This document shows positions 1 to 64,000 of a stretch of DNA of 64,000 nucleotides, piece by piece; the first letter of the stretch is position 1; each line of letters begins with the position of its first letter. A program made the translations under genes and the position numbers. The DNA is taken from assembly GCA_027320175.1 (NCBI GenBank), contig DAHVLU010000024.1, positions 16,349-80,348 on the forward strand. Reading direction: 5' to 3'. The DNA is from Nitrososphaerota archaeon. Lineage in GTDB: Archaea > Thermoproteota > Nitrososphaeria > Nitrososphaerales > Gagatemarchaeaceae. Below the pieces are notes generated by a model. That model did not search any database. It saw nothing but the letters and a program-made list of their open reading frames with translations, and had not been told where the DNA came from.

Positions 1-1
1 A

Positions 2-496
2 GACGACCTCGAGGAGTTCGCCCCGACGAGGTTCGTCGGGCGGCTGCTCGGCATGGGGGACCTGAAGTCGCTGATGGAGATGGTCAGGGACGCCGACGTC
101 GTCGTGGACGAGAAGATGACACAGCGGGTCATGACGGGGAAGATGACCATGAACGACCTCCTGGCCCAGTTCGAGCAGATGAAGAAGTTCGGGTCGCTGA
201 AGAAGGTCCTGGAGCGGATACCCGGCTTCTCGGGCCAGGTAGACGCCAAGGAGCTCGACAAGGCTGAGGACAGGGTCAAGGTCTACAAGTCGATCATCCA
301 GTCTATGACCGGGGACGAGAAGAACAACCCCGAGACCATCAATTCCAGCAGGCTGAAGCGCATCGCGAGGGGTTCAGGGCGGAGCGAGAAGGACGTGAGG
401 GAGCTGCTCGCAAGATACAAGCAGATGAAGACCCTGGTGAAGACGAGCAAGGGCCGTGAGCTCCGTCAGATGATGCGGCGCATGGGTGAAGGATAG
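2..496 (+). CDS. srp54: Signal recognition particle protein SRP54, C-terminal M domain (5' end outside window)
   Basis: Frame is open from nt 2. RFVGRLLGMGDL hinge motif followed by a Met/Lys/Arg-rich M domain (SSRLKRIARGSGRSEKDVRELL, KQMK, MMRRMG). Confidence 0.9.
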   Translation, partial: DDLEEFAPTRFVGRLLGMGDLKSLMEMVRDADVVVDEKMTQRVMTGKMTMNDLLAQFEQMKKFGSLKKVLERIPGFSGQVDAKELDKAEDRVKVYKSIIQSMTGDEKNNPETINSSRLKRIARGSGRSEKDVRELLARYKQMKTLVKTSKGRELRQMMRRMGEG

Positions 497-1628
497 AGTG
501 TCTGGGACGCTGCAGGCCTACGGGCTCTGCAGGTACTGCTCCGAAAGGGAGGGGGCGGACGCGCCCGGACTGGCTGTGGTGCCCGGCGCCGAATGCGCCG
601 TCTGCTCAGGACTCATGGACAGGACGGAAGCCATGGGCGAGCAGGCAGCGAGGAAGCTGCGTTCCTTTGACTTCCGTACGTTCGCGGTCGGAGTCTCTCT
701 CCCCGAAGGGGTCCAAGAGAAGGAGGACGAGCTGCGGTCCGACCTGAAGTTGAAGGGCAGGGAGACGATCAAGACGCAGGCAGCTAGGCTCGTCGCCTCG
801 TTCGTATCCCGCTCCACCAGGAAGAGGCTGGACAAGAAGAACCCCGACGTCACCGTCCTGGCCAACTTCGAGGTGGGCGAAGTCTCGCTCTCGTCGAAGC
901 CCCTGTTCTACTATGGCAGATACGCGAAGCCTGCAGGCATCGCACAGCGCAGGTCGTTCTGCGAGTGGTGTCGGGGGTCGGGGTGTGAGAAGTGCCGCGG
1001 CACCGGATACCAGCGGAAGCCTAGTGTTGAGGAAGTCCTCGGCAAGAAGCTCGGGGGACTCTGCGGAAGCACCAGGGTGGTGTTCACCTGGCTGGGAAGC
1101 GAGGACAGAGAGAGCAGGGTCTTCCCCCCTGGGCGGCCCTTCGTCGCCGAGATCAAGAACCCGAGGAAGAGGAGGCTGCCGAAGAAGCTCGGGGCGAGGC
1201 TCCGGAAGGGGACCCTGGCGGTTTCGGCGGGGAAGGTGCTGCCCTCCAAGCCTACTCGCCTTCCGCCGTTCAAGTTCATCACCGACATCCGGGCCCAGGC
1301 TGCGACGAAGGTGGATCAGGAGGCTCTGCGGGAGCTGAAATCGGCTTTCAAGGGAGCCTCGGTCACGTTCCAGCGGCCCAACAACAGGCCGGCCATGAAG
1401 ACGGTCTACAGCGCCTCGGCCACCGCCAGGGGGAGGGCCCTTCTCATCAGGGCCGAGCTGGACGGCGGGCTCCCGGTCAAGAGGTTCGTAAGCGGAGAAC
1501 TCGTCTCACCATCTGTGTCGGAAGTCTTAAAAACTGAAGTCGGTTGCCGCAGTTTCGACATCCGCAAAGTCAGAGAGATAGGGGAATTCGGATTTGCCGA
1601 AATCGCACGGAGCGAGGAGAAGAACTAG
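486..1628 (+). CDS. pus10: tRNA pseudouridine synthase Pus10
   Basis: N-terminal CxxC...CxxC zinc module (CRYCSE...CAVCSG), a second Cys cluster (CEWCRGSGCEKCRGTG), and a GSEDRESRV...GRPFVAEIKNP catalytic-core pattern typical of Pus10. Confidence 0.85.
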   Translation: MKDRVSGTLQAYGLCRYCSEREGADAPGLAVVPGAECAVCSGLMDRTEAMGEQAARKLRSFDFRTFAVGVSLPEGVQEKEDELRSDLKLKGRETIKTQAARLVASFVSRSTRKRLDKKNPDVTVLANFEVGEVSLSSKPLFYYGRYAKPAGIAQRRSFCEWCRGSGCEKCRGTGYQRKPSVEEVLGKKLGGLCGSTRVVFTWLGSEDRESRVFPPGRPFVAEIKNPRKRRLPKKLGARLRKGTLAVSAGKVLPSKPTRLPPFKFITDIRAQAATKVDQEALRELKSAFKGASVTFQRPNNRPAMKTVYSASATARGRALLIRAELDGGLPVKRFVSGELVSPSVSEVLKTEVGCRSFDIRKVREIGEFGFAEIARSEEKN

Positions 1629-1878
1629 GTCCCTTCTGAGGTCGTCGGCCAAGAAGGGTCTGAGCAGCCTGCTCGTAGAATACTCTCCGAACGACAAAGT
1701 CGTCGTAAAGATCGACCCGGCCCAGGTGAAGGGGATGCCGCACAGGAGGTTCAACGGGCTCGTGGGCACAGTCACCGAGGTTGGGAGGAGGGCGGTTACC
1801 GTGGACGTCGCAGTGGGGAACAAGGTCAAGAAGCTCGTGGCCAGGAAGGAGCACGTGGTGCGCATGGAGGGGAGCTGA
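1594..1878 (+). CDS. rpl21e: 50S ribosomal protein L21e
   Basis: MPKSHGARRRTR start (TTG) and KGMPHRRFNGLVGTV core. Overlaps the pus10 3' end. Confidence 0.9.
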   Translation: MPKSHGARRRTRSLLRSSAKKGLSSLLVEYSPNDKVVVKIDPAQVKGMPHRRFNGLVGTVTEVGRRAVTVDVAVGNKVKKLVARKEHVVRMEGS

Positions 1879-2204
1879 TGTCAGAGAAGCCCGAGAAGAA
1901 ACTGCTCACCATCGCCGAGGCGAACCAGATACTCCAGAAGATCGACGTCGAGAAGGCTGACCAGATTCAGAAGCGCACCCTCGACTACACCACGAAGTTT
2001 GCGAAGTCGGAGGCGGACAAGGCGAAGAAGCTGAGGAAGGAGCTGGAACACGAGGCAGGCCTTAGCGAGGAAGAGGCCGTCGAGCTGGTCAACATAGCGC
2101 CGAAGTCGGTCGAAGAGCTGAGGACGTTCACTTCAGGGTGGAGGAAGCTGCTCTCCACAGAGACCCTTGAGAAGATACTGAAGATCCTCCACTCGAAGTC
2201 CTAG
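1878..2204 (+). CDS. rpoF: DNA-directed RNA polymerase subunit Rpo4/F
   Basis: 108-aa helical protein (LTIAEANQIL...EEAVELVNIAPKSVEELR). Start overlaps the rpl21e stop (TGATG). Lies in the conserved L21e-RpoF-DUF655-KsgA order. Confidence 0.8.
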   Translation: MSEKPEKKLLTIAEANQILQKIDVEKADQIQKRTLDYTTKFAKSEADKAKKLRKELEHEAGLSEEEAVELVNIAPKSVEELRTFTSGWRKLLSTETLEKILKILHSKS

Positions 2205-2343
2205 CCCGACCAAGCGTTAAATAAGAAGGCGGCCGCTGAATTCCAACGGGGAAGCGCAGGGGATTTTAGATGACAGTCGTGGTTCTCTACCGTTCCGTGA
2301 GGTCCCCCTCAGAATAGGCAGCTCGAAGAGGTAGTCCTGGAAC

Positions 2344-2901
2344 ATGATGCCAGCTGACAAGAAGTACGAGGAGTTTGCGTTCGTATTGGACTTCATGCCT
2401 AGGGGGAAGTCCGTCGCGATAAAGGGGAGAGAGGGCCCCATGGTGCAGGCCATAGGGGAGGACAGGCTGACCCTGCTCGAGCTCCTCGCGATGGAGGACC
2501 GCGACTTCGACGCCGGGGAGAAGGTCAAGATCGGCAAGGAGGGACGGGAGAAGATAGTCAGCGTGCTGGGGAAGCTCACCTACGAGGATATGTCCCCCGA
2601 GGCCAGGGCGTCTCTCCCCCTCGTGGTCGAGGCCCTGGTGAAGGACAATGAGAAGAAGTACGTCGCCGCCTTCAACGACCTCCAGCCGCTGACGCCGAGG
2701 CTGCATGGACTGGAACTCATCCCGGGCATCGGGAAGACTTTCATGATGGAGATCGTGGCGATGAGGGAAAAGCAGCCGTTCGCCAGCTTCGACGACATCC
2801 AGAAGAGGGTCGGGCTCCGGGAGCCGGCGAAGATGATTGCGAAGAGGATCATCGAGGAGCTGGCAGGGGACTCGAGGGTCAGCATATTCGTCAAGAAGTA
2901 G
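2344..2901 (+). CDS. DUF655-family putative RNA/nucleotide-binding protein
   Basis: YEEFAFVLDFMPRGK N-terminus with a C-terminal helix-hairpin-helix-like LELIPGIGK. Conserved position between rpoF and ksgA. Confidence 0.7.
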   Translation: MMPADKKYEEFAFVLDFMPRGKSVAIKGREGPMVQAIGEDRLTLLELLAMEDRDFDAGEKVKIGKEGREKIVSVLGKLTYEDMSPEARASLPLVVEALVKDNEKKYVAAFNDLQPLTPRLHGLELIPGIGKTFMMEIVAMREKQPFASFDDIQKRVGLREPAKMIAKRIIEELAGDSRVSIFVKK

Positions 2902-3603
2902 ATGAAGCGTCAGAGACTCGGGCAGCACTACCTCGTCGACGCGCAAGTGATCAGAGAAATCGTCGGATTCGCGCGCATTCAGCCCTCGGAGCGGGTCCTG
3001 GAGATCGGGACAGGCAGGGGAGCCCTTACTGGAGAGCTGGTCAGGCTGGGCGCCGCCTTCATTGGCTACGAAGTCGATGAGGACAACTACGAAGCAACGC
3101 GCGAAGCGGTACGAGGGACCAGGGCGGAGATGGTGCACGGCGACGCCTTCGCAGGCGAACCCAGCTTCGATGTGCTCGTGACCAGCCTCCCCTACTCCGA
3201 GTCGGCGACCTTCGTCCGGTGGCTGAGCTCGCGCGAGTTCTCGAGGGCGATAGCCGTCCTACAGCAGGACTTCGTGGAGAAGATAACTGCCGCGCCGGGG
3301 GACCGGGAGTACCGCGGCATCTCCGCCGTCGCTCAGATAGCGTTCGGAGTCAAGGTGCTGAGGAAGGTGGCCAGGGCTGCGTTCGACCCTCAGCCCCGGG
3401 TCGACTCGGTCATCGTTTCGTTCGTCCCGAAGAGGAAGATCGCACAAGACGAGGTCTCGGACGTCATCCGCCTGTTTTCGCTGAGGCGCAGACAGGTGGA
3501 CGTGGCGCTCGCGAAGCTGGGGATGGAGCGGAAGAGGAGCTTCGGCAGAAGGCGGGTGGTCTCGCTGGCCCCCGAAGAAGTGCACGAAATCTGCCTGCAG
3601 TGA
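2902..3603 (+). CDS. rsmA: 16S rRNA (adenine-N6,N6)-dimethyltransferase RsmA/KsgA (Dim1)
   Basis: LGQHYLVD start, SAM motif VLEIGTGRGALT, motif IV TSLPYS. Confidence 0.9.
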   Translation: MKRQRLGQHYLVDAQVIREIVGFARIQPSERVLEIGTGRGALTGELVRLGAAFIGYEVDEDNYEATREAVRGTRAEMVHGDAFAGEPSFDVLVTSLPYSESATFVRWLSSREFSRAIAVLQQDFVEKITAAPGDREYRGISAVAQIAFGVKVLRKVARAAFDPQPRVDSVIVSFVPKRKIAQDEVSDVIRLFSLRRRQVDVALAKLGMERKRSFGRRRVVSLAPEEVHEICLQ

Positions 3604-3634
3604 TGGCTTTAACCGCCGAAGGCCGTGCCCGGCC

Positions 3635-4351
3635 ATGCTCCCGCGTGGCGTGTCGGTCACCCTGGTCGAGCCCAAGGGGCCTGTCAACATCGGCCACGTG
3701 GCCAGGCTGATTCAGAACTTCGGGGTCGAAAAGCTGTACCTGGTCGAGCCCAAGGCGGACCTTTCCGTGGCGGCCATCTACGCTTCTCATGCCTCCGCCG
3801 TTCTGGACCGGGCGGTGATCACGACGTTCGAGCAGGTCAGGAAGGAGCACGAGCTGCTGGTTGCCACCACCGCGGTGCGGGCGACCAAGGGGTCCAACGT
3901 CGTCCGCAGGATGGCGAGGGTGGACCGCCTCCATGAGATCCTTTCGTCGTCGGCCTCGTCTTCACTGGTCTTCGGCAGGGACAGCACTGGACTGACCAAC
4001 GAAGAAATCGGGATGTGCGATGCCACCATCACCATAGACACGGGCAAGGAGTACAGGTCGCTCAACATTGGGCATGCAGTCGCCATCTCGCTCTATCTCG
4101 CGTCGAGGGGGAGCAAGGGGCGGAAGTCTGCACAGGGACGCAAGGCGAGAGAAGTCTTCGCACGCAGCTTCTACGAACTGGCGGTGGCGTCGAGGATCCC
4201 CGGGCACAAGACCAGGAACGCGCTGGACGCCGCCAGGAGGATAGCGGCGACATCCAGCATGACCGACGCCCAGCTCAACATGCTATCAGGGGTGTTCAGG
4301 AAGGCAGTGAATACGATGGATTCGGCTCAGGACCGAGGCTCGAAGACGTAG
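3635..4351 (+). CDS. SPOUT-class RNA 2'-O-methyltransferase, TrmJ/TrmH-like
   Basis: VTLVEPKGPVNIGHVARLIQNFG, LVFGRDSTGLTNEE and SLNIGHAVAISLY are SPOUT knot motifs. Has a C-terminal extension as in TrmJ. Confidence 0.75.
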   Translation: MLPRGVSVTLVEPKGPVNIGHVARLIQNFGVEKLYLVEPKADLSVAAIYASHASAVLDRAVITTFEQVRKEHELLVATTAVRATKGSNVVRRMARVDRLHEILSSSASSSLVFGRDSTGLTNEEIGMCDATITIDTGKEYRSLNIGHAVAISLYLASRGSKGRKSAQGRKAREVFARSFYELAVASRIPGHKTRNALDAARRIAATSSMTDAQLNMLSGVFRKAVNTMDSAQDRGSKT

Positions 4352-5580
4352 ACCGCCCTCCTGATCCACCGCGTGCTCTCGAACGAGAGCCTGACCGGGT
4401 AGTCGAAGCCCACCGGTCCGGGTTGATAGAGCCTCAGGCCCACCCTCCGGCCGTCGAGGGTGAGGGTGACCTCATCCCCGTCCATGGTCTGTACCGCGGG
4501 TACAACCACCACTATCCTCCCGTCAGGCTGGATGCACTCTGCCATCGATGCGAGGGCGTCGTTGTACACCCTGGCAGCGTCCTCGACCATGGCGCGGGCT
4601 GTGGCGGTCCTGGGCCTCGCGTCAAGCCTGGGCAGAAGGAGCGGCTCGGTGACGATGCCGTTCACCTTCGTCCCTCTGAGCATCCTCTGTAGGTCTCGGG
4701 CGTCTCCCTTCCTGATGTCGTAGCCCATGTCAGTCACGCCCCCGATGGACCATCGCAGGTTCTCCCTCGCTTCTTGGACGCGGCTGGCGCGCGAATCGAC
4801 CCCCAGACAGCGCAGTGACTTCGCCAGTGCCTCGACCAGGATCGTTCCTGCGCCGCAGAATGGATCCAGCAGGGTCTGGCCCGGCGCGAGCCCGGCCAGG
4901 TTCACCAGGGTCCTGGCGAGGCGCGGAGAGAGCGCGATGTCAGGGTGGGGGGCCGGGCGCCGGGTCCCTCTATGACGCATCTTGGCCGAGTCGGGGACCC
5001 AGGCAGTCGGCGCGAGCGCGAAGCCTCCGTGGTATGGGAACGCGACCACGTCGGCCGACCCCCTCGCAAGCACCTGTTCGGAGAGCAGCTCGTTTCCGTC
5101 GGGCCTGAGCAGACGGACTTTCCTGAGCCCCTTCGCCCTGAGGCCGTCGAGCATCGACCTGACCAGGTCCTCATAGTCGTCCTCCGCGATGCCGTACCCG
5201 CTGAGGGATACGTTGGACTTCTCTTCGAGGTGCGAGGACAGGAGGTCGACCAGCTTGGGCTGGTCGGATGATGCGTTGTCAACCACTTCGGTTATCGGGC
5301 CGCACTTGTGCGCCCCGGACAGCTCCCCCAGGAACCGCGGCGCGAGGTGGTCGACGTGGAGCACAGACAAGCGCTCGACGGGCTCCTCTGCCCGCTGGAT
5401 GTCCCGCCCGAAAAGCGCGCAGGCCTCGAGGACAGAGAGCTTCCCGAAGGCAAGCACGAGCGCCACCTCGTCAGACTCGAGCAGGGAGGGCGGAAGCGTG
5501 AAGGGCAAGCGGTCCCGCTCGACCTGGCCCACGGTATTAAGCGTGGGCCGCCCGACCACCGGATTGGAAGTGGGGTCCAT
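4327..5580 (-). CDS. Trm11/Trm14-like N2-guanine RNA methyltransferase family protein with atypical motif IV
   Basis: PDIALSPRLARTLVNLAG...LLDPFCGAGTILVEA (SAM motif I). The position of the usual DPPYG motif reads GIVTEPLLL. Confidence 0.6.
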   Translation of the reverse strand: MDPTSNPVVGRPTLNTVGQVERDRLPFTLPPSLLESDEVALVLAFGKLSVLEACALFGRDIQRAEEPVERLSVLHVDHLAPRFLGELSGAHKCGPITEVVDNASSDQPKLVDLLSSHLEEKSNVSLSGYGIAEDDYEDLVRSMLDGLRAKGLRKVRLLRPDGNELLSEQVLARGSADVVAFPYHGGFALAPTAWVPDSAKMRHRGTRRPAPHPDIALSPRLARTLVNLAGLAPGQTLLDPFCGAGTILVEALAKSLRCLGVDSRASRVQEARENLRWSIGGVTDMGYDIRKGDARDLQRMLRGTKVNGIVTEPLLLPRLDARPRTATARAMVEDAARVYNDALASMAECIQPDGRIVVVVPAVQTMDGDEVTLTLDGRRVGLRLYQPGPVGFDYPVRLSFESTRWIRRAVYVFEPRS

Positions 5581-5681
5581 GAAAGGCAGCCCATGGCGGG
5601 TTGGAAGACCGGGCGAGTGGAACCGACCCGCTGAAGCTTAATTAGGGGTCGCCGAAGCGCCTTTTTCGAAGGTCGTTTCGG

Positions 5682-6203
5682 TTGCACGGCTCGAACTATC
5701 GCCAGCAGAAGGGGATGTTCTACAACAAGAAGTTCGCCCCGGGCGCCCCGAACCCCAAAGTCGCGCGTTTCACAACCGGAAAGTACAGGCCTGACTACGA
5801 CTTTCTGTTCAAACTGGTCTCCGAGGGCAAACTGCAGATCCGGCACAACGCCCTCGAAGCGGCCAGGGTCGCCGCAAGCAAGAAAGTGACGCTCGTTGGA
5901 GAGGAGAACTTCCTTCTCAGAGTAGTGACCTATCCGCACCTCGTGCTCAGGGAAAACAAGATGATTGCCACCGCCGGCGCAGACAGGCTGCAGGAAGGGA
6001 TGAGGAAGGCCTTCGGCAAGCCGATCGGACTGGCGGCCAGGGTGGGCATAGGCAGCGTCGTGCTCGAGCTGAGCGTCAAGGCGGAGAACTTCGAGAAGGG
6101 GAAGGAAGCCATGTGGGCCGCCGCGACCAAGCTTCCGATGAAGACCCACACGGAGATAATCAAACTGAGAGAGGAAGCGGCGCCGACTCAGGAAGCGGTC
6201 TAG
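5682..6203 (+). CDS. rpl10e: 50S ribosomal protein L10e (uL16)
   Basis: KVARFTTGK...QIRHNALEAARVAASK...MRKAFGKP pattern of L10e. TTG start with TATA-like CTTAATTA ~40 nt upstream. Confidence 0.9.
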   Translation: MHGSNYRQQKGMFYNKKFAPGAPNPKVARFTTGKYRPDYDFLFKLVSEGKLQIRHNALEAARVAASKKVTLVGEENFLLRVVTYPHLVLRENKMIATAGADRLQEGMRKAFGKPIGLAARVGIGSVVLELSVKAENFEKGKEAMWAAATKLPMKTHTEIIKLREEAAPTQEAV

Positions 6204-6303
6204 AAGACCCTCGGACCGGCTTCGCTAGATTCGTCTCCCAGAAGTATATAATGAACCCAAGTGTCACGCGCATGAAATCCGAGGCAAGACCCAGGGGAAT
6301 AGC

Positions 6304-7335
6304 ATGACGGTCAGGATAGACGAAGCGAAGGTGTTCGAGATAATCGAGTCGAAGAAGCCGAAGGTGGTGCTTGTCAACGCCCCGGGCGGGCTGCTCAGGC
6401 AGACCAAGGAGATGATGGAGCGGGTGAAAGCGAAGTACGGTGTGAATTCGATACTGTCGGGAGACAGCTGCTTCGGGATATGCGACACCGCTGACGACGA
6501 CGTGGAGAAGCTCCAGGCCGACCTGGCGCTGCACATCGGCCACAACGCCGCGGTGACGGAGGTGGGCGACCACACCTATCTGATCGACGCCGTGGACGAC
6601 GTCGACTTCGGCGAGGTCACGGAGTCCGCTGCCAGGGTCATGGCGCCGTACCGGCGCGTCGGGCTCGCCACATTCAGCCAGCACCTGCACCAGCTTGGTC
6701 CAGTGAAGAAGAAGCTCGAATCCAAGGGGTTCCAGGTGAAGGTCGGCGGAGGGAACAACCTGATGCTGGAAGGGCAGGTCTTCGGATGTGACTTTTCGAC
6801 GCCCTACCCCATACGCGACGACGTCGACGCATTCGCCCTGCTCGGGGAAAGCGAGTTCCATGCTGTGGGGCTGGCCCTCGCCACAGGGAAGCCAACTTTC
6901 ATGCTGGACCCGTACATGAACGAGGTGACCGACATGAAGGAGGCGGCCGAAGAGAGGAGGAAGAGGGCGATTCTCGCCGTGTACAAGGCGAGGGACGCCA
7001 GGGTCTTCGGCGTCATCACGGGCCTGAAAGAAGGCCAGAAGATGCTGGGGAGGAGCAAGTGGATAGCCAAGCGTCTGGAGATGAACGGGAGGAAGGTCGT
7101 CCAGCTTGCAATGAGAGAAGTGACCCCGGAGAGGCTAGCCCCCCACAGGGAGATCGAAGCCTTTGTCCAGACGGCCTGCCCGAGGATATCCATCGACGGC
7201 TTCACATTCGACAGACCGGTGCTCTCAATCCCCCAGGCCGACGCTTTAGTGGCACTTATTGAGGGGAGGGAACCGGGGGAGTTCCTTGAACGTGCGAAGT
7301 GGATCGAACTCACGGTGGGGCTGATTAAGAAATGA
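6304..7335 (+). CDS. dph2: 2-(3-amino-3-carboxypropyl)histidine synthase (diphthamide synthesis, Dph2)
   Basis: 343 aa with Dph2-like layout (VLVNAPGGLL, CFGICD, ACPRISID cysteine positions). Confidence 0.8.
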   Translation: MTVRIDEAKVFEIIESKKPKVVLVNAPGGLLRQTKEMMERVKAKYGVNSILSGDSCFGICDTADDDVEKLQADLALHIGHNAAVTEVGDHTYLIDAVDDVDFGEVTESAARVMAPYRRVGLATFSQHLHQLGPVKKKLESKGFQVKVGGGNNLMLEGQVFGCDFSTPYPIRDDVDAFALLGESEFHAVGLALATGKPTFMLDPYMNEVTDMKEAAEERRKRAILAVYKARDARVFGVITGLKEGQKMLGRSKWIAKRLEMNGRKVVQLAMREVTPERLAPHREIEAFVQTACPRISIDGFTFDRPVLSIPQADALVALIEGREPGEFLERAKWIELTVGLIKK

Positions 7336-7907
7336 AAGAGACAAAGAAGGCAAGCGTCCTCCCAGGAGACAAGGTGGCCGTCTCAGAGGAGTTCCTCCCC
7401 GGCGTGCACACGTACGAAGCTTCGGGAGTGATCAGGGCCCTGACGGCCGGGTCAGTCATGCGGGACATGAGGACCATGGAGATCTCCGTGAAGCCCTCGG
7501 CCCAGCCGGAGCTGATCAAGGTGGACGACTGGGTGACAGGGCAGGTCGAGGGGTCCCAGGCCAACTCCGCCAACGTCCACATCTACTTCCACAACGGGAA
7601 GCCGACCTTCAAGGACTTCTCCGGGATGCTCTCGCTGAGGGGGCTCTCTGGAGGCGGGAGGGGCGCGCGAAGGACCACTCCTGTCAAGACAGGGGACGTC
7701 GTGCGGTGCAGGGTGTTCAGCCTGGTCAACGGCATCATCCACCTCAACATCGACGAGCCGGACATGGGGGTGGTGGCCGCCCTCTGCGGGAACTGCGGCA
7801 GGCACCTGCTCAAGGGGAACGCGACCAGGGTGAAGTGCGACGAATGCGGTAACGTGGAGGAGAGGAAGCTGGCCAGGGACTTCGGGACTACGCCCATAGA
7901 GCCCTAA
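7332..7907 (+). CDS. csl4: Exosome complex RNA-binding subunit Csl4
   Basis: LPGDKVAVSEEFLPG N-terminal domain, S1-like middle, C-terminal zinc ribbon CGNCGRHL...CDECG. ATGA overlap with dph2. Confidence 0.85.
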   Translation: MKETKKASVLPGDKVAVSEEFLPGVHTYEASGVIRALTAGSVMRDMRTMEISVKPSAQPELIKVDDWVTGQVEGSQANSANVHIYFHNGKPTFKDFSGMLSLRGLSGGGRGARRTTPVKTGDVVRCRVFSLVNGIIHLNIDEPDMGVVAALCGNCGRHLLKGNATRVKCDECGNVEERKLARDFGTTPIEP

Positions 7908-7965
7908 TCGAGTGAAAATCAGGCTATTTCCTTAAAAGCAAGAATCCGGCGGGCCGTCAAGCAAA

Positions 7966-8253
7966 TTGCAAGTCCAGACCACAAGCGAAGAAGAGAAGGG
8001 CCTCACAGTGGAGATCACCGGAGAGGACTACTCCCTGGCAGAGATCGTCCACCATGAGCTGCTCGAGGAGAAGAGTGTGACGTTCGCAGGTGTGCTTCCG
8101 CCCCACCCCCTGATCAAGAAGCTCGTGTTGAAGGTCCGGGCACAGCGCATCAAGCCTGAGAAGGCCTTCACCAACAGCGTCGAAAGGGCCATGGAGACCA
8201 CCAAGGACCTGTATGGCAGCGTCAAGAAGGCACTCGGCGGTGCTTCCAGCTGA
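7966..8253 (+). CDS. rpoL: DNA-directed RNA polymerase subunit Rpo11/L
   Basis: EITGEDYSLAEIVHHELLEEKSVTFAGVLPPHPL, typical Rpo11. Confidence 0.85.
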   Translation: MQVQTTSEEEKGLTVEITGEDYSLAEIVHHELLEEKSVTFAGVLPPHPLIKKLVLKVRAQRIKPEKAFTNSVERAMETTKDLYGSVKKALGGASS

Positions 8254-8594
8254 AGTTCTGCCCGAAGTGCGGAACCCGCCTCAAGCTCAAGCAGATCAAG
8301 GGTCCCCGCGAAGTTTCGGTGACTTACATGTGCGACAACTGTGGCTATTCGAAGAAGGAAGGGAATGCTCTGGTCCAGAAGACCGAGGACGAGCTGGCCA
8401 ACACCCCCCAGATCAAGGTCGTCGGCGAGAAGGAGGAGAAGCTGAATTCGCTGCCCACCACGAAGATCGACTGTCCAAAGTGCGGGAACGACGAGGCGTT
8501 CTGGTGGTTCCTCCAGACCAGGAGCGGAGACGAGCCGCCCACCCAGTTCTACAGGTGCGTGAAGTGCAACCACACCTGGCGAAGCTACAGCTGA
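8250..8594 (+). CDS. tfs: Transcription factor S (TFS / RpoM-like); start proposed at CTG 8250, conservative start GTG 8319
   Basis: C-terminal ribbon CPKCGNDEAFWWFLQTRSGDEPPTQFYRCVKCNHTW. The N-terminal ribbon KFCPKCGTRL...MCDNCGY is in frame upstream of the first ATG/GTG/TTG. 114 aa from 8250 matches the usual TFS length. Confidence 0.75.
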   Translation: MKFCPKCGTRLKLKQIKGPREVSVTYMCDNCGYSKKEGNALVQKTEDELANTPQIKVVGEKEEKLNSLPTTKIDCPKCGNDEAFWWFLQTRSGDEPPTQFYRCVKCNHTWRSYS

Positions 8595-8620
8595 CACTGG
8601 TCAGGCTCGGCTGTCAGGGC

Positions 8621-9178
8621 CTACGTTTCGTCCCTCGTGTAGACCTCCACGGCGTCTCCGCCTGCGATGAGGATGTCTGCGCTCGCAGCCGGTATCGAAG
8701 CCACGTCCTCGGCTTCGAAGGGACCATAGTGCCTCAGGTCCAGCCCCACCTGTTCGTCTACCCTCCTGAGGAACCTGACCGTGATGTTCCTCCTTGCCTC
8801 GGTCAGGTGGGCGAACTCGACGAAGGACGGCTGGCCGCCTGACACCGCGTCCACCAGGGCCTCCAGCCTCCTCTGGAACCGCTGTTCAGCCGAGCAGACG
8901 TACCTCTCCTCCGGCAGCAGCTGCAGGACAGCGCCCTGCTGGACTGCCTTTCTCGCCCTGAGCTTCAGGAGCTGCCTCACCATGGACTCGAGCATCTTCT
9001 CCTGGGCACCGGTCAGTCTCGCGGACAGCTCGGACGCCCCTGAAGCCGCAGACCTCTTCAGTTTCTGGCTGTACGACGAGATGCTGGAGTAGAAGTCACT
9101 TGGGAGGGGGAGGAGCTCGGGAGAGCTGCCCTCCGAGTCGAGCCGCCTCTTCAGATATTCGAGCGTGGTTTCAGGCAT
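8621..9178 (-). CDS. GINS subunit (Gins51/Gins15-like)
   Basis: 185 aa. LLPLPSDFYSSISSY, LLKLRARKAV and LLPEERYV resemble the GINS A domain, followed by a C-terminal B-like domain. Immediately downstream of priS, a conserved pairing. Confidence 0.55.
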   Translation of the reverse strand: MPETTLEYLKRRLDSEGSSPELLPLPSDFYSSISSYSQKLKRSAASGASELSARLTGAQEKMLESMVRQLLKLRARKAVQQGAVLQLLPEERYVCSAEQRFQRRLEALVDAVSGGQPSFVEFAHLTEARRNITVRFLRRVDEQVGLDLRHYGPFEAEDVASIPAASADILIAGGDAVEVYTRDET

Positions 9179-10279
9179 CTAGGCTACCTCCCCTAGTCCC
9201 CTCGTTAAAATCGAAACTGCGGCGAAGGTTGGCAGCTCGACGGTCTCGGATCTGAAGGGACCGAAGTCTGCGTGCCTTAGCCTGAACCTGGGATAGAACG
9301 AGACCTGGACCTTCACGGGCTTGGAGCTGAGCACGACGGGCGCCTCCTGAGGGTCGAACTGCGCCATGGCCTTCACCCGTGCCTTCGCCATCCCCGTGTC
9401 TCCGTGAAGGGTGCCCGCGAGCCTGAACACCCTGTGGATGTCCGTGGTGACAGACGCGTCCACCATCGCGCGCTGAGAGGCGACGGCTTCCGATACCAGC
9501 TTCTGCAACGTGCCCCCGTAATTCTGGTTGTGCTCGGCGACATAGCCGGTGACCCTCCTCGTCCACCCGGCGCCCTGCGGGCCAGCAGGCATCTTTCTGC
9601 GCAGCGTGGCAGCCATGGTCTGGGAAGGCGGGAGGGTCGAGCCGCGCATGTAGTCTGATATCTCCGCCCGCGCCTGCTGATCAAGGCGGTCAAATCGCGC
9701 GTCGAAGATGTGGAGGTGGTACCCCCTGTTCCCTGAGAAGTAGACCCTGATAGCTTCAGGCGCCACCCCGAAGTCGTCGGTGAGGAAGCCGACCACGCGG
9801 ACGGCGTGGTCCTTCGCGGCGTCCAGGCACTCCTCGCAGACCCCGTGGTATTCGACGGCAGACCCGCCGCATTTCGGGCACTTCGCCGGCCTGGGGAGCT
9901 TCCCCGACGCGTGGCACTTCTCGCAGTACCACAGGTCGTGCCCCTTCTTGCAGGGCGTGGAGATGTCAGTGGCGTCGATGTCGAAGATGAGCTCGGCACC
10001 GAGCCAGCCCTTCTCGTCTATCGGTCTGGCGGGGAATTCGTACCTGGCATTGGAGCAGTAGACAGATGAGGGCGACTGCCTGAGTATCTCGGCGAGCGCT
10101 TCGCCCTTGCTCCTGAACGACAGGTGCCTTACCATCCCCCCGCCGAAGGGGAAGTAGCCGAACTCCCTGGAACCCACGTCCTCCGGGAGCTCGATGGAGC
10201 CCTCGGCGCGGAAGTAGTATTCGCGATACGCCCCTTTCAGGAAGGCCGCCGTGCGCTCGTTCATCCAGTCATCTCGCAA
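9179..10279 (-). CDS. priS: DNA primase small (catalytic) subunit PriS
   Basis: ELIFDIDATD catalytic Asp motif, zinc-knuckle CEKCHASGK...CPKCGG, SGNRGYHLHI motif. Confidence 0.9.
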   Translation of the reverse strand: MRDDWMNERTAAFLKGAYREYYFRAEGSIELPEDVGSREFGYFPFGGGMVRHLSFRSKGEALAEILRQSPSSVYCSNARYEFPARPIDEKGWLGAELIFDIDATDISTPCKKGHDLWYCEKCHASGKLPRPAKCPKCGGSAVEYHGVCEECLDAAKDHAVRVVGFLTDDFGVAPEAIRVYFSGNRGYHLHIFDARFDRLDQQARAEISDYMRGSTLPPSQTMAATLRRKMPAGPQGAGWTRRVTGYVAEHNQNYGGTLQKLVSEAVASQRAMVDASVTTDIHRVFRLAGTLHGDTGMAKARVKAMAQFDPQEAPVVLSSKPVKVQVSFYPRFRLRHADFGPFRSETVELPTFAAVSILTRGLGEVA

Positions 10280-10396
10280 CGCCGGGAGATAAGAACGCTC
10301 GGTCCTCCAATCCGCTGTTTTGTTTCACTCCGACTTGGCGGAGGCGCATCGCCCTGGTTCTTGGGCGTTAAGTGAGGTCGGCGACGAGGAGTGTAG

Positions 10397-10960
10397 ATGC
10401 GGGTCCCGCTTGACAGTTATCTGAAGTCGCCAGGAGCGAAAGTGTTCTCGTTGGTGGTACGGGTGCCCTTCGCCCCGCTGGACATTGACCTCGGCCACCT
10501 GGCAAGAGGAAAATGGAACTCCGCGGTGGACAGGTTCCGGGTGTGGTACCTGCCTGGCGGCGGCGGGCCCGTGTGCTATGTGATGGTCAGGAAGTTCGAG
10601 CCTGTGGAAGGGGTGCTGCTCTTCGGCCACATGGTCGTGAACCTCGCAGAAGAACAGGAGGTGAAGAGGGAGTGGAGCTTCACGGTCGGGATCCTGAGCA
10701 ACGACGAAGTCAGGGCCAGAGCGATGCTAAACTCGATGCTTGACATTCCTCCGTCCTTCCACAAACGCAACGAGCTGAAGGTCGTAGAGAAGCGTTGGAG
10801 GAGCGATCCGGCGGCGGGCATGAGATTCCTGGCGAATGTGCACTCCGCCATGAACTCGGCCCCGGCTGCCAGTGGCAGGGCCTACAAGCTGGAGTTCGAC
10901 CCGCCGCCTGAACTGATGGCGGAGCTGAAGCGAGGCTTGGGCGCCTGGTGGAAAGAATAG
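10397..10960 (+). CDS. Hypothetical protein
   Basis: 187-aa ORF with host-like G/C-ending codon usage. No motif I recognise. Confidence 0.5.
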   Translation: MRVPLDSYLKSPGAKVFSLVVRVPFAPLDIDLGHLARGKWNSAVDRFRVWYLPGGGGPVCYVMVRKFEPVEGVLLFGHMVVNLAEEQEVKREWSFTVGILSNDEVRARAMLNSMLDIPPSFHKRNELKVVEKRWRSDPAAGMRFLANVHSAMNSAPAASGRAYKLEFDPPPELMAELKRGLGAWWKE

Positions 10961-11098
10961 GGTCAGACAAGCCGAAGCGCCCTGGCGACGTGCTTGGCGG
11001 AGGCCTCTGCTGGCAGGACCGAAGAGTCGATCCTCAGCGCTCCTTGCGGAGCCTGGAAGCCGCGGGGCTCCCGCGATTGTAAGCCTGTGAGGGGCTGG

Positions 11099-11566
11099 CT
11101 ACCTCTCGTAGGTGCCTACTATGCGCGCCTGCTCGAGGATATGGTCCGAGATGGCGCTCAGGAGGCCTGCCCGGTCGAGCCCCGGCTTGAGCCCTAGGTC
11201 GGCCCCGAGGGCGTAGACCCAGAAGTAGTAGTGATGGACCCCGTGGCCGTTCGGGGGATAGGGCCCCATGTAGCCCTCCTTGCCCGTGTCGTTGACGCCA
11301 GGGGTGAAGGCGGTCGGTTTCTGCCCTTCGGCCAGCTTCGTCACTTCCGCAGGGATGCCGTAGACGACCCAGTGGGTGAAGCCGTGCGGCAGCGGAGCAT
11401 CAGGGTCGTGGCAGATCAGCGCGAACCCCTTGGTCCCCTTCGGGGCACCGCTCCACTCGAGCGGCGGGGATTGGTTGCCGACGTCGCCGCCGAACTTCTT
11501 GTCCATCCTCCCCGAGGGCCCGAACGCGGGGCTGGTCATCCTGAGGCTGCCTAGCTTCAGAGGCAT
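11099..11566 (-). CDS. YbhB/YbcL (PEBP / Raf-kinase-inhibitor-like) family protein
   Basis: SPPLEWSGAPKGTKGFALICHDPDAP...FTHWVVYGIP...GHGVHHYYFWVYAL. Start trimmed to the ATG at 11566 (ORF track starts at 11683). Confidence 0.85.
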   Translation of the reverse strand: MPLKLGSLRMTSPAFGPSGRMDKKFGGDVGNQSPPLEWSGAPKGTKGFALICHDPDAPLPHGFTHWVVYGIPAEVTKLAEGQKPTAFTPGVNDTGKEGYMGPYPPNGHGVHHYYFWVYALGADLGLKPGLDRAGLLSAISDHILEQARIVGTYER

Positions 11567-11776
11567 GGACTCTGCTGGGCCGGCGGCCTTGGATAAGGGT
11601 TCCTTGGTCAGAGGGGGTGAATCCTCCATATGTTGGTCAGGCGGTCCAATTGCTGGCGGACCATGCGAAGGGCCCGGGACCAATGCTGTTGTTCCGGCCG
11701 GCTTCGACGCGTCAGAGATGGGCAGCCCGATGTCGGGAGCGTTTGCCTATGGAACTGCCGCAGTCGTGGAGCGTGA

Positions 11777-11806
11777 CACCCCGAAAGCGGACCCGGTCTC
11801 GCTTCA
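11777..11806. repeat. Left copy of an imperfect inverted-repeat pair (partner 16773-16803)
   Basis: CACCCCGAAAGCGGACCCGGTCTCGCTTCA versus the reverse complement of the right copy, CACCGAAGCGGATTTGCCCCGGTTTCGCTCA. Shared blocks are CACC, GAA, GCGGA, CCCGGT, TCGCT and CA, with indels. Confidence 0.35.
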
Positions 11807-11900
11807 ATAGTGAAGGCAGGGAGACAATTTCGACCGAGTGTCCCAAAACGGTTTCCAAACTGCTCAACGCTTAATATCCGACCCCGCCGAGCCCGTCCCG

Positions 11901-12677
11901 TTGTTTCTGGCCAAGACTGCGACCGCCAACGAGTGGAAGGCGATTGCCGCTGCGGTCAAGACGCTCGTAGAGGAGGCGACGTTCGAAGCCAACAGTGAGG
12001 GCCTGTCCTTCAGGGCCATGGACCCTTCTCATGTGGCTTTGGTCGACCTGACCCTGCCAAATTCAAGCTGGCAAGCATATCAGTGCGACAAGCCATTCAA
12101 GTTCAGCGTGCGTGTAGAGGACCTTGTCAAGACCATGAATCGTTCAGACCCGAAGGATTCGGTAACCATTGCGGACAGTGATCCTGATTCGAAAGAGGAT
12201 GCATCGGACGAGGGAATCTGGGTCGTCTTCGAGAACGGCTATAAACGCAAGTTCAACATCCATCTCATTGAGAGCACGGCCGGGGCCGCCCCAATTCCCA
12301 AACTCGACTTGCAGGCAAAAGCCACTCTTACGATGAAGATTTTCGAGAAAGTGCTTTCTGACGTAAATGTGGTCTCAGACCAGGTGACGATTCAGGCAAC
12401 GGCGGACAAGCTATCGTTCTCCGGCAAATCGGATGTTGGCAAGGCCAGCATTACCCTCGCAAAGAACGACGCCGACGTGTTGGAACTGCACTCGGAAGTG
12501 GAGAACAAGGCTACATATTCGATCGACTATCTGAATTCTATTCTTCGCGCCCTTTCGGGGGTAGCAGACACGGTTCAGATTCAGTTCAGCACGAAGAAAC
12601 CAATTCGAACTGAAATGTCCCTCAATTCGCAGGGAGCGGTGCTGGCACATTTTCTCGCTCCTAGGGTTTCTGATTAG
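11901..12677 (+). CDS. pcn: DNA polymerase sliding clamp PCNA
   Basis: FLAKTATANEWKAIAAAVKTLVEEATFEANSEGLSFRAMDPSHVALVDL and a C-terminal AHFLAPRV are PCNA-like. TTG start at 11901 sits ~29 nt after TATA-like CTTAATAT. The ORF track start at 11838 adds a non-conserved extension. Confidence 0.85.
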   Translation: MFLAKTATANEWKAIAAAVKTLVEEATFEANSEGLSFRAMDPSHVALVDLTLPNSSWQAYQCDKPFKFSVRVEDLVKTMNRSDPKDSVTIADSDPDSKEDASDEGIWVVFENGYKRKFNIHLIESTAGAAPIPKLDLQAKATLTMKIFEKVLSDVNVVSDQVTIQATADKLSFSGKSDVGKASITLAKNDADVLELHSEVENKATYSIDYLNSILRALSGVADTVQIQFSTKKPIRTEMSLNSQGAVLAHFLAPRVSD

Positions 12678-12679
12678 TC

Positions 12680-13228
12680 TCAGAGACTAGCTTCGGGCCT
12701 CTTGTGAATGCACACACCTCCCCTTCCACCCCCTTTTGAGAAGTTGCAGTTCATGCACAACACGGCATACCCTGCCGGAAAGCCGTTTCGTATCAGCCAA
12801 GAGTTAAGGCGGAAGCTCCCCCTCGGCAACCCTAGTGCTTTGACCTGCTTGTTATCGACGCCGTCGACATGATCGATGGTCAGAAAATCCACTTCAGATT
12901 CCCCGCAACAAGCGCATCTGTAGGCGCCGGTAGAATAGTGGCCAAGTACCATCTTCCTGGCTTCGGCCCTTTGCCTTCGGGCGCTTTCCCGTGCCATTCT
13001 TCTCACTTGTTCGGGCCTTTCTGACATTCTCCTCAGATACGCACGGCGTTGCCACTCGGCGTTCTTCTTTCTGAAACAAGAAAGGCAGTATTTCTGAGGC
13101 CAGCTGAGCACCTCATACGGCTGGCCGCACAATATGCACAGTCTGGCGACACCATGTGGTCGTGGTGGAGGAGCGTGGCTACTCGTGTGCGTCCCCTCCT
13201 GAAGGAACCTCTCCTCCCGAAGTAGCAT
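12680..13228 (-). CDS. Zinc-ribbon + HNH endonuclease (paralog 1)
   Basis: N-terminal LCILCGQ...KYCLSCF ribbon, basic helical linker, then CACCGESEVDFLTIDHVDG...NSWLIRNG...LCMNCNFSKG (HNH). ATG at 13228 or 13264; either overlaps the upstream paralog. Confidence 0.8.
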   Translation of the reverse strand: MLLREERFLQEGTHTSSHAPPPRPHGVARLCILCGQPYEVLSWPQKYCLSCFRKKNAEWQRRAYLRRMSERPEQVRRMARESARRQRAEARKMVLGHYSTGAYRCACCGESEVDFLTIDHVDGVDNKQVKALGLPRGSFRLNSWLIRNGFPAGYAVLCMNCNFSKGGGRGGVCIHKRPEASL

Positions 13229-13697
13229 GGCCTCGCGCCCGAGTCTTGTGCACGCATTCCCCATGCTTGGCTTTGCTCATGTTGCAGTTCTGGCACAGCA
13301 CCTGGTACCCGGCCGGGAGTCCCTTCTTGACGAGTAGATAGTAGAAACTGCTCCCCAGCCGCCTGACTATCTTGCGTTCCGCGGATCCGTCGTTGTTGAT
13401 GTGGTCCAAAGCAAGGAACTCCGGCTGCATTTCGCCGCAGCAGGCGCATGCCATGGTCCCGTACGAGTAGTGCGAAAACACCTGCTGCCAAATCTTCGCC
13501 CGGAACCGTACGGAAGTCGCTCTTCCCTTTGCCCTGTAGTGCTCTATGTTCCTGCGACGAGACCTTGTCGCACTTTCCAATATGACTGTCGGCAGACACC
13601 TCTGACAGTACTTGGCGTGGCCACTTCTAGACCTGAACTGCTGTCCACAGACCGCGCACTTGAACGGGTTCTTCGGAGGCGCGTATCCACCCATCAA
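13179..13697 (-). CDS. Zinc-ribbon + HNH endonuclease (paralog 2)
   Basis: FKCAVCGQ...KYCQRC ribbon, then CACCGEMQPEFLALDHINN...LCQNCNMSKAKHG. Same architecture as the downstream paralog. Confidence 0.8.
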   Translation of the reverse strand: MMGGYAPPKNPFKCAVCGQQFRSRSGHAKYCQRCLPTVILESATRSRRRNIEHYRAKGRATSVRFRAKIWQQVFSHYSYGTMACACCGEMQPEFLALDHINNDGSAERKIVRRLGSSFYYLLVKKGLPAGYQVLCQNCNMSKAKHGECVHKTRARGHATSGGEVPSGGDAHE

Positions 13698-13718
13698 CAG
13701 TCGACCTTGCCGGTCCCC

Positions 13719-14147
13719 TTAACGTCCAATCCCCCCCACGAACATCCCCAGCTCTTCCATTGTATAACACACCACGTCCGCGTGCTCCATCACAGGCCCC
13801 ACGTACTCCTTCACCTTCGCCGCGGCGGCCTGGGCCACCTCTGCCAGCGCCACGCACCTGACCGATGGGTTCACCTCCTTGACCCTTCTGAACTTCCAGT
13901 CCACGTAGGCCGCATTCTTCTCCATCCAGGTGAGCGCAATCCCCCTCCTGCTGGTGCTCTGCCAGCACTCTATGACCATCTGAGAGTTTGGGAGATAGAA
14001 GTCGACCACATACGACCTGCCGCCCACTGGGAAGACGGCGTGGGTCATTCTCGTAATGCCGTACTGGAGGAGGACCCCCTCCACCCGCTCCTCCTGCTCA
14101 GTCAGAGGGACGAGAGCATGCATCCTGTTCATCCATCGAGTTGACAT
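13719..14147 (-). CDS. PD-(D/E)xK-fold nuclease-like protein (DUF559/Vsr-like core)
   Basis: YVVDFYLPNSQMVIECWQS resembles the vDF...lvIEvdG core of DUF559/Vsr-type endonucleases. Start is ~30 nt downstream of the palindromic TATA. Confidence 0.55.
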   Translation of the reverse strand: MSTRWMNRMHALVPLTEQEERVEGVLLQYGITRMTHAVFPVGGRSYVVDFYLPNSQMVIECWQSTSRRGIALTWMEKNAAYVDWKFRRVKEVNPSVRCVALAEVAQAAAAKVKEYVGPVMEHADVVCYTMEELGMFVGGIGR

Positions 14148-14176
14148 GGTTGGCCACAGATAGTATGGAAATGAGC

Positions 14177-14183
14177 TATATAA
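14177..14183. promoter_or_regulatory. Palindromic TATA box (TATATAA) in the divergent intergenic region
   Basis: About 30 nt from the ATG at 14147 on the minus strand (near-leaderless). About 50 nt from the TTG at 14233 on the plus strand, with GGAG at 14221-14224. Confidence 0.5.
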
Positions 14184-14232
14184 CTACCACAAAGGTTTTA
14201 TCATGCGCATCTGACGAAATGGAGCTTGAATC

Positions 14233-16707
14233 TTGCCATTTAGTCGCCAGATGGCCTTGGGCGCTCGTTTCGTGGCCTTCGGAGGTGAGGATGAGTTCCC
14301 ACACGCAGAAGTAGAACGTGTAGTCTTTGACGCCCTCCGTCGGGATAGGCAGAGTACGGTGGCAATCATGGCAGATGGGATCAACCTTGATCGCCTTCAT
14401 CTCCCCGACTCGGCCCGTCTCGACCCGAAGCGCGACTACCGCTGGTCCGGATATCTCGTCCAGAGGAAAGTCCAGAAGCGCGCTAAGCGAGTTATCTTTG
14501 GAACCTATGCCGGGTGGTTCCAATGGTATATGCGATATCAAAGATTCAGGGCGTTCCATGCGGTCGTACTTATCGAACCTCGGTCGGCAGTCTCGGACGG
14601 TGAGGTGGGGGGTTATGTCGACGGCCTCCTGGCGAGGCTGCAACCCAAAATCCGAACATTAGTCATAGTATCAAAAGATGCAGGCGAAGTCCACCCTTCG
14701 ACAGATGAACGGCGCACCAAGGAGGTCGTCAGGGCTCTTCTGTACGGTACAAGGTTGACGCGGCCAGAGGTCTTGCGGCGCCTCGGTTTGACTTTCGTTC
14801 CCATTTCAGACGCTACGGTTGCGAAAGTGTTCCCAAAGCACGCCTGGCGTATCTCGAAAAGGCACCCTCGCTACCAGTTAGACGAGTATGAGGATGAACT
14901 GGTACAGGGGATGGTGCCATGGTTCCCTCCGGGTTATGTTGATGGGAAACCGGACCAGATAGAGCAGCACTTCCGGAGAGAACGGCGGTTCAAACGCGAG
15001 CTTGAGTTCCCGGACGACATGCTTGCGTCAAGAGCCCTCGAAGACGCAGGGAGGTCCCTGTGGGTGACAGCTCCCTATGAGAGCGAGAAGTTACGGGAGT
15101 GGCTCGAGCTACTCAACAAGAAGGAAGACATCAGACTGGAAAAGGTTCTGAGACTAAAGGAAGAGGTGCCCGCCGACCAGTGGCAGCGGCTACTGTCGCC
15201 GTCAAGTTACCAGGTGAGACGAGTTCTTGACAGGTTGGCATCCGAAGGAAAGTTGGAGAAGAGAAAATGGTACCGCGAGCAGGGGCGGCCGGCCATGGCA
15301 TATGTGGAGCGAGGTAAGGCACCGTTCTCGGAAAATCGGTGCGGCCGGTGCGCCTTTTATGCCCCGGCCAAAAGGAGATGCAACCTCTGGTGGCTGGCGA
15401 ATAAGACCGAAGTGTTCTACGGTCCTAAATGGAAGCAACCCGGTTCCCACGCCACGAGATTCGAACTCCATAAGATGCGATATTCTTCGAGGATAGGCCC
15501 GCGTTCCTCTGCTTGCTTCCGGTTCTTGGACAAGAAGCGGGATCACCTTAGGAAGGCGATTCCAGACCGTTGCGAGATTTGTGGCCAAGCACTCTCCGGA
15601 GTCGGCAGAGTTGCAGTTACCTGCCTTCACTGTAAGACAGAATATGTGAAAACCGAGAAGTACGATTCACCAAGGGTGCGGGTCAGGGTCGCCTATGAAC
15701 ACGAGTTCAACCGCGTCTACACCGAAGTAACAGGTGGCGTCGCAAGAACAGACATGCAAGCGTGGAAGAAGAAGGTGAAGGAAGAAATCAACTCACCACG
15801 GCAGGGTTCAACCGAAGACCGAGAGGACTCGCAGGCAGAAGAACATGAAGAGGCCGAGGCAGAACCACCAAGGGTTTGGCAGGAGTACGACGCTGTGCTC
15901 CAGGCAGGCGTAGACAGACTCGCATTGGAGACCGACATAACCAAGTTTCTTTCCATCGCAATGGCGGAAAGCGCCCTTAACGCGACCCGCAGGATTGCCC
16001 AATTCGCGAAGTTGAACGTGAACGACGTGGCCTTGCCAGTAGCTAGGATTGAGCGATACCTCGGCTTGATTAGGGGGGCACCTGCAGACAAATTCCTCCA
16101 GTATGAAGCGCAGGTAATGAAACAGTATTGGCAAGTGTATGGGCTCGCCGTGGCGGGGACGGAGCTCTGGGTCGGGCCGAGGAAAAGGTCAAGGTTCGTG
16201 CGAGAGCTTGTGAATACTGATGCTGGGAGAGCGACAGGATACTCGCCAATGGACTCGGCGATAAATTGCCTTCACCAGAGGAGGCTGAGGCAAGCCGAGC
16301 GAGTCAACCGAGAAGTGGGATACGCCGGGAGGTGCGATGGCTTTCTACACCGAAGACACCACAACTCGAGGAGGAACGGTTTGGTTTTCGATTTGATAGA
16401 TCCTTTCAAGTTCGCGGACAGAGAAGAGTTACTTCTGGTAGCTCTAGACCGGGGATTAACGTGGGAAAACTTCGGGATTGAGACTGACAGGAGGGGTTCG
16501 ACGTTCTATTACCCGATGAGTTCTAGTCTTCGAAAATTGAACGAGATTGGAGAATCCGCGGACAATCTTGTCGTCGAGTATGAGGGGAGAGCCATGCGGC
16601 TGATAGCGGCGTATAGGTTGCATGCCGAAAGGATGTTGGAATGGCTTGGAGCTCAGCGTGTTTCTGAGCCCTCGGATGTGTTCATTTTGAGGTTTCCAGC
16701 GGGATAA
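14233..16707 (+). CDS. Large fusion protein: N-terminal HTH/wHTH + zinc-ribbon region, acidic linker, C-terminal Cas1-like catalytic domain
   Basis: C-terminus: YEAQVMKQYW (Glu625), SPMDSAINCLHQRRL, DGFLH (His706), LVFDLIDPFK (Asp720/723), then Cas1-type terminal helices. N-terminus: wHTH-like SSYQVRRVLDRLASEGKLEKRKW..GRPAMAYV, CGRC (370), CEIC (447), CLHC (464). TTG start at 14233 with GGAG 8 nt upstream; first ATG is at 14251. Confidence 0.8.
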   Translation: MPFSRQMALGARFVAFGGEDEFPHAEVERVVFDALRRDRQSTVAIMADGINLDRLHLPDSARLDPKRDYRWSGYLVQRKVQKRAKRVIFGTYAGWFQWYMRYQRFRAFHAVVLIEPRSAVSDGEVGGYVDGLLARLQPKIRTLVIVSKDAGEVHPSTDERRTKEVVRALLYGTRLTRPEVLRRLGLTFVPISDATVAKVFPKHAWRISKRHPRYQLDEYEDELVQGMVPWFPPGYVDGKPDQIEQHFRRERRFKRELEFPDDMLASRALEDAGRSLWVTAPYESEKLREWLELLNKKEDIRLEKVLRLKEEVPADQWQRLLSPSSYQVRRVLDRLASEGKLEKRKWYREQGRPAMAYVERGKAPFSENRCGRCAFYAPAKRRCNLWWLANKTEVFYGPKWKQPGSHATRFELHKMRYSSRIGPRSSACFRFLDKKRDHLRKAIPDRCEICGQALSGVGRVAVTCLHCKTEYVKTEKYDSPRVRVRVAYEHEFNRVYTEVTGGVARTDMQAWKKKVKEEINSPRQGSTEDREDSQAEEHEEAEAEPPRVWQEYDAVLQAGVDRLALETDITKFLSIAMAESALNATRRIAQFAKLNVNDVALPVARIERYLGLIRGAPADKFLQYEAQVMKQYWQVYGLAVAGTELWVGPRKRSRFVRELVNTDAGRATGYSPMDSAINCLHQRRLRQAERVNREVGYAGRCDGFLHRRHHNSRRNGLVFDLIDPFKFADREELLLVALDRGLTWENFGIETDRRGSTFYYPMSSSLRKLNEIGESADNLVVEYEGRAMRLIAAYRLHAERMLEWLGAQRVSEPSDVFILRFPAG

Positions 16708-16772
16708 AGGGTTCATTGCGCCTCTGCCGGAGGTGCCCCCTCGTCTCATGCATCCCTCCAAGCTTAAATGCA

Positions 16773-16803
16773 TGAGCGAAACCGGGGCAAATCCGCTTCG
16801 GTG
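16773..16803. repeat. Right copy of the imperfect inverted-repeat pair (partner 11777-11806)
   Basis: TGAGCGAAACCGGGGCAAATCCGCTTCGGTG. Lies between the rpl44e TATA (GCTTAAATG, ~16762) and its start codon. Confidence 0.35.
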
Positions 16804-16808
16804 AGAGG

Positions 16809-17087
16809 TTGAAATTCCCAAAGGAGATACGCAGGAACTGCCCGTGGTGTCATAAGCACACGGTCCACTCCGTCGCTCTCTACAAGAGAGGGAAGGAGCG
16901 AGCAGGTTCGTGGGGAGCCAGGAGGCAGGCGGGGAGGAAGCGCGGCTACGGGGGCCAGAAGTTCCCTGAGCTCATCAGGACCGCCAAGACCACCAAGAAG
17001 GCGACCCTGCGGCTGAAATGCAAGGATTGCAACCGTGAAATGATGACCTACGGCATAAGGTTGAGGAAGGCGGAGATCGCGGCATGA
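16809..17087 (+). CDS. rpl44e: 50S ribosomal protein L44e
   Basis: CPWCHKHTVH...KCKDCN zinc-binding L44e pattern. TTG start. Confidence 0.9.
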   Translation: MKFPKEIRRNCPWCHKHTVHSVALYKRGKERAGSWGARRQAGRKRGYGGQKFPELIRTAKTTKKATLRLKCKDCNREMMTYGIRLRKAEIAA

Positions 17088-17281
17088 AGCGAGACAGGGA
17101 GCCGATCCCCAAGCCGAAGAGCACCTTCCTCCTGGTCAAGTGCCCCGACTGCAGCGAAGAGAGGATCCTGTTCTCCAACTCGTCGAAGGACATCGGATGC
17201 AGGGGCTGCGGAAGGAAACTTGCCGAGAGCAAGGGCGGCAAATCTGTCGTCCTGGCCACGGTCGTGAAGCGGCTAGGTTAA
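17084..17281 (+). CDS. rps27e: 30S ribosomal protein S27e
   Basis: FLLVKCPDCSEERILFSNSSKDIGCRGCG zinc ribbon. ATGA overlap with rpl44e. Confidence 0.9.
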   Translation: MKRDREPIPKPKSTFLLVKCPDCSEERILFSNSSKDIGCRGCGRKLAESKGGKSVVLATVVKRLG

Positions 17282-17314
17282 ACGCCAAATACCACGTATT
17301 TTCGCTGAACCGAT

Positions 17315-18115
17315 ATGAGCGTTGAAAGGCCACTTCCTGACCCGGGCGAAGTGGTCGTATGCACGGTCAGGGAGCTTACATCTCACGGCATCTACGTCAA
17401 CCTCGACCAGTACGACGGGACCAACGGCTTCCTACACGTGTCCGAGATATCTACCGGCTGGGTCAGGAACATCGACAGGGTCGCGAAGGTTTCGCAGAAG
17501 CTGATTCTGAAGGTCATACGCGTCAACAGGGCCAGGAGAGAGATTGACCTCTCCCTCAGGCAGGTGACCAACGAGGAGAGGCGCGCGAAGGTCATCGAGT
17601 GGAAGAGAGAGGAGCGTGCGCTCGCCATCGTGGACGCCGTGAAGAAGAAGCTGGGGGTCGACGACGTCAAAGAAAGGGAGATCAGGCGCAAGCTTGAAGA
17701 GGGGTTCGGCACCCTGTATGACGCCCTGGAGACTGCGGCGCGCAAGGGACCGGAGGGCCTCGCGCATGCAGGGCTCACGGACAAGGAGGCGAAGGCAGTC
17801 GCCGAGCTCGCGAAGGAGAAGATCATCCCTCCGAGGTATGAGGTGGGAGCCCTGGTCGAGGTGTCGTCTAGGTCCCCCGAAGGCATCGAACAGGTGAAGA
17901 AGACCCTCATGGCCGCAGCCAGCGCTCCCTCGGCCGAGGTCCACATCACCTATGCAGGCGCGCCGCATTACAGGGTCAGGATAACTGCCGACGACTACAA
18001 GCAGGCAGAGAAGGCGATGGACTTCGTCCTTGAGAAGATCAAGGACGGCGTGGGCAAGCACGACGCGTTCAGCTTCAAGCGGGAGATCTCCAGGAAGTAC
18101 GGCGGCGCGTCGTGA
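17315..18115 (+). CDS. eif2a: Translation initiation factor aIF2 alpha subunit
   Basis: S1 domain (GEVVVCTVRELTSHGIYVNLDQYDGTNGFLHVSEISTGWVRNI) followed by helical and alpha-beta domains. Confidence 0.9.
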   Translation: MSVERPLPDPGEVVVCTVRELTSHGIYVNLDQYDGTNGFLHVSEISTGWVRNIDRVAKVSQKLILKVIRVNRARREIDLSLRQVTNEERRAKVIEWKREERALAIVDAVKKKLGVDDVKEREIRRKLEEGFGTLYDALETAARKGPEGLAHAGLTDKEAKAVAELAKEKIIPPRYEVGALVEVSSRSPEGIEQVKKTLMAAASAPSAEVHITYAGAPHYRVRITADDYKQAEKAMDFVLEKIKDGVGKHDAFSFKREISRKYGGAS

Positions 18116-18123
18116 AGAGCCTG

Positions 18124-18273
18124 ATGTTGAAGTGCGCCGAGTGCGGCAGGTACACCCTGTCCGAGAAGTGCCCAAGCTGCGGCGGCAAGACCGTCACCGT
18201 GCACCCGGCCAGGTACTCGCCTGACGACAAGTACGCCAGGTACAGGAGCCCGCTGGCCTATGAAGAAGGCTGA
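18124..18273 (+). CDS. nop10: H/ACA RNP subunit Nop10 (49 aa, below the ORF-track size cutoff)
   Basis: MLKCAECGRYTLSEKCPSCGGKTVTVHPARYSPDDKYARYR, the classic Nop10 zinc ribbon plus PARFSPDD-like motif. Conserved position after eif2a. Confidence 0.85.
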   Translation: MLKCAECGRYTLSEKCPSCGGKTVTVHPARYSPDDKYARYRSPLAYEEG

Positions 18274-20678
18274 ACCAGCTGGTAGACCAGTATCGCGTTG
18301 AAGCACTGCAGGTTTGAGTTCCCGGGACACGGCGAGTTGCCGTTCTCCGCCGCCGCCAGGCTCGGAGAGACGTAGGCTAGTCTGAACGGCCCGGAGCTGT
18401 TCGTCGGGAAGTTGAAGCTGCTCGGATAGCTGAAGGCTTCGACCGGGGGCGCTCCGTTGGACCCGAACGTATAGGTGGGACTGAAGCCGACCGAGGAGGT
18501 GCCGCCCGAGGTGGTAGAGTAGATGTATCCAGCCAGCTTGAAGGGGAGGAGCAGTCCGAAGAGGCTGTTCTGCATGGCGTAGGGGGTCAGGTTGAAGTCG
18601 TCTACTGTGGTGCACGGCTGCCCCGCCGGCGTCAGCTCGCCGGGCGAGGTCCCAGAACAATCCAGGTACTGCGACTCGTTCAACCCTCCGATGCGGATGA
18701 ACCACTGCTTCTTGCTCTCGTCGCCGCCGCCTGCGGTGAAGCCCCCGCCGCTCGGGACCTGCAGGACGAAGTACTGCTGCGTACTGCCGGAACTGGTGCT
18801 GGTCAGGGGGAAGATGCTACCGGTGATGAAGATCGCGACGTAAGTGGGCCTGCCGCCCCCCATGCTCTCGGCCATGGAGGCGGCCTGGGTGGCGTTGGAC
18901 ATCAGCAGCTGTCCCACCTGGGCGATCCTCGTGCTGTTGAGGGTGGCGTTGTCGACCACCGTCGTCCTGTTGCCCATCACCGCGAACCAGTATCCGTAGT
19001 CCCACCATGAAATCACCACCGAGTTGGTCGGCGTGTTCTGGCGCACCCACTGCAGCGTCTGTATCCAGTCGGTGAACGCCGAGCGGGAGTAGACGGTGGC
19101 TCCGTTGACAAGGCTCACTCCGGAGTCGGCGGGGCTGTTGTCGCAGAACAGCTGCCCGCTGTATGTGCACTGGATCGGGTTGGGGATCCAGTAGGAGCCC
19201 GCGGGAAGGACGATGAGCGCTATCACAGCTATGGAGAAGACGACCTTCATCTCGTTCCGGGAGGTGGGCGCCGCCTTCTTCTTGACCAAGGGGGTGGTGC
19301 TCGGCTTGGCGATGGCGAAGGCCAGCTCAGCGAAGCCGATGCCTCCGAGGATTCCGAGAGCGACCGAAGAGTAGACGAGGAGCCTGGAGAATGCAGCCGA
19401 GAAGTAGAGGCCGGTAAGCCCGAAGACCAGGGCGTAGACCATGGGGACCCCCCTGCGCCTGAAGGCGATCAGGGCCCCGGCCATCCCGAACGAGAGCAAT
19501 AGCGCGTAGGACGTGAAGTAGTCCGCGCCGGTGGGAGCCGCCTGCTCGGCGACTGAGCGGACGAGGGCGTTGCTGACGCTGGCCCAGGGCGCGATCACGG
19601 TCAGGTACCTTAACGTGAGCCCCTTGACCAGCCCGAAGCTAAGGAGTGCCAGACCCCCGAGGCCGAAGCCGAAGATGAACTTCGCCAGGGTGGCCCTGTA
19701 CTCGGCGGGCTTGGACCACGTCTTGGCCCACTGGGCCACGAGCACGAAGACCGTCCCACCGATCATCGCGAGGCCGACCGGGTTGGTGACTATCGTTACG
19801 CCAGGCCTTGGAAAGATGGCGCTTACGAAGAGGGTCGAGGCTGTGAAGGTGACGATGGCAGGCGAGAAGGCTGCCAGGTCCAGGTTCAGGAAGGGGACCA
19901 GGAGGAAGACGAGGGCGAAGGCTCCGCTGAAGAAGTCGCCTCCCCCCCAGGCGGTGTTGGCATAGCCGATCATCGCTCCACTCAGAAGTCCCCAGACGAC
20001 CCTCCCGCGCACCGACCTCTCCTTGTCGAATACGCCCAACATCAGGTAGCTGGCGGCTACGAACAGGAGTATCGCGAGAGGCTCGGACTTGAACCAACCC
20101 AGGTTCCCTCTTTCGATCAGTGGGGGAGAGACCGCGAAGACCAGTGCGGCGAAGAGGCCCGCCGCGTCGCCTGCGATCTTCCTCACCAGGAAGTAGAAGA
20201 TCACGGCCGTTATCGCGCCGAAGAACACGGGGAGGAGGACCAGGAGGTCGTAAAGCGATATCGGGACGCCGAAGACGTTGTGGACCAGCAGGAAGATCAG
20301 GGCTCCGGCGAGCTGAAGCCCCCCCTGTGAGGTCGCGGCCACGTTCCTGCCGACCGGGAACCATGTCTGGATGTCGTGCCAGTAGAAGTAGCCCTGCATG
20401 GTGTGGCAGGCGGTGTAGACCGTCGGGCCGCAGTTAGCGGGGTTGGCGAAGAGGGCGGAGTAGAGCCCCTGCTGGTTTGCCAGGTTCACGATGTGCTGGG
20501 CCGCGTAGTAGTCGTAATACGGGTCGAACTCGTTCAGGTAGAAGCCGTACTTCGCCGCATAGGCCCTGATGAGGACGGCGATGGAGAAGACAATGGCGAG
20601 CACCATGGAAATCATGAGGGCCCTGCGGGATACGGTGGGACGCTTCATGAAAGACCGGAGGGTGTCGAGTGTACCCAA
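18258..20678 (-). CDS. aglB: Archaeal oligosaccharyltransferase AglB (STT3 family)
   Basis: 806 aa with a multi-TM N-terminal half and a WWDYGYW motif. Confidence 0.9.
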   Translation of the reverse strand: MGTLDTLRSFMKRPTVSRRALMISMVLAIVFSIAVLIRAYAAKYGFYLNEFDPYYDYYAAQHIVNLANQQGLYSALFANPANCGPTVYTACHTMQGYFYWHDIQTWFPVGRNVAATSQGGLQLAGALIFLLVHNVFGVPISLYDLLVLLPVFFGAITAVIFYFLVRKIAGDAAGLFAALVFAVSPPLIERGNLGWFKSEPLAILLFVAASYLMLGVFDKERSVRGRVVWGLLSGAMIGYANTAWGGGDFFSGAFALVFLLVPFLNLDLAAFSPAIVTFTASTLFVSAIFPRPGVTIVTNPVGLAMIGGTVFVLVAQWAKTWSKPAEYRATLAKFIFGFGLGGLALLSFGLVKGLTLRYLTVIAPWASVSNALVRSVAEQAAPTGADYFTSYALLLSFGMAGALIAFRRRGVPMVYALVFGLTGLYFSAAFSRLLVYSSVALGILGGIGFAELAFAIAKPSTTPLVKKKAAPTSRNEMKVVFSIAVIALIVLPAGSYWIPNPIQCTYSGQLFCDNSPADSGVSLVNGATVYSRSAFTDWIQTLQWVRQNTPTNSVVISWWDYGYWFAVMGNRTTVVDNATLNSTRIAQVGQLLMSNATQAASMAESMGGGRPTYVAIFITGSIFPLTSTSSGSTQQYFVLQVPSGGGFTAGGGDESKKQWFIRIGGLNESQYLDCSGTSPGELTPAGQPCTTVDDFNLTPYAMQNSLFGLLLPFKLAGYIYSTTSGGTSSVGFSPTYTFGSNGAPPVEAFSYPSSFNFPTNSSGPFRLAYVSPSLAAAENGNSPCPGNSNLQCFNAILVYQLVQPSS

Positions 20679-20726
20679 ATCTGGAAATCGAGCGCCCGCC
20701 GGGCTATTTTAAGCGTGCTTTTTCAG

Positions 20727-21137
20727 TCACTTCGTGAGCAGGGTGTTGAGGTAGGCCGCGTACGCCTTCGCGTCCAGGAGGGACTTGCTCTCCCCCGCGA
20801 AGTCCGATGGCGTCACCTCGACCAGCCACCCCTCGCCGTAGGGCGACTTGTTCACGAGTTCAGGGTGAGCGTCCAGGTCGCCGTTGATCCTCGCGACCTC
20901 CCCCGAAATCGGAGAGTACACCTCGGACACAGCTTTGATTGATTCGACGGTCCCCATCGACTTCATGTGCTCCACCTTCGACTTTGGCTTGGGGGAGGCC
21001 ACGTAGACCACGTCGTTCAGCGTCTTAGCGGCGTAGTCCGTGACGCCTATCCTGACGACGGCCCCTTCTTGCTTCGCCCACTCGTGTTCCTTGGTGTAAA
21101 ACAGCCCCTCGGGGATCTGGTATCCGTGGACCTCCAT
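20727..21137 (-). CDS. gcvH: Glycine cleavage system H protein
   Basis: YTKEHEWAK and the lipoyl-lysine motif VESIKAVSEVYSP. Confidence 0.9.
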   Translation of the reverse strand: MEVHGYQIPEGLFYTKEHEWAKQEGAVVRIGVTDYAAKTLNDVVYVASPKPKSKVEHMKSMGTVESIKAVSEVYSPISGEVARINGDLDAHPELVNKSPYGEGWLVEVTPSDFAGESKSLLDAKAYAAYLNTLLTK

Positions 21138-21160
21138 CGGGCGTGCGCCCTCGCGGCGAA

Positions 21161-22282
21161 CTAATTACCCTTCTGGCGCTTCCAGCCATAGAGGCGCTCG
21201 TCGTAGAACGGCGGCTTCGTGATGGTCCCGCTCTGACGGGCCTCTCTGATGAGCACCCCCACCTGTGCGCCGAAGGCGGAGCGGTCGCTCTTCACCCTGC
21301 ACAGCCCCACCCCCTTCCGGAGCAGAGGCGAGAAGGTACCGCTGGTCACACTCCCAAGCGGGCTGGAGTCGGCAGTGATTTCGAATCCGTGGCGGGGGAT
21401 TCCCGACTCCACGACAAGCCCCCTCCTGACGGTGGCGGGTCCATGGTCCTTGTACTTGGCAAGTGCGCCCGCACCGACGTACCCGGTCTTCCCCGCGGTC
21501 ATGACCCAGGCCAGGTCTGCTTCGAATGGGTCTGTATCTTGGTCGATGTCGGAGCCGTGCAGAGGCAGGCCCGCCTCGAGCCTGAGCGAGTCTCTGGCAC
21601 CGAGCCCACATGGAGCGGAAGTCGCCGCGAGCCGGTTCCAGACCTTCAGCGCGCCCTGAGGGTTCGCCGCCGAAGTCCCGTAGACGATGACCTCGAATCC
21701 GTCCTCGCCGGTGTATCCGGTCCTTGAAACGAGGGCGTCCTCGCCAGCGACCCTTGCCTCCGCGCACCTGAAGCGCTTCAGTTGGCTCAGGTCGAGGTCG
21801 GTGAGCGGTTGCAGCGAAGCCGATGCGGCCGGGCCCTGGACTGCGATCATCGCAGAGTCCTCGGTCACGTCTTGGAAAGCGAGGCCCGAGGGGGCGCGGT
21901 CCATCATGTGGCGGAGGTCAGTCTGATGGTTCGCCGCGTTGACTACCACCATGTATCTGTCGGCCCCCAGCCTCTCGATGATCAGGTCGTCGATGATTCC
22001 CCCCCGCTCGTTGAGCAGCAGGGTGTAGAACGCCTTCCCTGGAGGCTGAGACTCGACCGAGGTGGGGACCAGCTCCTCGAGGAACCCGGTCGCGCGTTCA
22101 CCTCTGACTTCGAACCGAGCCATGTGGGACACGTCGAAGATCCCAGACGCGTTCCTGACCGCCATGTGCTCTTCGCTGGTGGTCGAATACCACAGAGGCA
22201 TGTCGTAGCCAGCGAACTCGGTGAGCTTGGCGTGTTTCGCGTGATAGTCGTAGAGCTGGGTTGTCTTCGGCACCAGCCTCAA
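21161..22282 (-). CDS. gcvT: Glycine cleavage system T protein (aminomethyltransferase)
   Basis: TQLYDYHAKHAKLTEFAGYDMPLWY..., GIFDVSHMARFEVRG, ISRTGYTGEDGFE-like VSRTGYTGEDGFEV. Confidence 0.9.
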   Translation of the reverse strand: MRLVPKTTQLYDYHAKHAKLTEFAGYDMPLWYSTTSEEHMAVRNASGIFDVSHMARFEVRGERATGFLEELVPTSVESQPPGKAFYTLLLNERGGIIDDLIIERLGADRYMVVVNAANHQTDLRHMMDRAPSGLAFQDVTEDSAMIAVQGPAASASLQPLTDLDLSQLKRFRCAEARVAGEDALVSRTGYTGEDGFEVIVYGTSAANPQGALKVWNRLAATSAPCGLGARDSLRLEAGLPLHGSDIDQDTDPFEADLAWVMTAGKTGYVGAGALAKYKDHGPATVRRGLVVESGIPRHGFEITADSSPLGSVTSGTFSPLLRKGVGLCRVKSDRSAFGAQVGVLIREARQSGTITKPPFYDERLYGWKRQKGN

Positions 22283-22302
22283 GGGAGCCCGACTCTATTT
22301 AA

Positions 22303-23091
22303 GTGGGCAACGGTCCGGAGAAGCATTTGCTGACGCTGGTCCCGGTGACGATGCCGAGGAAGAGTGCGAAGTTCGACGTCGTAGAACTGATCGATGCCGA
22401 GGTTGGGGGGAAGCTGAGGGACGGGGACATACTAGTGATTTCGAGCAAGTTCGTCGCCATATCGGAAGGGCGGGTGGTGAAGCTGGCCAGGGTCCGCCCG
22501 GGCGCTCGGGCGAGGGAGCTGGCCGCGGAGCACCGCATGGACCCGAGGCTCTGCGAGCTCGTCGTCCGCGAGTCTGACGAGGTGTTAGGAGGGATCCCCG
22601 GCTTCCTCCTCACAAGCAAGGAAGGGCTGCTCACCCCCAACGCGGGGATCGACAAGTCGAACATAGGGCACGGTATGGTGGTCCTATACCCAAGGAGGCC
22701 GGAAGCGTCCGCGCGGAGGATAAGGGAAGAGCTGAGGTTCTCGAGGGGCGTTTCTGTGGGCGTAGTGATCTGCGACAGCCGGCTCTCACCTACGCGCAGA
22801 GGCACGACAGGAGTGGCCGTGGCTGCTTCGGGGGTGGACGCAGTGCTCGATATGCGGGGGAGGTCCGACCTCTTCGGCAACGTCCTCAAAGTGACCTCGC
22901 AGGCGCTCGCCGACGACCTCAGCTCGGCGGCAGAAGTGTTGATGGGGGAGTCGGACGAAGCGACCCCTGTAGTGATAGTGCGAGGGGCGGGGAAACTCCT
23001 GAAGGACGAGGAGTACCCTGGGAGAAGGTTCGCCATCCCCGTCGAAGACGACGTGTTTCTCAGGAGCCTAGGGTACGGGCACGGCGCATAG
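22303..23091 (+). CDS. cofE: Coenzyme F420-0:L-glutamate ligase CofE-like
   Basis: GDILVISSKFVAISEGR, TPNAGIDKSN, VVICDS...RRGTTGVAV pattern of CofE. Confidence 0.75.
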   Translation: MGNGPEKHLLTLVPVTMPRKSAKFDVVELIDAEVGGKLRDGDILVISSKFVAISEGRVVKLARVRPGARARELAAEHRMDPRLCELVVRESDEVLGGIPGFLLTSKEGLLTPNAGIDKSNIGHGMVVLYPRRPEASARRIREELRFSRGVSVGVVICDSRLSPTRRGTTGVAVAASGVDAVLDMRGRSDLFGNVLKVTSQALADDLSSAAEVLMGESDEATPVVIVRGAGKLLKDEEYPGRRFAIPVEDDVFLRSLGYGHGA

Positions 23092-23123
23092 GCCTAAATC
23101 CACGCCGAGGCACCGGCAGGGCG

Positions 23124-23300
23124 TTGACCTTTGAGATAGCCTGCAGTTCCTGCGGCACGCCTCTGTATTCAGGGTTCGACCTGAGGTCTCCGGGGGACGT
23201 GTTGAAGGCCGCGGACTACCGCTGCAAGAAATGTGGCGCGAAACTCGCGCCCACGAGGTACCAGGTCGAGGTCAGGAAGATCGACGGCTCCTTTTCCTAG
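23124..23300 (+). CDS. Small zinc-ribbon protein (58 aa, below the ORF-track cutoff)
   Basis: TTG start. CSSCG...(27 aa)...CKKCG. Mostly G/C-ending codons. The overlapping minus-strand ORF 23169-23516 looks like a shadow. Confidence 0.45.
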   Translation: MTFEIACSSCGTPLYSGFDLRSPGDVLKAADYRCKKCGAKLAPTRYQVEVRKIDGSFS

Positions 23301-23333
23301 GCAGGAGCTATAGAGCCCGCACGCGCCGGCTGA

Positions 23334-25409
23334 ATGCGTCGGGGGATGATGAATTCGGGGTACACGCTGGTAATCTGTGAGAAGCCAGACGCCGCTAGAA
23401 GGGTGGCAGACGCCCTGTCTGGGGGGAGCAGCAGGGTCATGACGGTGGACGGCGCCTCGGCCTACTCCCTTTCCCGAGGGGGGGAAGAATTCGTAGTCTG
23501 CTCGGCACAGGGGCACCTCTACGCCGTGTCGGACGCCTCGGAGGAGAGGACGGTCTACCCGGTCTTCGACCTGGAATGGTACCCGTCCGACCTGGTAGAC
23601 GAAGACGACGCCGGCGCGGGCAGGCGCATCTCTGCCATCAAGAAGTTGTCGGCAGGAGCATCGAGGTTCGTGAACGCCTGCGACTTCGACGTCGAGGGCG
23701 AAACGATAGGCTACAATCTGCTGAGATATGCGTGCGGGGGCAAGGAGAAGACCGCCCTCAGGGCGAAGTTCTCGACGCTGACAGAGGATGACCTGAGGAG
23801 GGCGTTCGACGGCCTTGAACCTCAGTCAGGGCAGGGGCTCGCCCGGGCTGGAAGGGCGAGGCACTCTATCGACTTCGTGTGGGGGGTCAACCTCTCCAGG
23901 GCGCTTTCGCAGTCGGCTTTGGGCTGGGGGCACAGGTACAAGACGGTGAGCATGGGGCGAGTGCAGGGGCCCACCCTGGGGTTCCTGGTGGAAAGGGAGA
24001 AGGCGATACGAGAGTTCGTCCCCCTGCCGTATTGGAGAGTCACGGGCAAGTTCCGCAGGGAGGGGAAGGAGTTCACCGCTGCATATTCTCAGGACAAAGT
24101 CCCGACCGAGCGCCTGGCAAGGGAGGTCCACGACGGCTGCGTCGGGAAGAAGGCGGTGGCGGCTTCGGTCAGGAGGAGCGCAGTCCAAGTGGGACCCCCC
24201 ACCCCCTTCGACATCGGCGAGCTCCAGAAGGAGGCGTACAGGGCCTTCGGTTACACCCCGAGCAGGACGCTACAGGTCGCCGAGCGCCTCTACCTCGGAG
24301 CCCTGATCTCATACCCCCGGACGGGGAGCCAGAAGCTCCCGCCAACACTCGGCCTGAGGAAGATAGTCTCGGGGATTTCGAAGATGCCTGAGTATTCTGA
24401 AATCGCCGGACGGATACTGAAGTCCGACGCCAGGCCAGTCCAGGGGGCGAGGTCAGACCCCGCCCATCCGGCCCTGCATCCTACGGGGGAGAGGCCGCGG
24501 AGGGCCCTCGACCGCTCGGAGAGGTCCATCTTCGACCTCGTCGTGAGAAGGTTTCTTGCTGCCTTCGGGCCCTCGGCGAGGCGTGAGCTCGTCGACGTCA
24601 CCCTCGCCGTCGGCAGCCACGAGTTCAGGCTTGCAGGAGGGAGGACGCTTTCCCCAGGCTGGATGGAGTACTACGGAAGGTATGCGGGGCTCAGGGACAG
24701 AGAAGTTCCACCGATATCCGAGGGGGAAAGCCTCGATGTCTCCGATGTAGTGGTCGAAGGCAGATTCGACCAGAAACCTGTTCGGTATAACCCAGGCAGC
24801 CTGCTGGAAAAGATGGAGAGAGAGGGGATTGGGACCAAGGCTACGCGAGCGGACGTCATAGCTACGCTGGTGGGAAGAGGGTATGTCGCGGGGGAAGGCA
24901 TGGAAGTGACAGACCTTGGGTTCGCGGTCGCCGAGGCGATGGAGAAGTTCGCGCCGGAGGTCATGGGCATGGGCCTCACGCGCGGCATCGAAGAGAAGCT
25001 GGACGCCGTAGAACGAGGGAAGGAAGAGGAGGCGGAGATGCTCCGGGAGGCGGTCAGGTCCATGGCGAGCCAGCTTGCCGCTCTGGGCGCAGAGGAAGAC
25101 GCCCTGGGGAAGGAGTTGGACTCGGCCCTGACCGGCGCAGCCGCCAAGGCCTTCGCGCTGGGCAGATGCCCCGTCTGCAAGACCGGGGAGCTGAGACTGA
25201 TCAGGTCGAAGACTTCGGGCAAGCGATTCGTCGGGTGCTCGAACTACCCCTCGATCTGTCGCGCTTCCGCCCCTCTGCCTCAAAGGGGGACGGTCAAGGC
25301 TACTTCGAAGACGTGCGAGCGCTGCTCATGGCCCATCGTCCACATCGTGGGGAAAGGGCGCCCCTGGAGGCTCTGCCCTAACCCGGATTGTCCAGGGAAG
25401 AAGAGATGA
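23334..25409 (+). CDS. topA: DNA topoisomerase, type IA
   Basis: TOPRIM (LVICEKPDAARRVA, DFDVEGE), active-site tyrosine context LISYPRTGSQKL, C-terminal zinc fingers (CPVCKTGEL...GCSNYP, CERCSWP). Confidence 0.9.
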   Translation: MRRGMMNSGYTLVICEKPDAARRVADALSGGSSRVMTVDGASAYSLSRGGEEFVVCSAQGHLYAVSDASEERTVYPVFDLEWYPSDLVDEDDAGAGRRISAIKKLSAGASRFVNACDFDVEGETIGYNLLRYACGGKEKTALRAKFSTLTEDDLRRAFDGLEPQSGQGLARAGRARHSIDFVWGVNLSRALSQSALGWGHRYKTVSMGRVQGPTLGFLVEREKAIREFVPLPYWRVTGKFRREGKEFTAAYSQDKVPTERLAREVHDGCVGKKAVAASVRRSAVQVGPPTPFDIGELQKEAYRAFGYTPSRTLQVAERLYLGALISYPRTGSQKLPPTLGLRKIVSGISKMPEYSEIAGRILKSDARPVQGARSDPAHPALHPTGERPRRALDRSERSIFDLVVRRFLAAFGPSARRELVDVTLAVGSHEFRLAGGRTLSPGWMEYYGRYAGLRDREVPPISEGESLDVSDVVVEGRFDQKPVRYNPGSLLEKMEREGIGTKATRADVIATLVGRGYVAGEGMEVTDLGFAVAEAMEKFAPEVMGMGLTRGIEEKLDAVERGKEEEAEMLREAVRSMASQLAALGAEEDALGKELDSALTGAAAKAFALGRCPVCKTGELRLIRSKTSGKRFVGCSNYPSICRASAPLPQRGTVKATSKTCERCSWPIVHIVGKGRPWRLCPNPDCPGKKR

Positions 25410-25612
25410 AGTGTGCAGTCTGCGGTAGGGAGAGCACGGCAGACCTTTGCCGGCACCATGAAGCGGCGAAGGTGAAGTTGCAGGCAGCGTACCCCCTCTG
25501 GGAGAAGGCCTACGGGGGCATCGGTTGGGAAAAGTATTTGGATAGTGTTAAACGCAACGTTCAAACGGGCCAGTGGGCTAAGGAGACAGCAGGGTTTCTG
25601 CTAGGTGGTTAG
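25406..25612 (+). CDS. Small Cys/His protein, translationally coupled to topA
   Basis: ATG overlaps the topA stop (ATGA). MKCAVCGRESTADLCRHH..., 68 aa. Confidence 0.45.
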   Translation: MKCAVCGRESTADLCRHHEAAKVKLQAAYPLWEKAYGGIGWEKYLDSVKRNVQTGQWAKETAGFLLGG

Positions 25613-26020
25613 ATGATAAGACAATCGCTCGAATCGGCGTACCGAAGGACGGTAGGGTCCCTGAAGAACGGGGCCGTAGGGCTACTGGGGTCGCTGACCA
25701 GACGTGGAGGGCTAGTCCAGACGGTGTACGTCCTGACCCTGGTGGGGCTCATGGCTGGGTTCGTCACCGCGTTGGTCTACAGGGTGCCCAACCAGACATA
25801 CATCCCGTATCCGAACGGCCAGGCTGAGACCATCCCCGAAGCTGTGATCAACGCTTTCATCATAATTACCGGCGGCGCCGGCGTCTATCTGGTGTACCTG
25901 AGCGGCAGGCAGACGGTCCGGGCGAGGGCGGTGAACCTCTATCTGGGGTTGGCCCTGCTTCTTCTCGTGGTCTCGATCTTCGCCGGCATAGACCTGGCGC
26001 TTCTCAAGGGATTCGGCTAG
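25613..26020 (+). CDS. Integral membrane protein (about 3 TM)
   Basis: Hydrophobic segments VYVLTLVGLMAGFVTALVY, INAFIIITGGAGVYLVYL, LGLALLLLVVSIFAGIDLALL. Confidence 0.6.
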   Translation: MIRQSLESAYRRTVGSLKNGAVGLLGSLTRRGGLVQTVYVLTLVGLMAGFVTALVYRVPNQTYIPYPNGQAETIPEAVINAFIIITGGAGVYLVYLSGRQTVRARAVNLYLGLALLLLVVSIFAGIDLALLKGFG

Positions 26021-26600
26021 AGAAAACTCCGCCCGGCCACGCCGAGCCTTTCTCTGTCCTGATTTCGACCTCCTCCCCTCTGACGTCCACCGACGCAGTG
26101 ACATCGGAGAGGTTCGAGATGGACCTTCCTCTGCCTGACTTCGAGAAACCCTCGCGCTTGTACATGCTCAGGATGACGGCGCCGCCGTTCCCCCTAGCGA
26201 AGTGCGAAAGGCTAGCAAGGGCGAACATCAGCTTCCTCCCCCTGGAGCTTCCGTCTTCAAGGGAGACCAAGTGATAGAAGCTGTTCAGGCTGTCGATAAC
26301 GATTACCTTCTGTTGGGAGGCGAACAGCGATGAGAACTCGGGTTCGATGTCGGAGCCGGGAGGAGGGACCCTGATAGTGAAGGGGGCCGCACCAGGGAGG
26401 CCTGCGAAGATCAGGTCAGCGTTGGACGAGTAGAGGGCGTCGATGTCAAAGACGACGCATGGATGGCCCGTCTTCGCGACGGCGCTCACGAGCGTGCGGG
26501 CGAACCTGACGTTTGCCTGCCGCCCTTCGACGAGGAAGGTCGCAGTCTTGCCCGCCAGGGGGACCAGCAGAGAGGGCCATCCACCTCCGCTAAAGCTCAT
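26004..26600 (-). CDS. RecA/KaiC-superfamily-like protein with atypical P-loop
   Basis: LLVPLAGKTATFLVEG has GKT but lacks the upstream glycines. Walker-B-like KVIVIDSLNSFYHL. Confidence 0.5.
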   Translation of the reverse strand: MSFSGGGWPSLLVPLAGKTATFLVEGRQANVRFARTLVSAVAKTGHPCVVFDIDALYSSNADLIFAGLPGAAPFTIRVPPPGSDIEPEFSSLFASQQKVIVIDSLNSFYHLVSLEDGSSRGRKLMFALASLSHFARGNGGAVILSMYKREGFSKSGRGRSISNLSDVTASVDVRGEEVEIRTEKGSAWPGGVFSSRIP

Positions 26601-26635
26601 TAGTCGAAGCCAGTCATCTGGGAGAATATATCAAA

Positions 26636-27250
26636 TTGAGCCGTATCTGCGTGATAACCTCGAAGGCGCGGGCGTACTATGCTCTCGTATCGAGGTTGAG
26701 GAGAGCTGGCCTCCCGTTCTCGAGTCTGGTCTCTGAATCGAGCTTCGACGACTGCGACGTCGTGCTTACAACGGAAGACGAATCCGAGCGTTTCGGCGAC
26801 AAGGCCATGGTGCTGGAGCGCCTGGACGAGAGTCCAGGCATATTCAAGGGCCAGGTGGTGTCCCGCTTAGATGGAGAAGAAGACCTGATCCTCGTCGGGG
26901 TGGACCCTGGCAAGAGGACCGGAGTGGCCGTGTTCTATGGGCGGACCAAGCTTTCCTCCAATACGTTCGACTCCCCCGCGGCCGTCTCCTCGAGGGTCGC
27001 GGCGTACGCCAGGGCCCTGCCTGGCAGCCGGGTCCTCGTCAGGGTGGGGAACGGCAACAGGCATCTGGCAGCGAGACTGGCGGATGGTTTCGGCAGGGAG
27101 ATCCCCTCGGCTACCGTGGAGCTGGTCGACGAATCTGGTACTTCGAGGGCCCCGAAGATGAAGGGAGTCCAACGGGACCAGGCGGCGGCCGCCAAGATCG
27201 CGTTCAGGAGGGGAGAGGTCGTCAGCCACCCGACCAGAAGTCGTGGCTGA
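26636..27250 (+). CDS. Predicted RNase H-fold (RuvC/YqgF-like) nuclease
   Basis: LILVGVDPGKRTGVAVFYG resembles the first catalytic strand of RuvC/YqgF-type nucleases; later VELVDESGTS. Confidence 0.45.
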   Translation: MSRICVITSKARAYYALVSRLRRAGLPFSSLVSESSFDDCDVVLTTEDESERFGDKAMVLERLDESPGIFKGQVVSRLDGEEDLILVGVDPGKRTGVAVFYGRTKLSSNTFDSPAAVSSRVAAYARALPGSRVLVRVGNGNRHLAARLADGFGREIPSATVELVDESGTSRAPKMKGVQRDQAAAAKIAFRRGEVVSHPTRSRG

Positions 27251-29078
27251 GCGCTTCGATGGTGCCCGGAGACAGGTCGCCCACCACCATGTCGTCCCTC
27301 AGCCAAGAAGGCATCAACTCCGTCGCGGCCGGGCTCCCGAACCGCTCGTCGAGGAAGAAGACCATGCCCCTCTTCCCCGGACTCCGGACGTGTCTACCTG
27401 CGGCCTGGAACGCCTTGCGCAAGGCAGGGAGTCGCGATAGCACGAGATAGGAGTCCTGGCGCCCCGCGTGCTTCATGAACGCGTACTCGGCGTACATCAT
27501 CGGGGAGGGCGGCGGGACAGCGAGCCCTACTACGACGATCGAGCCCATGGCGCCTCCTTCGAAGTCTTCCCCTTCGGAGAACCTTCCTCCCTGGACCGCG
27601 AACAGGACCGAGTCTCCGGTGGACCTGAACGAGTCGAAGATCTCCGTGGCCTGGTCGTTTGACATCCCGGGCGCCTCGGCGACTATGTTGCGGTCGGACA
27701 CCCTCCTGGAGACCATCTCAGATATTGCCTGAAGGACGGAATAGGAGGGAGCGAAGACGCCCACCCCAGACGAGGTAGAATTGATCACCGCGGCGATGCG
27801 GCATGATATCTTAGAATACATCTCGGGGGTCCTGAGCTTGTAGCGCGTTGAGGTCCCAGTGTCCACCGCGGTCCTGACGGTCACTAGTGGGGCGGTGGGG
27901 GCTTGGTATGTCTCGATCGCCTCCGGGTCGAGCCCCACTGACCGTGCGAAGGCCGAGGAAGGGTTGACCGTCGCCGAGATGAGGACGGAGCTCGTGAAGC
28001 CCCCCAGATATTCGGAGGTCCCCCTCACTGGGTCGGGGTCCACCAACCCGATGCAGTCGTCCCACTTTACCAAGATGTTGGGAGTGGACGACGAAAGCTT
28101 GGCGAGGAAGTCTCCCACACGGAGAATCAGCGAGGGGAGCCTTCGTTCGTATATCACAGAGCCCCAGGCCGCGCCCGAACTTGCGCTCAACTCGAACGCA
28201 AGGTTCTGGAGCCAGGCAGTCCCCTGGTCGTTGCGGAACTTCTCGAGTACCGAGGCCCTGTCCAACTGCCACCTATTGCCCCCAGATATGACGCGTTCGA
28301 GCGATGTGCGCAGGACTGAGATCGACTTCGCTGCATCCTCCATGAGCATGGCCCTAGCCTCGCGTTCTGCGCCTTCCACCTGGCCCAGCGACAGGGTCGC
28401 AGACCCGATGCCCCTGTAGAAGTCTCTCAGGTTGTGGGCCTCGTCGACGACGAGCATGGTGTGGCCCCTGTCCGCCGGGCCTTGGTCGAAGATGACGTGC
28501 GCCGCCTTCGGGTCGAAGGCGTACTGGTAGGGTACCACGACGAGCTGGGCTTGGACCATCGCAAGCCTCGTCACCTCGTACGGGCAGACGTGAATCGTCT
28601 CCGACTCTCTTACGAGTTCCTGGTGGAGGGGCACCCGGGCCAGGGAACTGTCGACTAGGCGTCTGAACTCCTTCGTCAGCGGGACGTTCAGGAAGTAGGA
28701 GCAGAGGTTGTTGCTGGTGTTGAAAGTGCAATACCAGCCAAACGACTCTTGGGGGACGGCCCTGTGCCTCCTGAGGAGGCAGTAGTCGTACTTCGAGAGC
28801 ATCGACGCGGCCTTGAACGGGTGCTTCTGCTGGAGCCTCGCTATCTCTTCAACTACCCTGAAGATCTGGCGCTTCGTGCGGCATGCGTAGACTATCCTGC
28901 AACCGGTCTCCTCGGCTGCCGTGAGCGCCCCCGCCAATACCGCCGAGGTCTTCCCGAATCCGCTCATCGCCTCTGCGATCAGCGTCTGGCCGCCGCTGCA
29001 CGCGGCATATACCCGCTCTGCGAACTCCCTCTGGCCCGGGCGGAACGACTCGTAAGCGAACCGGTCGGAAACCTCCAC
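27222..29078 (-). CDS. xpd: XPD/Rad3-family 5'-3' DNA helicase (FeS-cluster helicase)
   Basis: FRPGQREFAERV, AMSGFGKTS (Walker A), Cys cluster (ACRTK, YDYCLL, NNLCSYF, HVCPYE), VVDEAHNL (DEAH box). Confidence 0.85.
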   Translation of the reverse strand: MEVSDRFAYESFRPGQREFAERVYAACSGGQTLIAEAMSGFGKTSAVLAGALTAAEETGCRIVYACRTKRQIFRVVEEIARLQQKHPFKAASMLSKYDYCLLRRHRAVPQESFGWYCTFNTSNNLCSYFLNVPLTKEFRRLVDSSLARVPLHQELVRESETIHVCPYEVTRLAMVQAQLVVVPYQYAFDPKAAHVIFDQGPADRGHTMLVVDEAHNLRDFYRGIGSATLSLGQVEGAEREARAMLMEDAAKSISVLRTSLERVISGGNRWQLDRASVLEKFRNDQGTAWLQNLAFELSASSGAAWGSVIYERRLPSLILRVGDFLAKLSSSTPNILVKWDDCIGLVDPDPVRGTSEYLGGFTSSVLISATVNPSSAFARSVGLDPEAIETYQAPTAPLVTVRTAVDTGTSTRYKLRTPEMYSKISCRIAAVINSTSSGVGVFAPSYSVLQAISEMVSRRVSDRNIVAEAPGMSNDQATEIFDSFRSTGDSVLFAVQGGRFSEGEDFEGGAMGSIVVVGLAVPPPSPMMYAEYAFMKHAGRQDSYLVLSRLPALRKAFQAAGRHVRSPGKRGMVFFLDERFGSPAATELMPSWLRDDMVVGDLSPGTIEALSHDFWSGG

Positions 29079-29117
29079 GCGATATTAGGGCGCCGGACTA
29101 TATTACGACCAATATCA

Positions 29118-30398
29118 TCAGGCGGATGTGGCGAAGTCCTCTTCCCTGAACATCTTCGACGCCGCCTTCGCCACCGCCACCCTGTTCTCCTGAGTGGTAT
29201 AGACGCGCAGCACGTCCATGAAGCCGGCTATGGAACCCACCAGGGACAGCTCGCTCAGAGGGACCGCCTTCACCACCCTCCTCTTTCCCTCCGACTTGAG
29301 CAGGCTGACCTCCCTCAGCACCCCCTTGGAGTAGGTGTAGGGCACAGAGGGCGTGGTGGGGACATCGAGATAGAGCTTGCCGGGGTCCACGCCCGAAGCC
29401 CTCGCCATCCCTGCAACCGCCTTCCTTCTCGCCGACTCGTCTGCGAAGAGGAGTCCGACCTCCTCGTCCTTCCTCTGCACCACCCTCTCGAAAACGCACT
29501 TCACGAGCCTTCTGTCGTTGAAGTCAGACGCAAGCCGCCTTGCCTCCTTCAGGGCCGGCGTAGCGGGGTCGAGCGTGACCAATCTGTGAATGACGAGTTC
29601 GTCGGTGAGGTCGAGGTACTTCGAGAGGTCAGACAAATCTGTCAGGCCGAGCACCCCATCGGCAAGCTGCATCGAGCGCACCAGCATCAGCTCGGCGGCC
29701 CTTACTGTACGATGGAAGTAGACTGCCTTGAACATCTCGTAGCGGGCGAGCAGCAGCGCCTCGTATGCATAGAGGGCGGCGTCATCGATCACGAGATGCC
29801 CCCCTGCTACGTGCAGGGAGTCCATCACCCTCTGGGCGTCGACCTTCCCATACTCGACCCCTGTGAAGTAAGAGTCTCTGGGAAGATAATCCATCATGTC
29901 TGCGCTCAGACTCCCAGCTATGATTTCGTTCATGAACGGCGGCTTGGTCCTCTGCCTCCCGACGGCGAACTCGGACATCCTCTTCGGCGAGAAACCGTTT
30001 CTGTTCAGTATGTCCCCGATGGAGGTCTCGAGGATGACCCGCTGGGAGATCTCTTCGTGCGACTTGCCCGCGAGGACGTCCTCGTACATGTGGGAAAATG
30101 GGCCGTGGCCGACGTCGTGGAGAAGCGCGGCTACGCGCACCTCCTGCGCAAGGTCCGGGTCCAGCTCAGACCCGCGGACGAGCGCGTCCGCTATCTGGCC
30201 CGCCACGTGCATGGTCCCGATGACGTGCTCGAACCTTGTGTGAGTGGCGCCGGGGTAGACCAGATACGCCCCTGCAAGCTGGTGGATTCGCCTGAGCCTC
30301 TGGATGAAGGGGGAATCGATGAGCTCTTTCTCGACCTGGGTCATCCTGATGTAGCCGTGGACCGGATCTCTGATCTCGGCCACCGGGTTGAGCTTCAA
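29118..30398 (-). CDS. HD-domain phosphohydrolase (dNTP triphosphohydrolase/SAMHD1-like)
   Basis: IRDPVHGYI...FIQRLRRIHQLAGAYLVYPGATHTRFEHVIGT, LLHDVGHGPFSH, DYLPRDSYFTG. Confidence 0.8.
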   Translation of the reverse strand: MKLNPVAEIRDPVHGYIRMTQVEKELIDSPFIQRLRRIHQLAGAYLVYPGATHTRFEHVIGTMHVAGQIADALVRGSELDPDLAQEVRVAALLHDVGHGPFSHMYEDVLAGKSHEEISQRVILETSIGDILNRNGFSPKRMSEFAVGRQRTKPPFMNEIIAGSLSADMMDYLPRDSYFTGVEYGKVDAQRVMDSLHVAGGHLVIDDAALYAYEALLLARYEMFKAVYFHRTVRAAELMLVRSMQLADGVLGLTDLSDLSKYLDLTDELVIHRLVTLDPATPALKEARRLASDFNDRRLVKCVFERVVQRKDEEVGLLFADESARRKAVAGMARASGVDPGKLYLDVPTTPSVPYTYSKGVLREVSLLKSEGKRRVVKAVPLSELSLVGSIAGFMDVLRVYTTQENRVAVAKAASKMFREEDFATSA

Positions 30399-30424
30399 CC
30401 GGCCGGAAAAGCGGTCTTGGCGTC

Positions 30425-31033
30425 TTAAACGGTTCGGCCGCCGGCTGCGAGGGCCTTGGTGACCGCGGCCCTGACCGACTCCGCCGTCTCATCAATCCGC
30501 CTATTGGCGTCGACCAAGGTCCAGCCGAACTTGGCAGCGAGGTCGGAGTATGCCCTTCGCGCCTTCGACTGGAGGTCCATATTGCGCTCGTAGGAGTCCT
30601 TGGACCCTCTCCTGGGCGCGAGGGCCGCTGGCGAGGCGTCGAGCACCAGCGTCAGGTTGGGCACGGGGAGGCCTGACTCGATGCCCATCAGCCAGTCGAG
30701 TTGCAGGCCGTTGGAAATGCCGTACGCGAGGTTCGACCCCGAGTACCTGTCCACTATCACTACGTCCATCCTCAGGAGCATGCCTTCCAGCTCCCCTATC
30801 GTCTCCCACCTGTTGGCGGCGTAAAGCATTGCCCTGACCTGGGGAGGATAGTGCGCCTTCCCCGTCAGAAACTTTCTGATCTCCTTCCCTATCGTCGTCC
30901 CGTAGACCGGATACGACAGGGTGCGGGTGGACATCCCCCGTTGCTGGAGCCACGCCTTCAGGAGTGATGTCTGGGTCCGCTTCCCAACCGCGTCCACCCC
31001 TTCGATGGCGATGAATAGATGGCTCCGCCCCAT
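30425..31033 (-). CDS. tmk: Thymidylate kinase
   Basis: FIAIEGVDAVGKRTQ P-loop, DRYSGSNLAYG. Confidence 0.85.
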   Translation of the reverse strand: MGRSHLFIAIEGVDAVGKRTQTSLLKAWLQQRGMSTRTLSYPVYGTTIGKEIRKFLTGKAHYPPQVRAMLYAANRWETIGELEGMLLRMDVVIVDRYSGSNLAYGISNGLQLDWLMGIESGLPVPNLTLVLDASPAALAPRRGSKDSYERNMDLQSKARRAYSDLAAKFGWTLVDANRRIDETAESVRAAVTKALAAGGRTV

Positions 31034-31069
31034 GATGAGGTGTGGCTATGGTGCGTCTAAATCCGTTTC

Positions 31070-32851
31070 CTAGAACAGTACCGACAGCATGAAGAGCGCC
31101 GCCACGGCTGCGACCCCGAACCTGAGGTACGCGCGAGCGAACCTGGAGCTCGCCTGGGTAATCGCCGCGAACTCCTCCAGGGCCTTGGAACCGAAAACCC
31201 TGACCTGAGTCTTCGACCGCGCAGCGCCGAATTCAGCCTCCGAGAGCCTTGGGTCAGCGAGCCGGGCCAGGTCGACCGCGAGTTTGGCTATGGAACCGAC
31301 CGGAGTCGCTTCGCCGAGCGCTTCGTACCCCCTTTCGACGGTCAAGCCCCTGGCGGCCAGATTGTGGCTGTCCGACGTGCAGAACTCGATCAGCCCGTAG
31401 CCGGCCGATGCGAGCGCCGTGGACACTTCGCCTCTCAGCCTGGAGACCGCGTTGTTCGCGTCTGCGAGCATGAGCACAGATTTGACTCCGCCAGACTGTA
31501 TCATGAACAAGCCGACGCCGTTCTCCGTGATGTCCCTCCCTCCCCTGAACCCCGCCTCGCTCGAGTGGGCGTAGGCGACGCTGAACTTGGCGGCCTTGGC
31601 CGCCTTGGCGTCGGCGAAGAGCCTCTCCCACCCAGGGTCGTTCGTGACCGGCGCCTCGAGGGCGTGGTCTATCGAGTTGTGGGCGTCGACCACGGAAAGG
31701 TCGAAGCCAGCTTCTTCCGCGGCGCGGGCGAGGTCGGTCTCGACTGTGATGTCGAGGTCGTCCGACCCCAAAGGAGCGAATGAAATCGTCAGCAGCATGT
31801 CGTCGGAGAACGCGGTCGCGCATGCCTTCGCCTTCCCCACCACGGCTGACAGCGGGCCCCTGACCGCAGCCTTGGCGGCGGTGGGCGTGATCGACTGCGC
31901 CAACTCCTTCACCGCCGCGGCATATTTTGCGGCGTCGGCCCTGGTGGCAAGGTTGTACTCGTGGCCCCCTGGCTTGTGCAGGGTCATGGCAGGCCCCACG
32001 TCCCTGAGCTCCCGGCCGATGACCCCCGGAAGGTCGTAGCTCCCCACTGGGTGGAACGGCCCCGGGTGCACCCCGGGCAGGACGAGGAAGAACTCCCCGG
32101 TCTTTGACCTGAACCGCAGCACCCTGGTGGTGACCGTCGCCGTTTCAGAGTGGTCGGCGATTATCCCCTCGAGCTCGTCGGCGTCCCCTGCGGTCCATGT
32201 TTTCATGAATGCCTGGAAGAGGCTCAGCGAGTCGTGGCCGAGGCTCGTCTTGGTCCGCCTGAGAGACAGCGGGAAGGCGACGATTATCGCGACGGAAACC
32301 ACCCCGAGGGCGACCGCTAGTGGGTCCAGACCCCTGACGACGGGGGCGAGCCCGACGACCAGCAGGGTGGCGGCGGGATGGAGGGCCGAGAGGCCCAGGG
32401 ACAGCCCCACGTTCTTGGTGAAGGCTCCGTTGATGATCAGGAACTCCAGACCCGCGCAGATGAAGGCCCCATAGACCAGCGCGTTCCCGGCCGGCTTCGG
32501 CGACCCCACGGCCCAGGCATACGCTGCCCCAGCCGCACTGAATGCCAGCCAGAGCAGCTCCCCCGCCAAGAGGAGCGCCGAGACCCGGCGCATGTTTGCT
32601 ATGGTCTTCCTGTCCGCGATGTTCAGGGCGCTTGACATGGCCGCAGCAGAAAGGACGAAGACTGCGAAAGCAGGGACGAGCGACACCGCGCCCGAGACCC
32701 CTCTGGAGACCAGGACGAGGCCGAGCGATGCCAATGCCCCATAGAACAGGAGACGGAGGGAGGAAGGGAGGACGAAGAGGTGTCTGTACCGGCTTGCGAG
32801 TGTCTCCGTGGCAGAGGCTGTGCTCAGGTCACGCGAAGATGTTGATGACAA
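31070..32851 (-). CDS. Multi-pass membrane protein with large soluble C-terminal region (DUF2070-like, tentative)
   Basis: About 6 N-terminal TM segments and a terminal TM (AAVAALFMLSVLF). 593 aa. The family call comes from size and architecture only. Confidence 0.5.
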   Translation of the reverse strand: MSSTSSRDLSTASATETLASRYRHLFVLPSSLRLLFYGALASLGLVLVSRGVSGAVSLVPAFAVFVLSAAAMSSALNIADRKTIANMRRVSALLLAGELLWLAFSAAGAAYAWAVGSPKPAGNALVYGAFICAGLEFLIINGAFTKNVGLSLGLSALHPAATLLVVGLAPVVRGLDPLAVALGVVSVAIIVAFPLSLRRTKTSLGHDSLSLFQAFMKTWTAGDADELEGIIADHSETATVTTRVLRFRSKTGEFFLVLPGVHPGPFHPVGSYDLPGVIGRELRDVGPAMTLHKPGGHEYNLATRADAAKYAAAVKELAQSITPTAAKAAVRGPLSAVVGKAKACATAFSDDMLLTISFAPLGSDDLDITVETDLARAAEEAGFDLSVVDAHNSIDHALEAPVTNDPGWERLFADAKAAKAAKFSVAYAHSSEAGFRGGRDITENGVGLFMIQSGGVKSVLMLADANNAVSRLRGEVSTALASAGYGLIEFCTSDSHNLAARGLTVERGYEALGEATPVGSIAKLAVDLARLADPRLSEAEFGAARSKTQVRVFGSKALEEFAAITQASSRFARAYLRFGVAAVAALFMLSVLF

Positions 32852-32987
32852 TCGACACAGCTATGAGCACAACTGAACCGATCAGGACCACTTCGGGCCT
32901 GATCTTCACGCCCTGAGTCTCTTCGTTGAAGAATGTGAGCAGGCCAGCGCTCGAAGCGGGCATCGGTGCGTTGTCCTTCTTACTCAT
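32829..32987 (-). CDS. sec61b: Protein translocase subunit Sec61-beta (52 aa, below the ORF-track cutoff)
   Basis: MSKKDNAPMPASSAGLLTFFNEETQGVKIRPEVVLIGSVVLIAVSIVINIFA: SAGL motif followed by a single C-terminal TM. Confidence 0.8.
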   Translation of the reverse strand: MSKKDNAPMPASSAGLLTFFNEETQGVKIRPEVVLIGSVVLIAVSIVINIFA

Positions 32988-33033
32988 CAGGAGTTCGGAG
33001 CTCCTCCAGAGTTCTTAAGCCTAGCGCCGGGCA

Positions 33034-34440
33034 TCAGACGAACCCGCTTTCAGTGAGCTTCGTGACCACGCCCCCCCAGAACCTCCCGCTCATAGTGAAG
33101 AGGGCGGACAGCCCGACGAGCGCCCCTCCCCCAATCACGGCGATGATTGGGAATATGGTCGCGACGGAGACGAGCAGGAAGACCCCCACAAGGGGGATGG
33201 CCGTGGACATCTGCCTCAGGCTGAACTGGGCCGGCATCATCAGGTCGTCCCCCTTCACCTGAATCGGGGCCACGTACGCGGCCCACAGTATCTCGACGAC
33301 GTAGGAACCAGGGATGACGACCGCTACCACGACGAAGGCCCCGAGGGCTTCGGCATACCCCAGCGCGAAGAGCCCCAGGTCGGCGATGGCGAAGGGGGCC
33401 AGGATGAGGAAGAGAGCCACCACCCGCGACGCCACCAGATGGCGGAAGTACACGCTCGGTGGGAGAGACGTAAGGCAAAGCCAGATCCGCTCGTTGGTTA
33501 TCGCCGACTGAGAGAAGAAGAACGACATGAACGCCAATGCGATGGCCACTGCGAGCGCGGCCGGAAGCGAATTGGGGGCGGCGAACTGGGCAGGCGGTCC
33601 CAGATAGAGCACAGACGCAAAGTAAGCAGCCGCCGCCACCGATGTCGCGGTGACGACCCAGCGGGTCTTGACCCGTCTCGAGACATACCTCGAGGCCCCA
33701 GCCATGTTCATCCTGCCGGCGAGAGACAGTGCCGAGAGGTTCATCGAATAGATGGCTCCCACAGGGCTCTTGCCCGAATAGGTTACCTGGGATTTGATTT
33801 CCGACGAAGACGACTTCACCAGGTTCTTCATCATGTCCAGCTCTATCCGTGAAAGGCCCCTGAACGCCGCGGCGGTGGTCGCAGCGCCCAACACCAACAG
33901 CGTCGCGGTCCCGGCATAGACGTTCCCGTTGAACGGGGCGCCTGGTGAGAATGGGAACTTGGCGATGCCGAGGAGGGTCCAGACAGCTACCGCGACGGCG
34001 AGAGAAAGGCGCACCTTGGTGCCCAGCGACGTAGCGAGTATCCCGAGCGAGGTGAAGGTCAGGGCCAGGGCGACCAGGTCCGCCACCAGGAAGACAGACG
34101 CGAGCGACTGCGACAGGTAGACGAACATGAAGAGGATTGTAATTCCGAAGGCGATGAACTGTGAGAAGAAGATCGCGATGGAGAGGTCTCTGTGACTGAG
34201 AGGGAGCGTGAAGAGGTAGTCCCGGTCAGATTTCAGCACCATCACCCCGCCGGTGGCCAGCGCCATAGCGAGGAAGAGTGCGATTATCGCAGTGCCGTAG
34301 TAACTCAGGATGAGGTTCTCACTTTGGGGAGGGACGACGGACGATATCCCGAGTTCGTAGACGACCAAGATCACCATGAGTATCAGGAACGGCCTGGAGA
34401 ACCGCGTCCGGATGATGAACTTCAGCAGCCTAGGCAGCAT
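33034..34440 (-). CDS. ABC-2-type transporter permease-like membrane protein
   Basis: 468 aa and highly hydrophobic. Overlaps the upstream ABC ATPase gene by 11 nt. Confidence 0.6.
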
Positions 34441-35218
34441 CTGTCATCATTCTCGCCACGATCTTCTCGATCGGCTCGTCTGGCGAGCCTCTCTTCCTGA
34501 GTTCGGCTATGGTCCCCTCCCAAAGGAACTGACCCTTCGTGATCATGACGACGCTGTCCGTGAGCCTGTCTGCTATCGCCATTATGTGGGTCGATACGAG
34601 GTGAGTCCCCTCCAGTTTGTCTAGGAGGCCGATCACCTTCTCCTGGGTCGGGATGTCGAGATAGTTGAGCGGCTCGTCGAGGAGGAGTATCTTGGGGGAG
34701 TGCACCAGGGCCAGCGCGATGGCCAGCTTCTGTGTGTTCCCCCTAGAAAGCCGTCCGACGTTCGCCTTCTCGTACTGTCGGAGATCCAGCTCGTCCAGGA
34801 GGAAGTCGACCCTGTCTTTCGTGTCCGGCACGCCTCTGAGGGCCCCGATGTATTCGAGGTTCTCCCGGACAGAAAGCATCCTGTAGGGGAGGGCGTCCTC
34901 TGGTAGATACCCCACCAGGGATTTGGCTTCTCTGCTGTCGGGTGCGAAGCCCTGGACCTTGACGTATCCTGTGTCAGGTTTCAGGGAGCCGATGAGGAGC
35001 TTCAGCGTCGTCGACTTCCCTGCTCCGTTCGGCCCAAGCAACGCGAACCTCCCCCCGGCTGGAATCTCAAAGGTGAGGTCGCTGAGGGCCGGAACCTGGC
35101 CGTACGATTTGCTGACGTGAGTGAGCTCGATGCTGGCGCGCGAACCATCATTGGAAGAAGCCAACCTAGACGTTCCGACCCTGAGCCCCCCGGGCGTATA
35201 AACGAACCCGCCCGACAT
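34430..35218 (-). CDS. ABC transporter ATP-binding protein
   Basis: [11 protein letters not shown] (Walker A), [15 protein letters not shown] (signature), [11 protein letters not shown] (Walker B). Confidence 0.9.
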
Positions 35219-35271
35219 GCGGCCCGCTTATCTCCAAACACGTATAATCGACGTTCGGGCGCCAAAGGCCC

Positions 35272-36561
35272 ATGCCCTCGTACGAATCCGAGTTCAAGTC
35301 GGTGATAAGGAAAGTCAGGTCGCACGAGAAATGGTTCTCACAAAGCCTCCCGATGATAGCCAGCGAGAACCTGGCGTCGGAGCCGGTCCGGAGAGTCCTC
35401 TCCTCGGACCTCGGGCACAGGTATGCCGAAGGTTGGCCCGGAGAGAGGGTCTACGCGGGGTGCAGGTACATCGACCAGATAGAGCTCCAGGCGATGGCGC
35501 TGGGGAAGAAGCTCTTCAGGGCGGACCACGTCGACGTCAGGCCGGTGTCCGGGGTGAACGCCAACCTGGCCGTCTATTCCGCGTTGAGCGGGCCTGGAGA
35601 CACGCTGATGGCGCTCTCGATCCCCAACGGGGGGCATATTTCGCACGGGAAGAAGGACTTCGGCGGCACCGCCGGCCTCGTTCATTCTCTGGAAGTATCA
35701 TACTTCGCCTTCGACAAAGAAGCAATGAACATCGACGTCGATGAGACGAAGAAGAGGATAGCCGCCCTGCCCTCGCTGAAGCTCGCGATGTTCGGATGCA
35801 GCCTCTTCCTCTTCCCTCATCCCGTAAAGGAGCTGACGCAGGCGATTCACGACAAGGGAGGGACCGTCTGCTACGACGCCGCCCATGTAGCAGGGCTCAT
35901 CGCCGGCGGACAGTTCCAGGACCCCCTGCGGGAAGGGGCCCAGGTGATGACGTTCAGCACCCACAAGGTGCTCTTCGGCCCCCAGGGCGGAGCGATAGCG
36001 TCGACCGCCGAGCTGGCCGAGCCGCTGAAGAAAGCGGTCTTCCCTGGCACGGCAAGCAACCACCACCTGCACAACGTCGCAGCGAAGGCTATGGTCTTCG
36101 CGGAGTTCCTGCAGTTCGGGCGGAGATATGCGAAGGACGTTGTGGCGAACGCCCAGACGCTCGCCGTCAGGCTGGCTGAGCTCGGGGAGAAGGTCCTGGG
36201 CGAAAAACATGGGTACACGAAGTCCCATCAGGTGGCCCTGGACGTGACCAAGTACTCCGACGGCGGAGTCGTGGAGAAGCTCCTCGAGGACCAGAACATC
36301 ATATGCAACAGGGAACCGATCCCCGGCGACCTGCAGGCGGGCAGGCACTACACCAACCCCGGCGGCATACGCCTGGGGGTGGCGGAGCTCACGCGCCTGG
36401 GGATGGGAAGGTCGGAGATGAAAGAGATCGCCGAGCTGGTGCATCTGGGCATGGGGGGAGCCAGGAAACGTGAAGTCGTCATCAGGACCAAAGAGCTGAG
36501 GCGGAGGTTCCAGAAGGTCAAGTACTCCTTCAGGGACTCGCCGGCCTACTCATTTGGCTAG
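35272..36561 (+). CDS. glyA: Serine hydroxymethyltransferase
   Basis: MIASENLAS, RYAEGWPGERVYAGC, GGHISHG, PLP-lysine context TFSTHKVLFGPQGG. Confidence 0.9.
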   Translation: MPSYESEFKSVIRKVRSHEKWFSQSLPMIASENLASEPVRRVLSSDLGHRYAEGWPGERVYAGCRYIDQIELQAMALGKKLFRADHVDVRPVSGVNANLAVYSALSGPGDTLMALSIPNGGHISHGKKDFGGTAGLVHSLEVSYFAFDKEAMNIDVDETKKRIAALPSLKLAMFGCSLFLFPHPVKELTQAIHDKGGTVCYDAAHVAGLIAGGQFQDPLREGAQVMTFSTHKVLFGPQGGAIASTAELAEPLKKAVFPGTASNHHLHNVAAKAMVFAEFLQFGRRYAKDVVANAQTLAVRLAELGEKVLGEKHGYTKSHQVALDVTKYSDGGVVEKLLEDQNIICNREPIPGDLQAGRHYTNPGGIRLGVAELTRLGMGRSEMKEIAELVHLGMGGARKREVVIRTKELRRRFQKVKYSFRDSPAYSFG

Positions 36562-39500
36562 GGCGGGCTTCAGGAACTCGGTCAGCTCCAGCTGATCCGC
36601 CTTCCGTGGGCCCTGGAACAGCTGGTCGAGCTCCCGCTGCAACATGTCCAGCCTGCTCTTCAGATATGGATCCACGTCGTAGTCACGGGCAAGCTTCTGG
36701 GCGATAGAGAGGTACTTTTCCACCGAAGCCCGCGTCAGGGTCCCCCTGATCTCCCCGCCGCAGTTGGGGCACTTCGACGAGAGAGGAAGGCGCCTAATCG
36801 TCAGGCCGCAGCTCTTGCACTTGAACGACTGGGTCGCGTATTTCTTCGCGTTCCCCATGATGTCCCTGATCAGGTGGGTCTTGATTATCGATTCGACCAC
36901 GTCCTTGGTGGACACTGCCTCGATCAATGAAGCGACCTCGATCTGCTTCGATATCTTCTCGTTGAGGGTGCGCAGCGTTGAGTAGGAGGCCCGTGGGCGC
37001 TTGACTGTGATGGAGCTCGTCGGGTGTGTGAAGCCGTAGTCGTAGAACTGTCTGTCGCTCTCGAGGCGAGAGCCTATCCTCTCTATCATTGGCGCCAGCG
37101 CTGCGGCCGGCGGCGTGCCCTGGGTCTTCTCGTAGAACTCCAGGGGGTAGCTGGATGTTATGTCGAAGTTGTGAGCCTGTTCGTCTACTTCCGACGGAAG
37201 TATGACCGGTTGTATCAGAAGGGGGGTGTCCATGTACCCTCCAATCTGGGCAGGGACGTACTGCAGAGAGAAGTTGATCAGCACGTCCATCAACAAGAGC
37301 AGCGAGTCGCCGTCCCCATCGCAGTCGCGCCTCTTCGCGGAGTGCCAGTATGGGTTGGCGAGGCACACTTCTGTGGCCGAGAACCCGACTATCCGCCCTG
37401 CCACCCCGACGGAAGTGTGCGGGGCCAACCCGATGACAATCTTGCCCAGAAGGTCGTTTGGTCCCCTCACGGAGTAGAACGGCTCCAGGCCGTAGAGGTT
37501 CTGGAGCTCGTCGTCCACGCACTGGGCCATCTTCACCAGGTCGGAGCCGATGTCGGCGGGGACGACGATGTCCTGGGGCATAAGCTCGAGGACCTGGTCC
37601 TCCGTTTGTATTGGAGCCCCGTTGATGTCGTGCGAGTACCCCAGGCGGGCCAGGGTGGGGATGTCCCCCTTCACGTCGCTCACCCTGAAGTGGGTGAGAG
37701 GCTCGTTGGTCGCGTCTATCCTGAGGGTGCCGTCCTTGTAGACGTAGGCGTCATGCCTGCTCCTTATGATCCCCTTTTCGAGGGCCTCTGGGAACTTCGT
37801 CACACTCGTCAGCCCCCTGACCCCCTTGACGTGCCGGGCGGAGTTGTAGGGTATCTTCGACCTGATGGCTTCGAGCCTCGACCGGAAGTCGAAGTTCATC
37901 TTGGAATAGGGGAGCGTCTTCGCCCGGCAGTTGGGGCAGACGTTGTCCTGGGCCATCGTGCCGCACCTGGGACAGGCCATGAAGGGCTCGGTGGGCTCTC
38001 CGCAGACCTCGCACTTCGCCGCAAGCCGCCTTTCGCTGCACTTCCTGCAATACAAGTTGACGACCTCGATCTCCGCTCTCTGGGCCCTGGCCGCGGTGAA
38101 GACGTCTCGCATCGGTCCCCCTCCATACCCTACCGGGAACAGGCCGTGGACCGGAGGCTTCATCCTCCTGACCATTGCCTTCTCAGGCCTGCCCACCCTG
38201 ATGCCGATGGTGGTGGTGCTCTGGCGGCCGAGCTGGATCCCCGAGAGGCGCTTGATGTAGTCCGGCTCCTCGACGGCCAAGGCGAACTCCGGGTCGTCGA
38301 GCCTCAGCAGCGTGCGCAGAACCGTGGCGGCCCCGCCGACGACTGCGGCCCGGTCTCCTTCGACCCTGTGCTCTATCAGGCAGGTGTTGAGTATCCAGCG
38401 GACCCTGGGGTCGGCCGCGTCTATGACTACCTCCGAGCCGTCCACCCTCGCGTTCCTCCTCAGCTCGGCCAGGTCCGTCGCCCCGACCCGGTCAAATCTG
38501 GGCGTATGCGATGGATGCAGCGGGATGCCGAGAGACTTTGAGATGGCAATCGCCTCGGCCGCCGATGGGGGGACGAACGGCGACCCGGCCAGCTCCGACG
38601 CTCGGCCCTCTGAGACCCCAGCGGCTTCGAGCATCTGCCTGGCTCCGGGCACTCCGGCGAGCGCCCTCCCCAGGTCCTGCGCCCACCACTCAGGGACGTA
38701 GGGTGACGGAGGGAGGGCCTTGTTGTTCTCGAGGAAGTCACCGTAGCTGACAAGGACGTCTCCCAGGTCGATGATCTTCGCCAGGGAGTCGTGGAGCTCC
38801 TCGGCCTGCGACACGGTCGACACCCTGATTACACTTCCATCCTTGGTCAGGATGGTCGGGCCCTCCAAGGAATCGACGAAGGCTATGGTGGCCGCCTTCC
38901 CGGGCATGTCAACCTTCACCTGGGTCCCAGTGACCACGGGGTAGTCGAGCAGCGACGCCACTGCGGGGTGTATGCCCACTGTCGAAAGCCCCGTGTTGAC
39001 CGACCTGCCGTAGCGGAGCCTGAAGCCGCCCTTGCTCCTGGGCATCGAGAGGACCGCCCTCCCCGAGATGACCTCCTCGAAGTGGGCACCGGCCTTCTCA
39101 GTCTCGTTCGTCGTCTGCTGGGTGCCGCCCTTCAGCATCGACAGGAACTCCCATCCGGTGATGTTGAGGCTCGCGAGCTTCTTCGAAAGCTTGTTCGCCC
39201 TGCCGATGACTCCGTCGTTCAGGACCCTGAGCGCCCCGCCTCTGAGCCTGTCCGTCCTGACCCGCTTGAGGTTCCTATGGACCACCACTTCTATGGGGTC
39301 GGTCTCGATCCCGTCTATCTCGACTGGGATGTTGGAGATGGCCCTCCTGATGTCGTCGTCAGTCACCTTGTACTGGAAGTTCCCCACGTCGCGTTCGTAG
39401 ATCCTGAGCTCCTCGGCGAACCTGTCGATCTCCTCCTGGCGAGCCCTGTAGTTGCTCAGGCCGAGTTTCTTGGCCGTCAGGTCTGCTATGACGAGCGAGA

Positions 39501-40014
39501 AGCCTGCTTCGGTGCCACCCGCCGAACGCATGGGGCCAGCGTAGGACACCGACGCGTACTCCGTGTTGTCGTCGTTCTGCTTTATCGTGACCGCAGATAT
39601 CCCCTCCAGGGGCGCGACTGTGACCCCGTCGGTCATCACGGCGAGCCCAGCCCTGACCCCGTAGCTCAGGGCCTCGTGCCTTTCGATGGTCCCGAACTTC
39701 CCCAGGGCGATCTCCTGAGAGATGGTGAGGGCGGCGCGCTCCTTCGTGGTCGTGTGGAGCAGCTCGCGAAGCCTGTCCACCAGCCCCTCGAACTGGTCCA
39801 GGCGCAGCATCTGGTTCACTCTGTCCGCCAGGTCGAAGACCGTCTTGCTCTCCACCGCGTCGGTGGGGTCGTGCCCCTTGGAGCGGGCGACGGCGGCCAG
39901 GTTCTGCGCGGCCTCGTATTGGGAGAGTATGTCCCTGTAGTAAGGGTGGAGGTGCTCCGGGAACGGCGCGAGGGTCTTGACGCGCTCCCAAGCGCGGTCG
40001 GCAGAGAAGGACAT
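36550..40014 (-). CDS. DNA polymerase II (PolD) large subunit DP2
   Basis: 1154 aa. Zinc clusters (CRKCSERRLAAKCEVCGE...CPRCG...CPNC; CKSCG...CPNCGG). Catalytic-type KRRDCDGDGDSLLLLMD. Confidence 0.9.
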   Translation of the reverse strand: MSFSADRAWERVKTLAPFPEHLHPYYRDILSQYEAAQNLAAVARSKGHDPTDAVESKTVFDLADRVNQMLRLDQFEGLVDRLRELLHTTTKERAALTISQEIALGKFGTIERHEALSYGVRAGLAVMTDGVTVAPLEGISAVTIKQNDDNTEYASVSYAGPMRSAGGTEAGFSLVIADLTAKKLGLSNYRARQEEIDRFAEELRIYERDVGNFQYKVTDDDIRRAISNIPVEIDGIETDPIEVVVHRNLKRVRTDRLRGGALRVLNDGVIGRANKLSKKLASLNITGWEFLSMLKGGTQQTTNETEKAGAHFEEVISGRAVLSMPRSKGGFRLRYGRSVNTGLSTVGIHPAVASLLDYPVVTGTQVKVDMPGKAATIAFVDSLEGPTILTKDGSVIRVSTVSQAEELHDSLAKIIDLGDVLVSYGDFLENNKALPPSPYVPEWWAQDLGRALAGVPGARQMLEAAGVSEGRASELAGSPFVPPSAAEAIAISKSLGIPLHPSHTPRFDRVGATDLAELRRNARVDGSEVVIDAADPRVRWILNTCLIEHRVEGDRAAVVGGAATVLRTLLRLDDPEFALAVEEPDYIKRLSGIQLGRQSTTTIGIRVGRPEKAMVRRMKPPVHGLFPVGYGGGPMRDVFTAARAQRAEIEVVNLYCRKCSERRLAAKCEVCGEPTEPFMACPRCGTMAQDNVCPNCRAKTLPYSKMNFDFRSRLEAIRSKIPYNSARHVKGVRGLTSVTKFPEALEKGIIRSRHDAYVYKDGTLRIDATNEPLTHFRVSDVKGDIPTLARLGYSHDINGAPIQTEDQVLELMPQDIVVPADIGSDLVKMAQCVDDELQNLYGLEPFYSVRGPNDLLGKIVIGLAPHTSVGVAGRIVGFSATEVCLANPYWHSAKRRDCDGDGDSLLLLMDVLINFSLQYVPAQIGGYMDTPLLIQPVILPSEVDEQAHNFDITSSYPLEFYEKTQGTPPAAALAPMIERIGSRLESDRQFYDYGFTHPTSSITVKRPRASYSTLRTLNEKISKQIEVASLIEAVSTKDVVESIIKTHLIRDIMGNAKKYATQSFKCKSCGLTIRRLPLSSKCPNCGGEIRGTLTRASVEKYLSIAQKLARDYDVDPYLKSRLDMLQRELDQLFQGPRKADQLELTEFLKPALAK

Positions 40015-40074
40015 TCGAGTGCACGGAGCCCCGGTGGGTCTTAAGCCCTATGCAGGTCGGTTCTCCCCGCGGGG

Positions 40075-41058
40075 TCACTCATGCCCCAGGACGGCGTGTG
40101 GCATGTACGGCTCTTCTAGGGCTTTCACGTCGGTCGACTTCAAGTGGAGGTCGACCGCGTCGGCGAGCTCTTCGAGCTGCGCGACCTTGGTGGGGCCGAT
40201 GATTGGAGACGCGACGCCGTCCTTCGTCAGCAGCCACGCGAGGGCGACCTGCGCGGGGCGAACCCCCTTCGCCTTGGCCACCTCTACGAGGCGCTCGACC
40301 ACGTCGAAGTCCTCTGGTCGGAAGTACCTGGAGGCCAGATAGCGGTCGCTGTGGTATCTGGCGCCTTCCGGCTTCGCCCGCCGCCTGTACCGCCCCGTCA
40401 GGAACCCCCTGCCGAGGGGGCTCCACGGGATCAGGGGTATCCCCTCCGACCTGCAGAGCGGGATCATCTCCCGCTCCTCTTCCCTGTAGGCCAGGTTGTA
40501 GTGGTTCTGCATCGTCTTGAAGCGCTCCAGGCCGTCTCTGTCGCTTGTGTGGAGGGCCCTAGCGAACTGCCACGCCCACATGCTCGAGCCCCCTATGTGG
40601 TCGGCCGCCCTGAGCTTCCGGACCACGTCTGTGAGCGTCCTCAGGAACTGCTCGACAGGAGTATCGTAGTCCCAGCGATGGATCTGGTAAAGGTCCACCC
40701 TGTCCGTCCTGAGGTTGGCCAGGGAGCGCTTCAGGTTGCGCATCACGTGCCTCCTCCCCAGCCCCCTGTCGTCCGGCCCGTCTCCCGTAGGGAGCCCGAC
40801 CTTCGTGGCCAGGACCACCTGGTCTCGCCTGCCTTCGAGCGCCTTCCCCACGATCTGCTCGGACCTCCCGTTCGAGTAGACGTCTGCCGTGTCGAAGAAA
40901 TTGATGCCGAGGTCGATCGCCTTGTCTATCACCCGCTTCGAGTCGTCGTAGCCCAGCGTCCACTCGAAACCCCGGGCGTCGGACCCACCGAAGCTCATGC
41001 ACCCGATACAGACCCTGGAGACCTTCAGGCCTGTGTCGCCCAGGGTGGCGTATCTCAT
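40075..41058 (-). CDS. Aldo/keto reductase
   Basis: LGDTGLKVSRVCIGCMSFGG, NFFDTADVYSNGRSE, LDRVDLYQIHRWD. Confidence 0.85.
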   Translation of the reverse strand: MRYATLGDTGLKVSRVCIGCMSFGGSDARGFEWTLGYDDSKRVIDKAIDLGINFFDTADVYSNGRSEQIVGKALEGRRDQVVLATKVGLPTGDGPDDRGLGRRHVMRNLKRSLANLRTDRVDLYQIHRWDYDTPVEQFLRTLTDVVRKLRAADHIGGSSMWAWQFARALHTSDRDGLERFKTMQNHYNLAYREEEREMIPLCRSEGIPLIPWSPLGRGFLTGRYRRRAKPEGARYHSDRYLASRYFRPEDFDVVERLVEVAKAKGVRPAQVALAWLLTKDGVASPIIGPTKVAQLEELADAVDLHLKSTDVKALEEPYMPHAVLGHE

Positions 41059-41115
41059 CGGAACCCGTGACCGGGCCCCTCGTTAAAGGGTTGGCTCGGG
41101 TTCTTAACCCAAGCC

Positions 41116-41517
41116 GTGGTTCCCCGTCCCATGGGCGCTCTTACGCCGAAGCAGCTCGCGTTCCTCAAGGCGCACGAAGTGTGCAGGCTCGCCACCGCCT
41201 CGAAAGATGCCAAGCCCCATGTGGTCCCCGTGATCTACGCCCTTGACGGGGAGGACGTGATCGTCGCCGTCGACTACGGGACCAAGAAACTGAAGAATCT
41301 CAGAGAGAACAAGGAGGTCGCCTTGGTGATCGACGAGTATCACCCCAACAGGGCGGTCATGGTCGAAGGCACCTGTGAAATCCTGGAACGGGGGAAAGAG
41401 TACCTCCGCCTCCTGCGGATCCTCTTCGACCGGTTCGAGACCTATCGGAAGAACCCGTGGGGAGAGGGCGAGTCTCCCATCCTGAAGATCAGGCCCACGA
41501 AGGCTGTCAGCTGGTGA
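41116..41517 (+). CDS. Pyridoxamine 5'-phosphate oxidase-family (PPOX-class, likely F420/FMN-dependent) protein
   Basis: CRLATASKDAKPHVVPVIYALDGEDVIVAVDYGTKKLKNLRENKEVALVIDEY. Confidence 0.7.
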   Translation: MVPRPMGALTPKQLAFLKAHEVCRLATASKDAKPHVVPVIYALDGEDVIVAVDYGTKKLKNLRENKEVALVIDEYHPNRAVMVEGTCEILERGKEYLRLLRILFDRFETYRKNPWGEGESPILKIRPTKAVSW

Positions 41518-43768
41518 GCGGCCCGCTCCTCCGGGCCTCGTAGGCCCGCAACAGCCCCCGAGCGTTGTATCGAGGGTCGAACGGCGCGAGCACCGACGAA
41601 CATGTCTCGGCGAGCAGTGCGATGTAGCGCCCCGAGTCGTACTTCGCCTGGTCTTCCACCATGTCCAGGGGGGTTGCCCTCTTGGAGTCTCTCCCGCCGT
41701 AGTCGGTTATGACGTAGCGTATCCCTTCCCCCGCGTGAAGTGACGCTCCTTCGCGGGTCAGCTGGTCGATGGCCGCGTGCTGGATGGTCATCGCGGTGTA
41801 TTCGTCCGGCGCCTTCGACAGGTTGGTGGTGTAGGCCAGCTGCGATGCGGGGACCTCGTGCCGGCTGAGTGAGTCGGCCCAGCCGAGGAAAATCTCGACG
41901 CACTCCGGGACCCTTGCCCTGACCCCGTCCACCGAGTCCGCCCGCGCCATGACCTTCAGCACGTCCATCTGGCATCGCGCGAAAGCCGGCGGCGTGTCGT
42001 GGCGACGCGCCTCTACCCCTCTCACCTTCAGGCTCCCATCCTGATATGCCCCGAAGTACCTGTTGAGCACCGGGATGTTAGGCTCGGCCTTGGACGAAGG
42101 GAACGCCACCCATTTGTAGACCCCCTCGAACGACATGGCGAACCCGGTCTTCGATTCGATTTCCGCCTTGAGCTCCAGGTACTCGCTCCTGCCCGCCCCC
42201 GCTTTTCTGAGCCACAGGGAGTCCACTATGCCGTGGATCACCTCGAACCCCTGCCCCTCGGCGATCCGGGCTGCGTCGATCAGCGTCTTCCTGTCCCAGG
42301 CGCAGACCGCTATGTGGGCGTCGATGCGCCCGAACTTCGCGTTGTTGAAGCCCAGGTAGCCGAACGTGGTGACTCCGAGCCATTTGAGCGCGGCCTGGCG
42401 GGCGTTGTACTTCTGGCGGTCTGCCTCGTTCGCCGCGCCGGCCCTGAGCGCCTTGTAGCGGAGCCTCTTCTCCACTATGATCTCGATGGCGAGGGGGACG
42501 ATTCCCTTCCTCCTCCTGCACACGTTCCAGTCGAGCTCGGGCACCCGGTTGTCGGAGTCGGGGCAGCAGGAGCACTTGACCGTCTCGGCGGAGATGTTCT
42601 TCCTGTACATTATGTTCGGGTACAGCGCGGAGAAGTCCAGCTCGCCGACGTCCTCGTACACGCCTGCGTGTGGCTCGAAGATGAAGCCCCCCCTGTCGGC
42701 CATCAGCAGCTCGTTCCTGTCTTTGAAGCGCTCCGCGAGGGTCGGCTTCCAGGGGACGAGGAGCCCCGTCTTGTAGGCGTGGTAGAACTGGAGGCTGGAG
42801 AGGGCCTTCCCTATGCTCGCCCTGCTGGACGCGTGCAGCGGCATCCGGCATATCCTGCTCAGCTCGAAGAGCCCTTCGAACCCCGCTTCCGAGTAGGCGA
42901 AGGATGTGTTGATGTCGATGTGCACCCTCCCCCTGAGCTTCATGGCCGAGGGCTTGTAGTGGACACGCCCGTAGCTGAAGTAGGAGGTGCCGCCCTTCGA
43001 CGGGAGCTTCATGACCGTGCGGTCTCGGTCAAGGACGAGCCGCGACGCCAGTCCGTTGACCTGGGCCCGCCTGATCAAGTAGGGGAAGAGGAAGGTGTCG
43101 CCGTCGTTGGTGAGGACGAAGTCGGGGTCCACGTCTTCTACGGCCCGGACCAGCCCCATCAGCTTGTCGGCCTCGTCGGTGCCGTCGATGGCTACATTCC
43201 CGTCGTCGCTCTCCAGGGTGACCGCCCCGAGCCTGTCGGTGAGCCGCGGCAGCCGCCCTTCCTTCGCCACCTCCACCTCGAGCTTGAGCTTCCTCAGCCC
43301 CGGCACGCCATATTCGTATGCCCAGACGTCGTCCTCGAGGCCCCACCGGAGCCTCCCGTCCTTCTGCTCCACCTCGCAGAGGGCGAGGGGGAAGATGCCC
43401 TTCTCGTAGAGGTAGCTCTGGGCTGGAGGGACGTCGGCGTTGTAGAGCCTGAACGTCCCGAAGGGACCGAGCCTTTCCACCCGCCCGGCGACCTGCTGCG
43501 CCTTCGTCGCGTCCTTGAGCTTCATCTCCAGCACCTCGGACGCCTCCGAGTCTGTCACCATCTCGCGCCTTTGGACAGTCCGGGCCCACTCGAAGTCCTC
43601 GCGGACCGTGTGCAGGGGGACCGCGAAGTCAGCCTTGTTGTCGGTGCCCACGAACAGCGAGGGGGACCATCGGTCGACCAGCCTGACAGCGTCGCCGTTC
43701 TCTAGCTTCAGCCAGACGACCATCTCCCCGGGGTCGCCCGGGTACAGGTCAAGTATCCAGCCGCGCAC
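41507..43768 (-). CDS. Family B DNA polymerase with degenerate exonuclease and polymerase motifs (PolB2-like)
   Basis: Motif A DFSALYPNIM is intact. Motif B position reads KWLGVTTFGYLG. Motif C position reads HGIVDSLW instead of YGDTDS. Exo I LEVEV, Exo II NDGDTFLFPYL (FD to FL), Exo III YSEAG (Asp to Gly). Confidence 0.8.
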   Translation of the reverse strand: MRGWILDLYPGDPGEMVVWLKLENGDAVRLVDRWSPSLFVGTDNKADFAVPLHTVREDFEWARTVQRREMVTDSEASEVLEMKLKDATKAQQVAGRVERLGPFGTFRLYNADVPPAQSYLYEKGIFPLALCEVEQKDGRLRWGLEDDVWAYEYGVPGLRKLKLEVEVAKEGRLPRLTDRLGAVTLESDDGNVAIDGTDEADKLMGLVRAVEDVDPDFVLTNDGDTFLFPYLIRRAQVNGLASRLVLDRDRTVMKLPSKGGTSYFSYGRVHYKPSAMKLRGRVHIDINTSFAYSEAGFEGLFELSRICRMPLHASSRASIGKALSSLQFYHAYKTGLLVPWKPTLAERFKDRNELLMADRGGFIFEPHAGVYEDVGELDFSALYPNIMYRKNISAETVKCSCCPDSDNRVPELDWNVCRRRKGIVPLAIEIIVEKRLRYKALRAGAANEADRQKYNARQAALKWLGVTTFGYLGFNNAKFGRIDAHIAVCAWDRKTLIDAARIAEGQGFEVIHGIVDSLWLRKAGAGRSEYLELKAEIESKTGFAMSFEGVYKWVAFPSSKAEPNIPVLNRYFGAYQDGSLKVRGVEARRHDTPPAFARCQMDVLKVMARADSVDGVRARVPECVEIFLGWADSLSRHEVPASQLAYTTNLSKAPDEYTAMTIQHAAIDQLTREGASLHAGEGIRYVITDYGGRDSKRATPLDMVEDQAKYDSGRYIALLAETCSSVLAPFDPRYNARGLLRAYEARRSGPLTS

Positions 43769-44015
43769 CGCTCTCCGCCTTCAGTTTCTCCACCTCTGAC
43801 GCCAGCCAGACGATGGTCTTGTGCTGCACGAGGAGGAGGCTCATGAAGACGGCCTCGGCAGGGAAGGGCGACTCCCTGGCCTGAATCGATGGGAAGTATT
43901 CGTAGCACTGCCTGATCATGTCCTTGAAGAGCGCCCTGTCGTCCGCCCTGAGGGCGTCTGCGAAGCGCTGCCAGCTGTCGAGCTCCTCGATGATCTCGCC
44001 GTCGGTGAGCGTCAT
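43749..44015 (-). CDS. Small helical protein (88 aa), paralog of the upstream 89-aa gene
   Basis: ELDSWQRFADALRADDRALFKDMIRQCYEY...AVFMSLLLVQHKT. ATGA overlap with the upstream gene; 20-nt overlap with polB. Confidence 0.6.
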   Translation of the reverse strand: MTLTDGEIIEELDSWQRFADALRADDRALFKDMIRQCYEYFPSIQARESPFPAEAVFMSLLLVQHKTIVWLASEVEKLKAESGARLDT

Positions 44016-44281
44016 CCTTTGGCCTCCCTGCGTCCCATGGCGGAAGCCGCGCCCGCGCACCGCGCGAGGGTCCTGTAGTGGTGGAAGATTATCGCCATGG
44101 TCATGCCCTCGAACTTCGACGCCCTCAGCGCGGCGGAAGAGGCCGAGGTGTAGAGCCTGGCCGAGCTCAACATCTCGTCGAAGTCGGCCTTGGCTTCCTT
44201 CGGCAGGGCCTTCCTGAACGACCTCCACTCGGCTGTCTCCTGTGCTTCGGCTATCCTGAACGACGGGACCGTGCGGCCCAT
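44012..44281 (-). CDS. Small helical protein (89 aa), paralog of the downstream 88-aa gene
   Basis: ETAEWRSFRKALPKEAKADFDEMLSSARLY...MTMAIIFHHYRT. Only the last 89 codons of track ORF 44012-45016 look coding. Its start overlaps the stop of the upstream gene. Confidence 0.6.
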   Translation of the reverse strand: MGRTVPSFRIAEAQETAEWRSFRKALPKEAKADFDEMLSSARLYTSASSAALRASKFEGMTMAIIFHHYRTLARCAGAASAMGRREAKG

Positions 44282-45213
44282 CAGCGCGGAGCCTCCGTCC
44301 TCGCCGCTCTCAGCAGCTGGCTCAGCCTGAAGGTGGCGGCGCCCGGGGCCCTGTTCCTGTGCTTGACCAGCTCGGCCCTGACGGCGTCCCCGTCTGGGGA
44401 AAGATGGACCGTGGCGTCGGACCACGAAGTTACGATGTCGTCGTACCTGTTGGGCGAGGCCAGGGTGGCGAGAACCAAGGCGCGCCGCTTCGCCTTGGCT
44501 ACTCCTTCCTCCACGGCGCCGAGGACCCGCCGCGCTTCCCTCTCGTCCAGCTCTGGCTCGTTGAACGTCCCCAGCGCGTCGGAGATGACCACGAGCCTCG
44601 TCCCGTAGTCGTCGATGGCCCGGGTCAGGTGTTCGGAGACGAGGGCTGCGAGCTGATAGAAGGTGAAGACACGACACGAGGCTACGCGCCTCATGGCTGC
44701 CGCGGGCCTGAGACCCTTCTGTCTGGCGAACGACGAGAAGAGGTATGGGTCGGATCGGTTGCCGCCGTCTATGAAGAGGACCGTGGAGTCGAGCCCTCCG
44801 GCCTCGACCGGAAGCTGGGCCCTGAGCGCTGCCAGCTCCGCCACCGCGGACGACGGACCTCCGCTGAGGACGACCAGACGTCCTTCTGACAGGGGCCTCA
44901 GGAGCGAATCGAGTTTGGAGAAGCCGAGGGAGAAGTGCGGGATCGAAGAAGCCGGCCGGAAGAGCGGCTCGGCCATCTTGGCGGAAAGGTCGGGGTTCAC
45001 GAAGACGTCTGACCACTCCTCAGGCACCGGAGCGAGCCTGCACTCGACCCCTCCTGCGAGGGGCCGGCCGCAGCCCTTGCAGAGGCCTTCGAACGAGCCC
45101 AGAGGCCCGAGGGCGCGCCTGACTTGGGCTACGCAGTCGCAGCCAGAGCAATAGTACACGAACCGTTCCTTGCCCCCCGTCACCTGCTCGTAGAGATAAT
45201 GGGGCTTGGACAT
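44281..45213 (-). CDS. Zinc-ribbon + RecA/RadB/KaiC-like domain protein lacking a Walker A lysine
   Basis: N-terminal YYCSGCDC...CKGCGRPL. RecA-like layout (GFSKLDSLL...GRLVVLSGGPSSAVAE in the P-loop position, VLFIDGGN, LVVISDAL as Walker B). TATA ATTATAT sits ~27 nt upstream. Confidence 0.65.
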   Translation of the reverse strand: MSKPHYLYEQVTGGKERFVYYCSGCDCVAQVRRALGPLGSFEGLCKGCGRPLAGGVECRLAPVPEEWSDVFVNPDLSAKMAEPLFRPASSIPHFSLGFSKLDSLLRPLSEGRLVVLSGGPSSAVAELAALRAQLPVEAGGLDSTVLFIDGGNRSDPYLFSSFARQKGLRPAAAMRRVASCRVFTFYQLAALVSEHLTRAIDDYGTRLVVISDALGTFNEPELDEREARRVLGAVEEGVAKAKRRALVLATLASPNRYDDIVTSWSDATVHLSPDGDAVRAELVKHRNRAPGAATFRLSQLLRAARTEAPR

Positions 45214-45345
45214 CTAGGGGGGCCGGAGTTTCCGCGGAGATATAATCCGGGAACCGAAAGCGAAGGCCCGGTCAGAGAGAGGCTGGTGAAAGTGATGAGA
45301 GCCAGTTCAATGTTATAAAGCGAACGTTGGGCTCGGCGGGACAAC

Positions 45346-45433
45346 GCGGGGGTCGCCCAGCCTGGTCAACGGCGTGAGGCTCAGGACCTCATCCCTTAGG
45401 GGTTCGAGGGTTCAAATCCCTCCCCCCGCACCA
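45346..45433 (+). tRNA. tRNA-Leu(CAG): tRNA-Leu (anticodon CAG), CCA encoded
   Basis: Acceptor GCGGGGG/CCCCCGC, anticodon arm TGAGG-CTCAGGA-CCTCA, long variable arm, T arm GAGGG-TTCAAAT-CCCTC, discriminator A. TATA GTTATAAAG ~28 nt upstream. Confidence 0.9.
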
Positions 45434-45492
45434 ATGATATGCAACCGGTTAGATGACCGACTGCTGCCTGCAGCCGCCGTGCCTTCGGCCGA

Positions 45493-45933
45493 TCAGGCCG
45501 GTCTGGGCGGCGTGGGTCGGGGCGCCGGCGCGGGCGGCGTCGAAGGAGCGGGCGTCGCGACCGGTGCTGCTGGCGCGGGTGGCGGCGCGGGCTTGAGGAT
45601 GGGTTTCCCCGTGATCGTTGACAGCGCGTCCCTTCCCCGGTCAGTCAGCTGATACCTCGCGGGGTTCCCGAAGTAGTCCACCATGAACTCCACGAAGCTC
45701 AGTGCTGTGAGCTGTCTGACAACCCAGAGCGTCGTCCACTCGGCGCTGTCTTTGATGGCGTCGTCCAGCTCGGCGTTGCTCATCCCCTCCTTGCTCTTCG
45801 CCAGGGCCGACATGGCGTCCATGAGGTGAGGCGACACGGCCACCTTCCTCAGGACAGACCTCTGACCTCTGGCGTCGACGGGCCAAACCCAGATGCCCTT
45901 GGGCATGCGGGGGGCCGACTGGCGTCGACTCAT
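45493..45933 (-). CDS. wHTH-like protein with Pro/Ala-rich C-terminal tail
   Basis: MSNAELDDAIKDSAEWTTLWVVRQLTALSFVEF...ARYQLTDRGRDAL, then PAPPPAPAAPVATPAPSTPPAPAPRPTPP. Start trimmed to the ATG at 45933. Confidence 0.55.
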   Translation of the reverse strand: MSRRQSAPRMPKGIWVWPVDARGQRSVLRKVAVSPHLMDAMSALAKSKEGMSNAELDDAIKDSAEWTTLWVVRQLTALSFVEFMVDYFGNPARYQLTDRGRDALSTITGKPILKPAPPPAPAAPVATPAPSTPPAPAPRPTPPRPA

Positions 45934-46032
45934 AAATCCTGCGCGGGGTGATTTAATCGCTTTAACGTGGTTATCAATTGTTTTTAGTTTTCTTGGAGAA
46001 GTAAACGCCCTGCCGCTGAAACGTCGGAAACC

Positions 46033-46299
46033 ATGGAAGTGGTAACCGAATACGCTGACCAAAGGACAGAGCTCGAGGAGAAGATCAGGTCGCTCGAGGC
46101 CGAAAAAGCCTCGCTCCTTGCTGACGTCGCCTCCCTAAAGGAGAAGATAGCCACCTTCGAGCTGGAGAAGTCTGCCAACGCCCTCGAAAGCGAAGTGCAG
46201 GCCCTCCGGACGGAGAAGGCTGTCCTGGAAGAGAAGGCCGCTTCGTATGAAGCCGAAGCCGGCTACGCCCTTCCGCCCGTCGTAAGCGAAGGAGTATAG
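46033..46299 (+). CDS. Coiled-coil protein (88 aa)
   Basis: Heptad-like ELEEKIRSLEAEKASLLADVASLKEKIATFELEK... Confidence 0.5.
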   Translation: MEVVTEYADQRTELEEKIRSLEAEKASLLADVASLKEKIATFELEKSANALESEVQALRTEKAVLEEKAASYEAEAGYALPPVVSEGV

Positions 46300-46300
46300 G

Positions 46301-46726
46301 CTAGCGCAGCCTGGAAGCCTTCTGCTCGAGTTCGCCCTTTTCTTTTCTGAGATAAGCGACGAACTCCTCTAGGTCGGCCAACTTCGCCTGCAGGCGCTTC
46401 ATGTCGTTCTCCTTGGCCGCCCTGACCATCGAGCCTTCCATCTCCCTCTGCTGCTGGGCCATCCCCTGGACCTTGGTACTCAGATCCTCGTTCCCCTTCT
46501 TGACCGACGCGAGCTCGTCCTGAATGGACTTCAGCTGCTCCTCGGCGACGATCAGATACCTTTGCTTGCTGATCACCGTCGGGAACTTGGTCCCGCACTT
46601 CCCGCACGTGTACATCCCCACGCGCCTTTCGGTCATCCCCCGCTCTCCCTTGGCGGGCTCGACGATGACGTTGAAGGACCTCGTAGGGATCGCTTCCTTA
46701 TTCCCGCATTTCGGGCAGTTTGGCAA
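46301..46726 (-). CDS. Zinc-ribbon + coiled-coil protein
   Basis: CPKCGNKE...CGKCGTKF ribbon followed by a long coiled coil (EEQLKSIQDELASVKKGNEDL...). Confidence 0.6.
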   Translation of the reverse strand: MPNCPKCGNKEAIPTRSFNVIVEPAKGERGMTERRVGMYTCGKCGTKFPTVISKQRYLIVAEEQLKSIQDELASVKKGNEDLSTKVQGMAQQQREMEGSMVRAAKENDMKRLQAKLADLEEFVAYLRKEKGELEQKASRLR

Positions 46727-46801
46727 TCGCCCCTGCGTAGCATGAGAACGTGTTAAAGCTTTACGTGAATCGCGTTGAGGACACGGCCTCCGGGCCGCGC
46801 C

Positions 46802-47095
46802 CTACTGTTCTCTTATCGACTCGAGTTCTGACACCGCAGACCAGAGCGTCACCCTCGCGAACGAGGGCATGTTTGGGTCCTGGCCTACTTCGTCCAGTAG
46901 GCTGATGGCGTTGGCCGCCCTTACTGCCACGCTCTGCTTGACGTCCTGGAGCATCAGCACCGAGTCTTTGACAATCTTCCTGATGTTGCGCGGGGTGATG
47001 TTGGAGTCGGATATCTGCTGGAGGCCCACCACGGCCTTGGCGAGCTTCGCCTCGTTCTCCTGCTGCTTCTTCAGTTTGGCGCTCAACGAAAGAAC
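46802..47095 (-). CDS. UPF0147-family small helical protein
   Basis: ITPRNIRKIVKDSVLMLQD...VRAANAISLLDEVGQDPNMPSFARVTLWSAVSELE. TTG start at 47095; the track ORF extends further upstream. Confidence 0.6.
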   Translation of the reverse strand, partial: VLSLSAKLKKQQENEAKLAKAVVGLQQISDSNITPRNIRKIVKDSVLMLQDVKQSVAVRAANAISLLDEVGQDPNMPSFARVTLWSAVSELESIREQ

Positions 47096-47204
47096 ACTGA
47101 TTCGGGCGTGCTTCGATGCAGAGGGATTAAGTGCTTTTCGAATGCGGCCGTCTTTAATATCAGTCGGGCGGCGGGAAGACGCGTTGAGCGGCGCCAGGGA
47201 CAGG

Positions 47205-47516
47205 ATGAAGCTCGCAGCCGAGTTGGTGAGCAAGGGCGCCACGCTGCTGGCCGACCCGTGCCCCCAGGACGGAGGCGTGCAGGTCAGATACCGCGGCAAG
47301 GCCTACTGTACGGTCCATGACAACCTCTCGGGACTGACCAAGGCGGCCGCCGTCACCTATGAGGGCGTCGCCGCGCAGATGAGGGAAGTGGTCCTTGCGA
47401 GGCTGAACGATGCCGCAGCTGCACTGGGGACGGAGAAGGACCTCGCCAAACAGGAACAGCTCGTCACGCTCGCTGCGAAGTACCTCGAGCTGCTCCAGAA
47501 GCTTCCTCAGAAGTAG
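47205..47516 (+). CDS. UPF0148 / Sjogren-scleroderma autoantigen-1-like small protein
   Basis: MKLAAELVSKGATLLADPCPQDGGVQVRYRGKAYCTVH..., only the last 103 codons of track ORF 46869-47516. Confidence 0.55.
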   Translation: MKLAAELVSKGATLLADPCPQDGGVQVRYRGKAYCTVHDNLSGLTKAAAVTYEGVAAQMREVVLARLNDAAAALGTEKDLAKQEQLVTLAAKYLELLQKLPQK

Positions 47517-47548
47517 GCCTTAAATCAGAACCTCGGTACTTCCTCGTC

Positions 47549-48028
47549 GTGGTCCTCAGGCTAGGCCAGAAGGCCCCGGACTTTTCTCTGCCTGATTTTG
47601 ATAGAAAGAACAGGACCCTCGGCGAGTTCACCCGGCAGGGGACGGTGGTCCTCGCCTTCTTCCCCTTCGCATTCTCCGGCGTCTGTGACAAGGAGATGTG
47701 CGTCTTCAGGGACGGGTTTGGGGCCCTCCAGCAAGCCAACGCGCGGCTCGTGGGCGTGAGCGTCGACAGCTCGTTCTCACTCAAGGCGTTCGCCCAGACC
47801 TACAACCTCCAGTTCCCGCTGCTGAGCGACTTCAACAAGAGGGTCACGAAGCTCTACGGCGTCCTCCAGGACCCGTGGGTCGGCCTTGGATACAAGGGGG
47901 TGGCGAAGCGTTCGACCTTCGTGATCGACAGGAAGGGGACCCTCCGACACCGGTGGGTGACCGACGTCCCTTCGGAAGAGCCGCCATATTCAGAGGTAGT
48001 GAAGGCGGTCCGGAAACTAGCTTCGTGA
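47549..48028 (+). CDS. Peroxiredoxin (AhpC/TSA/Bcp family)
   Basis: GQKAPDFSLPD, VVLAFFPFAFSGVCDKEM (peroxidatic Cys context). Confidence 0.85.
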   Translation: MVLRLGQKAPDFSLPDFDRKNRTLGEFTRQGTVVLAFFPFAFSGVCDKEMCVFRDGFGALQQANARLVGVSVDSSFSLKAFAQTYNLQFPLLSDFNKRVTKLYGVLQDPWVGLGYKGVAKRSTFVIDRKGTLRHRWVTDVPSEEPPYSEVVKAVRKLAS

Positions 48029-48069
48029 GATGTGGGTTTTTATACGGGCGAGGGGTTTCAGCGTCCAGA

Positions 48070-48426
48070 TTGAGCCAGGGGACCGAGATCAAGCCGATAG
48101 TGCAGCTCACTCCGAAGGCGTCGGAGGAGCTGAAGGTCTACCTCGAGAAGCAGGGTAAGCCAGCGGCCGCCCTCAGGATATTCGTGACGGCGGGCGGATG
48201 CTCTGGCCTGTCCTATGGCATGGTGGTGGACGAGAAGTTCTCCGATGACGATTACGTGATCGATGTGGGAGGCGCGAGGGTCGTCGTCGACAGGTCCAGC
48301 GCTCCGTTCATCGCGGGGTCGACCGTCGACTACCGGTCGGAGAAGCTCATGGGCGGGGGGTTCGTCGTCAGCAACCCCAACGCCGTTTCCACCTGCGGCT
48401 GCGGCGAGTCTTTCAAGACGGCCTAG
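48070..48426 (+). CDS. Iron-sulfur cluster insertion protein (IscA/ErpA/HesB family)
   Basis: LRIFVTAGGCSGLSYGM...NPNAVSTCGCGESF. TTG start ~28 nt after TATA TTTTTATAC. Track ORF 47698-48426 is an over-extension. Confidence 0.85.
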   Translation: MSQGTEIKPIVQLTPKASEELKVYLEKQGKPAAALRIFVTAGGCSGLSYGMVVDEKFSDDDYVIDVGGARVVVDRSSAPFIAGSTVDYRSEKLMGGGFVVSNPNAVSTCGCGESFKTA

Positions 48427-48500
48427 GGCCGTACGGCCCGGGCGTCTCCAAAGAGGCGTGCATCCGCCTCGCAGGGCCTAAGTTGGTCTGGGGTCGATTG

Positions 48501-48631
48501 TGGCGCCGGGGGTAGGATTCGAACCCACGCGACCCGAAGGTCACGGGCTGACTGGTCTTTTGATCTCGAGTTGCGGATCCGCTTCGGAGCCAAGCGGGTT
48601 GCCCGCGCATTAACCACTCTGCCACCCCGGC
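48501..48631 (-). tRNA. tRNA-Ser: Type-II (long variable arm) tRNA, probably tRNA-Ser, with about 45 nt of intervening sequence in the anticodon arm
   Basis: Acceptor GCCGGGG/CCCCGGC, discriminator G plus CCA, D arm GCA-GAGTGGTTAA-TGC, variable arm GACC-TTCG-GGTC, T arm GTGGG-TTCGAAT-CCTAC. There are 52 nt between CGGGC and GCCCG instead of 7. The best canonical loop inside is CTCGAGA (anticodon CGA). Confidence 0.7.
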
Positions 48632-48658
48632 CCGAGGGAAGGGCGTGGCAGTCCACTA

Positions 48659-49405
48659 TTATCTCTTTGAGCTCGGCCGCCTGTGCGCCAAGGTCCTCGT
48701 CAGGAACCGCGTTGTGAACCCCCACGCCTCCTCCGCGGCCCGACGGTCGTATCGGTCCTTCATCGTCTGATTGAAGAAGTCGTGCTGGGTGTTCGGGAGG
48801 GTCTTCACCGTCAGGTCAACCCCGCGGTTCAGGGCCGCGTCCACAAATGGGGGCATCAGGGGGTTCATCAGGTCGTCGTGGCTGGCGCATATCGCGAGCA
48901 TGGGCGCCGTGGCCCCCATGGGGCTCCGGAGCTTGGGCGGCTCCGCACAATACGCGACCGCCGAGTCGGGGTGGCCCCGTTGGGTCGCCGAAGTCAGCGA
49001 GAGGCCGCCCCCCAAGGAAAACCCCAGGGTAGCCACGCGTCCGTACCTCGACCTCGCGTCGTGGATGGCGTCCATGGTGATTTCAACCAGCCCGTCCCTG
49101 AAGTCCCGGTCATACATGACTGCCAGGACCTCCAGGTCGGTAGCGTCCGCCCCTTTCTTGTCGGCCTCGGCCGCCACCCTCTTCTTGTCGCGCCGCTCCT
49201 TCAGAGACAGGTCCCACACCACGTCCATCGCGCTTCGGATGTTGCGGGGGGTGAGGAGCTGTTCGTGCCCTTCGTAGAGGGACGGCGTGGTGGTTGCAAA
49301 TCCGAGTTTGCCGAGCCGTTTGCAGGCGCTCTCAATGTTCGAGTCCGGCCCCCAGACCTCGTGCAGCACCACGACGCAGCCCGCGCCACCCTCCTTGGCA
49401 GCCAA
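48659..49405 (-). CDS. Dienelactone hydrolase family protein
   Basis: GCVVVLHEVWG, nucleophile elbow GFSLGG, C-terminal His region TQHDF. Confidence 0.8.
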   Translation of the reverse strand: MAAKEGGAGCVVVLHEVWGPDSNIESACKRLGKLGFATTTPSLYEGHEQLLTPRNIRSAMDVVWDLSLKERRDKKRVAAEADKKGADATDLEVLAVMYDRDFRDGLVEITMDAIHDARSRYGRVATLGFSLGGGLSLTSATQRGHPDSAVAYCAEPPKLRSPMGATAPMLAICASHDDLMNPLMPPFVDAALNRGVDLTVKTLPNTQHDFFNQTMKDRYDRRAAEEAWGFTTRFLTRTLAHRRPSSKR

Positions 49406-49466
49406 CGGGTTGGGCCTTGGGCAAGCGCTTGTTTAAATCGAATGAGGGCTCAGGTGCGCTTCAATC

Positions 49467-49910
49467 ATGAAGGTCGCTCTCGTCTGGTCTTCTCCATCCC
49501 CCGAGAGGACCATTGCGGTCGCCATGAGGCGGTGCTATAGCACCAAGACCATCGAAGAGATTGAGTCGGAGCTCGAGCAGAAGGGCCCCGACTACTGGAA
49601 GTACCTCCTTACCAAGGCGATGCAAGACAAGTCGCTCGACGTCCTCGAACACTTCACGCTGACGCTGCTGCTCGAAAACGCGGGAGACTCGGAGGCGGGC
49701 GTGCTCGCGCGCAGCTTCCCGTATCTGCGGATGACCGGGCTCTCTCGGGGCGGATGGCTGGTTTCGCTCAACGCCAGGACGCTGGTAGAACTCTGGCGGA
49801 GCCCCGCGGGGAAGGCTCTCGCTGAGCTCGTGGTCTCCGAGCTGGACGCCAAGGGTGTCTGCCCCGTCTTCAACGAGGTCGCTTTCGGGGTCAGGGTCCA
49901 TGCGAGTTAA
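49467..49910 (+). CDS. ThyX-like protein, degenerate (lacks RHR/Ser-Arg signature)
   Basis: MKVALVWSSPSPERTIAVAMRRCYS...DVLEHFTLTLLLEN resembles the ThyX N-terminal half. No RHRxxS motif. Leaderless-type TATA at ~49432. Confidence 0.55.
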   Translation: MKVALVWSSPSPERTIAVAMRRCYSTKTIEEIESELEQKGPDYWKYLLTKAMQDKSLDVLEHFTLTLLLENAGDSEAGVLARSFPYLRMTGLSRGGWLVSLNARTLVELWRSPAGKALAELVVSELDAKGVCPVFNEVAFGVRVHAS

Positions 49911-50430
49911 GCTCCTCTACAACACAGATTTCGGCAGCGTCAAGCGGGTCTTCTTCGAGAGGGGCGGCCCCGTCGATCCCGAAGCGATGCTCGACCACGT
50001 CGTGTACATGTTCGAGATAGAAGACTGCAGCAGGGTCACGACCCACCAGCTCGTCCGCCACAGGGTCGTCTCCTACGACCAGGAGTCCCAGCGCTTCTCC
50101 GCGGCGACCAGAGAGGGCATGGTGACGCCCCCCAGCATCTCATCTAACGAGGCCGCCTACAAGGCCTACGACGATGCCCTGAAGGCGGTCTACGCCGCCT
50201 ATGAGAAGATGATCGCCATGGGGGTTCCCAAGGAGGACGCCAGGTACGTCCTCCCCAGTGCGATCAAGACGAAGCTGGTCATGACGCTCAGCGCCAGGAG
50301 CCTGATGCACATGGTCTGGCAGAGGACCGCCCTCCAGGCCCAGTGGGAGATCAGAGAACTTGCGACCGCGCTCCACTCCCTGGCCAAAGAAGCGACCCCC
50401 GAGCTCTGGACCAAAATCATAGAGAGATAG
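49900..50430 (+). CDS. thyX: FAD-dependent thymidylate synthase ThyX
   Basis: Exact ThyX signature RHRVVSYDQESQRFS. SARSLMHMVWQRTALQAQWEIRELA. Confidence 0.85.
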   Translation: MRVKLLYNTDFGSVKRVFFERGGPVDPEAMLDHVVYMFEIEDCSRVTTHQLVRHRVVSYDQESQRFSAATREGMVTPPSISSNEAAYKAYDDALKAVYAAYEKMIAMGVPKEDARYVLPSAIKTKLVMTLSARSLMHMVWQRTALQAQWEIRELATALHSLAKEATPELWTKIIER

Positions 50431-50432
50431 AG

Positions 50433-51764
50433 TTGGTCAAGGCCTTCGGCACGGCTGGCGTCAGAGGGGTCTTCAACAAGACTCAGACCCCAGAACAGGT
50501 CTACCGTCTCGCCGAGGCCATCGCCTTCGCCTCGGGGAAGGGCCGCTATGGGATAGGGTGGGACGGCCGGAAGGCGTCGGCCCTCCTGGCCAGGACGGTG
50601 ATGGCTGCCGTGAACGCTGTCGGAAGCGATGCCGACGTGTTCGGGCTGGTCCCCACCCCGGTGCTCGCGTTCGGGACGCGGTCGAGAAAGTGTCTTGTCG
50701 GGTTCTCCGTGACTGCCTCTCACAACCCCGCGGAGTTCTCCGGGGTCAAGGTGTTCAACAGGGAGGGCATGGAGCTCCCGAAGTCAGATGAGGAAAGGAT
50801 TGAGCGGGCGATGGGTGTGGACGTGATGAAACCCTCCGGGGCCTTCGGCCAGGTAATCCCCGACGAAGACGTGGTGGACGAGTACATCGCCGGCGTGGTC
50901 TCCCGCTATCCGAGGGCCCCCCAGCCCCTCCGCATAGCCATCGACTGCGCCAGCGGCCCGGGCGGGCTGGTCACCCCCGCGATTCTGAAGGCGTTGGGCC
51001 ACCAAGTGATCCCGGTCAACGCCCAGGTGTCTTGGCGCTTCCCGGCGAGGCCCCCCGAACCCACAGCCTCGAACCTCGCCGACTTCGCCGCCATGATCCC
51101 CACCCTCGGTGTGGACTTCGCGTTCGCCCACGACGGCGACGCGGACCGGCTCGTGATGATCGATGCCTTCGGCGGTGTCGTCCCCGACTCGATACTCACC
51201 ATCCTGGCTCTGCGCGGTCTGGGCCTCGGCTCGGGGACGGCTGTGATCTCCGAGAACACCTCCACCGCCGTGGCCGAGGAAGCAGAAAGGCTGGGTCTGA
51301 AGGTCCAGCGGAGCCGGGTCGGCAAGACTTTCGCCGTCCTCGCTGCCGAGGGGGGTGTTTTCGCGGCCGAGCCGAGCAAGGTGGTCGACCCGGGGTGGGG
51401 GCTGTGGGAGGACGGCATCAACGCGGCCGCCCTGATTTCGACCCTCCTTTCGTCTGATCGCGGGGTGCTGGGGCGGGTCATGCAGGAGGTCCAGTGGAGG
51501 TTCAGGCAGACCAACCTCAGGGTTCCGGTGAAGATGGATGCGCTCGTCCCTCGCGCCACCGAGGCGTTCAAGAAGTTCAGAATTTCAGAGGAGAGGTCCC
51601 TCGACGGCCTGAAGCTGGTGATGAGCGACGGGTCCTGGGTGATGTTCAGGCCCTCCGGCACGGAGCCGATAACGCGGCTGTACTGCGAGTCCAAGGACCC
51701 CCAGGTGCTCGAGGCCTTCGTCCAGCTGGGCTCTCAGTGCGTAGAAGCCTCTAATACGCCGTAG
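50433..51764 (+). CDS. Phosphoglucomutase/phosphomannomutase-family (GlmM-like) enzyme
   Basis: FGTAGVRGV, phosphoserine loop SVTASHNPAEFSGVK, metal loop FAHDGDADR. TTG start just after the thyX stop. Confidence 0.85.
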   Translation: MVKAFGTAGVRGVFNKTQTPEQVYRLAEAIAFASGKGRYGIGWDGRKASALLARTVMAAVNAVGSDADVFGLVPTPVLAFGTRSRKCLVGFSVTASHNPAEFSGVKVFNREGMELPKSDEERIERAMGVDVMKPSGAFGQVIPDEDVVDEYIAGVVSRYPRAPQPLRIAIDCASGPGGLVTPAILKALGHQVIPVNAQVSWRFPARPPEPTASNLADFAAMIPTLGVDFAFAHDGDADRLVMIDAFGGVVPDSILTILALRGLGLGSGTAVISENTSTAVAEEAERLGLKVQRSRVGKTFAVLAAEGGVFAAEPSKVVDPGWGLWEDGINAAALISTLLSSDRGVLGRVMQEVQWRFRQTNLRVPVKMDALVPRATEAFKKFRISEERSLDGLKLVMSDGSWVMFRPSGTEPITRLYCESKDPQVLEAFVQLGSQCVEASNTP

Positions 51765-51780
51765 AGGTTTCGGGCGTCGG

Positions 51781-53247
51781 ATGTCAGATTCGAAGGCCGT
51801 CGCGCGGGTGCTGGCGTCTGGTTACATGCTCGATGCCAAAGCCTTCGAGATGATCAGCTCGCTCCCGCCGGGCGCCGATGAAGGGGTGGTTGAGAGACTC
51901 CTCGAACAGAAAGCAAGCGCCATGGGAGAGGCGCGGCGCATCACAGTGAACGATGTCGCGAAGCTGATGCCCCGGGATGCTCCTCGCGTTCAGGAGAGGG
52001 TCACCGTGGATGAGCCTGCTCAGGTCGAGGTGCTGTCCGACCCCACCCCCGCCATCGCTCCCGTGGAGGGGGTCGAAGGGTTCGGGAAGCTGTTCCATGA
52101 CAGATACCAGCGTCTCTTTTCGATTGTGAAGGAACGGCTAGACACCAAGAACAGCGGGAGTGTATCGGCGGCGAAGAGCCTGGCTCCGGGCAAGAAGGTC
52201 AGGGTCGCTGGGCTGCTCGCCGACCGCTCCAGCAGGCGCGGGGTCGTAGAGCTCCGTGTCGACGACCCGACGGGGTCCCTCAAGGTAGTCTGCCAGGATG
52301 CGCTCGTGGAGAAGGCTGCGTTGGAAGCGCCTCTGGACAGCATGGTGGTGGTCGAGGTCAGCAGAGGCAAGTCGGGGGGCCTGTACACCGACTCGGTGGT
52401 CCTTCCTGATTTGCCCGGGCGCCGGGTCGTTTCTACCTCTCGTCATGTCTACGCGGTCCTCCTCTCCGACCTGCACATAGGGAGCAGGATGTTCCTCGCG
52501 GACGACTTTCACAGGTTCCTGATGTGGCTCAACGGGAACCTTGGGGACAGGGACGTTGTCAGCCGGATCAAGTACTTGGTGATAGCTGGCGACCTCGTCG
52601 ACGGCGTAGGCGTCTACCCCGGCCAGGAGTTCCAGCTGGCCGAGCGGAATCCGATGAAACAGTATGAAATGGCTGCCGACCTGCTCAAACAGGTCCCTGG
52701 GCACATCCAGATAGTACTGTCCCCGGGGAACCACGATGTGGTCAGGCAGGCGCTCCCCCAGCCCGCGGTGTCCGTGGACATGGCCGAGTCGCTGTACGCC
52801 ATGACCAACGTCAGGTGGGTCGGCGACCCTGCATATGTCAAGTTGCATGGTGTTACGTTCCTGATCTACCATGGGAAGAGCCTCGACGATGTGATTGCCA
52901 CGACGCCAAACCTCGCCTACGACCGGCCCACAGACGCCATGAAGCTCCTCCTCAAGGCGAGGCACCTCGCCCCCACCTATGGGAAGCGGACGGCGCTCTC
53001 CCCGGAGCTCCGTGACTACCTCGTCGTGGACCAGGTGCCAGACGTCTTCCATGTTGGGCACGTCCACACCTACGGCGAACTCTCCTATCGGGGCACCCTC
53101 ATGGTCAACTCAGGGACGTGGCAGGCCCAGACCAGCTTCCAGTCCAACATGGGCCTCGAGCCGACCCCTAGCATCGTCCCAGTCGTAGACCTCTCGAACC
53201 TCCAGGTGCTTAGGCGGAACTTCGGCGCCGCCGGGTTCTCCCCGTAG
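51781..53247 (+). CDS. DNA polymerase II (PolD) small subunit DP1
   Basis: OB-fold middle region plus calcineurin-like phosphoesterase motifs (LLSDLHIGS, IAGDLVDGVGVYPGQ, SPGNHD, GHVH). Confidence 0.9.
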   Translation: MSDSKAVARVLASGYMLDAKAFEMISSLPPGADEGVVERLLEQKASAMGEARRITVNDVAKLMPRDAPRVQERVTVDEPAQVEVLSDPTPAIAPVEGVEGFGKLFHDRYQRLFSIVKERLDTKNSGSVSAAKSLAPGKKVRVAGLLADRSSRRGVVELRVDDPTGSLKVVCQDALVEKAALEAPLDSMVVVEVSRGKSGGLYTDSVVLPDLPGRRVVSTSRHVYAVLLSDLHIGSRMFLADDFHRFLMWLNGNLGDRDVVSRIKYLVIAGDLVDGVGVYPGQEFQLAERNPMKQYEMAADLLKQVPGHIQIVLSPGNHDVVRQALPQPAVSVDMAESLYAMTNVRWVGDPAYVKLHGVTFLIYHGKSLDDVIATTPNLAYDRPTDAMKLLLKARHLAPTYGKRTALSPELRDYLVVDQVPDVFHVGHVHTYGELSYRGTLMVNSGTWQAQTSFQSNMGLEPTPSIVPVVDLSNLQVLRRNFGAAGFSP

Positions 53248-54441
53248 TCAGGCTGCCGCTTCGAAGGCCGGGTCCTCGGACAGCGTCTTCGAGAGCATGT
53301 CCCTGCCAATCAGGAGTTGTATCTTCTTCGTCCTTCCCCGCCGCCCCTTGCTGACCACCGACGCCTCCACCAGCCCCAGCAGGTCCAGGTCCCCGAGTAT
53401 CCCGCTCATCCGCCTCTGGGTGAGCGTCTCAATGCCGAGCTTCTTGCAGACGTTGCTATAGGCCAGATACAGCTCGCCTGTGTTCGTCCCTCCGTCGAAC
53501 CTGGAAACGGCGTAGAGGATCGCCTTGTTCTGCACCGGGAGGGACCGAATCGCCTCGTCCACCCTGTCGACCTCCATCTTGGCGGACGCCTGCCTGATGC
53601 AGGTGTCGTCGATCTCCTTCAGGCCTTCTCGCTCGGCGACCTCGCCTGCGATGCGCAGAAGGTCTATTGCCCTGCGCGCGTCCCCGTGCTCCGACCCCGC
53701 CATGGCTGCGCAGAGGTTGATCGCTGCGGCCGAGGCGACTGAGGGCCTGAACGCGACCCCCGCCCTTTCCTTGAGTATGTCCCTCAGTTCGTCGACCGTG
53801 TACGGTGGGAAGATGAGCTCCTCTTCGCTGAGGCTGCTGAGGACCCGCGGGTCGAGTCCCTCCTTGAACTTCAGGTCGTTGGATATGCCTACCATCGCGA
53901 GGAAGCCGGGGGAGAGCTTGCTCCCCGAGCGCGTGAAGGCGTAGAGTATGTCGTCTCCGAAGAGCTTGACCATGTAGTCGATTTCGTCGAGAACCAGAAC
54001 CACCTTCTTCTTGTTCGTCTTGATGTTTTCGAAGATCCGGTCCACGACCTCCCCTATGGCCAGACCTGTGAGAGGTATCTGCTTCTCCTTGCCCAGGTCG
54101 AGGAACCGGGCGAAGTCCGCAAGGGTCCGGTACTCCCCGTCCGCCAGCCGGGTGTTGACGTAGGCCAGGACCAAGTTCTGGTTGTTCGCTTCGGCCTTGA
54201 GCTTCTCCAGGACGTAGTTCGCCACCGCGGTCTTCCCCGTGCCAGTCTTGCCGTAGAGGAGGAGGTTGGACGGCTTCGACCCTCTGAGGATGGGCGCCAA
54301 TATCTGAGCGACGGCCCGGGTCTGCGGGTCTCTGAAGGGGAGGTGCTTCGGGACGTAGTCGGGGCTGAGGGCCTCCCTGTTGACGAAAAGGGGTCGGCCT
54401 TCCTTCGCCCTGCGAAATATCTCGTCGATGTCTCCCGGCAA
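53248..54441 (-). CDS. cdc6: Orc1/Cdc6 replication initiator
   Basis: LLLYGKTGTGKTAV (Walker A), VLVLDEIDY (Walker B), C-terminal winged helix (MSGILGDLDLLGLV). Confidence 0.9.
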   Translation of the reverse strand: MPGDIDEIFRRAKEGRPLFVNREALSPDYVPKHLPFRDPQTRAVAQILAPILRGSKPSNLLLYGKTGTGKTAVANYVLEKLKAEANNQNLVLAYVNTRLADGEYRTLADFARFLDLGKEKQIPLTGLAIGEVVDRIFENIKTNKKKVVLVLDEIDYMVKLFGDDILYAFTRSGSKLSPGFLAMVGISNDLKFKEGLDPRVLSSLSEEELIFPPYTVDELRDILKERAGVAFRPSVASAAAINLCAAMAGSEHGDARRAIDLLRIAGEVAEREGLKEIDDTCIRQASAKMEVDRVDEAIRSLPVQNKAILYAVSRFDGGTNTGELYLAYSNVCKKLGIETLTQRRMSGILGDLDLLGLVEASVVSKGRRGRTKKIQLLIGRDMLSKTLSEDPAFEAAA

Positions 54442-54448
54442 GTGTTGT

Positions 54449-54459
54449 ACAGTGGAAAC
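54449..54459. promoter_or_regulatory. Mini-ORB-like element (ACAGTGGAAAC) immediately upstream of orc1/cdc6
   Basis: Matches the CAGTGGAAAC core of the three ORBs at 56.6 kb and lies 8-18 nt upstream of the cdc6 start. Confidence 0.45.
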
Positions 54460-54606
54460 ACTGGTCTAGATAGTCTTTGCGCCGGCGCCCCCGGCGAGGG
54501 TATGTTTTCTGACGGAGTTATGCGCGATTGTTGAGTATAATGGGAGAATGCTCTGGTATTCTTGATGAAAAGGCGGAACTAGTGTTGATGCAAACTGGCA
54601 CCGACC

Positions 54607-54741
54607 ATGACAATCGACGAAAGGGTCCGGGTCGGGCTGCTGCTGGGCTCCTTGGCCGTCTCGGCGTTCGCCGGGCTCGCCGCCGCCCACGGCATGTACC
54701 TTGGATTCCTGGATGGGATAGGCGGGACGACCCCTACCTAG
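54607..54741 (+). CDS. Possible small membrane protein (44 aa)
   Basis: MTIDERVRVGLLLGSLAVSAFAGLAAAHG... has one TM and G/C-ending codons. Followed by a hairpin plus T-tract. Confidence 0.35.
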   Translation: MTIDERVRVGLLLGSLAVSAFAGLAAAHGMYLGFLDGIGGTTPT

Positions 54742-54769
54742 GGCGGCAGGGCCGCCCTCTCTTATTTTT
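54741..54769. terminator. Bidirectional terminator-like hairpin plus T-tract
   Basis: GGGCGGC-AGG-GCCGCCC perfect 7-bp stem followed by TCTCTTATTTTT, located between convergent genes. Confidence 0.5.
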
Positions 54770-55892
54770 GCGCCGGGGCGTTTGATTCCTTCTGCAGGGC
54801 GGTGTTCATCTGACGCGTGTTGAACTTCCATTCCCCGTCGCGATACATGTGGTGCGGGATCGTGAACGAGTACGACTCGGCTGGCTTGACGAACCCGACC
54901 TCGAGCCTCGGCCCAAGGTGAGGCACCGCGTCGTTGATGTAGGTGGACACGGCCATGAGGTCCGTCAGTGGGACGTACATGAACGCCGTGTATGTCCCGT
55001 CCTCTAGGAGATCCTCCGACCAAAGGAATGGGACTTTGCTCACCGCCGCCTGGGCGGCCGCCAGCTCCGCCTTGGACAGGCCGTGGAAAGTGAAGTGTGT
55101 GGTTGCCGTCGAGTGGACGAGCCTCTTCGAGAGGTCCTGGGTCCACCTGATCCTGTAGGAGGGGATCAGCTTCCATTTCTGGACGTGTGTGCGGTAGTGG
55201 TACTCGAGCGTCTTCTGGTGGACCCTGAGCTTCCTCGCGATCCCGGTCAGGTGCTGGAGCGAGTCCTTCTGCAGCTCCTTGATTATGAGCAGGTCGTAGG
55301 GGTCGACGTCGTGGGGCTCGGCCCTCGCTCCCTGCAACAGTGAACCGGGGGCAGACTCCGAGACCTTGCCCCATTCGATCTCCCACCTCCCCGACCTGAA
55401 GTTGAAGAAGTGTGGGTCCATCGGCTTGTTCCGGTTCGCCATGTCTCTGCTGAGTGTGAAGCTGCTCAGAATTCCTTTGTCCCTCAGCCCCGCCAGGAAC
55501 TCCCTGTACTGTTCCGACGTCCCCTTGGGAAGGGCGAAGAGCGCGATGAAGTTCCCCTGGGGGATTAGCTTGCCGTAGTAGACGAGATACCCCACCTGGT
55601 TCAACGCCGCCAGTATCTGCGTGGCCATCGCGCTGTAGGGCTTGCCGAAGTCGAGCGTGGCCCAGTGGAGGGTCAGCCCAAGCTTCGCGTAGTCGACCTC
55701 GGCGTGGAACCTGAACCCAAGGCGGCCGAACCTCTTCTTGATCTTGTACCTGATGGTCTCCTGGTGCGCCCCGGTCATCCGCGAAATCTGTGCGATGTTC
55801 CTAGGGCCTGCCTTCCCGATCGCCGTGATGATCCTGGCTTCAAGACCAGGCTCGTCGTCCTTGATTGTTTGGAGAGATTTTGCGTGAGACAT
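54762..55892 (-). CDS. Transcriptional regulator with two wHTH modules (Lrp/AsnC- or TrmB-like)
   Basis: EARIITAIGKAGPRNIAQISRMTGAHQETIRYKIKK and DLLIIKELQKDSLQHLTGIARKLRVHQKTLEYHYRTHV. ATG at 55892 is ~30 nt from TATA CCTTAATTAC. Confidence 0.65.
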   Translation of the reverse strand: MSHAKSLQTIKDDEPGLEARIITAIGKAGPRNIAQISRMTGAHQETIRYKIKKRFGRLGFRFHAEVDYAKLGLTLHWATLDFGKPYSAMATQILAALNQVGYLVYYGKLIPQGNFIALFALPKGTSEQYREFLAGLRDKGILSSFTLSRDMANRNKPMDPHFFNFRSGRWEIEWGKVSESAPGSLLQGARAEPHDVDPYDLLIIKELQKDSLQHLTGIARKLRVHQKTLEYHYRTHVQKWKLIPSYRIRWTQDLSKRLVHSTATTHFTFHGLSKAELAAAQAAVSKVPFLWSEDLLEDGTYTAFMYVPLTDLMAVSTYINDAVPHLGPRLEVGFVKPAESYSFTIPHHMYRDGEWKFNTRQMNTALQKESNAPAQK

Positions 55893-56037
55893 GTTTTTTG
55901 TCAGCAAAAACGAGTAATTAAGGCTGCCATGTTTTCTGATTGGTAAGTGGGGGGCCGGTCTGCCTTGGTCGCCCTACCCGCGTGGGCTCGCAGGGCCTCT
56001 GCGCCGCTGGGGGTTCCTTTGGCATCTGTCGTCGGCG

Positions 56038-56436
56038 CTATCTTTCGGCCACTTGGGCCGGCTTCAGGTAGACCCTTCGGTACACCCACGAGTTCCCGAA
56101 CCGCTCCCGCTTGATGAACTGTTTGTCAGCCAGGCGGGCCAGATAGGTCGAGATGGTGCTGAGCTTGGCCGGCTGGTTGTATTTCTCCTCGAGTTCCCTG
56201 GCAACGTCCGATGAAGAAAAATCGCCGGCCGAAAACGTGGTTTCCAGCAGTGTCTGCACCTTGCCGAAGAAGGTCCCTTCGTCCGGGGCCCTGTGCGGGC
56301 GCTCCATCGGGACGTCCATGACCTCGAGCATGTCCATGGCCTTCATCACCTTGTCCCTGGAGACGGCCCCTTCCAGCGCGAGGGTGTACTTGGTCCCTTC
56401 TTCGTCTTCTAGTTCGATCTTGATCCGCTTGCGCAA
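56038..56436 (-). CDS. Small wHTH DNA-binding protein
   Basis: C-terminal DVARELEEKYNQPAKLSTISTYLARLADKQFIKRERFGNSWVYR. Confidence 0.6.
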   Translation of the reverse strand: MRKRIKIELEDEEGTKYTLALEGAVSRDKVMKAMDMLEVMDVPMERPHRAPDEGTFFGKVQTLLETTFSAGDFSSSDVARELEEKYNQPAKLSTISTYLARLADKQFIKRERFGNSWVYRRVYLKPAQVAER

Positions 56437-56574
56437 ATTACGGCCCCGCCCGTGCCCCAGGCCCCGATTTATCGCTGTCAGGTGTGAACTTGTGAACCTG
56501 GTTGTCGATTAGTTTGACAATGGTTTGATAGGGTCCGGGGTGTTCACCGGCGTTCACTGGCCCTGTTTCGCGGC

Positions 56575-56610
56575 GGGGGCTGGACAGGCTCCAATGGAAA
56601 CAAAGGGGTC
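56575..56610 (+). repeat. Origin recognition box ORB-1
   Basis: GGGGGCTGGACAGGCTCCAATGGAAACAAAGGGGTC: CTCCAnTGGAAAC dyad followed by a G-string. Confidence 0.7.
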
Positions 56611-56633
56611 AGAGCCGGCCTTTTCGCTGGTTT

Positions 56634-56669
56634 GGGGGCTGGACAGGCTCCAGTGGAAATACAGGGGTC
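56634..56669 (+). repeat. Origin recognition box ORB-2
   Basis: GGGGGCTGGACAGGCTCCAGTGGAAATACAGGGGTC. 33/36 identical to ORB-1 and 59 nt downstream of it. Confidence 0.7.
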
Positions 56670-56717
56670 TGCCCGGGGTCTGGTGCGCGGACGCGTTCAC
56701 CCAGGTTCACGGTTAAT

Positions 56718-56753
56718 CCCCCACCCCACCGTTTCCACTGGAGCCTGTCCCCC
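56718..56753 (-). repeat. Origin recognition box ORB-3 (inverted)
   Basis: Reverse complement is GGGGGACAGGCTCCAGTGGAAACGGTGGGGTGGGGG. Its 19-nt core GGACAGGCTCCAGTGGAAA is identical to ORB-2. Confidence 0.7.
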
Positions 56754-56998
56754 GAACAAAGTCGTCCCTCACAGAGCCATCTGCCAACCAACGGCGTCGG
56801 CGTCTAGACCCCAAGGGATATCCAGTCAAGGCCGCTTACCAAGTGCGGGCTCTTTTTACTGACGTAAACTGACTATCCTCTTTGGGGCTCTTAGACTGGA
56901 AACAAGCGAAGCGCAGGGGAGGGGGATATGATCGAAGGCGGCCGAGCAGCCGCAAAGGTTTATATCGAAAGCTCTACCGTTGAACGATTTGGCTATCG

Positions 56999-57208
56999 AT
57001 GGAAACAGTGAAGGTTTCGAGGAAATACCAGGTAGTAATCCCCGAGAGGATTCGCCAAGAGGCGGGCATCAAGCCAGGCGACAGAATGGTGGCAGTCACC
57101 AAGCACGGTATCCTCCAGTACGTCCCCGTTCGTCCCATCTCGAAGACTAGGGGGATGGTGCCGGGCCTGGACACGGACGAACTGCGCGACGAGACCGAGC
57201 ACGAATGA
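56999..57208 (+). CDS. vapB: AbrB/SpoVT-family antitoxin (VapB-like)
   Basis: VKVSRKYQVVIPERIRQEAGIKPGDRM looped-hinge-helix motif. 4-nt overlap with the PIN gene. Confidence 0.8.
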   Translation: METVKVSRKYQVVIPERIRQEAGIKPGDRMVAVTKHGILQYVPVRPISKTRGMVPGLDTDELRDETEHE

Positions 57209-57576
57209 TCAGCGTCGACAGCTTCGGATGGATTGAGAGGTTCACCGACGGGCCCAAGGCAGCATCATACAACATGGTCATCGAGGGGTCCAAGCCCGCC
57301 GACATCGTAACCTCGGTCGTCGTACTCTACGAAGTCTACAGGAAGGTGAAGAAGGCCAAGGGCGAAGAGGCAGCCCTCGAGGCAGTCGCAGCGCTAAGCC
57401 AGACGACCGTGGTGCCCATCGACCAGACGCTGTCACTCGAAGCCGCCGACTACAGCCTTGAGCACGGCCTCCACTTCTCCGACGCGCTCATCTACGCCAC
57501 GGCCCGGCAGGCATCGGCCGAGCTCTACACCAGCGATGTGCACCTGAAAGGCCTGCAAGAAGTCAGAATAATCTAG
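57205..57576 (+). CDS. vapC: PIN-domain toxin (VapC-like)
   Basis: Acidic residues at the expected PIN positions (ISVDS, LYEVY, FSDALIYA, YTSD). Confidence 0.8.
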   Translation: MISVDSFGWIERFTDGPKAASYNMVIEGSKPADIVTSVVVLYEVYRKVKKAKGEEAALEAVAALSQTTVVPIDQTLSLEAADYSLEHGLHFSDALIYATARQASAELYTSDVHLKGLQEVRII

Positions 57577-58190
57577 GGCGCCGGAAGTCGGCGACGGCCC
57601 TCTTCGGTCAGTTCGTAGACAAAGGGCTTGGAGGTGTCGTTCCGTCTTACGAGCCCCGACTCGAACAGCGCCTTCATGATCCTTGCCGTGTGCTCTCGAG
57701 ACTTCCCCAGAGCATCTGTGAGCTGGCGCGTGTTCTTCGCGGCCTCGCTTAGCAGCCTCATGGCGGCCAGCTGGGTCTCGTCGAGCCCCTGGGTCGGGAT
57801 GGAGCCCACGGCGGGGGCCTGTGATGGCTGTGACTCCTGTGATTCTGGCTGTTGCGCAGGAAGGCTTGTGGTGTGACTTTCAATGGGCGCGCCCTCGGAT
57901 TGGAGGGCCACAGGGGCCACCGACGCCATCGTGGAGGGGGTACCAGCGGCCAGCGCCGCCGAGGCGGCCATGACCCTGGACTGGATGACCTCTACTCTTC
58001 CCATCATATCCAGGATGCGCGCATCCTGCTTCTTGAGACGCTCCTCCAACGAGGACCATAGGTCACGGCCCAGGTCTGTGGACGCGTTGATGCGCTCGGA
58101 GACCTGCCTGTATCTGACGAGCAAGGCGAAGGACAGGGCCACGAAGAAGAACGAAGTCGCCAGGAGGACCACCGTCGTGACGTCGACCAT
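57573..58190 (-). CDS. Membrane-anchored wHTH protein
   Basis: N-terminal TM VVLLATSFFFVALSFALLV, coiled coil, low-complexity linker, C-terminal wHTH (TRQLTDALGKSREHTARIMKALFESGLVRRN). Confidence 0.6.
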   Translation of the reverse strand: MVDVTTVVLLATSFFFVALSFALLVRYRQVSERINASTDLGRDLWSSLEERLKKQDARILDMMGRVEVIQSRVMAASAALAAGTPSTMASVAPVALQSEGAPIESHTTSLPAQQPESQESQPSQAPAVGSIPTQGLDETQLAAMRLLSEAAKNTRQLTDALGKSREHTARIMKALFESGLVRRNDTSKPFVYELTEEGRRRLPAP

Positions 58191-58322
58191 CTGTGACTTG
58201 TGCGTGGGTTCGGTTGTGATTTAAGGGTGATGCCACGGGCGCGCAACGACCGCACAGATCTAGGTCCCGAAGGGCGTCTCATCATCGCCGGCCCCCGACC
58301 CCGACGTGACTAGGCCCCTGCA

Positions 58323-58700
58323 TCACACAACGATTTTGCCAATCAAAGCCTGCAACACGCCCACAAACCGCCCAGACTCTTCTTCGGACAGCTCCCTGAC
58401 TCCGCCACCGGCTACTTCCAGCAACCTCCGGACGTCGTCTGGCTTTACGACCCCCACCCAAACCCCGATTAGCAGCGTGACAATCGACCGCCGAACATTC
58501 TCCCTGGCCTGCTGCACTGTTCGGAAGTACGATCCAACCGTCAACGGCTTGGGCCTGCCTCTGGTTCGCCCCTCAGAAGCCGCCGAGGCTGCCTCTCTGT
58601 ATCTCATCTCACCAATCGCCACCCGCAGATAGAGCCGCAGGGCCTCGAGTTGCCTCGGCGTCAGGTTCGACTGCTCGACAAGGGTTTCTGGTAGACTCAA
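58323..58700 (-). CDS. Small HTH-like protein (LTPRQLEALRLY type)
   Basis: NLTPRQLEALRLYLRVAIGEM resembles sigma-region-4/Tfx-like HTH openings. 125 aa. Confidence 0.45.
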   Translation of the reverse strand: MSLPETLVEQSNLTPRQLEALRLYLRVAIGEMRYREAASAASEGRTRGRPKPLTVGSYFRTVQQARENVRRSIVTLLIGVWVGVVKPDDVRRLLEVAGGGVRELSEEESGRFVGVLQALIGKIVV

Positions 58701-58893
58701 CGGCCACAGCTGTCAGCCAGAACTGTATTAATCATTCCGAACCCGGTAACCATGATAAACCACGATTTGCCTTGACTTGTTCATAATATTTTTATGGTTT
58801 TGGGCAGTGCAACCTAATCTTTACCAACGGGCTGGAGGGAGCGTGAGACGTTCGCTTATCTACCTCAGTTGACAGACGAGAGGGCGAGAGAGT

Positions 58894-59154
58894 TTGGGTA
58901 GGAGACGCAAGAAAACCCTTCGAGTGGTCCACAAGACCCTGCCGTCGGTCTTCGCATGCCCTCGATGCGGCTTGATTTCGATTCGTATCACATCAGAACA
59001 AGATCCTGCATCACAAGATTACGTATTTCGCGTCACATGCGGTAACCCCAACTGTCCTTTGCACGCGGGCAGAGAAATGAGGTACTCGACCAAGAGGGCC
59101 AACATAGACGTCTACAATACCTTCGTAGACGACTACGCCAAGGCCGGGGTCTGA
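58894..59154 (+). CDS. elf1: Transcription elongation factor Elf1 homologue
   Basis: MGRRRKKTL basic N-terminus, zinc ribbon FACPRCG...VTCGNPNCP, C-terminal IDVYNTFVDDY as in Elf1 (VDVYSDWID). Confidence 0.75.
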   Translation: MGRRRKKTLRVVHKTLPSVFACPRCGLISIRITSEQDPASQDYVFRVTCGNPNCPLHAGREMRYSTKRANIDVYNTFVDDYAKAGV

Positions 59155-59155
59155 C

Positions 59156-59929
59156 TTGATCGAGCTGGGTCCAGTAGAGAAATATCTCATTGAAAGGACG
59201 AAGCGGGGACCGGTAGTTGCTGCACTGATTGATCCTGAGGACTTCTCCCCAAAGCAAGCTGCCGACACCGCAGCCAAGACTATAGACGCGGGCGCAGCCC
59301 TGATCTTGGTGGGGGGCTCGACTCTGGCCGACCAGGGGAGGCTAGACACCATCGTGAAAGCGGTCCAAAGCCACACAAAATCACACGCTGGTCACACCAA
59401 ATCACACGACGTACCCGTGGTCCTTTTCCCGGGCAACATCACAGGCGTCTCACGACACGCCGACGCCATCCTTTTCAGTTCCCTTCTGAATTCGACCAAT
59501 TCTTACTTCATCATAGGAGCTCAGGCCCTTGGAGCAATCGAAGTCTACAAGAGCAAGATCGAGAGCATCCCCATGGGGTACCTCGTGTTCGGCAACAGCA
59601 GCGCGACGAGCTTCATTGGCCAGGTGAACGCCCTTCCTCCTTCCAAGCCGAACCTTGCCGTGATCTACGCCCTTGCAGCACAGTATCTTGGGATGAGAAC
59701 ACTGTACTTGGAAGCAGGGAGCGGGTCTGGGGACCCGGTGCCCCCAGAAACCATTCGGGCAGTACGCAAGACATACGACGGCCTGTTGATTGTGGGCGGC
59801 GGAATCACCACACCGGGTTCAGCAGATAAGGCGGCCAAGGCGGGCGCCGATATCCTCGTGGTTGGAAACCTCCTTCAGACCCTCGGATTCGAAAGGGTCC
59901 TGAGGCAGATTGTCGATTCAACTGGCTAG
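59156..59929 (+). CDS. Geranylgeranylglyceryl phosphate synthase (PcrB/GGGPS family)
   Basis: LILVGGSTL, FPGN, LYLEAGSGSGDPVP, LIVGGGITT. Contains a His-rich tandem insertion SHTKSHAGHTKSH. Confidence 0.8.
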   Translation: MIELGPVEKYLIERTKRGPVVAALIDPEDFSPKQAADTAAKTIDAGAALILVGGSTLADQGRLDTIVKAVQSHTKSHAGHTKSHDVPVVLFPGNITGVSRHADAILFSSLLNSTNSYFIIGAQALGAIEVYKSKIESIPMGYLVFGNSSATSFIGQVNALPPSKPNLAVIYALAAQYLGMRTLYLEAGSGSGDPVPPETIRAVRKTYDGLLIVGGGITTPGSADKAAKAGADILVVGNLLQTLGFERVLRQIVDSTG

Positions 59930-60197
59930 AGTCGACCACGTCTCACCCGCGCAGGGAGGAGGCCGTCGTAGTTGTCCCTCGCCATTTGGGCACGACGACG
60001 ATTAACGAAAGCCAACCCGACCCGACTGAATCAGGCCTTCAGGGTTTGGCAGACGCACCCACACTGACATTTGTGGGTGAAAAACACCCAGAGCAGCTAG
60101 GATAACCCATGGAACGGAAACGTAATGTCAAACGGCAATTACTTGGACGCCCTTGACGACTTCGGAATCTTATATCACTATTTGGAATGGTGAGTGT

Positions 60198-60446
60198 ATG
60201 GCATCAAGATCACACGCCGATGAGGAAAGGTCTAGACTGCAGAAAGCCCTCAAAGGACTCCCAGATTCGAAGAACCCGGATGAAACCATCCCAGTCAGGA
60301 AATCCAGTCTGGAAAACTTGGTTGAAATCTTCGACCACAAGATACGCTCGAGGAATAAGAGCATGCAATACGAAGCTCTAGTAGAGATAAGGGACTATCT
60401 GCAAAAACTCATCGATGAGGGTGTTGGTACTCAAGACGATAGGTAG
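60198..60446 (+). CDS. Hypothetical small protein
   Basis: 82-aa ORF from the ATG at 60198. Helical and charged. No recognisable motif. Confidence 0.35.
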   Translation: MASRSHADEERSRLQKALKGLPDSKNPDETIPVRKSSLENLVEIFDHKIRSRNKSMQYEALVEIRDYLQKLIDEGVGTQDDR

Positions 60447-60507
60447 TCCCACTACCGCTTCTTCCAACTCTTCGCGGCTGTTCAACTACACTGTCGTTCC
60501 TTTCACC

Positions 60508-60790
60508 TTACACCGCCGCCCGCAGTACGAACAACCCAACACCATGGGGCTCGTTTCCCGTTGGTGGTAGAGGCATGTACCCAATCATGACGACTCCGTC
60601 CTCTTTGAACCACTGGAATGGCATCCCGCCCCCTAATGGGAACGATTCTGGGGAGGCTGGCGGCATCACGCCAAGGCTAGAGATTCTCGGCTCAGCTGCC
60701 GTCTACGGCGATCCCGAGTCCCTCCTGGGGCTTTTTCTTCGAGCACAGCGGCGGGGTACTGATCACTGCCTGAAGCAGTGGCAGGGTTCA
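60508..60790 (-). pseudogene. Decayed partial duplicate of the C-terminal module of gene 60860-61738
   Basis: Minus-strand frames give ...SKKKPQEGLGIAVDGS* then, in another frame, ...PLGGGMPFQWFKEDGVVMIGYMPLPPTGNE.... The intact gene has QKKPDTAHVIMGS...PIRGGVPFQGFKEDGLILIGYMPPPPTGNE. Confidence 0.55.
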
Positions 60791-60859
60791 TTGTTATCCG
60801 AAGGAACCGGTTTCACTTTCGGAGATTTTTCGACGAGCACGAAACAGTACAAGACACGG

Positions 60860-61738
60860 TTATTCTTTCTCTTTGTCTGTTATTTTGAACGCCGCCATCC
60901 ACAGAACCATCACATGAATGTCCCGAACCTCATTGCCCGTGGGAGGCGGAGGCATATACCCAATCAATATCAGCCCATCTTCTTTGAACCCCTGGAACGG
61001 CACCCCACCCCTGATGGGTGAGAGCGTGTCCCGCGCCAGATAGACCTCCTTCGCTTCTGGCTTGAAGATGGTGGCCCACGCCTTCGACCCCATAATCACA
61101 TGCGCCGTATCGGGTTTCTTCTGCAGTTCCTTCTGGAAAGGCAAGTCCAAATCCCCAAAAGACAGAACCAGCTCTTGGCAACTCCCGAACTCGTACGGTG
61201 GTGCCTTCGCGTTCCCGGTGGACTGGTTGTGGTCGACATCGGCTGTTATCCTCGCGAACACGGGGCGCAACTTCGAAGTGGCGCCAGGGTCGCTCGACAG
61301 CGTCAGGAGGTTGTTTCCCGCTCCAAGTATCGTGGGGTTTCCAACCGCTTCGAACTTCACCTCAGGCGGACGCCTCCTGTACCGCAGTCCCATCTGGGCC
61401 CCACGCGGCTTGCCCCTCTCGCCACCTTCGACTAGAATCGCTTCGTATCTGACCCCCTGAATCGTGAGGTAGCCCGCCCACGCAAGCGCATATCGCTCGG
61501 CTTCTGAGGGTACGGCCAGGAGCGCCTGCCGGGCTTCTTCGAACCCGAACTCGAGCCTCTCCCGCTTGAATCCCTGGATATACTGCCCCGAGGGCAGCTC
61601 GATCACCGCAAAGGGAGCTTCCTCTCCCCTCCCAGCTACTTGAGCGCTGAATTCCTGGAGAGCGGCCAGCATCAGTTTGAGCAACTTCGGGTTATCGTCT
61701 AGCTCCGGCAGCCCGGTTTTCGGATTGTCAGCGCTCAT
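60860..61738 (-). CDS. Hypothetical protein (292 aa from ATG 61738)
   Basis: Two-part protein. No family recognised. Its C-terminal module is duplicated in degenerate form downstream. Confidence 0.5.
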   Translation of the reverse strand: MSADNPKTGLPELDDNPKLLKLMLAALQEFSAQVAGRGEEAPFAVIELPSGQYIQGFKRERLEFGFEEARQALLAVPSEAERYALAWAGYLTIQGVRYEAILVEGGERGKPRGAQMGLRYRRRPPEVKFEAVGNPTILGAGNNLLTLSSDPGATSKLRPVFARITADVDHNQSTGNAKAPPYEFGSCQELVLSFGDLDLPFQKELQKKPDTAHVIMGSKAWATIFKPEAKEVYLARDTLSPIRGGVPFQGFKEDGLILIGYMPPPPTGNEVRDIHVMVLWMAAFKITDKEKE

Positions 61739-61790
61739 CTTTTCGGTCCTTGGCGCGTCTTTGCTTCCTCTTCCTAGCAGATTCATGCTC

Positions 61791-62276
61791 TCAGAACCGT
61801 ATGTCTCGTCCCTCCGGCTTGAGCTTCGAACAGTCCGGGCAGAGCCACACTGGGATGTTCGCACCATCGAGCTTAGAGTCCTGGTAATCTTTCTTGAGCC
61901 ACCCTTTGGTATGACACGAATCACACGCGTAATCATCAGGGGGAGGGTTTGTGCGGGCAGACCCATTTGTGACAACGACGTGGGTTCTCACGAGCGTGCC
62001 ATACATCCCAATTAGGACGTACGCATCCATTTCGCGCTTCTCCTTGAGCGCTGTAGGAGGCAACGGGTAGAACCGGACGAGCGCCTGCGCGTCGGCGGGT
62101 TCGATGTTGGACCGACCACTACCAGTCAATCCTATTACAGCTTGCCGCAATTCCGCGTCGGCTAGATACTGGCTGACGGGGAAAATCGCAAGTGTAAAGC
62201 GATCGTCATCATCCCTCTTATCCATCACTTCGCTCCTTGGCCTTCCTGAATCGGCTTCATATAAGGGGGGATGCAC
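61791..62276 (-). CDS. Hypothetical protein with C-terminal zinc-ribbon-like CxxC pairs
   Basis: YACDSCHTKGW...WLCPDCSK. Lies 52 nt upstream of the 292-aa gene on the same strand. Confidence 0.45.
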   Translation of the reverse strand: MHPPLYEADSGRPRSEVMDKRDDDDRFTLAIFPVSQYLADAELRQAVIGLTGSGRSNIEPADAQALVRFYPLPPTALKEKREMDAYVLIGMYGTLVRTHVVVTNGSARTNPPPDDYACDSCHTKGWLKKDYQDSKLDGANIPVWLCPDCSKLKPEGRDIRF

Positions 62277-62337
62277 AACGGACGCCCTTGGTTAATCAGA
62301 AGGGCAAAAGCGGATTCCACGAGGTCGGCTAGTTAGC

Positions 62338-62919
62338 ATGGAACTCGGCGGTCAACGAGCGTCTTCTCGATTGAATTTCGCTGGGCGGAACCCTCGGCTC
62401 TTGGTGCCAGCCCTGTTCCTCCTGATCCTCGCGGGGTACGAATTCGCGACCTTCCAAACCTCCGCGTCGTTACAATCCACATTCAACCTTCCTTCAGGGG
62501 ACTACTATCAAATTAGCACGACTCGAAACCCCTCGGATACTATTTCGGGGCAGTTCCACGAGACCTCAGGGCGCCCCGTGAGTTTCTTCATTTTCACCAG
62601 CGCCCAATTCGCCGCCTTCCAGGTGGGCACGTCGTTAGACTCGGTCTACAACATCACTGACTCTGCTTCTTCGGCCATCTCCTACACTTTCAAGAACCAA
62701 GACACTTTCTATCTCGTATTCAGGCACGGAAGCGGCCTGCTCAACACCACAGAAACCGTTTACTTCCAACGAACATACACGGCGAGTGATTCGCTGAGGG
62801 CAACACTCGCATTCGTCTTCCTCATCTTCGGAGCCCTCAACTTGGTTCTCGCATTCATCAAACGCAAGCCGAAAGCCGTCGCGCCGCCTCCTCAGCCGAA
62901 CGAAACCACTTCGCAGTAA
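62338..62919 (+). CDS. Membrane-anchored protein (N- and C-terminal TM, extracytoplasmic middle)
   Basis: LLVPALFLLILAGYEFATF and LAFVFLIFGALNLVLAFI flank a Ser/Thr-rich beta-looking domain. Confidence 0.55.
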   Translation: MELGGQRASSRLNFAGRNPRLLVPALFLLILAGYEFATFQTSASLQSTFNLPSGDYYQISTTRNPSDTISGQFHETSGRPVSFFIFTSAQFAAFQVGTSLDSVYNITDSASSAISYTFKNQDTFYLVFRHGSGLLNTTETVYFQRTYTASDSLRATLAFVFLIFGALNLVLAFIKRKPKAVAPPPQPNETTSQ

Positions 62920-62928
62920 CAGAGTCGG

Positions 62929-63720
62929 TTATGGCCGAGGCACGGTGACTTCCCCTAGCTGTACCTGATTTTTAGTCAGAACACCGACATACAGCGGCCC
63001 CCTGGCTCTGATGAAACGCTCGACCCGCCACCCCGTCCCGGTGACGATCTCTTCCATCTCTCTTGGCGAGACCAGCAGGTAGTCGAACCACTCCCCCACA
63101 TGGGCCCTGTATCTTATCCGCATCCTAATCTGTCCCGCCATCCTTCCCCTGGCCCTGTTCCAGCGCTGATACCGGAGATGGTCTGGGTTGTCAGTCTTGT
63201 ACGGGTCCACGCTCGAGCAGATGATGACGGCGTCCTTGGACGTCATGGCCCACAGTTTCTTCAGCAGGCGTCTCGCCTTGTTCCTGTTGCCGAAGAGACC
63301 AAAATTGTTGCCATACATGATCACGGTTTCGAACGACCCAGAGGCGAAGGCGATATCTTCGAACGCCATCAGGCGCGTCCTCCTGATGCCCCGGGCCCTG
63401 GCCACTCTGAGGGTGAGCGGCGAGCTGTCGACACCGAGTACTTCGAGTTTTCTATACCTCTGCAGATAGAGCGCCACCCTACCCGCGCCGCATCCGACGT
63501 CGAGGACTCTGCCCTTTGCGAAGACGATTCCCTTCCTCTCGACGGAGTCCCAGTCTTTCAGCGGGGCGAAGTACCCCTGGGGGAGGGTCTCGGAGGGGTC
63601 GATTAGGCCGTCCTCCCTTTCCACGGTCTCGTGCCCCTCGCGTCGAGTGAAGTAGTCCCAGACCTCGTGGCCGTAGGCGTCGGCGTCGACACGTCTCAAC
63701 AGGGTAGGAGCACTGCCCAC
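62929..63720 (-). CDS. Class I SAM-dependent methyltransferase
   Basis: VLDVGCGAGRVALYL motif I; FETVIMYGNNFG post-motif. Confidence 0.8.
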   Translation of the reverse strand: MGSAPTLLRRVDADAYGHEVWDYFTRREGHETVEREDGLIDPSETLPQGYFAPLKDWDSVERKGIVFAKGRVLDVGCGAGRVALYLQRYRKLEVLGVDSSPLTLRVARARGIRRTRLMAFEDIAFASGSFETVIMYGNNFGLFGNRNKARRLLKKLWAMTSKDAVIICSSVDPYKTDNPDHLRYQRWNRARGRMAGQIRMRIRYRAHVGEWFDYLLVSPREMEEIVTGTGWRVERFIRARGPLYVGVLTKNQVQLGEVTVPRP

Positions 63721-63805
63721 GACGCTATCAACCTTGACCCGAGGGGTCGTCCGCTCCGCCAGCCTCGACTACACGCTTTTCCGTCGTCAATCTCGCACCG
63801 CCGCC

Positions 63806-64000
63806 ATGGGCACCTCCGGGGTGATGTTCGACTGGGACGGGGTCCTGATGGATTCCCTCGGGGCGAGCTTCAACGTCTACAACAAGATCTTCGCCAAGCT
63901 CGGAGTCAGAGAGCTCACAAAGGCGGAGTTTCTCGAGTTCCAGAGCCCTAACTGGTACGAGTTCTATGAGAGAATAGGGCTCCCCGAACGCTTTTGGAAA
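63806..64000 (+). CDS. HAD-superfamily hydrolase (3' end outside window)
   Basis: MGTSGVMFDWDGVLMDS carries the DxDGV-type HAD motif I. The frame is open to the window end. Confidence 0.7.
   Translation, partial: MGTSGVMFDWDGVLMDSLGASFNVYNKIFAKLGVRELTKAEFLEFQSPNWYEFYERIGLPERFWK

Follow-up and report, generated by a model that had tools for sequence, protein, structure and literature searches.

Our study of a 64,000-nt window (the whole stretch of DNA analysed; contig DAHVLU010000024.1, GCA_027320175.1, from a soil archaeon of the Nitrososphaerales) reveals a previously undescribed pairing of a Cas1-domain fusion protein (Cas1f) with a small PD-(D/E)xK-fold protein (p142). The module is fixed in the chromosome, where housekeeping and replisome genes form a conserved neighbourhood around it. 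We consider it probable, at roughly 60%, that this is not a casposon but a DNA-manipulation module of a soil Nitrososphaerales clade, fixed in the chromosome and inherited vertically, with Cas1f and p142 as its core and a variable endonuclease slot.

All 34 related loci that could be assessed have p142 directly upstream of Cas1f and in the opposite orientation, and this adjacency holds down to ~30% Cas1f identity. Together with the conserved region between the two genes, this observation supports the proposal of the sequence-only reading that Cas1f belongs with the nuclease operon in one divergent unit. That reading had further taken the three nuclease genes as one set with Cas1f. Gene-neighbourhood comparison contradicts this part, as HNH genes follow p142 in only 5 lineages (of ~31 loci with enough DNA).

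The divergent locus and its chromosomal setting

Three nuclease-type genes on the minus strand stand head-to-head with the 824-aa Cas1-domain fusion on the plus strand, as originally described, and all of the ORFs were confirmed. The features of the locus are as follows.

12680-13264, minus strand: HNH_A, 194 aa as the longest ORF; zinc ribbon C43/C46...C60/C63, basic linker, HNH C117ACC, D131-H132, C170MNC-N
13179-13697, minus strand: HNH_B, ORF of 172 aa; ribbon C14/C17...C31/C34, then C84ACC, D98-H99, C135QNC-N
13719-14147, minus strand: p142, ORF of 142 aa, predicted first gene of the minus-strand operon
14148-14232, no strand: putative divergent promoter/operator region, from conservation
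14186-14202: invariant 17-mer ACCACAAAGGTTTTATC, holding the second TATA-like element TTTTATC
14233-16707, plus strand: Cas1 fusion (Cas1f), ORF of 824 aa, TTG start
~14251-14850, plus strand: Cas1f N-terminal alpha/beta domain without a P-loop
~15013-15306, plus strand: Cas1f helical region and winged helix
15340-15660, plus strand: Cas1f two zinc ribbons
~15787-15888, plus strand: Cas1f acidic linker
~15928-16704, plus strand: Cas1f Cas1 catalytic alpha-domain
16105, 16348, 16390 and 16399: Cas1f catalytic residues E619, H700, D714 and D717, respectively (818-aa numbering)
Housekeeping/replisome neighbours, the shared markers including: SpoU, MTase, L10e, Dph2, GINS51, PriS, PCNA, L44e

The gap between p142 and HNH_B is 21 nt, and 2 nt separate the stop codon of HNH_A from that of the convergent PCNA gene. 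Of the 32 loci that have 5 kb or more of flanking DNA, 26 share the housekeeping markers of the neighbourhood, and this setting is kept in most genomes despite protein identities of 30-60%. Decayed remnants of the module lie at the syntenic place in two loci (L069 and L017). The markers were not found in the remaining 6 of the 32 long loci, so some relocation has occurred. Besides, the genes around the module come in a different order from genome to genome, one genome carries two copies that are 73% identical (L011/L014), and extra p142 copies were found among related loci. Given the partial relocation, the shuffled order and the two-copy genome, the module may once have been able to move or rearrange DNA.

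Between p142 and Cas1f, TATATAA lies at 14177-14183 and GGAG at 14221-14224, ahead of the TTG start at 14233, where a relative (L006) has ATG at the same position. The sequence-only reading had pictured one palindromic TATA element shared by both transcription units. The positions of TATATAA and GGAG hold, but in place of a single palindrome there is a block of ~75 nt that is also kept in the relatives, in which two TATA-like elements, TATATAA and TTTTATC, stand around ACCACAAAGG. The block is conserved across 29 loci, and its conservation persists where the Cas1 fusions share only ~30% identity. The 17-mer occurs once per locus, confined to the position between p142 and Cas1f. A search for Rfam families in the intergenic region gave no match. 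From this pattern of conservation, we infer that the block may serve as a back-to-back promoter/operator for the p142 operon and Cas1f.

Codon usage might also be read as a sign of foreign origin. A dip in GC3 was indeed observed for Cas1f (0.62), HNH_A (0.615) and HNH_B (0.705) against a window median of 0.81, but p142 is ordinary (0.80). The argument for foreignness is weak, as the flanking core gene PCNA is equally low (0.64) and Cas1f in the relatives matches its neighbours in GC3, the low value being found in the window genome alone (0.62 versus ~0.8). The lowest GC3 of the locus belongs to HNH, both here and in relatives (0.53-0.70).

The Cas1 fusion and its constant partner

Cas1f appears to be an integrase of the Cas1 family whose catalytic residues E, H, D and D are all in place. 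In the family alignment (36 homologues found), conservation reaches 90% or more at E619, H700, D714 and D717, and all four were verified in the window. The H/D/D residues align with E. coli Cas1 H208/D218/D221, and equivalents of the full E. coli set (E141, H208, D218 and D221) are present. The window Cas1f scores 16 bits against Pfam Cas_Cas1 (PF01867), below the cut-off of 22.3; the same profile matches 12 of 21 homologues at E<0.01 (best 2.1e-7), and P0168, which is more distantly related, clears the Pfam threshold with 45.5 bits (7e-12). The match of Cas1f to the PADLOC Cas1 profile has an E of 1.8e-5. A search with the Cas1f family profile retrieved only 124 relatives among 1.84 billion representatives, and no canonical Cas1 proteins.

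Where the N-terminal beta-strand domain of Cas1 would be expected, an acidic low-complexity linker (residues ~513-546) precedes the alpha-domain, and the AF2 model holds only helices and disorder at residues 480-560. The longer relatives of group B carry a beta-looking insert of ~70 aa where the window protein has the linker. In the window's group, the beta-domain appears to have been replaced by the linker, which could impair canonical Cas1 dimerisation. The N-terminal domain of Cas1f was modelled at a pLDDT of 77.5, and its similarity to helicase lobes and Orc1 is only weak.

The assignment of p142 to the DUF559/Vsr type of PD-(D/E)xK fold, proposed from its YVVDFYL...MVIECWQS stretch, gains support from structure. 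The AF2 model (pLDDT 92.2) has the restriction-endonuclease-like alpha-beta-beta-beta-alpha-beta fold. Foldseek matches in the PDB include the Can2 nuclease domain, AF1548, XisH, Cas4 (SSO0001) and Mus81 at TM ~0.5-0.55. In BFVD, 29 matches at E<=1e-3 were obtained, led by DUF559 and including Vsr and PD-(D/E)xK proteins, with TM up to 0.70; the best viral matches are DUF559/Vsr proteins. At the level of sequence, none of the 111 p142 homologues, all from Nitrososphaerales-type MAGs, contains a Pfam domain, and searches of Pfam and NCBIfam for DUF559 (PF04480) or Vsr membership gave no match. Residues E14, E15, D44, E55, R62 and K80 (137-aa numbering) are invariant in the homologue alignment. 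D44 and E55 would belong to a D...(D/E)xK triad, but the lysine position is Trp57, followed by Q, R or K, and the likeness of the ECW motif to the GCFWH motif of Vsr was judged by eye only. Since a Vsr-like Trp takes the place of the canonical Lys, catalysis is putative, and the models support p142 as a small putative nuclease of the Vsr/DUF559 type.

The variable slot downstream of p142

That HNH_A and HNH_B are paralogs is confirmed by an identity of 36% across 159 aa (E 5e-29). Their genes overlap in different frames by 86 nt if the longest ORF of HNH_A is taken, or by 50 nt from its likely start at 13228 (182 aa), the start in the public gene call. The overlap of 50-86 nt given in the sequence-only reading is borne out by the ORFs. 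Each protein has a CxxC-x13-CxxC ribbon followed by CACC...DH...C(M/Q)NCN, and both possess the beta-beta-alpha-Me motif, catalytic His (DH), Asn and CxxC/CxxC zinc site of HNH endonucleases; a C-terminal tail of 21 aa in HNH_B overlaps the HNH_A start. The Pfam search of the window proteins gave no HNH domain in either protein and no DUF559 in p142. The family assignments of the HNH genes and p142 come from PHROGs, phage homologues and structure prediction. The HNH identity, as first proposed, is supported by the match of HNH_A to PHROG_2255 (HNH endonuclease; E 7.6e-9) and by annotated phage HNH endonucleases that share 41-53% identity with its HNH catalytic half (best E 9e-18). HNH_A has 31 relatives on IMG/VR viral contigs, and only 7 word-sharing homologues of HNH_B were found in 5.8 billion proteins. 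Judged from the phage and viral relatives and the low GC3, the pair is of phage type.

In ~15 lineages, the slot is occupied by a different gene (X), which encodes an HTH and a LAGLIDADG-like part in a two-unit organisation. Its invariant motif W-x-x-x-L-x-Q-G-E-G can be aligned to the LAGLIDADG helices of I-HjeMI and I-OnuI (E 0.3-1.2) and, over 17 columns only, to that of I-CreI. No match of X to Pfam or NCBIfam was obtained, and all nine members match PHROG_5046, though this is labelled HNH. Another LAGLIDADG-looking gene fills the slot in one locus and TnpB in one (L046). The HNH genes and X were never found together, and the two-unit organisation recurs. Between the two Cas1f groups, X is 49-56% conserved versus ~31% for Cas1f. 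A homing-type nuclease fills the slot in at least 21 of the ~31 loci. In ~10 loci the slot has no recognisable nuclease, which argues against an obligatory third component.

Proposed action, rival explanations and known systems

If the region is a DNA-manipulation module, its invariant core would be p142 together with a Cas1-family integrase that is fused to a winged helix, two zinc ribbons and an N-terminal alpha/beta domain of a new kind. The slot lies downstream of p142 in the same operon and holds X in most relatives and the two overlapping HNH paralogs in the window's lineage. Through its DNA-binding domains, Cas1f could bring the Cas1 domain to a particular DNA site, perhaps one that includes the intergenic 17-mer, and there the Cas1 domain would perform 3'-OH strand transfer. 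p142 may supply complementary strand cleavage or end processing, comparable to TnsA for TnsB in Tn7 or Cas4 for Cas1. The slot enzyme, here the HNH pair, might make a site-specific break; alternatively, it could be a selfish homing gene that exploits a conserved, co-transcribed position. Pushed further, this alternative makes the HNH genes purely selfish homing-endonuclease genes of phage origin, duplicated beside p142 and PCNA with no function for p142 or Cas1f, and the slot a permissive hot spot. We hold this reading to be a serious contender at somewhat below even odds. It would account for HNH genes in just 5 of the ~31 loci, for further HNH paralogs in the neighbourhood (beside rpl44e in L015, upstream of the primase in L020), for TnpB in one slot, and for pairwise HNH identities with no clear co-phylogeny with Cas1f; the phage and IMG/VR relatives and the lowest GC3 of the locus also fit. 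Less easily explained are the filling of the slot by homing-type nucleases in most loci, the mutual exclusion of HNH and X, and the packing of the HNH genes operon-fashion behind p142. Furthermore, one would not expect a selfish gene in decay to be better conserved than Cas1f, as X is.

The sequence-only reading had framed the nucleases as casposon cargo. A casposon-like element, or a decayed or non-autonomous but mobilisable derivative, with Cas1f as casposase would share with the present locus an intact Cas1 active site and accessory HNH genes; HNH nucleases are core genes of casposon families 2 and 3, and some casposases have zinc-binding and HTH domains fused to Cas1, according to PMC4046053. 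The low GC3 of Cas1f and the HNH genes in the window genome, the two copies in one genome, the extra p142 copies and the shuffled gene order would also suit such an element. However, the genes called in the 10 kb to each side of Cas1f (window and L020) include no PolB, and the unit is not bracketed by a TIR/TSD or by any long repeat, inverted or direct, in 11500-17500, where the best pairs, 15-27 nt at 70-93%, are consistent with chance. The viral and plasmid collections searched contained no copy of the module, its duplicated copies are old, as their divergence indicates, p142 is host-like in GC3 and PCNA shares the low value. The housekeeping setting, moreover, is the same in most genomes. 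The casposon reading is thereby largely refuted, and we regard it as improbable. Cas1f also differs from casposases in its much larger N-terminal fusion (~560 aa) and the apparent loss of the Cas1 beta-domain in the window's group, and its constant Vsr-like partner is not among the casposon core genes in the excerpted account of PMC4046053. Slightly more improbable still is the reading as a CRISPR adaptation module in degenerate or atypical form, with Cas1 and a Cas4-like nuclease, or as a defence against viruses that acts by capturing or cutting foreign DNA. As in Cas1-Cas4, a Cas1-family integrase is encoded with a PD-(D/E)xK-fold nuclease, and Cas4 SSO0001 is among the fold matches; p142 weakly matches the PADLOC candidate defence protein PDC-S69 (E 4e-5), and a distant relative (P0208) adjoins a helicase and a metallophosphatase. 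In contrast, TRF and a k-mer scan gave no CRISPR-like array in the window or any fetched locus, the annotated neighbourhoods contain no Cas2 or other cas gene and are housekeeping rather than a defence island, and p142, with fold matches led by DUF559/Vsr, lacks the four Fe-S cysteines of Cas4 in its alignment.

Among other stand-alone Cas1 proteins, Cas1-solo group 1 of Methanomicrobiales likewise has no CRISPR link and no sign of horizontal transfer, as described in PMC4046053. It differs from Cas1f in taxon, architecture and partner, and it does not have the full active site, whereas the four catalytic residues of Cas1f are nearly invariant.

Free-standing phage HNH/LAGLIDADG homing endonucleases resemble the slot genes in sequence (41-53% identity in the HNH catalytic half), patchy occurrence, low GC3 and the presence of different nuclease families at one site. 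Unlike these, the HNH pair follows a conserved cellular nuclease gene within one operon of an archaeal chromosome, its paralogs overlap, and each has an N-terminal CxxC...CxxC ribbon.

In Tn7, TnsB is a DDE transposase, and the element has defined ends and targeting proteins. The proposed logic of Cas1f and p142 would be analogous to TnsA-TnsB, in that a strand-transfer enzyme works with a small partner of restriction-endonuclease fold, which cuts the other strand, but strand transfer here would fall to Cas1. XisH, the fdxN element excision-controlling factor (PDB 2okf), has only 12% identity to p142 and an unrelated recombinase partner, and no excisable element was identified here; it is about as small as p142, has an endonuclease fold and partners a site-specific recombinase, and its target-normalised TM-score of 0.58 is the best among the p142 PDB matches.

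Gene order and the divergent p142-Cas1f pair

The window is an archaeal chromosome segment with a GC content of ~62%, and its nearest relatives are Nitrososphaerales/Thaumarchaeota MAGs from soil and peat. The genes around the Cas1-domain fusion (Cas1f) are given below in their listed order.

Genes around Cas1f, with GC3 where calculated (window median, 0.81)
minus strand: GINS51
9179-10279, minus: PriS (primase small subunit)
plus strand, between PriS and PEBP: orf187
minus strand, between orf187 and PCNA: PEBP
11838-12677, plus: PCNA; GC3 0.64
12680-13264, minus: HNH_A, zinc-ribbon-HNH gene; GC3 0.615
13179-13697, minus: HNH_B, its paralog; GC3 0.705
13719-14147, minus: p142, Vsr/DUF559-like protein of 142 aa; GC3 0.80
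14233-16707, plus: Cas1f, Cas1 fusion; GC3 0.62
plus strand, downstream of Cas1f: rpl44e, rps27e, eIF2alpha, Nop10
minus strand, last in the list: AglB

The sequence-only reading had proposed that the three minus-strand nuclease genes are partners of Cas1f, to be checked by co-occurrence. For this, 17 genome loci and 50 metagenome loci were fetched, and 34 could be assessed, namely those that take in the Cas1f N-terminus and extend 450 nt or more upstream. For p142 the co-occurrence was borne out: it lies upstream of Cas1f and divergent from it in 34/34 loci. The intergenic DNA carries a block, A.AGTA.G..AATG.GCT[A/T][A/T][A/T]TAA.CACCACAARGGTTTTATC, which is kept in 29 loci, and the invariant 17-mer ACCACAAAGGTTTTATC (14186-14202 in the window) occurs once per locus, solely at the intergenic position. 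We infer that this block acts as a promoter. TATATAA (14177-14183), GGAG (14221) and the plus-strand TTG (14233) are present as previously described; the single palindromic TATA thought to be shared by both genes is instead two TATA-like elements, TATATAA and TTTTATC. An Rfam search of 12.5-16.9 kb returned no family, and a sigma-70 promoter scan, whose model is not applicable to archaea, found no promoter.

The Cas1f and p142 proteins

Relatives of Cas1f are rare, with only 124 among 1.84 billion representative proteins; close homologues number 36. The Cas1 catalytic domain occupies the C-terminal ~260 residues, in which E619, H700, D714 and D717 are nearly invariant across the family. The H/D/D residues align to H208/D218/D221 of E. 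coli Cas1 in an hhalign comparison with the family, a 25-column match that serves residue mapping and not proof. Cas1 models match 12 of 21 family members (best, 2.1e-7), and the PADLOC Cas1 model matches the window protein at 1.8e-5. In the Pfam/NCBIfam search the window protein has Cas1 below threshold, and the Pfam Cas1 threshold is cleared by a distant relative, P0168. Neither Cas1f nor its profile gave anything useful against PDB sequences. The N-terminal 560 residues (model pLDDT 77.5) contain an alpha/beta domain, which lacks a P-loop, along with a winged helix and two zinc ribbons. An Orc1/Cdc6 or helicase identity for this N-terminal domain was considered and rejected (Foldseek TM 0.11-0.20, E at least 1e-3, no Walker A).

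The relatives split into two groups. Group B proteins (~890-920 aa) carry a beta-looking insert at the place expected for the Cas1 N-terminal domain; it spans ~70 aa (columns ~620-700 of the family alignment A1; P0034-P0036, loci L008-L016) and has the beta-strand pattern of that domain. In the window's group this position is taken by an acidic low-complexity linker, implying that the Cas1 N-terminal domain has probably been lost in this group. Comparison with relatives establishes TTG 14233 as the start of Cas1f, its position being conserved and taken by ATG in L006, which gives a length of 824 aa. An NCBI-derived copy of the window protein, P0280, is recorded as 725 aa, consistent with a gene call from the internal invariant Met94 that misses the conserved N-terminus (region 14233-14530).

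The Cas1f fusion family extends beyond the clade linked to p142. Two distant relatives, P0208 (1166 aa, L073:2211-8861) and P0168 (863 aa, L072:5983-9233), have the winged-helix, Zn-ribbon and Cas1 part in common, and their N-termini and neighbours differ from those of Cas1f. P0208 adjoins a DEAD/DEAH helicase with an MZB domain and a metallophosphatase, and P0168 has an overlapping upstream gene of 220 aa. Among the called genes of L072 and L073 (gene calls, not a homology search), no p142-sized Vsr-like gene is present.

All 111 homologues of p142 are unannotated and belong to the same archaeal group; E14, E15, D44, E55, R62 and K80 (137-aa numbering) are invariant, and a Trp stands at the canonical Lys position. 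Its AlphaFold2 model (pLDDT 92.2) matches in the PDB only PD-(D/E)xK nucleases, at TM ~0.5: the Can2 nuclease domain, AF1548, XisH, Mus81, Bax1 and Cas4. Against viral models it gave 29 matches at E<=1e-3, with DUF559 proteins first; Vsr endonucleases are among them, as is a PD-(D/E)xK protein at TM 0.70. Therefore, the PD-(D/E)xK fold predicted from the sequence was right, and membership of DUF559 at the sequence level was not upheld. Pfam/NCBIfam gave no HNH or DUF559 match for HNH_A, HNH_B, p142 or Cas1f, and the p142 profile found nothing useful among PDB sequences.

The variable slot downstream of p142

The HNH genes fall outside the conserved core, since the occupants of the operon position downstream of p142 (the slot) vary among loci. 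Thus, the set of three nucleases is not the conserved unit.

Occupants of the slot
HNH: this window (two copies), L002, L005, L020, L028
X, a two-unit HTH plus LAGLIDADG-like protein, encoded either by two paralogous ORFs that overlap or as a single fused protein of 384-413 aa: ~15 loci
Different protein with two LAGLIDADG-looking motifs: L041
LAGLIDADG-like C-terminal fragments: L001, L011
TnpB: L046
Nothing recognisable: ~10 loci

HNH and X are mutually exclusive among the loci. X appears LAGLIDADG-like at the motif level, an assignment that further comparisons did not confirm. Its between-group conservation is 49-56%, against ~31% for Cas1f. The L041 slot protein gave nothing useful against PDB sequences. 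IS605-type OrfB/TnpB genes lie near Cas1f-family genes in three unrelated loci (L020:19555-21084, L046:4550-5974 and L072:9269-10507), and the one in L046 sits exactly in the slot. Extra p142 copies also occur. L020 has tandem paralogs (9014-9457 and 9490-9924), and in L001 (18998-20110) another p142, with an X-like gene behind it, lies ~6.5 kb downstream of the only Cas1f.

All sequence-level statements made earlier were reproduced. HNH_A and HNH_B are paralogs, 36% identical over 159 residues (E 5e-29). They overlap in different frames by 86 nt (longest ORF) or 50 nt (start 13228, public gene call), and in both a basic linker stands between the CxxC-x13-CxxC ribbon and the CACC...DH...CxNCN motif. 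Their HNH domain is not recognised by Pfam; PHROG_2255 matches it at E 7.6e-9. In the catalytic half, identity to annotated phage HNH endonucleases is 41-53% (best E 9e-18), and viral contigs hold 31 HNH relatives versus none for p142 or Cas1f. In L015 and L020, HNH paralogs are also present at other positions of this neighbourhood. Co-phylogeny of HNH and Cas1f is uninformative, as every HNH pair is 35-52% identical. A recruited component seems slightly the likelier description of the HNH pair, and a selfish homing gene is nearly as plausible. The repeated replacement of HNH by LAGLIDADG-like genes at one operon position offers a clean natural experiment, able to tell recruitment of homing-type nucleases from mere toleration. 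In L002:8724-9500, L028:8714-9570 and L020:8274-9370, a single HNH polypeptide contains two CxxC...CxxC ribbon modules in tandem, unlike the two separate one-ribbon paralogs of the window.

Mobile element or resident system

A casposon framing, suggested earlier by the HNH cargo, does not hold. A repeat search for TIR/TSD gave nothing convincing, with no inverted repeats bracketing the unit, the annotated neighbourhood has no PolB, and the housekeeping neighbours of the window recur in 26 of the 32 loci that have 5 kb or more of flank. Furthermore, Cas1f and p142 were absent from viral-contig and plasmid searches. No CRISPR array was found by TRF or by a k-mer scan that did detect the E. coli control locus L021. 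The pattern fits vertical inheritance with local rearrangement and not an active casposon.

In L069 (9428-9754) and L017 (10001-10357) only a C-terminal Cas1f remnant stands at the syntenic place, and in L010 (1360-2063) an internal deletion joins residues ~42 and 614, which suggests loss by decay in some lineages. Contig CAWFZY010000001.1 (L011 and L014) has two convergent Cas1f-p142 units in one genome, with Cas1f at ~131961-134570 (+) and 146580-149249 (-); they are 73% (Cas1f) and 51% (p142) identical and flank a ~12-kb housekeeping block (SRP54, Pus10, KsgA, SpoU, MTase). This inverted arrangement could promote inversion and may account for the shuffled gene order between genomes.

The best-supported reading is an immobilised Cas1-family integrase system with an obligate Vsr-like p142 and a replaceable endonuclease slot, filled here by a duplicated phage-type HNH. 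By analogy with TnsA/TnsB, Cas4/Cas1 and XisH, Cas1f would perform strand transfer, p142 could cleave the second strand or process ends, and a site-specific break might come from the slot enzyme. Tentatively, at a probability of about 0.35, a casposase/Cas1-type integrase would have been exapted independently of CRISPR, clade-wide in soil Nitrososphaerales. A DNA-targeting Cas1f, its dedicated p142 and the exchangeable endonuclease would then jointly integrate, excise or invert DNA, or carry out break-induced repair, as a programmed and site-specific process near replisome genes.

Cas1 is known from three settings: it acquires CRISPR spacers, it transposes casposons, and it also occurs in an inactivated 'solo' form. 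This locus would be a fourth setting, with a Cas1 that appears catalytically intact, vertical inheritance, a new architecture and a strictly co-occurring nuclease partner. The locus could also bear on how Cas1-type integrases cleave the second strand or bring about excision; for casposons, we know of no account of this. Literature searches found no description of the Cas1f family in the searchable literature, and in the casposon paper (PMC4046053) the only Cas1 proteins described are PolB-linked or belong to the inactivated Cas1-solo group. With Cas1f, p142 and a site-specific endonuclease, the locus offers biochemistry a concrete three-part system.

The low GC3 of Cas1f and the HNH genes was confirmed; that the module is foreign does not follow. 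In relatives, Cas1f GC3 is 0.73-0.84, close to its neighbours, and that of HNH is still low; therefore, the Cas1f dip is real but specific to the window genome, and it is not good evidence for a foreign module. PCNA, a core replisome gene, has a GC3 as low as Cas1f and HNH, and is low (0.63-0.68) in related group A genomes too; the limits of the low-GC3 patch are therefore not those of the nuclease/Cas1 unit. A second lower-GC stretch lies at 58000-63700 (51-60% GC, GC3 0.65-0.68), where two ORFs without a Pfam match (60860-61975 and 62338-62919) adjoin a PcrB-family gene (59156-59929) and a methyltransferase.

What the first reader, a model, noticed from the sequence alone, without database searches (positions are those of the whole stretch)
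14233..16707. Solo Cas1-type catalytic domain fused to a ~550-aa HTH/zinc-ribbon N-terminal region, with no CRISPR, Cas2 or polymerase
The last ~265 aa (nt ~15910-16704) read as a Cas1 alpha-helical catalytic domain.
- YEAQVMKQYW carries Glu625, at the EGxxAxxYF/W position.
- SPMDSAINCLHQRRL matches the PxDxxNAxL block.
- DGFLH carries His706.
- LVFDLIDPFK carries Asp720/Asp723, at the DLMEpFR position.
- The usual terminal helices follow.

The canonical Cas1 N-terminal beta domain is not recognisable directly upstream. Instead there is an acidic linker (STEDREDSQAEEHEEAEAE). Before it lie ~510 aa with an HTH-like segment (TRLTRPEVLRRLGL), a wHTH-like segment (SSYQVRRVLDRLASEGKLEKRKW..GRPAMAYV) and CxxC pairs (C370/373, C447/450, C464/467).

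Known Cas1 contexts are CRISPR adaptation modules (with Cas2) and casposons (Cas1 plus PolB within TIRs). I find no cas2, cas4 or repeat array anywhere in 64 kb. The only polB is 25 kb away in an unrelated operon. The architecture therefore suggests a Cas1-derived integrase or nuclease with its own DNA-targeting domains. It could belong to a new kind of mobile element or a non-CRISPR defence or DNA-processing module.
Basis: partly seen in the sequence, partly recalled or inferred. Interest (0 to 1): 0.9.

Follow-up and report, generated by a model that had tools for sequence, protein, structure and literature searches.

The report
CRISPR-free Cas1 fusion with nuclease partner
A soil archaeon carries a large protein ending in a genuine Cas1 (CRISPR integrase) domain that works outside any CRISPR or casposon, is always paired with a small restriction-enzyme-like nuclease, and sits in a compact inserted cassette, which points to a third, undescribed way of using Cas1.

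Summary
ORF 14233-16707 (824 aa) ends in a real but very divergent Cas1 catalytic domain. Its predicted structure matches only Cas1/casposase in the PDB, and Glu625/His706/Asp720/Asp723 are conserved. Upstream lie an unknown α/β domain, a winged helix, eight invariant cysteines and an acidic linker. The window has no CRISPR array, cas2 or cas4. Its polB is the chromosomal polymerase 25 kb away.

New findings:
- The protein is not solo. In all 17 homologous loci with intact upstream DNA, plus the window, a divergently transcribed 142-aa gene (13719-14147) sits directly upstream. Its confident model has a PD-(D/E)xK nuclease fold.
- Next to that gene there is nearly always a homing-endonuclease-type gene (HNH or LAGLIDADG) of foreign base composition.
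- The ~4.1-kb block lies between PCNA and rpL44e. A close relative has the same gene order without it. It has no terminal repeats, and Cas1L has foreign codon composition.
- The family is confined to uncultured soil Nitrososphaerales, in a minority of genomes, always near replication genes.

Best reading: an accessory Cas1-plus-nuclease DNA-processing module, probably for conflict or defence, with endonuclease hitch-hikers. It is not a casposon or a decayed CRISPR locus. Its function is inferred, not shown.

The parts
14233..16707 (+). Cas1L gene: 824-aa multidomain Cas1-like protein (clade I of the family)
   Evidence: ORF. 36 homologues at 33-63% identity, all from Nitrososphaerales or Thaumarchaeota MAGs and metagenomes. 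TTG start invariant.
14260..14922 (+). N-terminal α/β domain (aa ~10-230), function unknown, found only in this family
   Evidence: Model pLDDT ~80-93 with alternating strand/helix. No Pfam, PDB or NCBIfam sequence match. Only weak fold resemblance to SF2-helicase RecA-like lobes (E 0.03-0.4). hhalign to a helicase was negative.
15013..15306 (+). Winged helix-turn-helix region (aa ~261-358)
   Evidence: Helices plus a two-strand wing in the model. Weak profile match to the Lrs14-like regulator 6cmv, E 0.14. Shared with the distant relative P0090 (hhalign probability 99.5%).
15325..15687 (+). Cysteine-rich region (aa 365-485) with eight invariant Cys: two predicted zinc-binding modules
   Evidence: C370, C373, C383, C428, C447, C450, C464 and C467 are invariant. 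Weak C1/zinc-ribbon matches.
15793..15879 (+). Disordered acidic linker (aa 521-549)
   Evidence: pLDDT below 50. Sequence read directly.
15880..16704 (+). Cas1-type α-helical catalytic domain (aa 550-824) with E625, N678, H706, D720, D723
   Evidence: Foldseek top 50 are all Cas1 or casposase. Pfam, TIGRFAM and PADLOC Cas1 hits. Residue conservation. H/D/D mapped onto E. coli H208/D218/D221.
14148..14232 (.). Conserved divergent promoter region with two back-to-back TATA-like boxes
   Evidence: An alignment of 8 loci shows invariant CTATATAAC and ACCACAAAGGTTTTATC blocks, each ~30 nt from its start codon. The promoter function is inferred.
13719..14147 (-). p142: obligate partner gene, a small PD-(D/E)xK-fold nuclease
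   Evidence: Directly upstream and divergent in 17 of 17 loci with intact upstream DNA. 111 homologues with no Pfam domain. Model pLDDT 92.6. Foldseek hits are all PD-(D/E)xK nucleases, best E 1.7e-3. E19, E20, D49, E60 and K85 are invariant.
13179..13697 (-). HNH-type endonuclease gene, copy b (homing-endonuclease slot)
   Evidence: Paralogue of copy a; CCGE...DH...NCN motif in alignment. Weak PHROG endonuclease VII hit, E 0.0057. GC3 0.71 against host ~0.82.
12680..13264 (-). HNH-type endonuclease gene, copy a; its stop codon lies 2 nt from the PCNA stop
   Evidence: PHROG HNH endonuclease families, E 7.6e-9 and 1.9e-6. GC3 0.62. Left junction of the cassette.
11838..12677 (+). PCNA gene: left flank of the insertion, with cassette-like low GC3
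   Evidence: Pfam PCNA_N and PCNA_C. GC3 0.64, against 0.82 for PCNA at the empty site L027.
16809..17087 (+). Ribosomal protein L44e gene: right flank of the insertion
   Evidence: Pfam Ribosomal_L44, E 5e-25. Its promoter region aligns with the empty site in L027.

Best explanation
The finding is one half of an accessory two-gene DNA-processing module that has not been described in the literature I could read.

The two proteins:
- Cas1L has a Cas1-family catalytic domain with an intact Glu-His-Asp-Asp metal site. Instead of the usual Cas1 N-terminal β-domain, it carries an unknown α/β domain, a winged helix and two zinc modules. These presumably bind and select DNA.
- p142 is transcribed divergently from a shared, conserved promoter region. 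It is a small PD-(D/E)xK nuclease.

Proposed mechanism (inferred, not shown): Cas1L binds DNA through its winged helix and zinc modules. It cleaves or strand-transfers DNA at the Cas1 active site. p142 cuts or trims DNA ends for it, much as the PD-(D/E)xK nuclease Cas4 does for Cas1 in CRISPR adaptation. There is no Cas2 and no repeat array.

Genomic behaviour: the pair sits in the chromosome as a compact cassette without terminal repeats, in the replication-gene neighbourhood near oriC of a minority of soil Nitrososphaerales. It is mostly inherited vertically, with occasional loss, relocation and lateral replacement. The adjacent HNH or LAGLIDADG genes are selfish homing endonucleases that ride next to p142. 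They probably help the cassette spread by recombination through the conserved flanking genes.

The most likely biological role is genome conflict or defence, or processing of DNA breaks, rather than self-transposition.
For: Cas1 fold and catalytic residues.

Obligate pairing: 17 of 17 loci plus the window, across two clades only ~33% identical in Cas1L. Pairwise identities of the two proteins correlate, r = 0.60. The divergent promoter region is conserved.

p142 nuclease fold with invariant acidic residues.

Homology tract against the empty site, and accessory status:
- L027 has the same gene order with only 139 bp between PCNA and L44e.
- PCNA has 1274 clusters against 111 for p142 and 36 for Cas1L.
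- The window's Cas1L and HNH genes have GC3 0.62-0.71 against host 0.80-0.87.

Long residence elsewhere: Cas1L GC3 is host-like throughout clade II, and the c8|c1 slot is shared by L006, L012 and L016-L019.

Homing-endonuclease riders: variable families and low GC3 (0.38-0.67) in nearly every locus; two c18 ORFs reach 0.73 and 0.77.

Defence-like relatives: P0090 sits in an operon with a DEAD/ResIII-MZB helicase and a metallophosphoesterase, and P0138 is a helicase fusion next to a RAMP protein.

Not a casposon, provirus or CRISPR locus.
Against: - No biochemical or genetic data exist for any family member.
- The Cas1 sequence signal is sub-threshold on the window protein alone.
- p142 fold matches are modest (best E 1.7e-3, TM ~0.5), and the canonical ExK lysine is replaced (E60-C-W), so catalytic competence is inferred.
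- A physical Cas1L-p142 interaction was not tested.
- The neighbourhood is housekeeping (replication genes), not a typical defence island. p142 evolves as slowly as PCNA and PriS, which would also fit a cellular DNA-metabolism role.
- The minority estimate is indirect: it compares cluster counts of proteins that evolve at different rates.
- The window-versus-L027 difference could be a deletion in L027 rather than an insertion here, although GC3 argues for insertion.
- Homing has not been shown. The endonuclease families of clusters c18 and c25 rest on motifs and one weak hit.
Confidence: 0.5

Rival explanations
1. A new kind of mobile element moved by Cas1L itself: a PolB-less, casposon-like cassette in which Cas1L acts as integrase. 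p142 and the homing endonuclease make the breaks, and the element inserts next to conserved replication genes.
For: - Presence/absence polymorphism with precise intergenic junctions.
- Foreign GC3 for Cas1L in the window and several other loci.
- Different exact positions among genomes: beside PCNA, beside PriS, or between c8 and c1.
- Two copies in one genome, and truncated remnants in L003, L010, L013 and L020.
- Casposons also carry HNH nucleases and insert at the 3' ends of conserved genes (PMC4046053; the insertion-site point is from my own knowledge).
Against: - No TIRs or target-site duplication at the cassette edges, and almost no non-coding DNA at the ends.
- The left end is a variable endonuclease gene, so no conserved terminus exists for an integrase to recognise.
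- Mostly single copy.
- Always in the same chromosomal neighbourhood across clades.
- Cas1L divergence tracks PriS and PCNA divergence.
- Host-like composition in clade II.
- No relatives on viral contigs.
Confidence: 0.17
2. A domesticated cellular DNA replication or repair factor. The Cas1L-p142 pair processes branched or broken DNA (forks, flaps, junctions) in these archaea, and its position beside PCNA, primase, GINS and oriC reflects that function.
For: - Constant location in the replication-gene neighbourhood in every carrier.
- p142 conservation is comparable with PCNA and PriS.
- p142 fold hits include Mus81/Eme1 and FANCM-type nuclease domains.
- In empty genomes, a Ku-ligase-polymerase cassette lies beside the L10e gene that borders the clade II slot.
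- E. coli Cas1 has been reported to cut branched DNA and affect repair (own knowledge, Babu et al. 2011; cited in PMC4046053).
Against: - Absent from the closest relatives of the window organism at the same locus, and apparently from most of the clade.
- No named cultured species appears among the homologues.
- Foreign codon composition in the window.
- No canonical PIP box seen by eye (sequence reading only).
- The synteny may simply be inherited.
Confidence: 0.15
3. A decayed remnant of a CRISPR adaptation module or casposon, with no current function.
For: The Cas1 sequence signal is very divergent. The window has no partner cas genes.
Against: - Full-length intact ORFs occur in more than 25 sequence clusters, with the catalytic residues, eight cysteines and many other positions invariant.
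- The partner gene and the promoter region are conserved.
- No cas2, CRISPR array or casposon-type PolB/TIRs were seen in the loci examined.
Confidence: 0.03

Closest known systems
CRISPR adaptation module Cas4-Cas1(-Cas2)
   Same: Cas1-fold catalytic domain with the Glu/His/Asp/Asp site. A dedicated PD-(D/E)xK nuclease is encoded alongside; Cas4 (SSO0001, 4ic1) is among p142's fold matches.
   Different: - No Cas2, no CRISPR array and no leader.
- The Cas1 N-terminal β-domain is not evident. It is replaced by about 550 aa of α/β domain, wHTH and zinc modules.
- p142 is a 142-aa minimal nuclease without the Cas4 Fe-S cysteines, read directly from the sequence.
- A family profile search of 1.84 billion proteins returned only 127 hits and was not flooded by canonical Cas1.
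Casposases / casposons (Cas1-solo group 2)
   Same: A CRISPR-independent Cas1 homologue with all four catalytic residues. HNH nuclease and HTH functions lie in the neighbourhood (PMC4046053). Casposase 6opm is the second-best structural match. Thaumarchaeota host family 1 casposons (PMC6563490).
   Different: - No element-borne PolB; the only polB is chromosomal and 25 kb away.
- No TIRs or TSD.
- 4 kb rather than 8-20 kb.
- Mostly single copy and syntenic.
- The DNA-binding domains are fused N-terminally rather than as a C-terminal HTH.
Cas1-solo group 1 (Methanomicrobiales)
   Same: A stand-alone cas1 restricted to one archaeal order, mostly vertical in its evolution, outside CRISPR and casposons (PMC4046053).
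   Different: Group 1 lacks the full set of catalytic residues, whereas here all four are conserved. The taxon differs. Homology between the two groups was not tested here.
Larger wHTH-Zn-Cas1-like proteins (P0090, P0138 types), possibly the 'distinct Cas1 forms' reported with Asgard ARAMP systems
   Same: P0090 shares the whole wHTH + zinc + Cas1-like core (hhalign probability 99.5%, 472 columns). P0138 shares the Cas1-like domain (probability 90%).
   Different: Their N-termini and partners differ: a DEAD/ResIII-MZB helicase plus a metallophosphoesterase, or a helicase fusion next to a RAMP protein. No p142 was seen in either locus. The Asgard paper (Makarova et al. 2020, CRISPR J) could not be read, so identity with its families is unknown.

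Membership tests
Cas1 superfamily (PF01867 / TIGR00287) | α-helical catalytic domain fold | tested here: met
   Foldseek against the PDB: all top 50 hits are Cas1 or casposase, best E 3.4e-8, TM(target) 0.52-0.59, from a model with pLDDT 85-96 over most of this domain.
Cas1 superfamily (PF01867 / TIGR00287) | Conserved metal-binding Glu, His, Asp, Asp (E. coli E141, H208, D218, D221) | tested here: met
   E625, H706, D720 and D723 are at least 90% conserved in 32 sequences. hhalign maps H706/D720/D723 onto H208/D218/D221. The Glu lies inside the TIGRFAM and PADLOC aligned spans, but its column match was not shown residue by residue.
Cas1 superfamily (PF01867 / TIGR00287) | Sequence score above the curated family threshold | tested here: inconclusive
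   Window protein: 20.2 bits against the 22.3 cutoff. TIGR00287: 13.8 against 71.7. 20 of 32 homologues match at E<=0.01, best 2.1e-7.
Cas1 superfamily (PF01867 / TIGR00287) | N-terminal β-sandwich domain (dimerisation and Cas2 contact) | tested here: inconclusive
   The model shows an acidic disordered linker and zinc-ribbon strands upstream, with no obvious β-sandwich. Foldseek alignment ranges were not reported, so absence is not proven.
CRISPR-Cas adaptation module | cas2 adjacent and a CRISPR array nearby | tested here: not met
   No array in the 64-kb window. No Cas2 among the listed PADLOC hits for 72 window ORFs. None in the precomputed Pfam tables of L001-L003.
Casposon | Family B DNA polymerase inside the element | tested here: not met
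   The cassette holds only two HNH genes, p142 and Cas1L. The window's PolB at 41507-43768 sits beside PolD DP2.
Casposon | [quoted passage not shown] | tested here: not met
   No inverted or direct repeat at the edges beyond 8-nt chance matches. Junctions were defined against the empty site L027. An ancient insertion could have lost them.
PD-(D/E)xK nuclease superfamily (for p142) | αβββαβ core fold | tested here: met
   Model pLDDT 92.6. The meaningful Foldseek hits are PD-(D/E)xK nucleases: Can2, AF1548, BbvCI, R2 endonuclease, Mus81, Cas4, BstEII. The E-values are modest, from 1.7e-3 upward.
PD-(D/E)xK nuclease superfamily (for p142) | Catalytic D...(D/E)xK motif | tested here: inconclusive
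   D49 and E60 are invariant on adjacent strands, but the motif reads E60-C-W. Invariant K85 on the following helix is a candidate substitute. That assignment is inferred.
Homing endonucleases (third slot) | HNH or LAGLIDADG catalytic motif | tested here: inconclusive
   - Window ORF 12680-13264 hits PHROG HNH families at E 7.6e-9; ORF 13179-13697 hits only weakly.
- c6 proteins hit the LAGLIDADG enzymes I-HjeMI and I-AniI at E 0.004-0.012.
- c25 hits only at E 0.12.
- c18 rests on a motif read by eye.
- Pfam and NCBIfam found nothing.

The most novel reading that the evidence does not exclude
The Cas1L-p142 pair could be a third, self-contained way of using Cas1, independent of both CRISPR and casposons. 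It would be a Cas2-less Cas1 plus Cas4-like machine that captures, cuts or integrates DNA at sites chosen by its own winged-helix and zinc domains. That could work either as a new class of TIR-less element spreading by homing into the oriC-proximal replication-gene region, or as a defence system that integrates or destroys invader DNA without spacers. Either way it would stand as a living relative of the steps between casposase and the CRISPR adaptation module.
Probability: 0.15. Interest if true: 0.9.

Novelty: new variant of a known kind. Interest (0 to 1): 0.72.

Why it matters
Cas1 is known in two settings: CRISPR spacer acquisition with Cas2, and casposon transposition with PolB. A third setting would widen the known repertoire of this integrase fold. 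Here the catalytic site is intact, the protein has its own DNA-binding domains, a dedicated PD-(D/E)xK nuclease is always present, and there are no repeats and no polymerase.

It bears on how the adaptation module was assembled, because it is a Cas1 plus Cas4-like pair without Cas2. It could also yield a compact DNA-integrating or DNA-cutting enzyme with built-in targeting.

It also gives a concrete, testable example of homing-endonuclease genes clustering around a chromosomal cassette near an archaeal replication origin. These are uncultured soil Nitrososphaerales whose accessory gene content is little studied.

Tried and rejected
- Helicase-remnant idea for the N-terminal α/β domain. BFVD fold hits were nearly all SF2 helicases but weak (E 0.03-0.4). 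hhalign against the DEAD/MZB helicase next to P0090 found nothing. No Walker motifs were seen by eye. Left as unknown.
- TIR/TSD search around the module. Only chance-level pairs were found, and the best (12197/16738) has one arm inside PCNA.
- GC dip as an island marker. Rejected at first because PCNA and the r-protein genes are also low in GC. GC3 per gene then showed a real compositional difference for Cas1L, the HNH genes and PCNA.
- Viral or proviral origin. No relatives of Cas1L or p142 in 2.9 million viral contigs.
- Sequence-level identification of p142. Pfam, NCBIfam and PDB-sequence searches gave nothing; PHROGs gave only one weak hit to an unannotated family (E 0.0068). Only a weak PADLOC PDC-S69 hit appeared. 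Structure prediction was needed.
- 'Core housekeeping gene', which I favoured midway because of the synteny. It was downgraded after the empty-site loci and the cluster counts.
- PIP-box reading of the Cas1L and p142 C-termini. No canonical motif by eye; not tested with a tool.
- The 36-nt repeat pair at 56.6 kb as a mini-CRISPR. Rejected: there are only two direct copies plus one inverted partial copy, they resemble origin-recognition boxes, and they lie ~2 kb from orc1/cdc6.
- Literature. Makarova et al. 2020 (Asgard Cas1 homologues) and Krupovic et al. 2017 were not held. No held paper describes this family.
- No Cas1 phylogeny was attempted.


Full report
**1. The observation**

The TTG start is invariant in eight aligned homologous loci. 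Some gene callers begin at Met7, giving 818 aa.

On the window protein alone, the Cas1 signal is weak:
- Pfam PF01867 scores 20.2 bits against a cutoff of 22.3 (E 3.7e-4), covering only the His/Asp block.
- TIGR00287 aligns aa 619-747 at E 0.023.
- PADLOC Cas1 models align aa 586-736 at E 1.8e-5.

The call becomes firm at family and structure level:
- 36 homologues exist, and 20 of 32 aligned members hit PF01867, best E 2.1e-7.
- An AlphaFold model built on the family alignment (mean pLDDT 77; 85-96 over most of aa 550-824) gives only Cas1 or casposase among its top 50 PDB matches. These include A. fulgidus Cas1 4n06 (E 3.4e-8), casposase 6opm (1.7e-7) and type I-C Cas1 8d3p.
- E625, N678, H706, D720 and D723 are at least 90% conserved.
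- hhalign puts H706/D720/D723 on E. coli H208/D218/D221, the residues shown by mutagenesis to be catalytic (PMC4046053). The alignment itself is weak (E 0.17).

The rest of the architecture is also as described:
- A disordered acidic linker at aa 521-549.
- A helix-plus-wing element at aa ~323-358.
- Eight invariant cysteines: 370, 373, 383, 428, 447, 450, 464, 467.
- The first ~230 aa form a confident α/β domain with no detectable relatives.

**2. Absences**

- No CRISPR array is present.
- A scan of all 72 window ORFs against the PADLOC defence/cas library returned Cas1 only for this protein. No Cas2, Cas4 or Cas3 appeared among the 25 families listed of 38.
- The polB at 41507-43768 sits next to PolD DP2, in a replication-gene-rich stretch. 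It is the chromosomal polymerase.

**3. It is not solo**

In three homologue contigs, a ~142-aa gene lies directly upstream on the opposite strand. A tblastn map shows the same in every locus with intact upstream DNA: 17 of 17, plus the window at 13719-14147. This holds even in a second clade whose Cas1L is only ~30-33% identical while p142 stays ~48-52% identical.

The two loci without p142 (L010, L020) carry only truncated Cas1L remnants.

The 85-nt spacer between the two genes is strongly conserved. It contains two back-to-back TATA-like boxes, each ~30 nt from its start codon.

p142 has 111 homologues, no Pfam, PDB-sequence or NCBIfam match and only one weak PHROG hit to an unannotated family. 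Its model is confident (pLDDT 92.6). The meaningful PDB fold matches are PD-(D/E)xK nucleases: the Can2 nuclease domain, AF1548, BbvCI, the R2 endonuclease, an XisH-like protein, Mus81/Eme1, Cas4 SSO0001 and BstEII. Their E-values are modest, from 1.7e-3 upward. E19, E20, D49, E60 and K85 are invariant. The classical ExK lysine is replaced, so catalytic competence is inferred.

**4. The third slot**

Downstream of p142 there is nearly always a gene of homing-endonuclease type, but of varying family.
- HNH-like: two copies in the window (12680-13264 and 13179-13697), and in L001, L005 and L008. PHROG HNH families score E 7.6e-9 for the first window copy; the second is weak.
- LAGLIDADG-like, cluster c6: PDB sequence hits to I-HjeMI and I-AniI at E 0.004-0.012.
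- Clusters c25 and c18 rest on motifs and one weak hit.

These genes have foreign codon composition in almost every locus (GC3 0.38-0.67, with two c18 ORFs at 0.73 and 0.77, against host ~0.7-0.85). p142 is always host-like. I read them as selfish riders that turn over quickly.

**5. A cassette, not a fixed gene**

All carriers place the pair in the same chromosomal neighbourhood: PriS-GINS, PCNA, L44e-S27e-eIF2α, RpoL and diphthamide synthase. At first this suggested a vertically inherited core gene.

Relatives with closer PCNA say otherwise. At 70-81% PCNA identity, closer than any carrier for which PCNA was seen, the window's gene order is kept but the block is missing. In L027, PCNA and L44e are 139 bp apart.

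At the DNA level:
- Homology to this empty site stops at the PCNA stop codon (12677).
- Homology resumes in the L44e promoter region just after the Cas1L stop.
- The block is about 4.1 kb, four ORFs, with essentially no non-coding termini.
- There are no inverted or direct terminal repeats.

Codon composition supports acquisition. Host genes have GC3 0.80-0.87, whereas Cas1L is 0.62 and the HNH genes are 0.62 and 0.71. The flanking PCNA is 0.64, against 0.82 at the empty site. That fits acquisition with co-transfer of the flank.

Elsewhere the pair looks long-resident:
- Cas1L is compositionally host-like throughout clade II and in several clade I loci.
- The slot between clusters c8 and c1 is shared by L006, L012 and L016-L019. 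From L026 and L027, c8 is probably ribosomal protein L10e and c1 an MFS transporter.
- In the window that slot is empty: c1 and c8 are adjacent at 4327-6203.

One contig has two convergent copies, 73% identical, flanking a ~12-kb block that appears in both orientations in other genomes.

Cluster counts suggest the pair is in a minority of the clade: PCNA 1274, with more than 120 at 64% identity or above, against p142 111 and Cas1L 36. This estimate is indirect.

No named cultured species appears among the homologues. All are soil, peat or sediment MAGs labelled Nitrososphaerales or Thaumarchaeota, plus a few bins labelled otherwise. No relatives occur on viral contigs.

**6. The wider family**

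An exhaustive profile search of 1.84 billion representatives returned only 127 hits and was not flooded by canonical Cas1, so the domain is highly derived.

Among the hits are proteins of 1100-1400 aa.
- P0090 shares the entire wHTH + zinc + Cas1-like core (hhalign probability 99.5%). It follows a DEAD/ResIII-MZB helicase and a metallophosphoesterase.
- P0138 is a helicase fusion next to a RAMP protein.

These contexts look defence-like or CRISPR-derived. They may correspond to the 'distinct Cas1 forms' reported in Asgard archaea (PMC8730458), but I could not read that primary paper.

**7. Interpretation**

Shown:
- A Cas1 fold with a conserved catalytic tetrad.
- An obligate PD-(D/E)xK-fold partner.
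- Variable endonuclease neighbours.
- A presence/absence cassette without terminal repeats.
- Restriction to a subset of Nitrososphaerales.

Inferred: Cas1L binds DNA through its wHTH and zinc modules and cleaves or joins DNA. p142 processes ends as Cas4 does for Cas1. The endonuclease genes promote spread by homing through the conserved flanks. The role is conflict/defence or break processing.

Cas1L-driven transposition is disfavoured because there is no conserved left end, no TIR/TSD and mostly one copy per genome. A housekeeping replication or repair role is disfavoured by absence from the closest relatives and by foreign composition in the window, but it is not excluded. A decayed remnant is effectively excluded by conservation.

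**8. Comparison with known systems, and novelty**

It works most like a Cas4-Cas1 adaptation pair or a casposase. It fails the defining tests of both systems:
- CRISPR adaptation module: no Cas2 or array.
- Casposon: no PolB, TIRs or TSD.

It also differs from Cas1-solo group 1, which is found in Methanomicrobiales and has an incomplete active site.

No held paper describes it, although automatic pipelines already label a few members 'Cas1'.

I rate it a new variant of a known kind: a third Cas1 context with a novel architecture and partner.

**9. Verdict**

Interest is 0.72. The point would be genuinely surprising to CRISPR-evolution specialists and is directly testable, but function is unproven and related Cas1 oddities have been reported in Asgard archaea.

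Noticed in passing
window 56575-56757 (repeats) and 53248-54441 (-): Two direct 36-nt repeats (GGGGGCTGGACAGGCTCCA[A/G]TGGAAA..GGGGTC, 59-nt spacing) and one inverted partial copy lie in an ORF-free gap. They resemble archaeal origin-recognition boxes (resemblance from my own knowledge). An Orc1/Cdc6 gene lies ~2 kb away. This is a candidate oriC, ~40 kb from the Cas1-like gene.
   Followed up: partly
window 9179-43768: The window is unusually rich in replication and repair genes: PriS, PCNA, a type IA topoisomerase (23334-25409), an XPD-like helicase (27222-29078), PolD DP2 (36550-40014) and PolB (41507-43768).
   Followed up: partly
window 11838-12677: The PCNA gene next to the cassette has GC3 0.64, against ~0.82 for neighbouring host genes and for PCNA at the empty site L027. 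PCNA is also low where it adjoins the module in L001, L005 and L008, but host-like where it lies 8 kb away (L017, L018). This may reflect co-transfer of the flank with the cassette.
   Followed up: partly
window 48504-48631 (-): Rfam reports a tRNA spanning 128 nt that ARAGORN did not find. It may be an intron-containing archaeal tRNA.
   Followed up: no
L014 and L017 (contig CAWFZY010000001, ~131.9-134.6 kb and ~146.6-149.3 kb): Two convergent Cas1L-p142 modules, 73% identical, flank a ~12-kb housekeeping block. That block occurs in both orientations relative to Cas1L in other genomes. The two copies carry different endonuclease types, c18 and c6.
   Followed up: partly
L003 10403-10618 (-); L010; L013; L020: Remnants of Cas1L: an inverted C-terminal fragment directly downstream of the intact gene in L003, a 5'-truncated copy in L010, an internally deleted copy beside an intact p142 in L013, and a short fragment in L020. 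L004 and L018 show frameshifted copies, which may be assembly errors.
   Followed up: no
L001 7014-7457 (-) and 13737-14480 (-); L004 19019-20146 (+): There are extra copies of the partner genes away from Cas1L. L001 has a tandem p142 paralogue and a second HNH gene 4 kb downstream. L004 has a p142 paralogue plus a c6 endonuclease 7 kb from the module.
   Followed up: no
L026 16078-18316 and L027 1-1945: In genomes lacking the module, a Ku, ATP-dependent ligase and polymerase-thumb (NHEJ-like) cassette lies beside the L10e gene that borders the slot holding the Cas1L-p142 module in clade II genomes.
   Followed up: no
L023 2211-8861 and L024 1395-6565: Distant relatives of the Cas1-like core occur in other operons: a DEAD/ResIII-MZB helicase, a metallophosphoesterase and the 1166-aa P0090; and a 1346-aa helicase-Cas1-like fusion (P0138) followed by a RAMP-domain protein.
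   Followed up: partly
window, ORF not identified: The PADLOC scan of all window ORFs reported one strong 'homing endonuclease' hit (E 3e-25), plus mad2/mad3/mad8 and DpdF-like hits. The carrier ORFs were not shown by the tool. A DinG-type hit probably comes from the XPD-like helicase. The 58-64 kb end of the window also has lower GC (0.55-0.57) and a PIN-domain gene.
   Followed up: no
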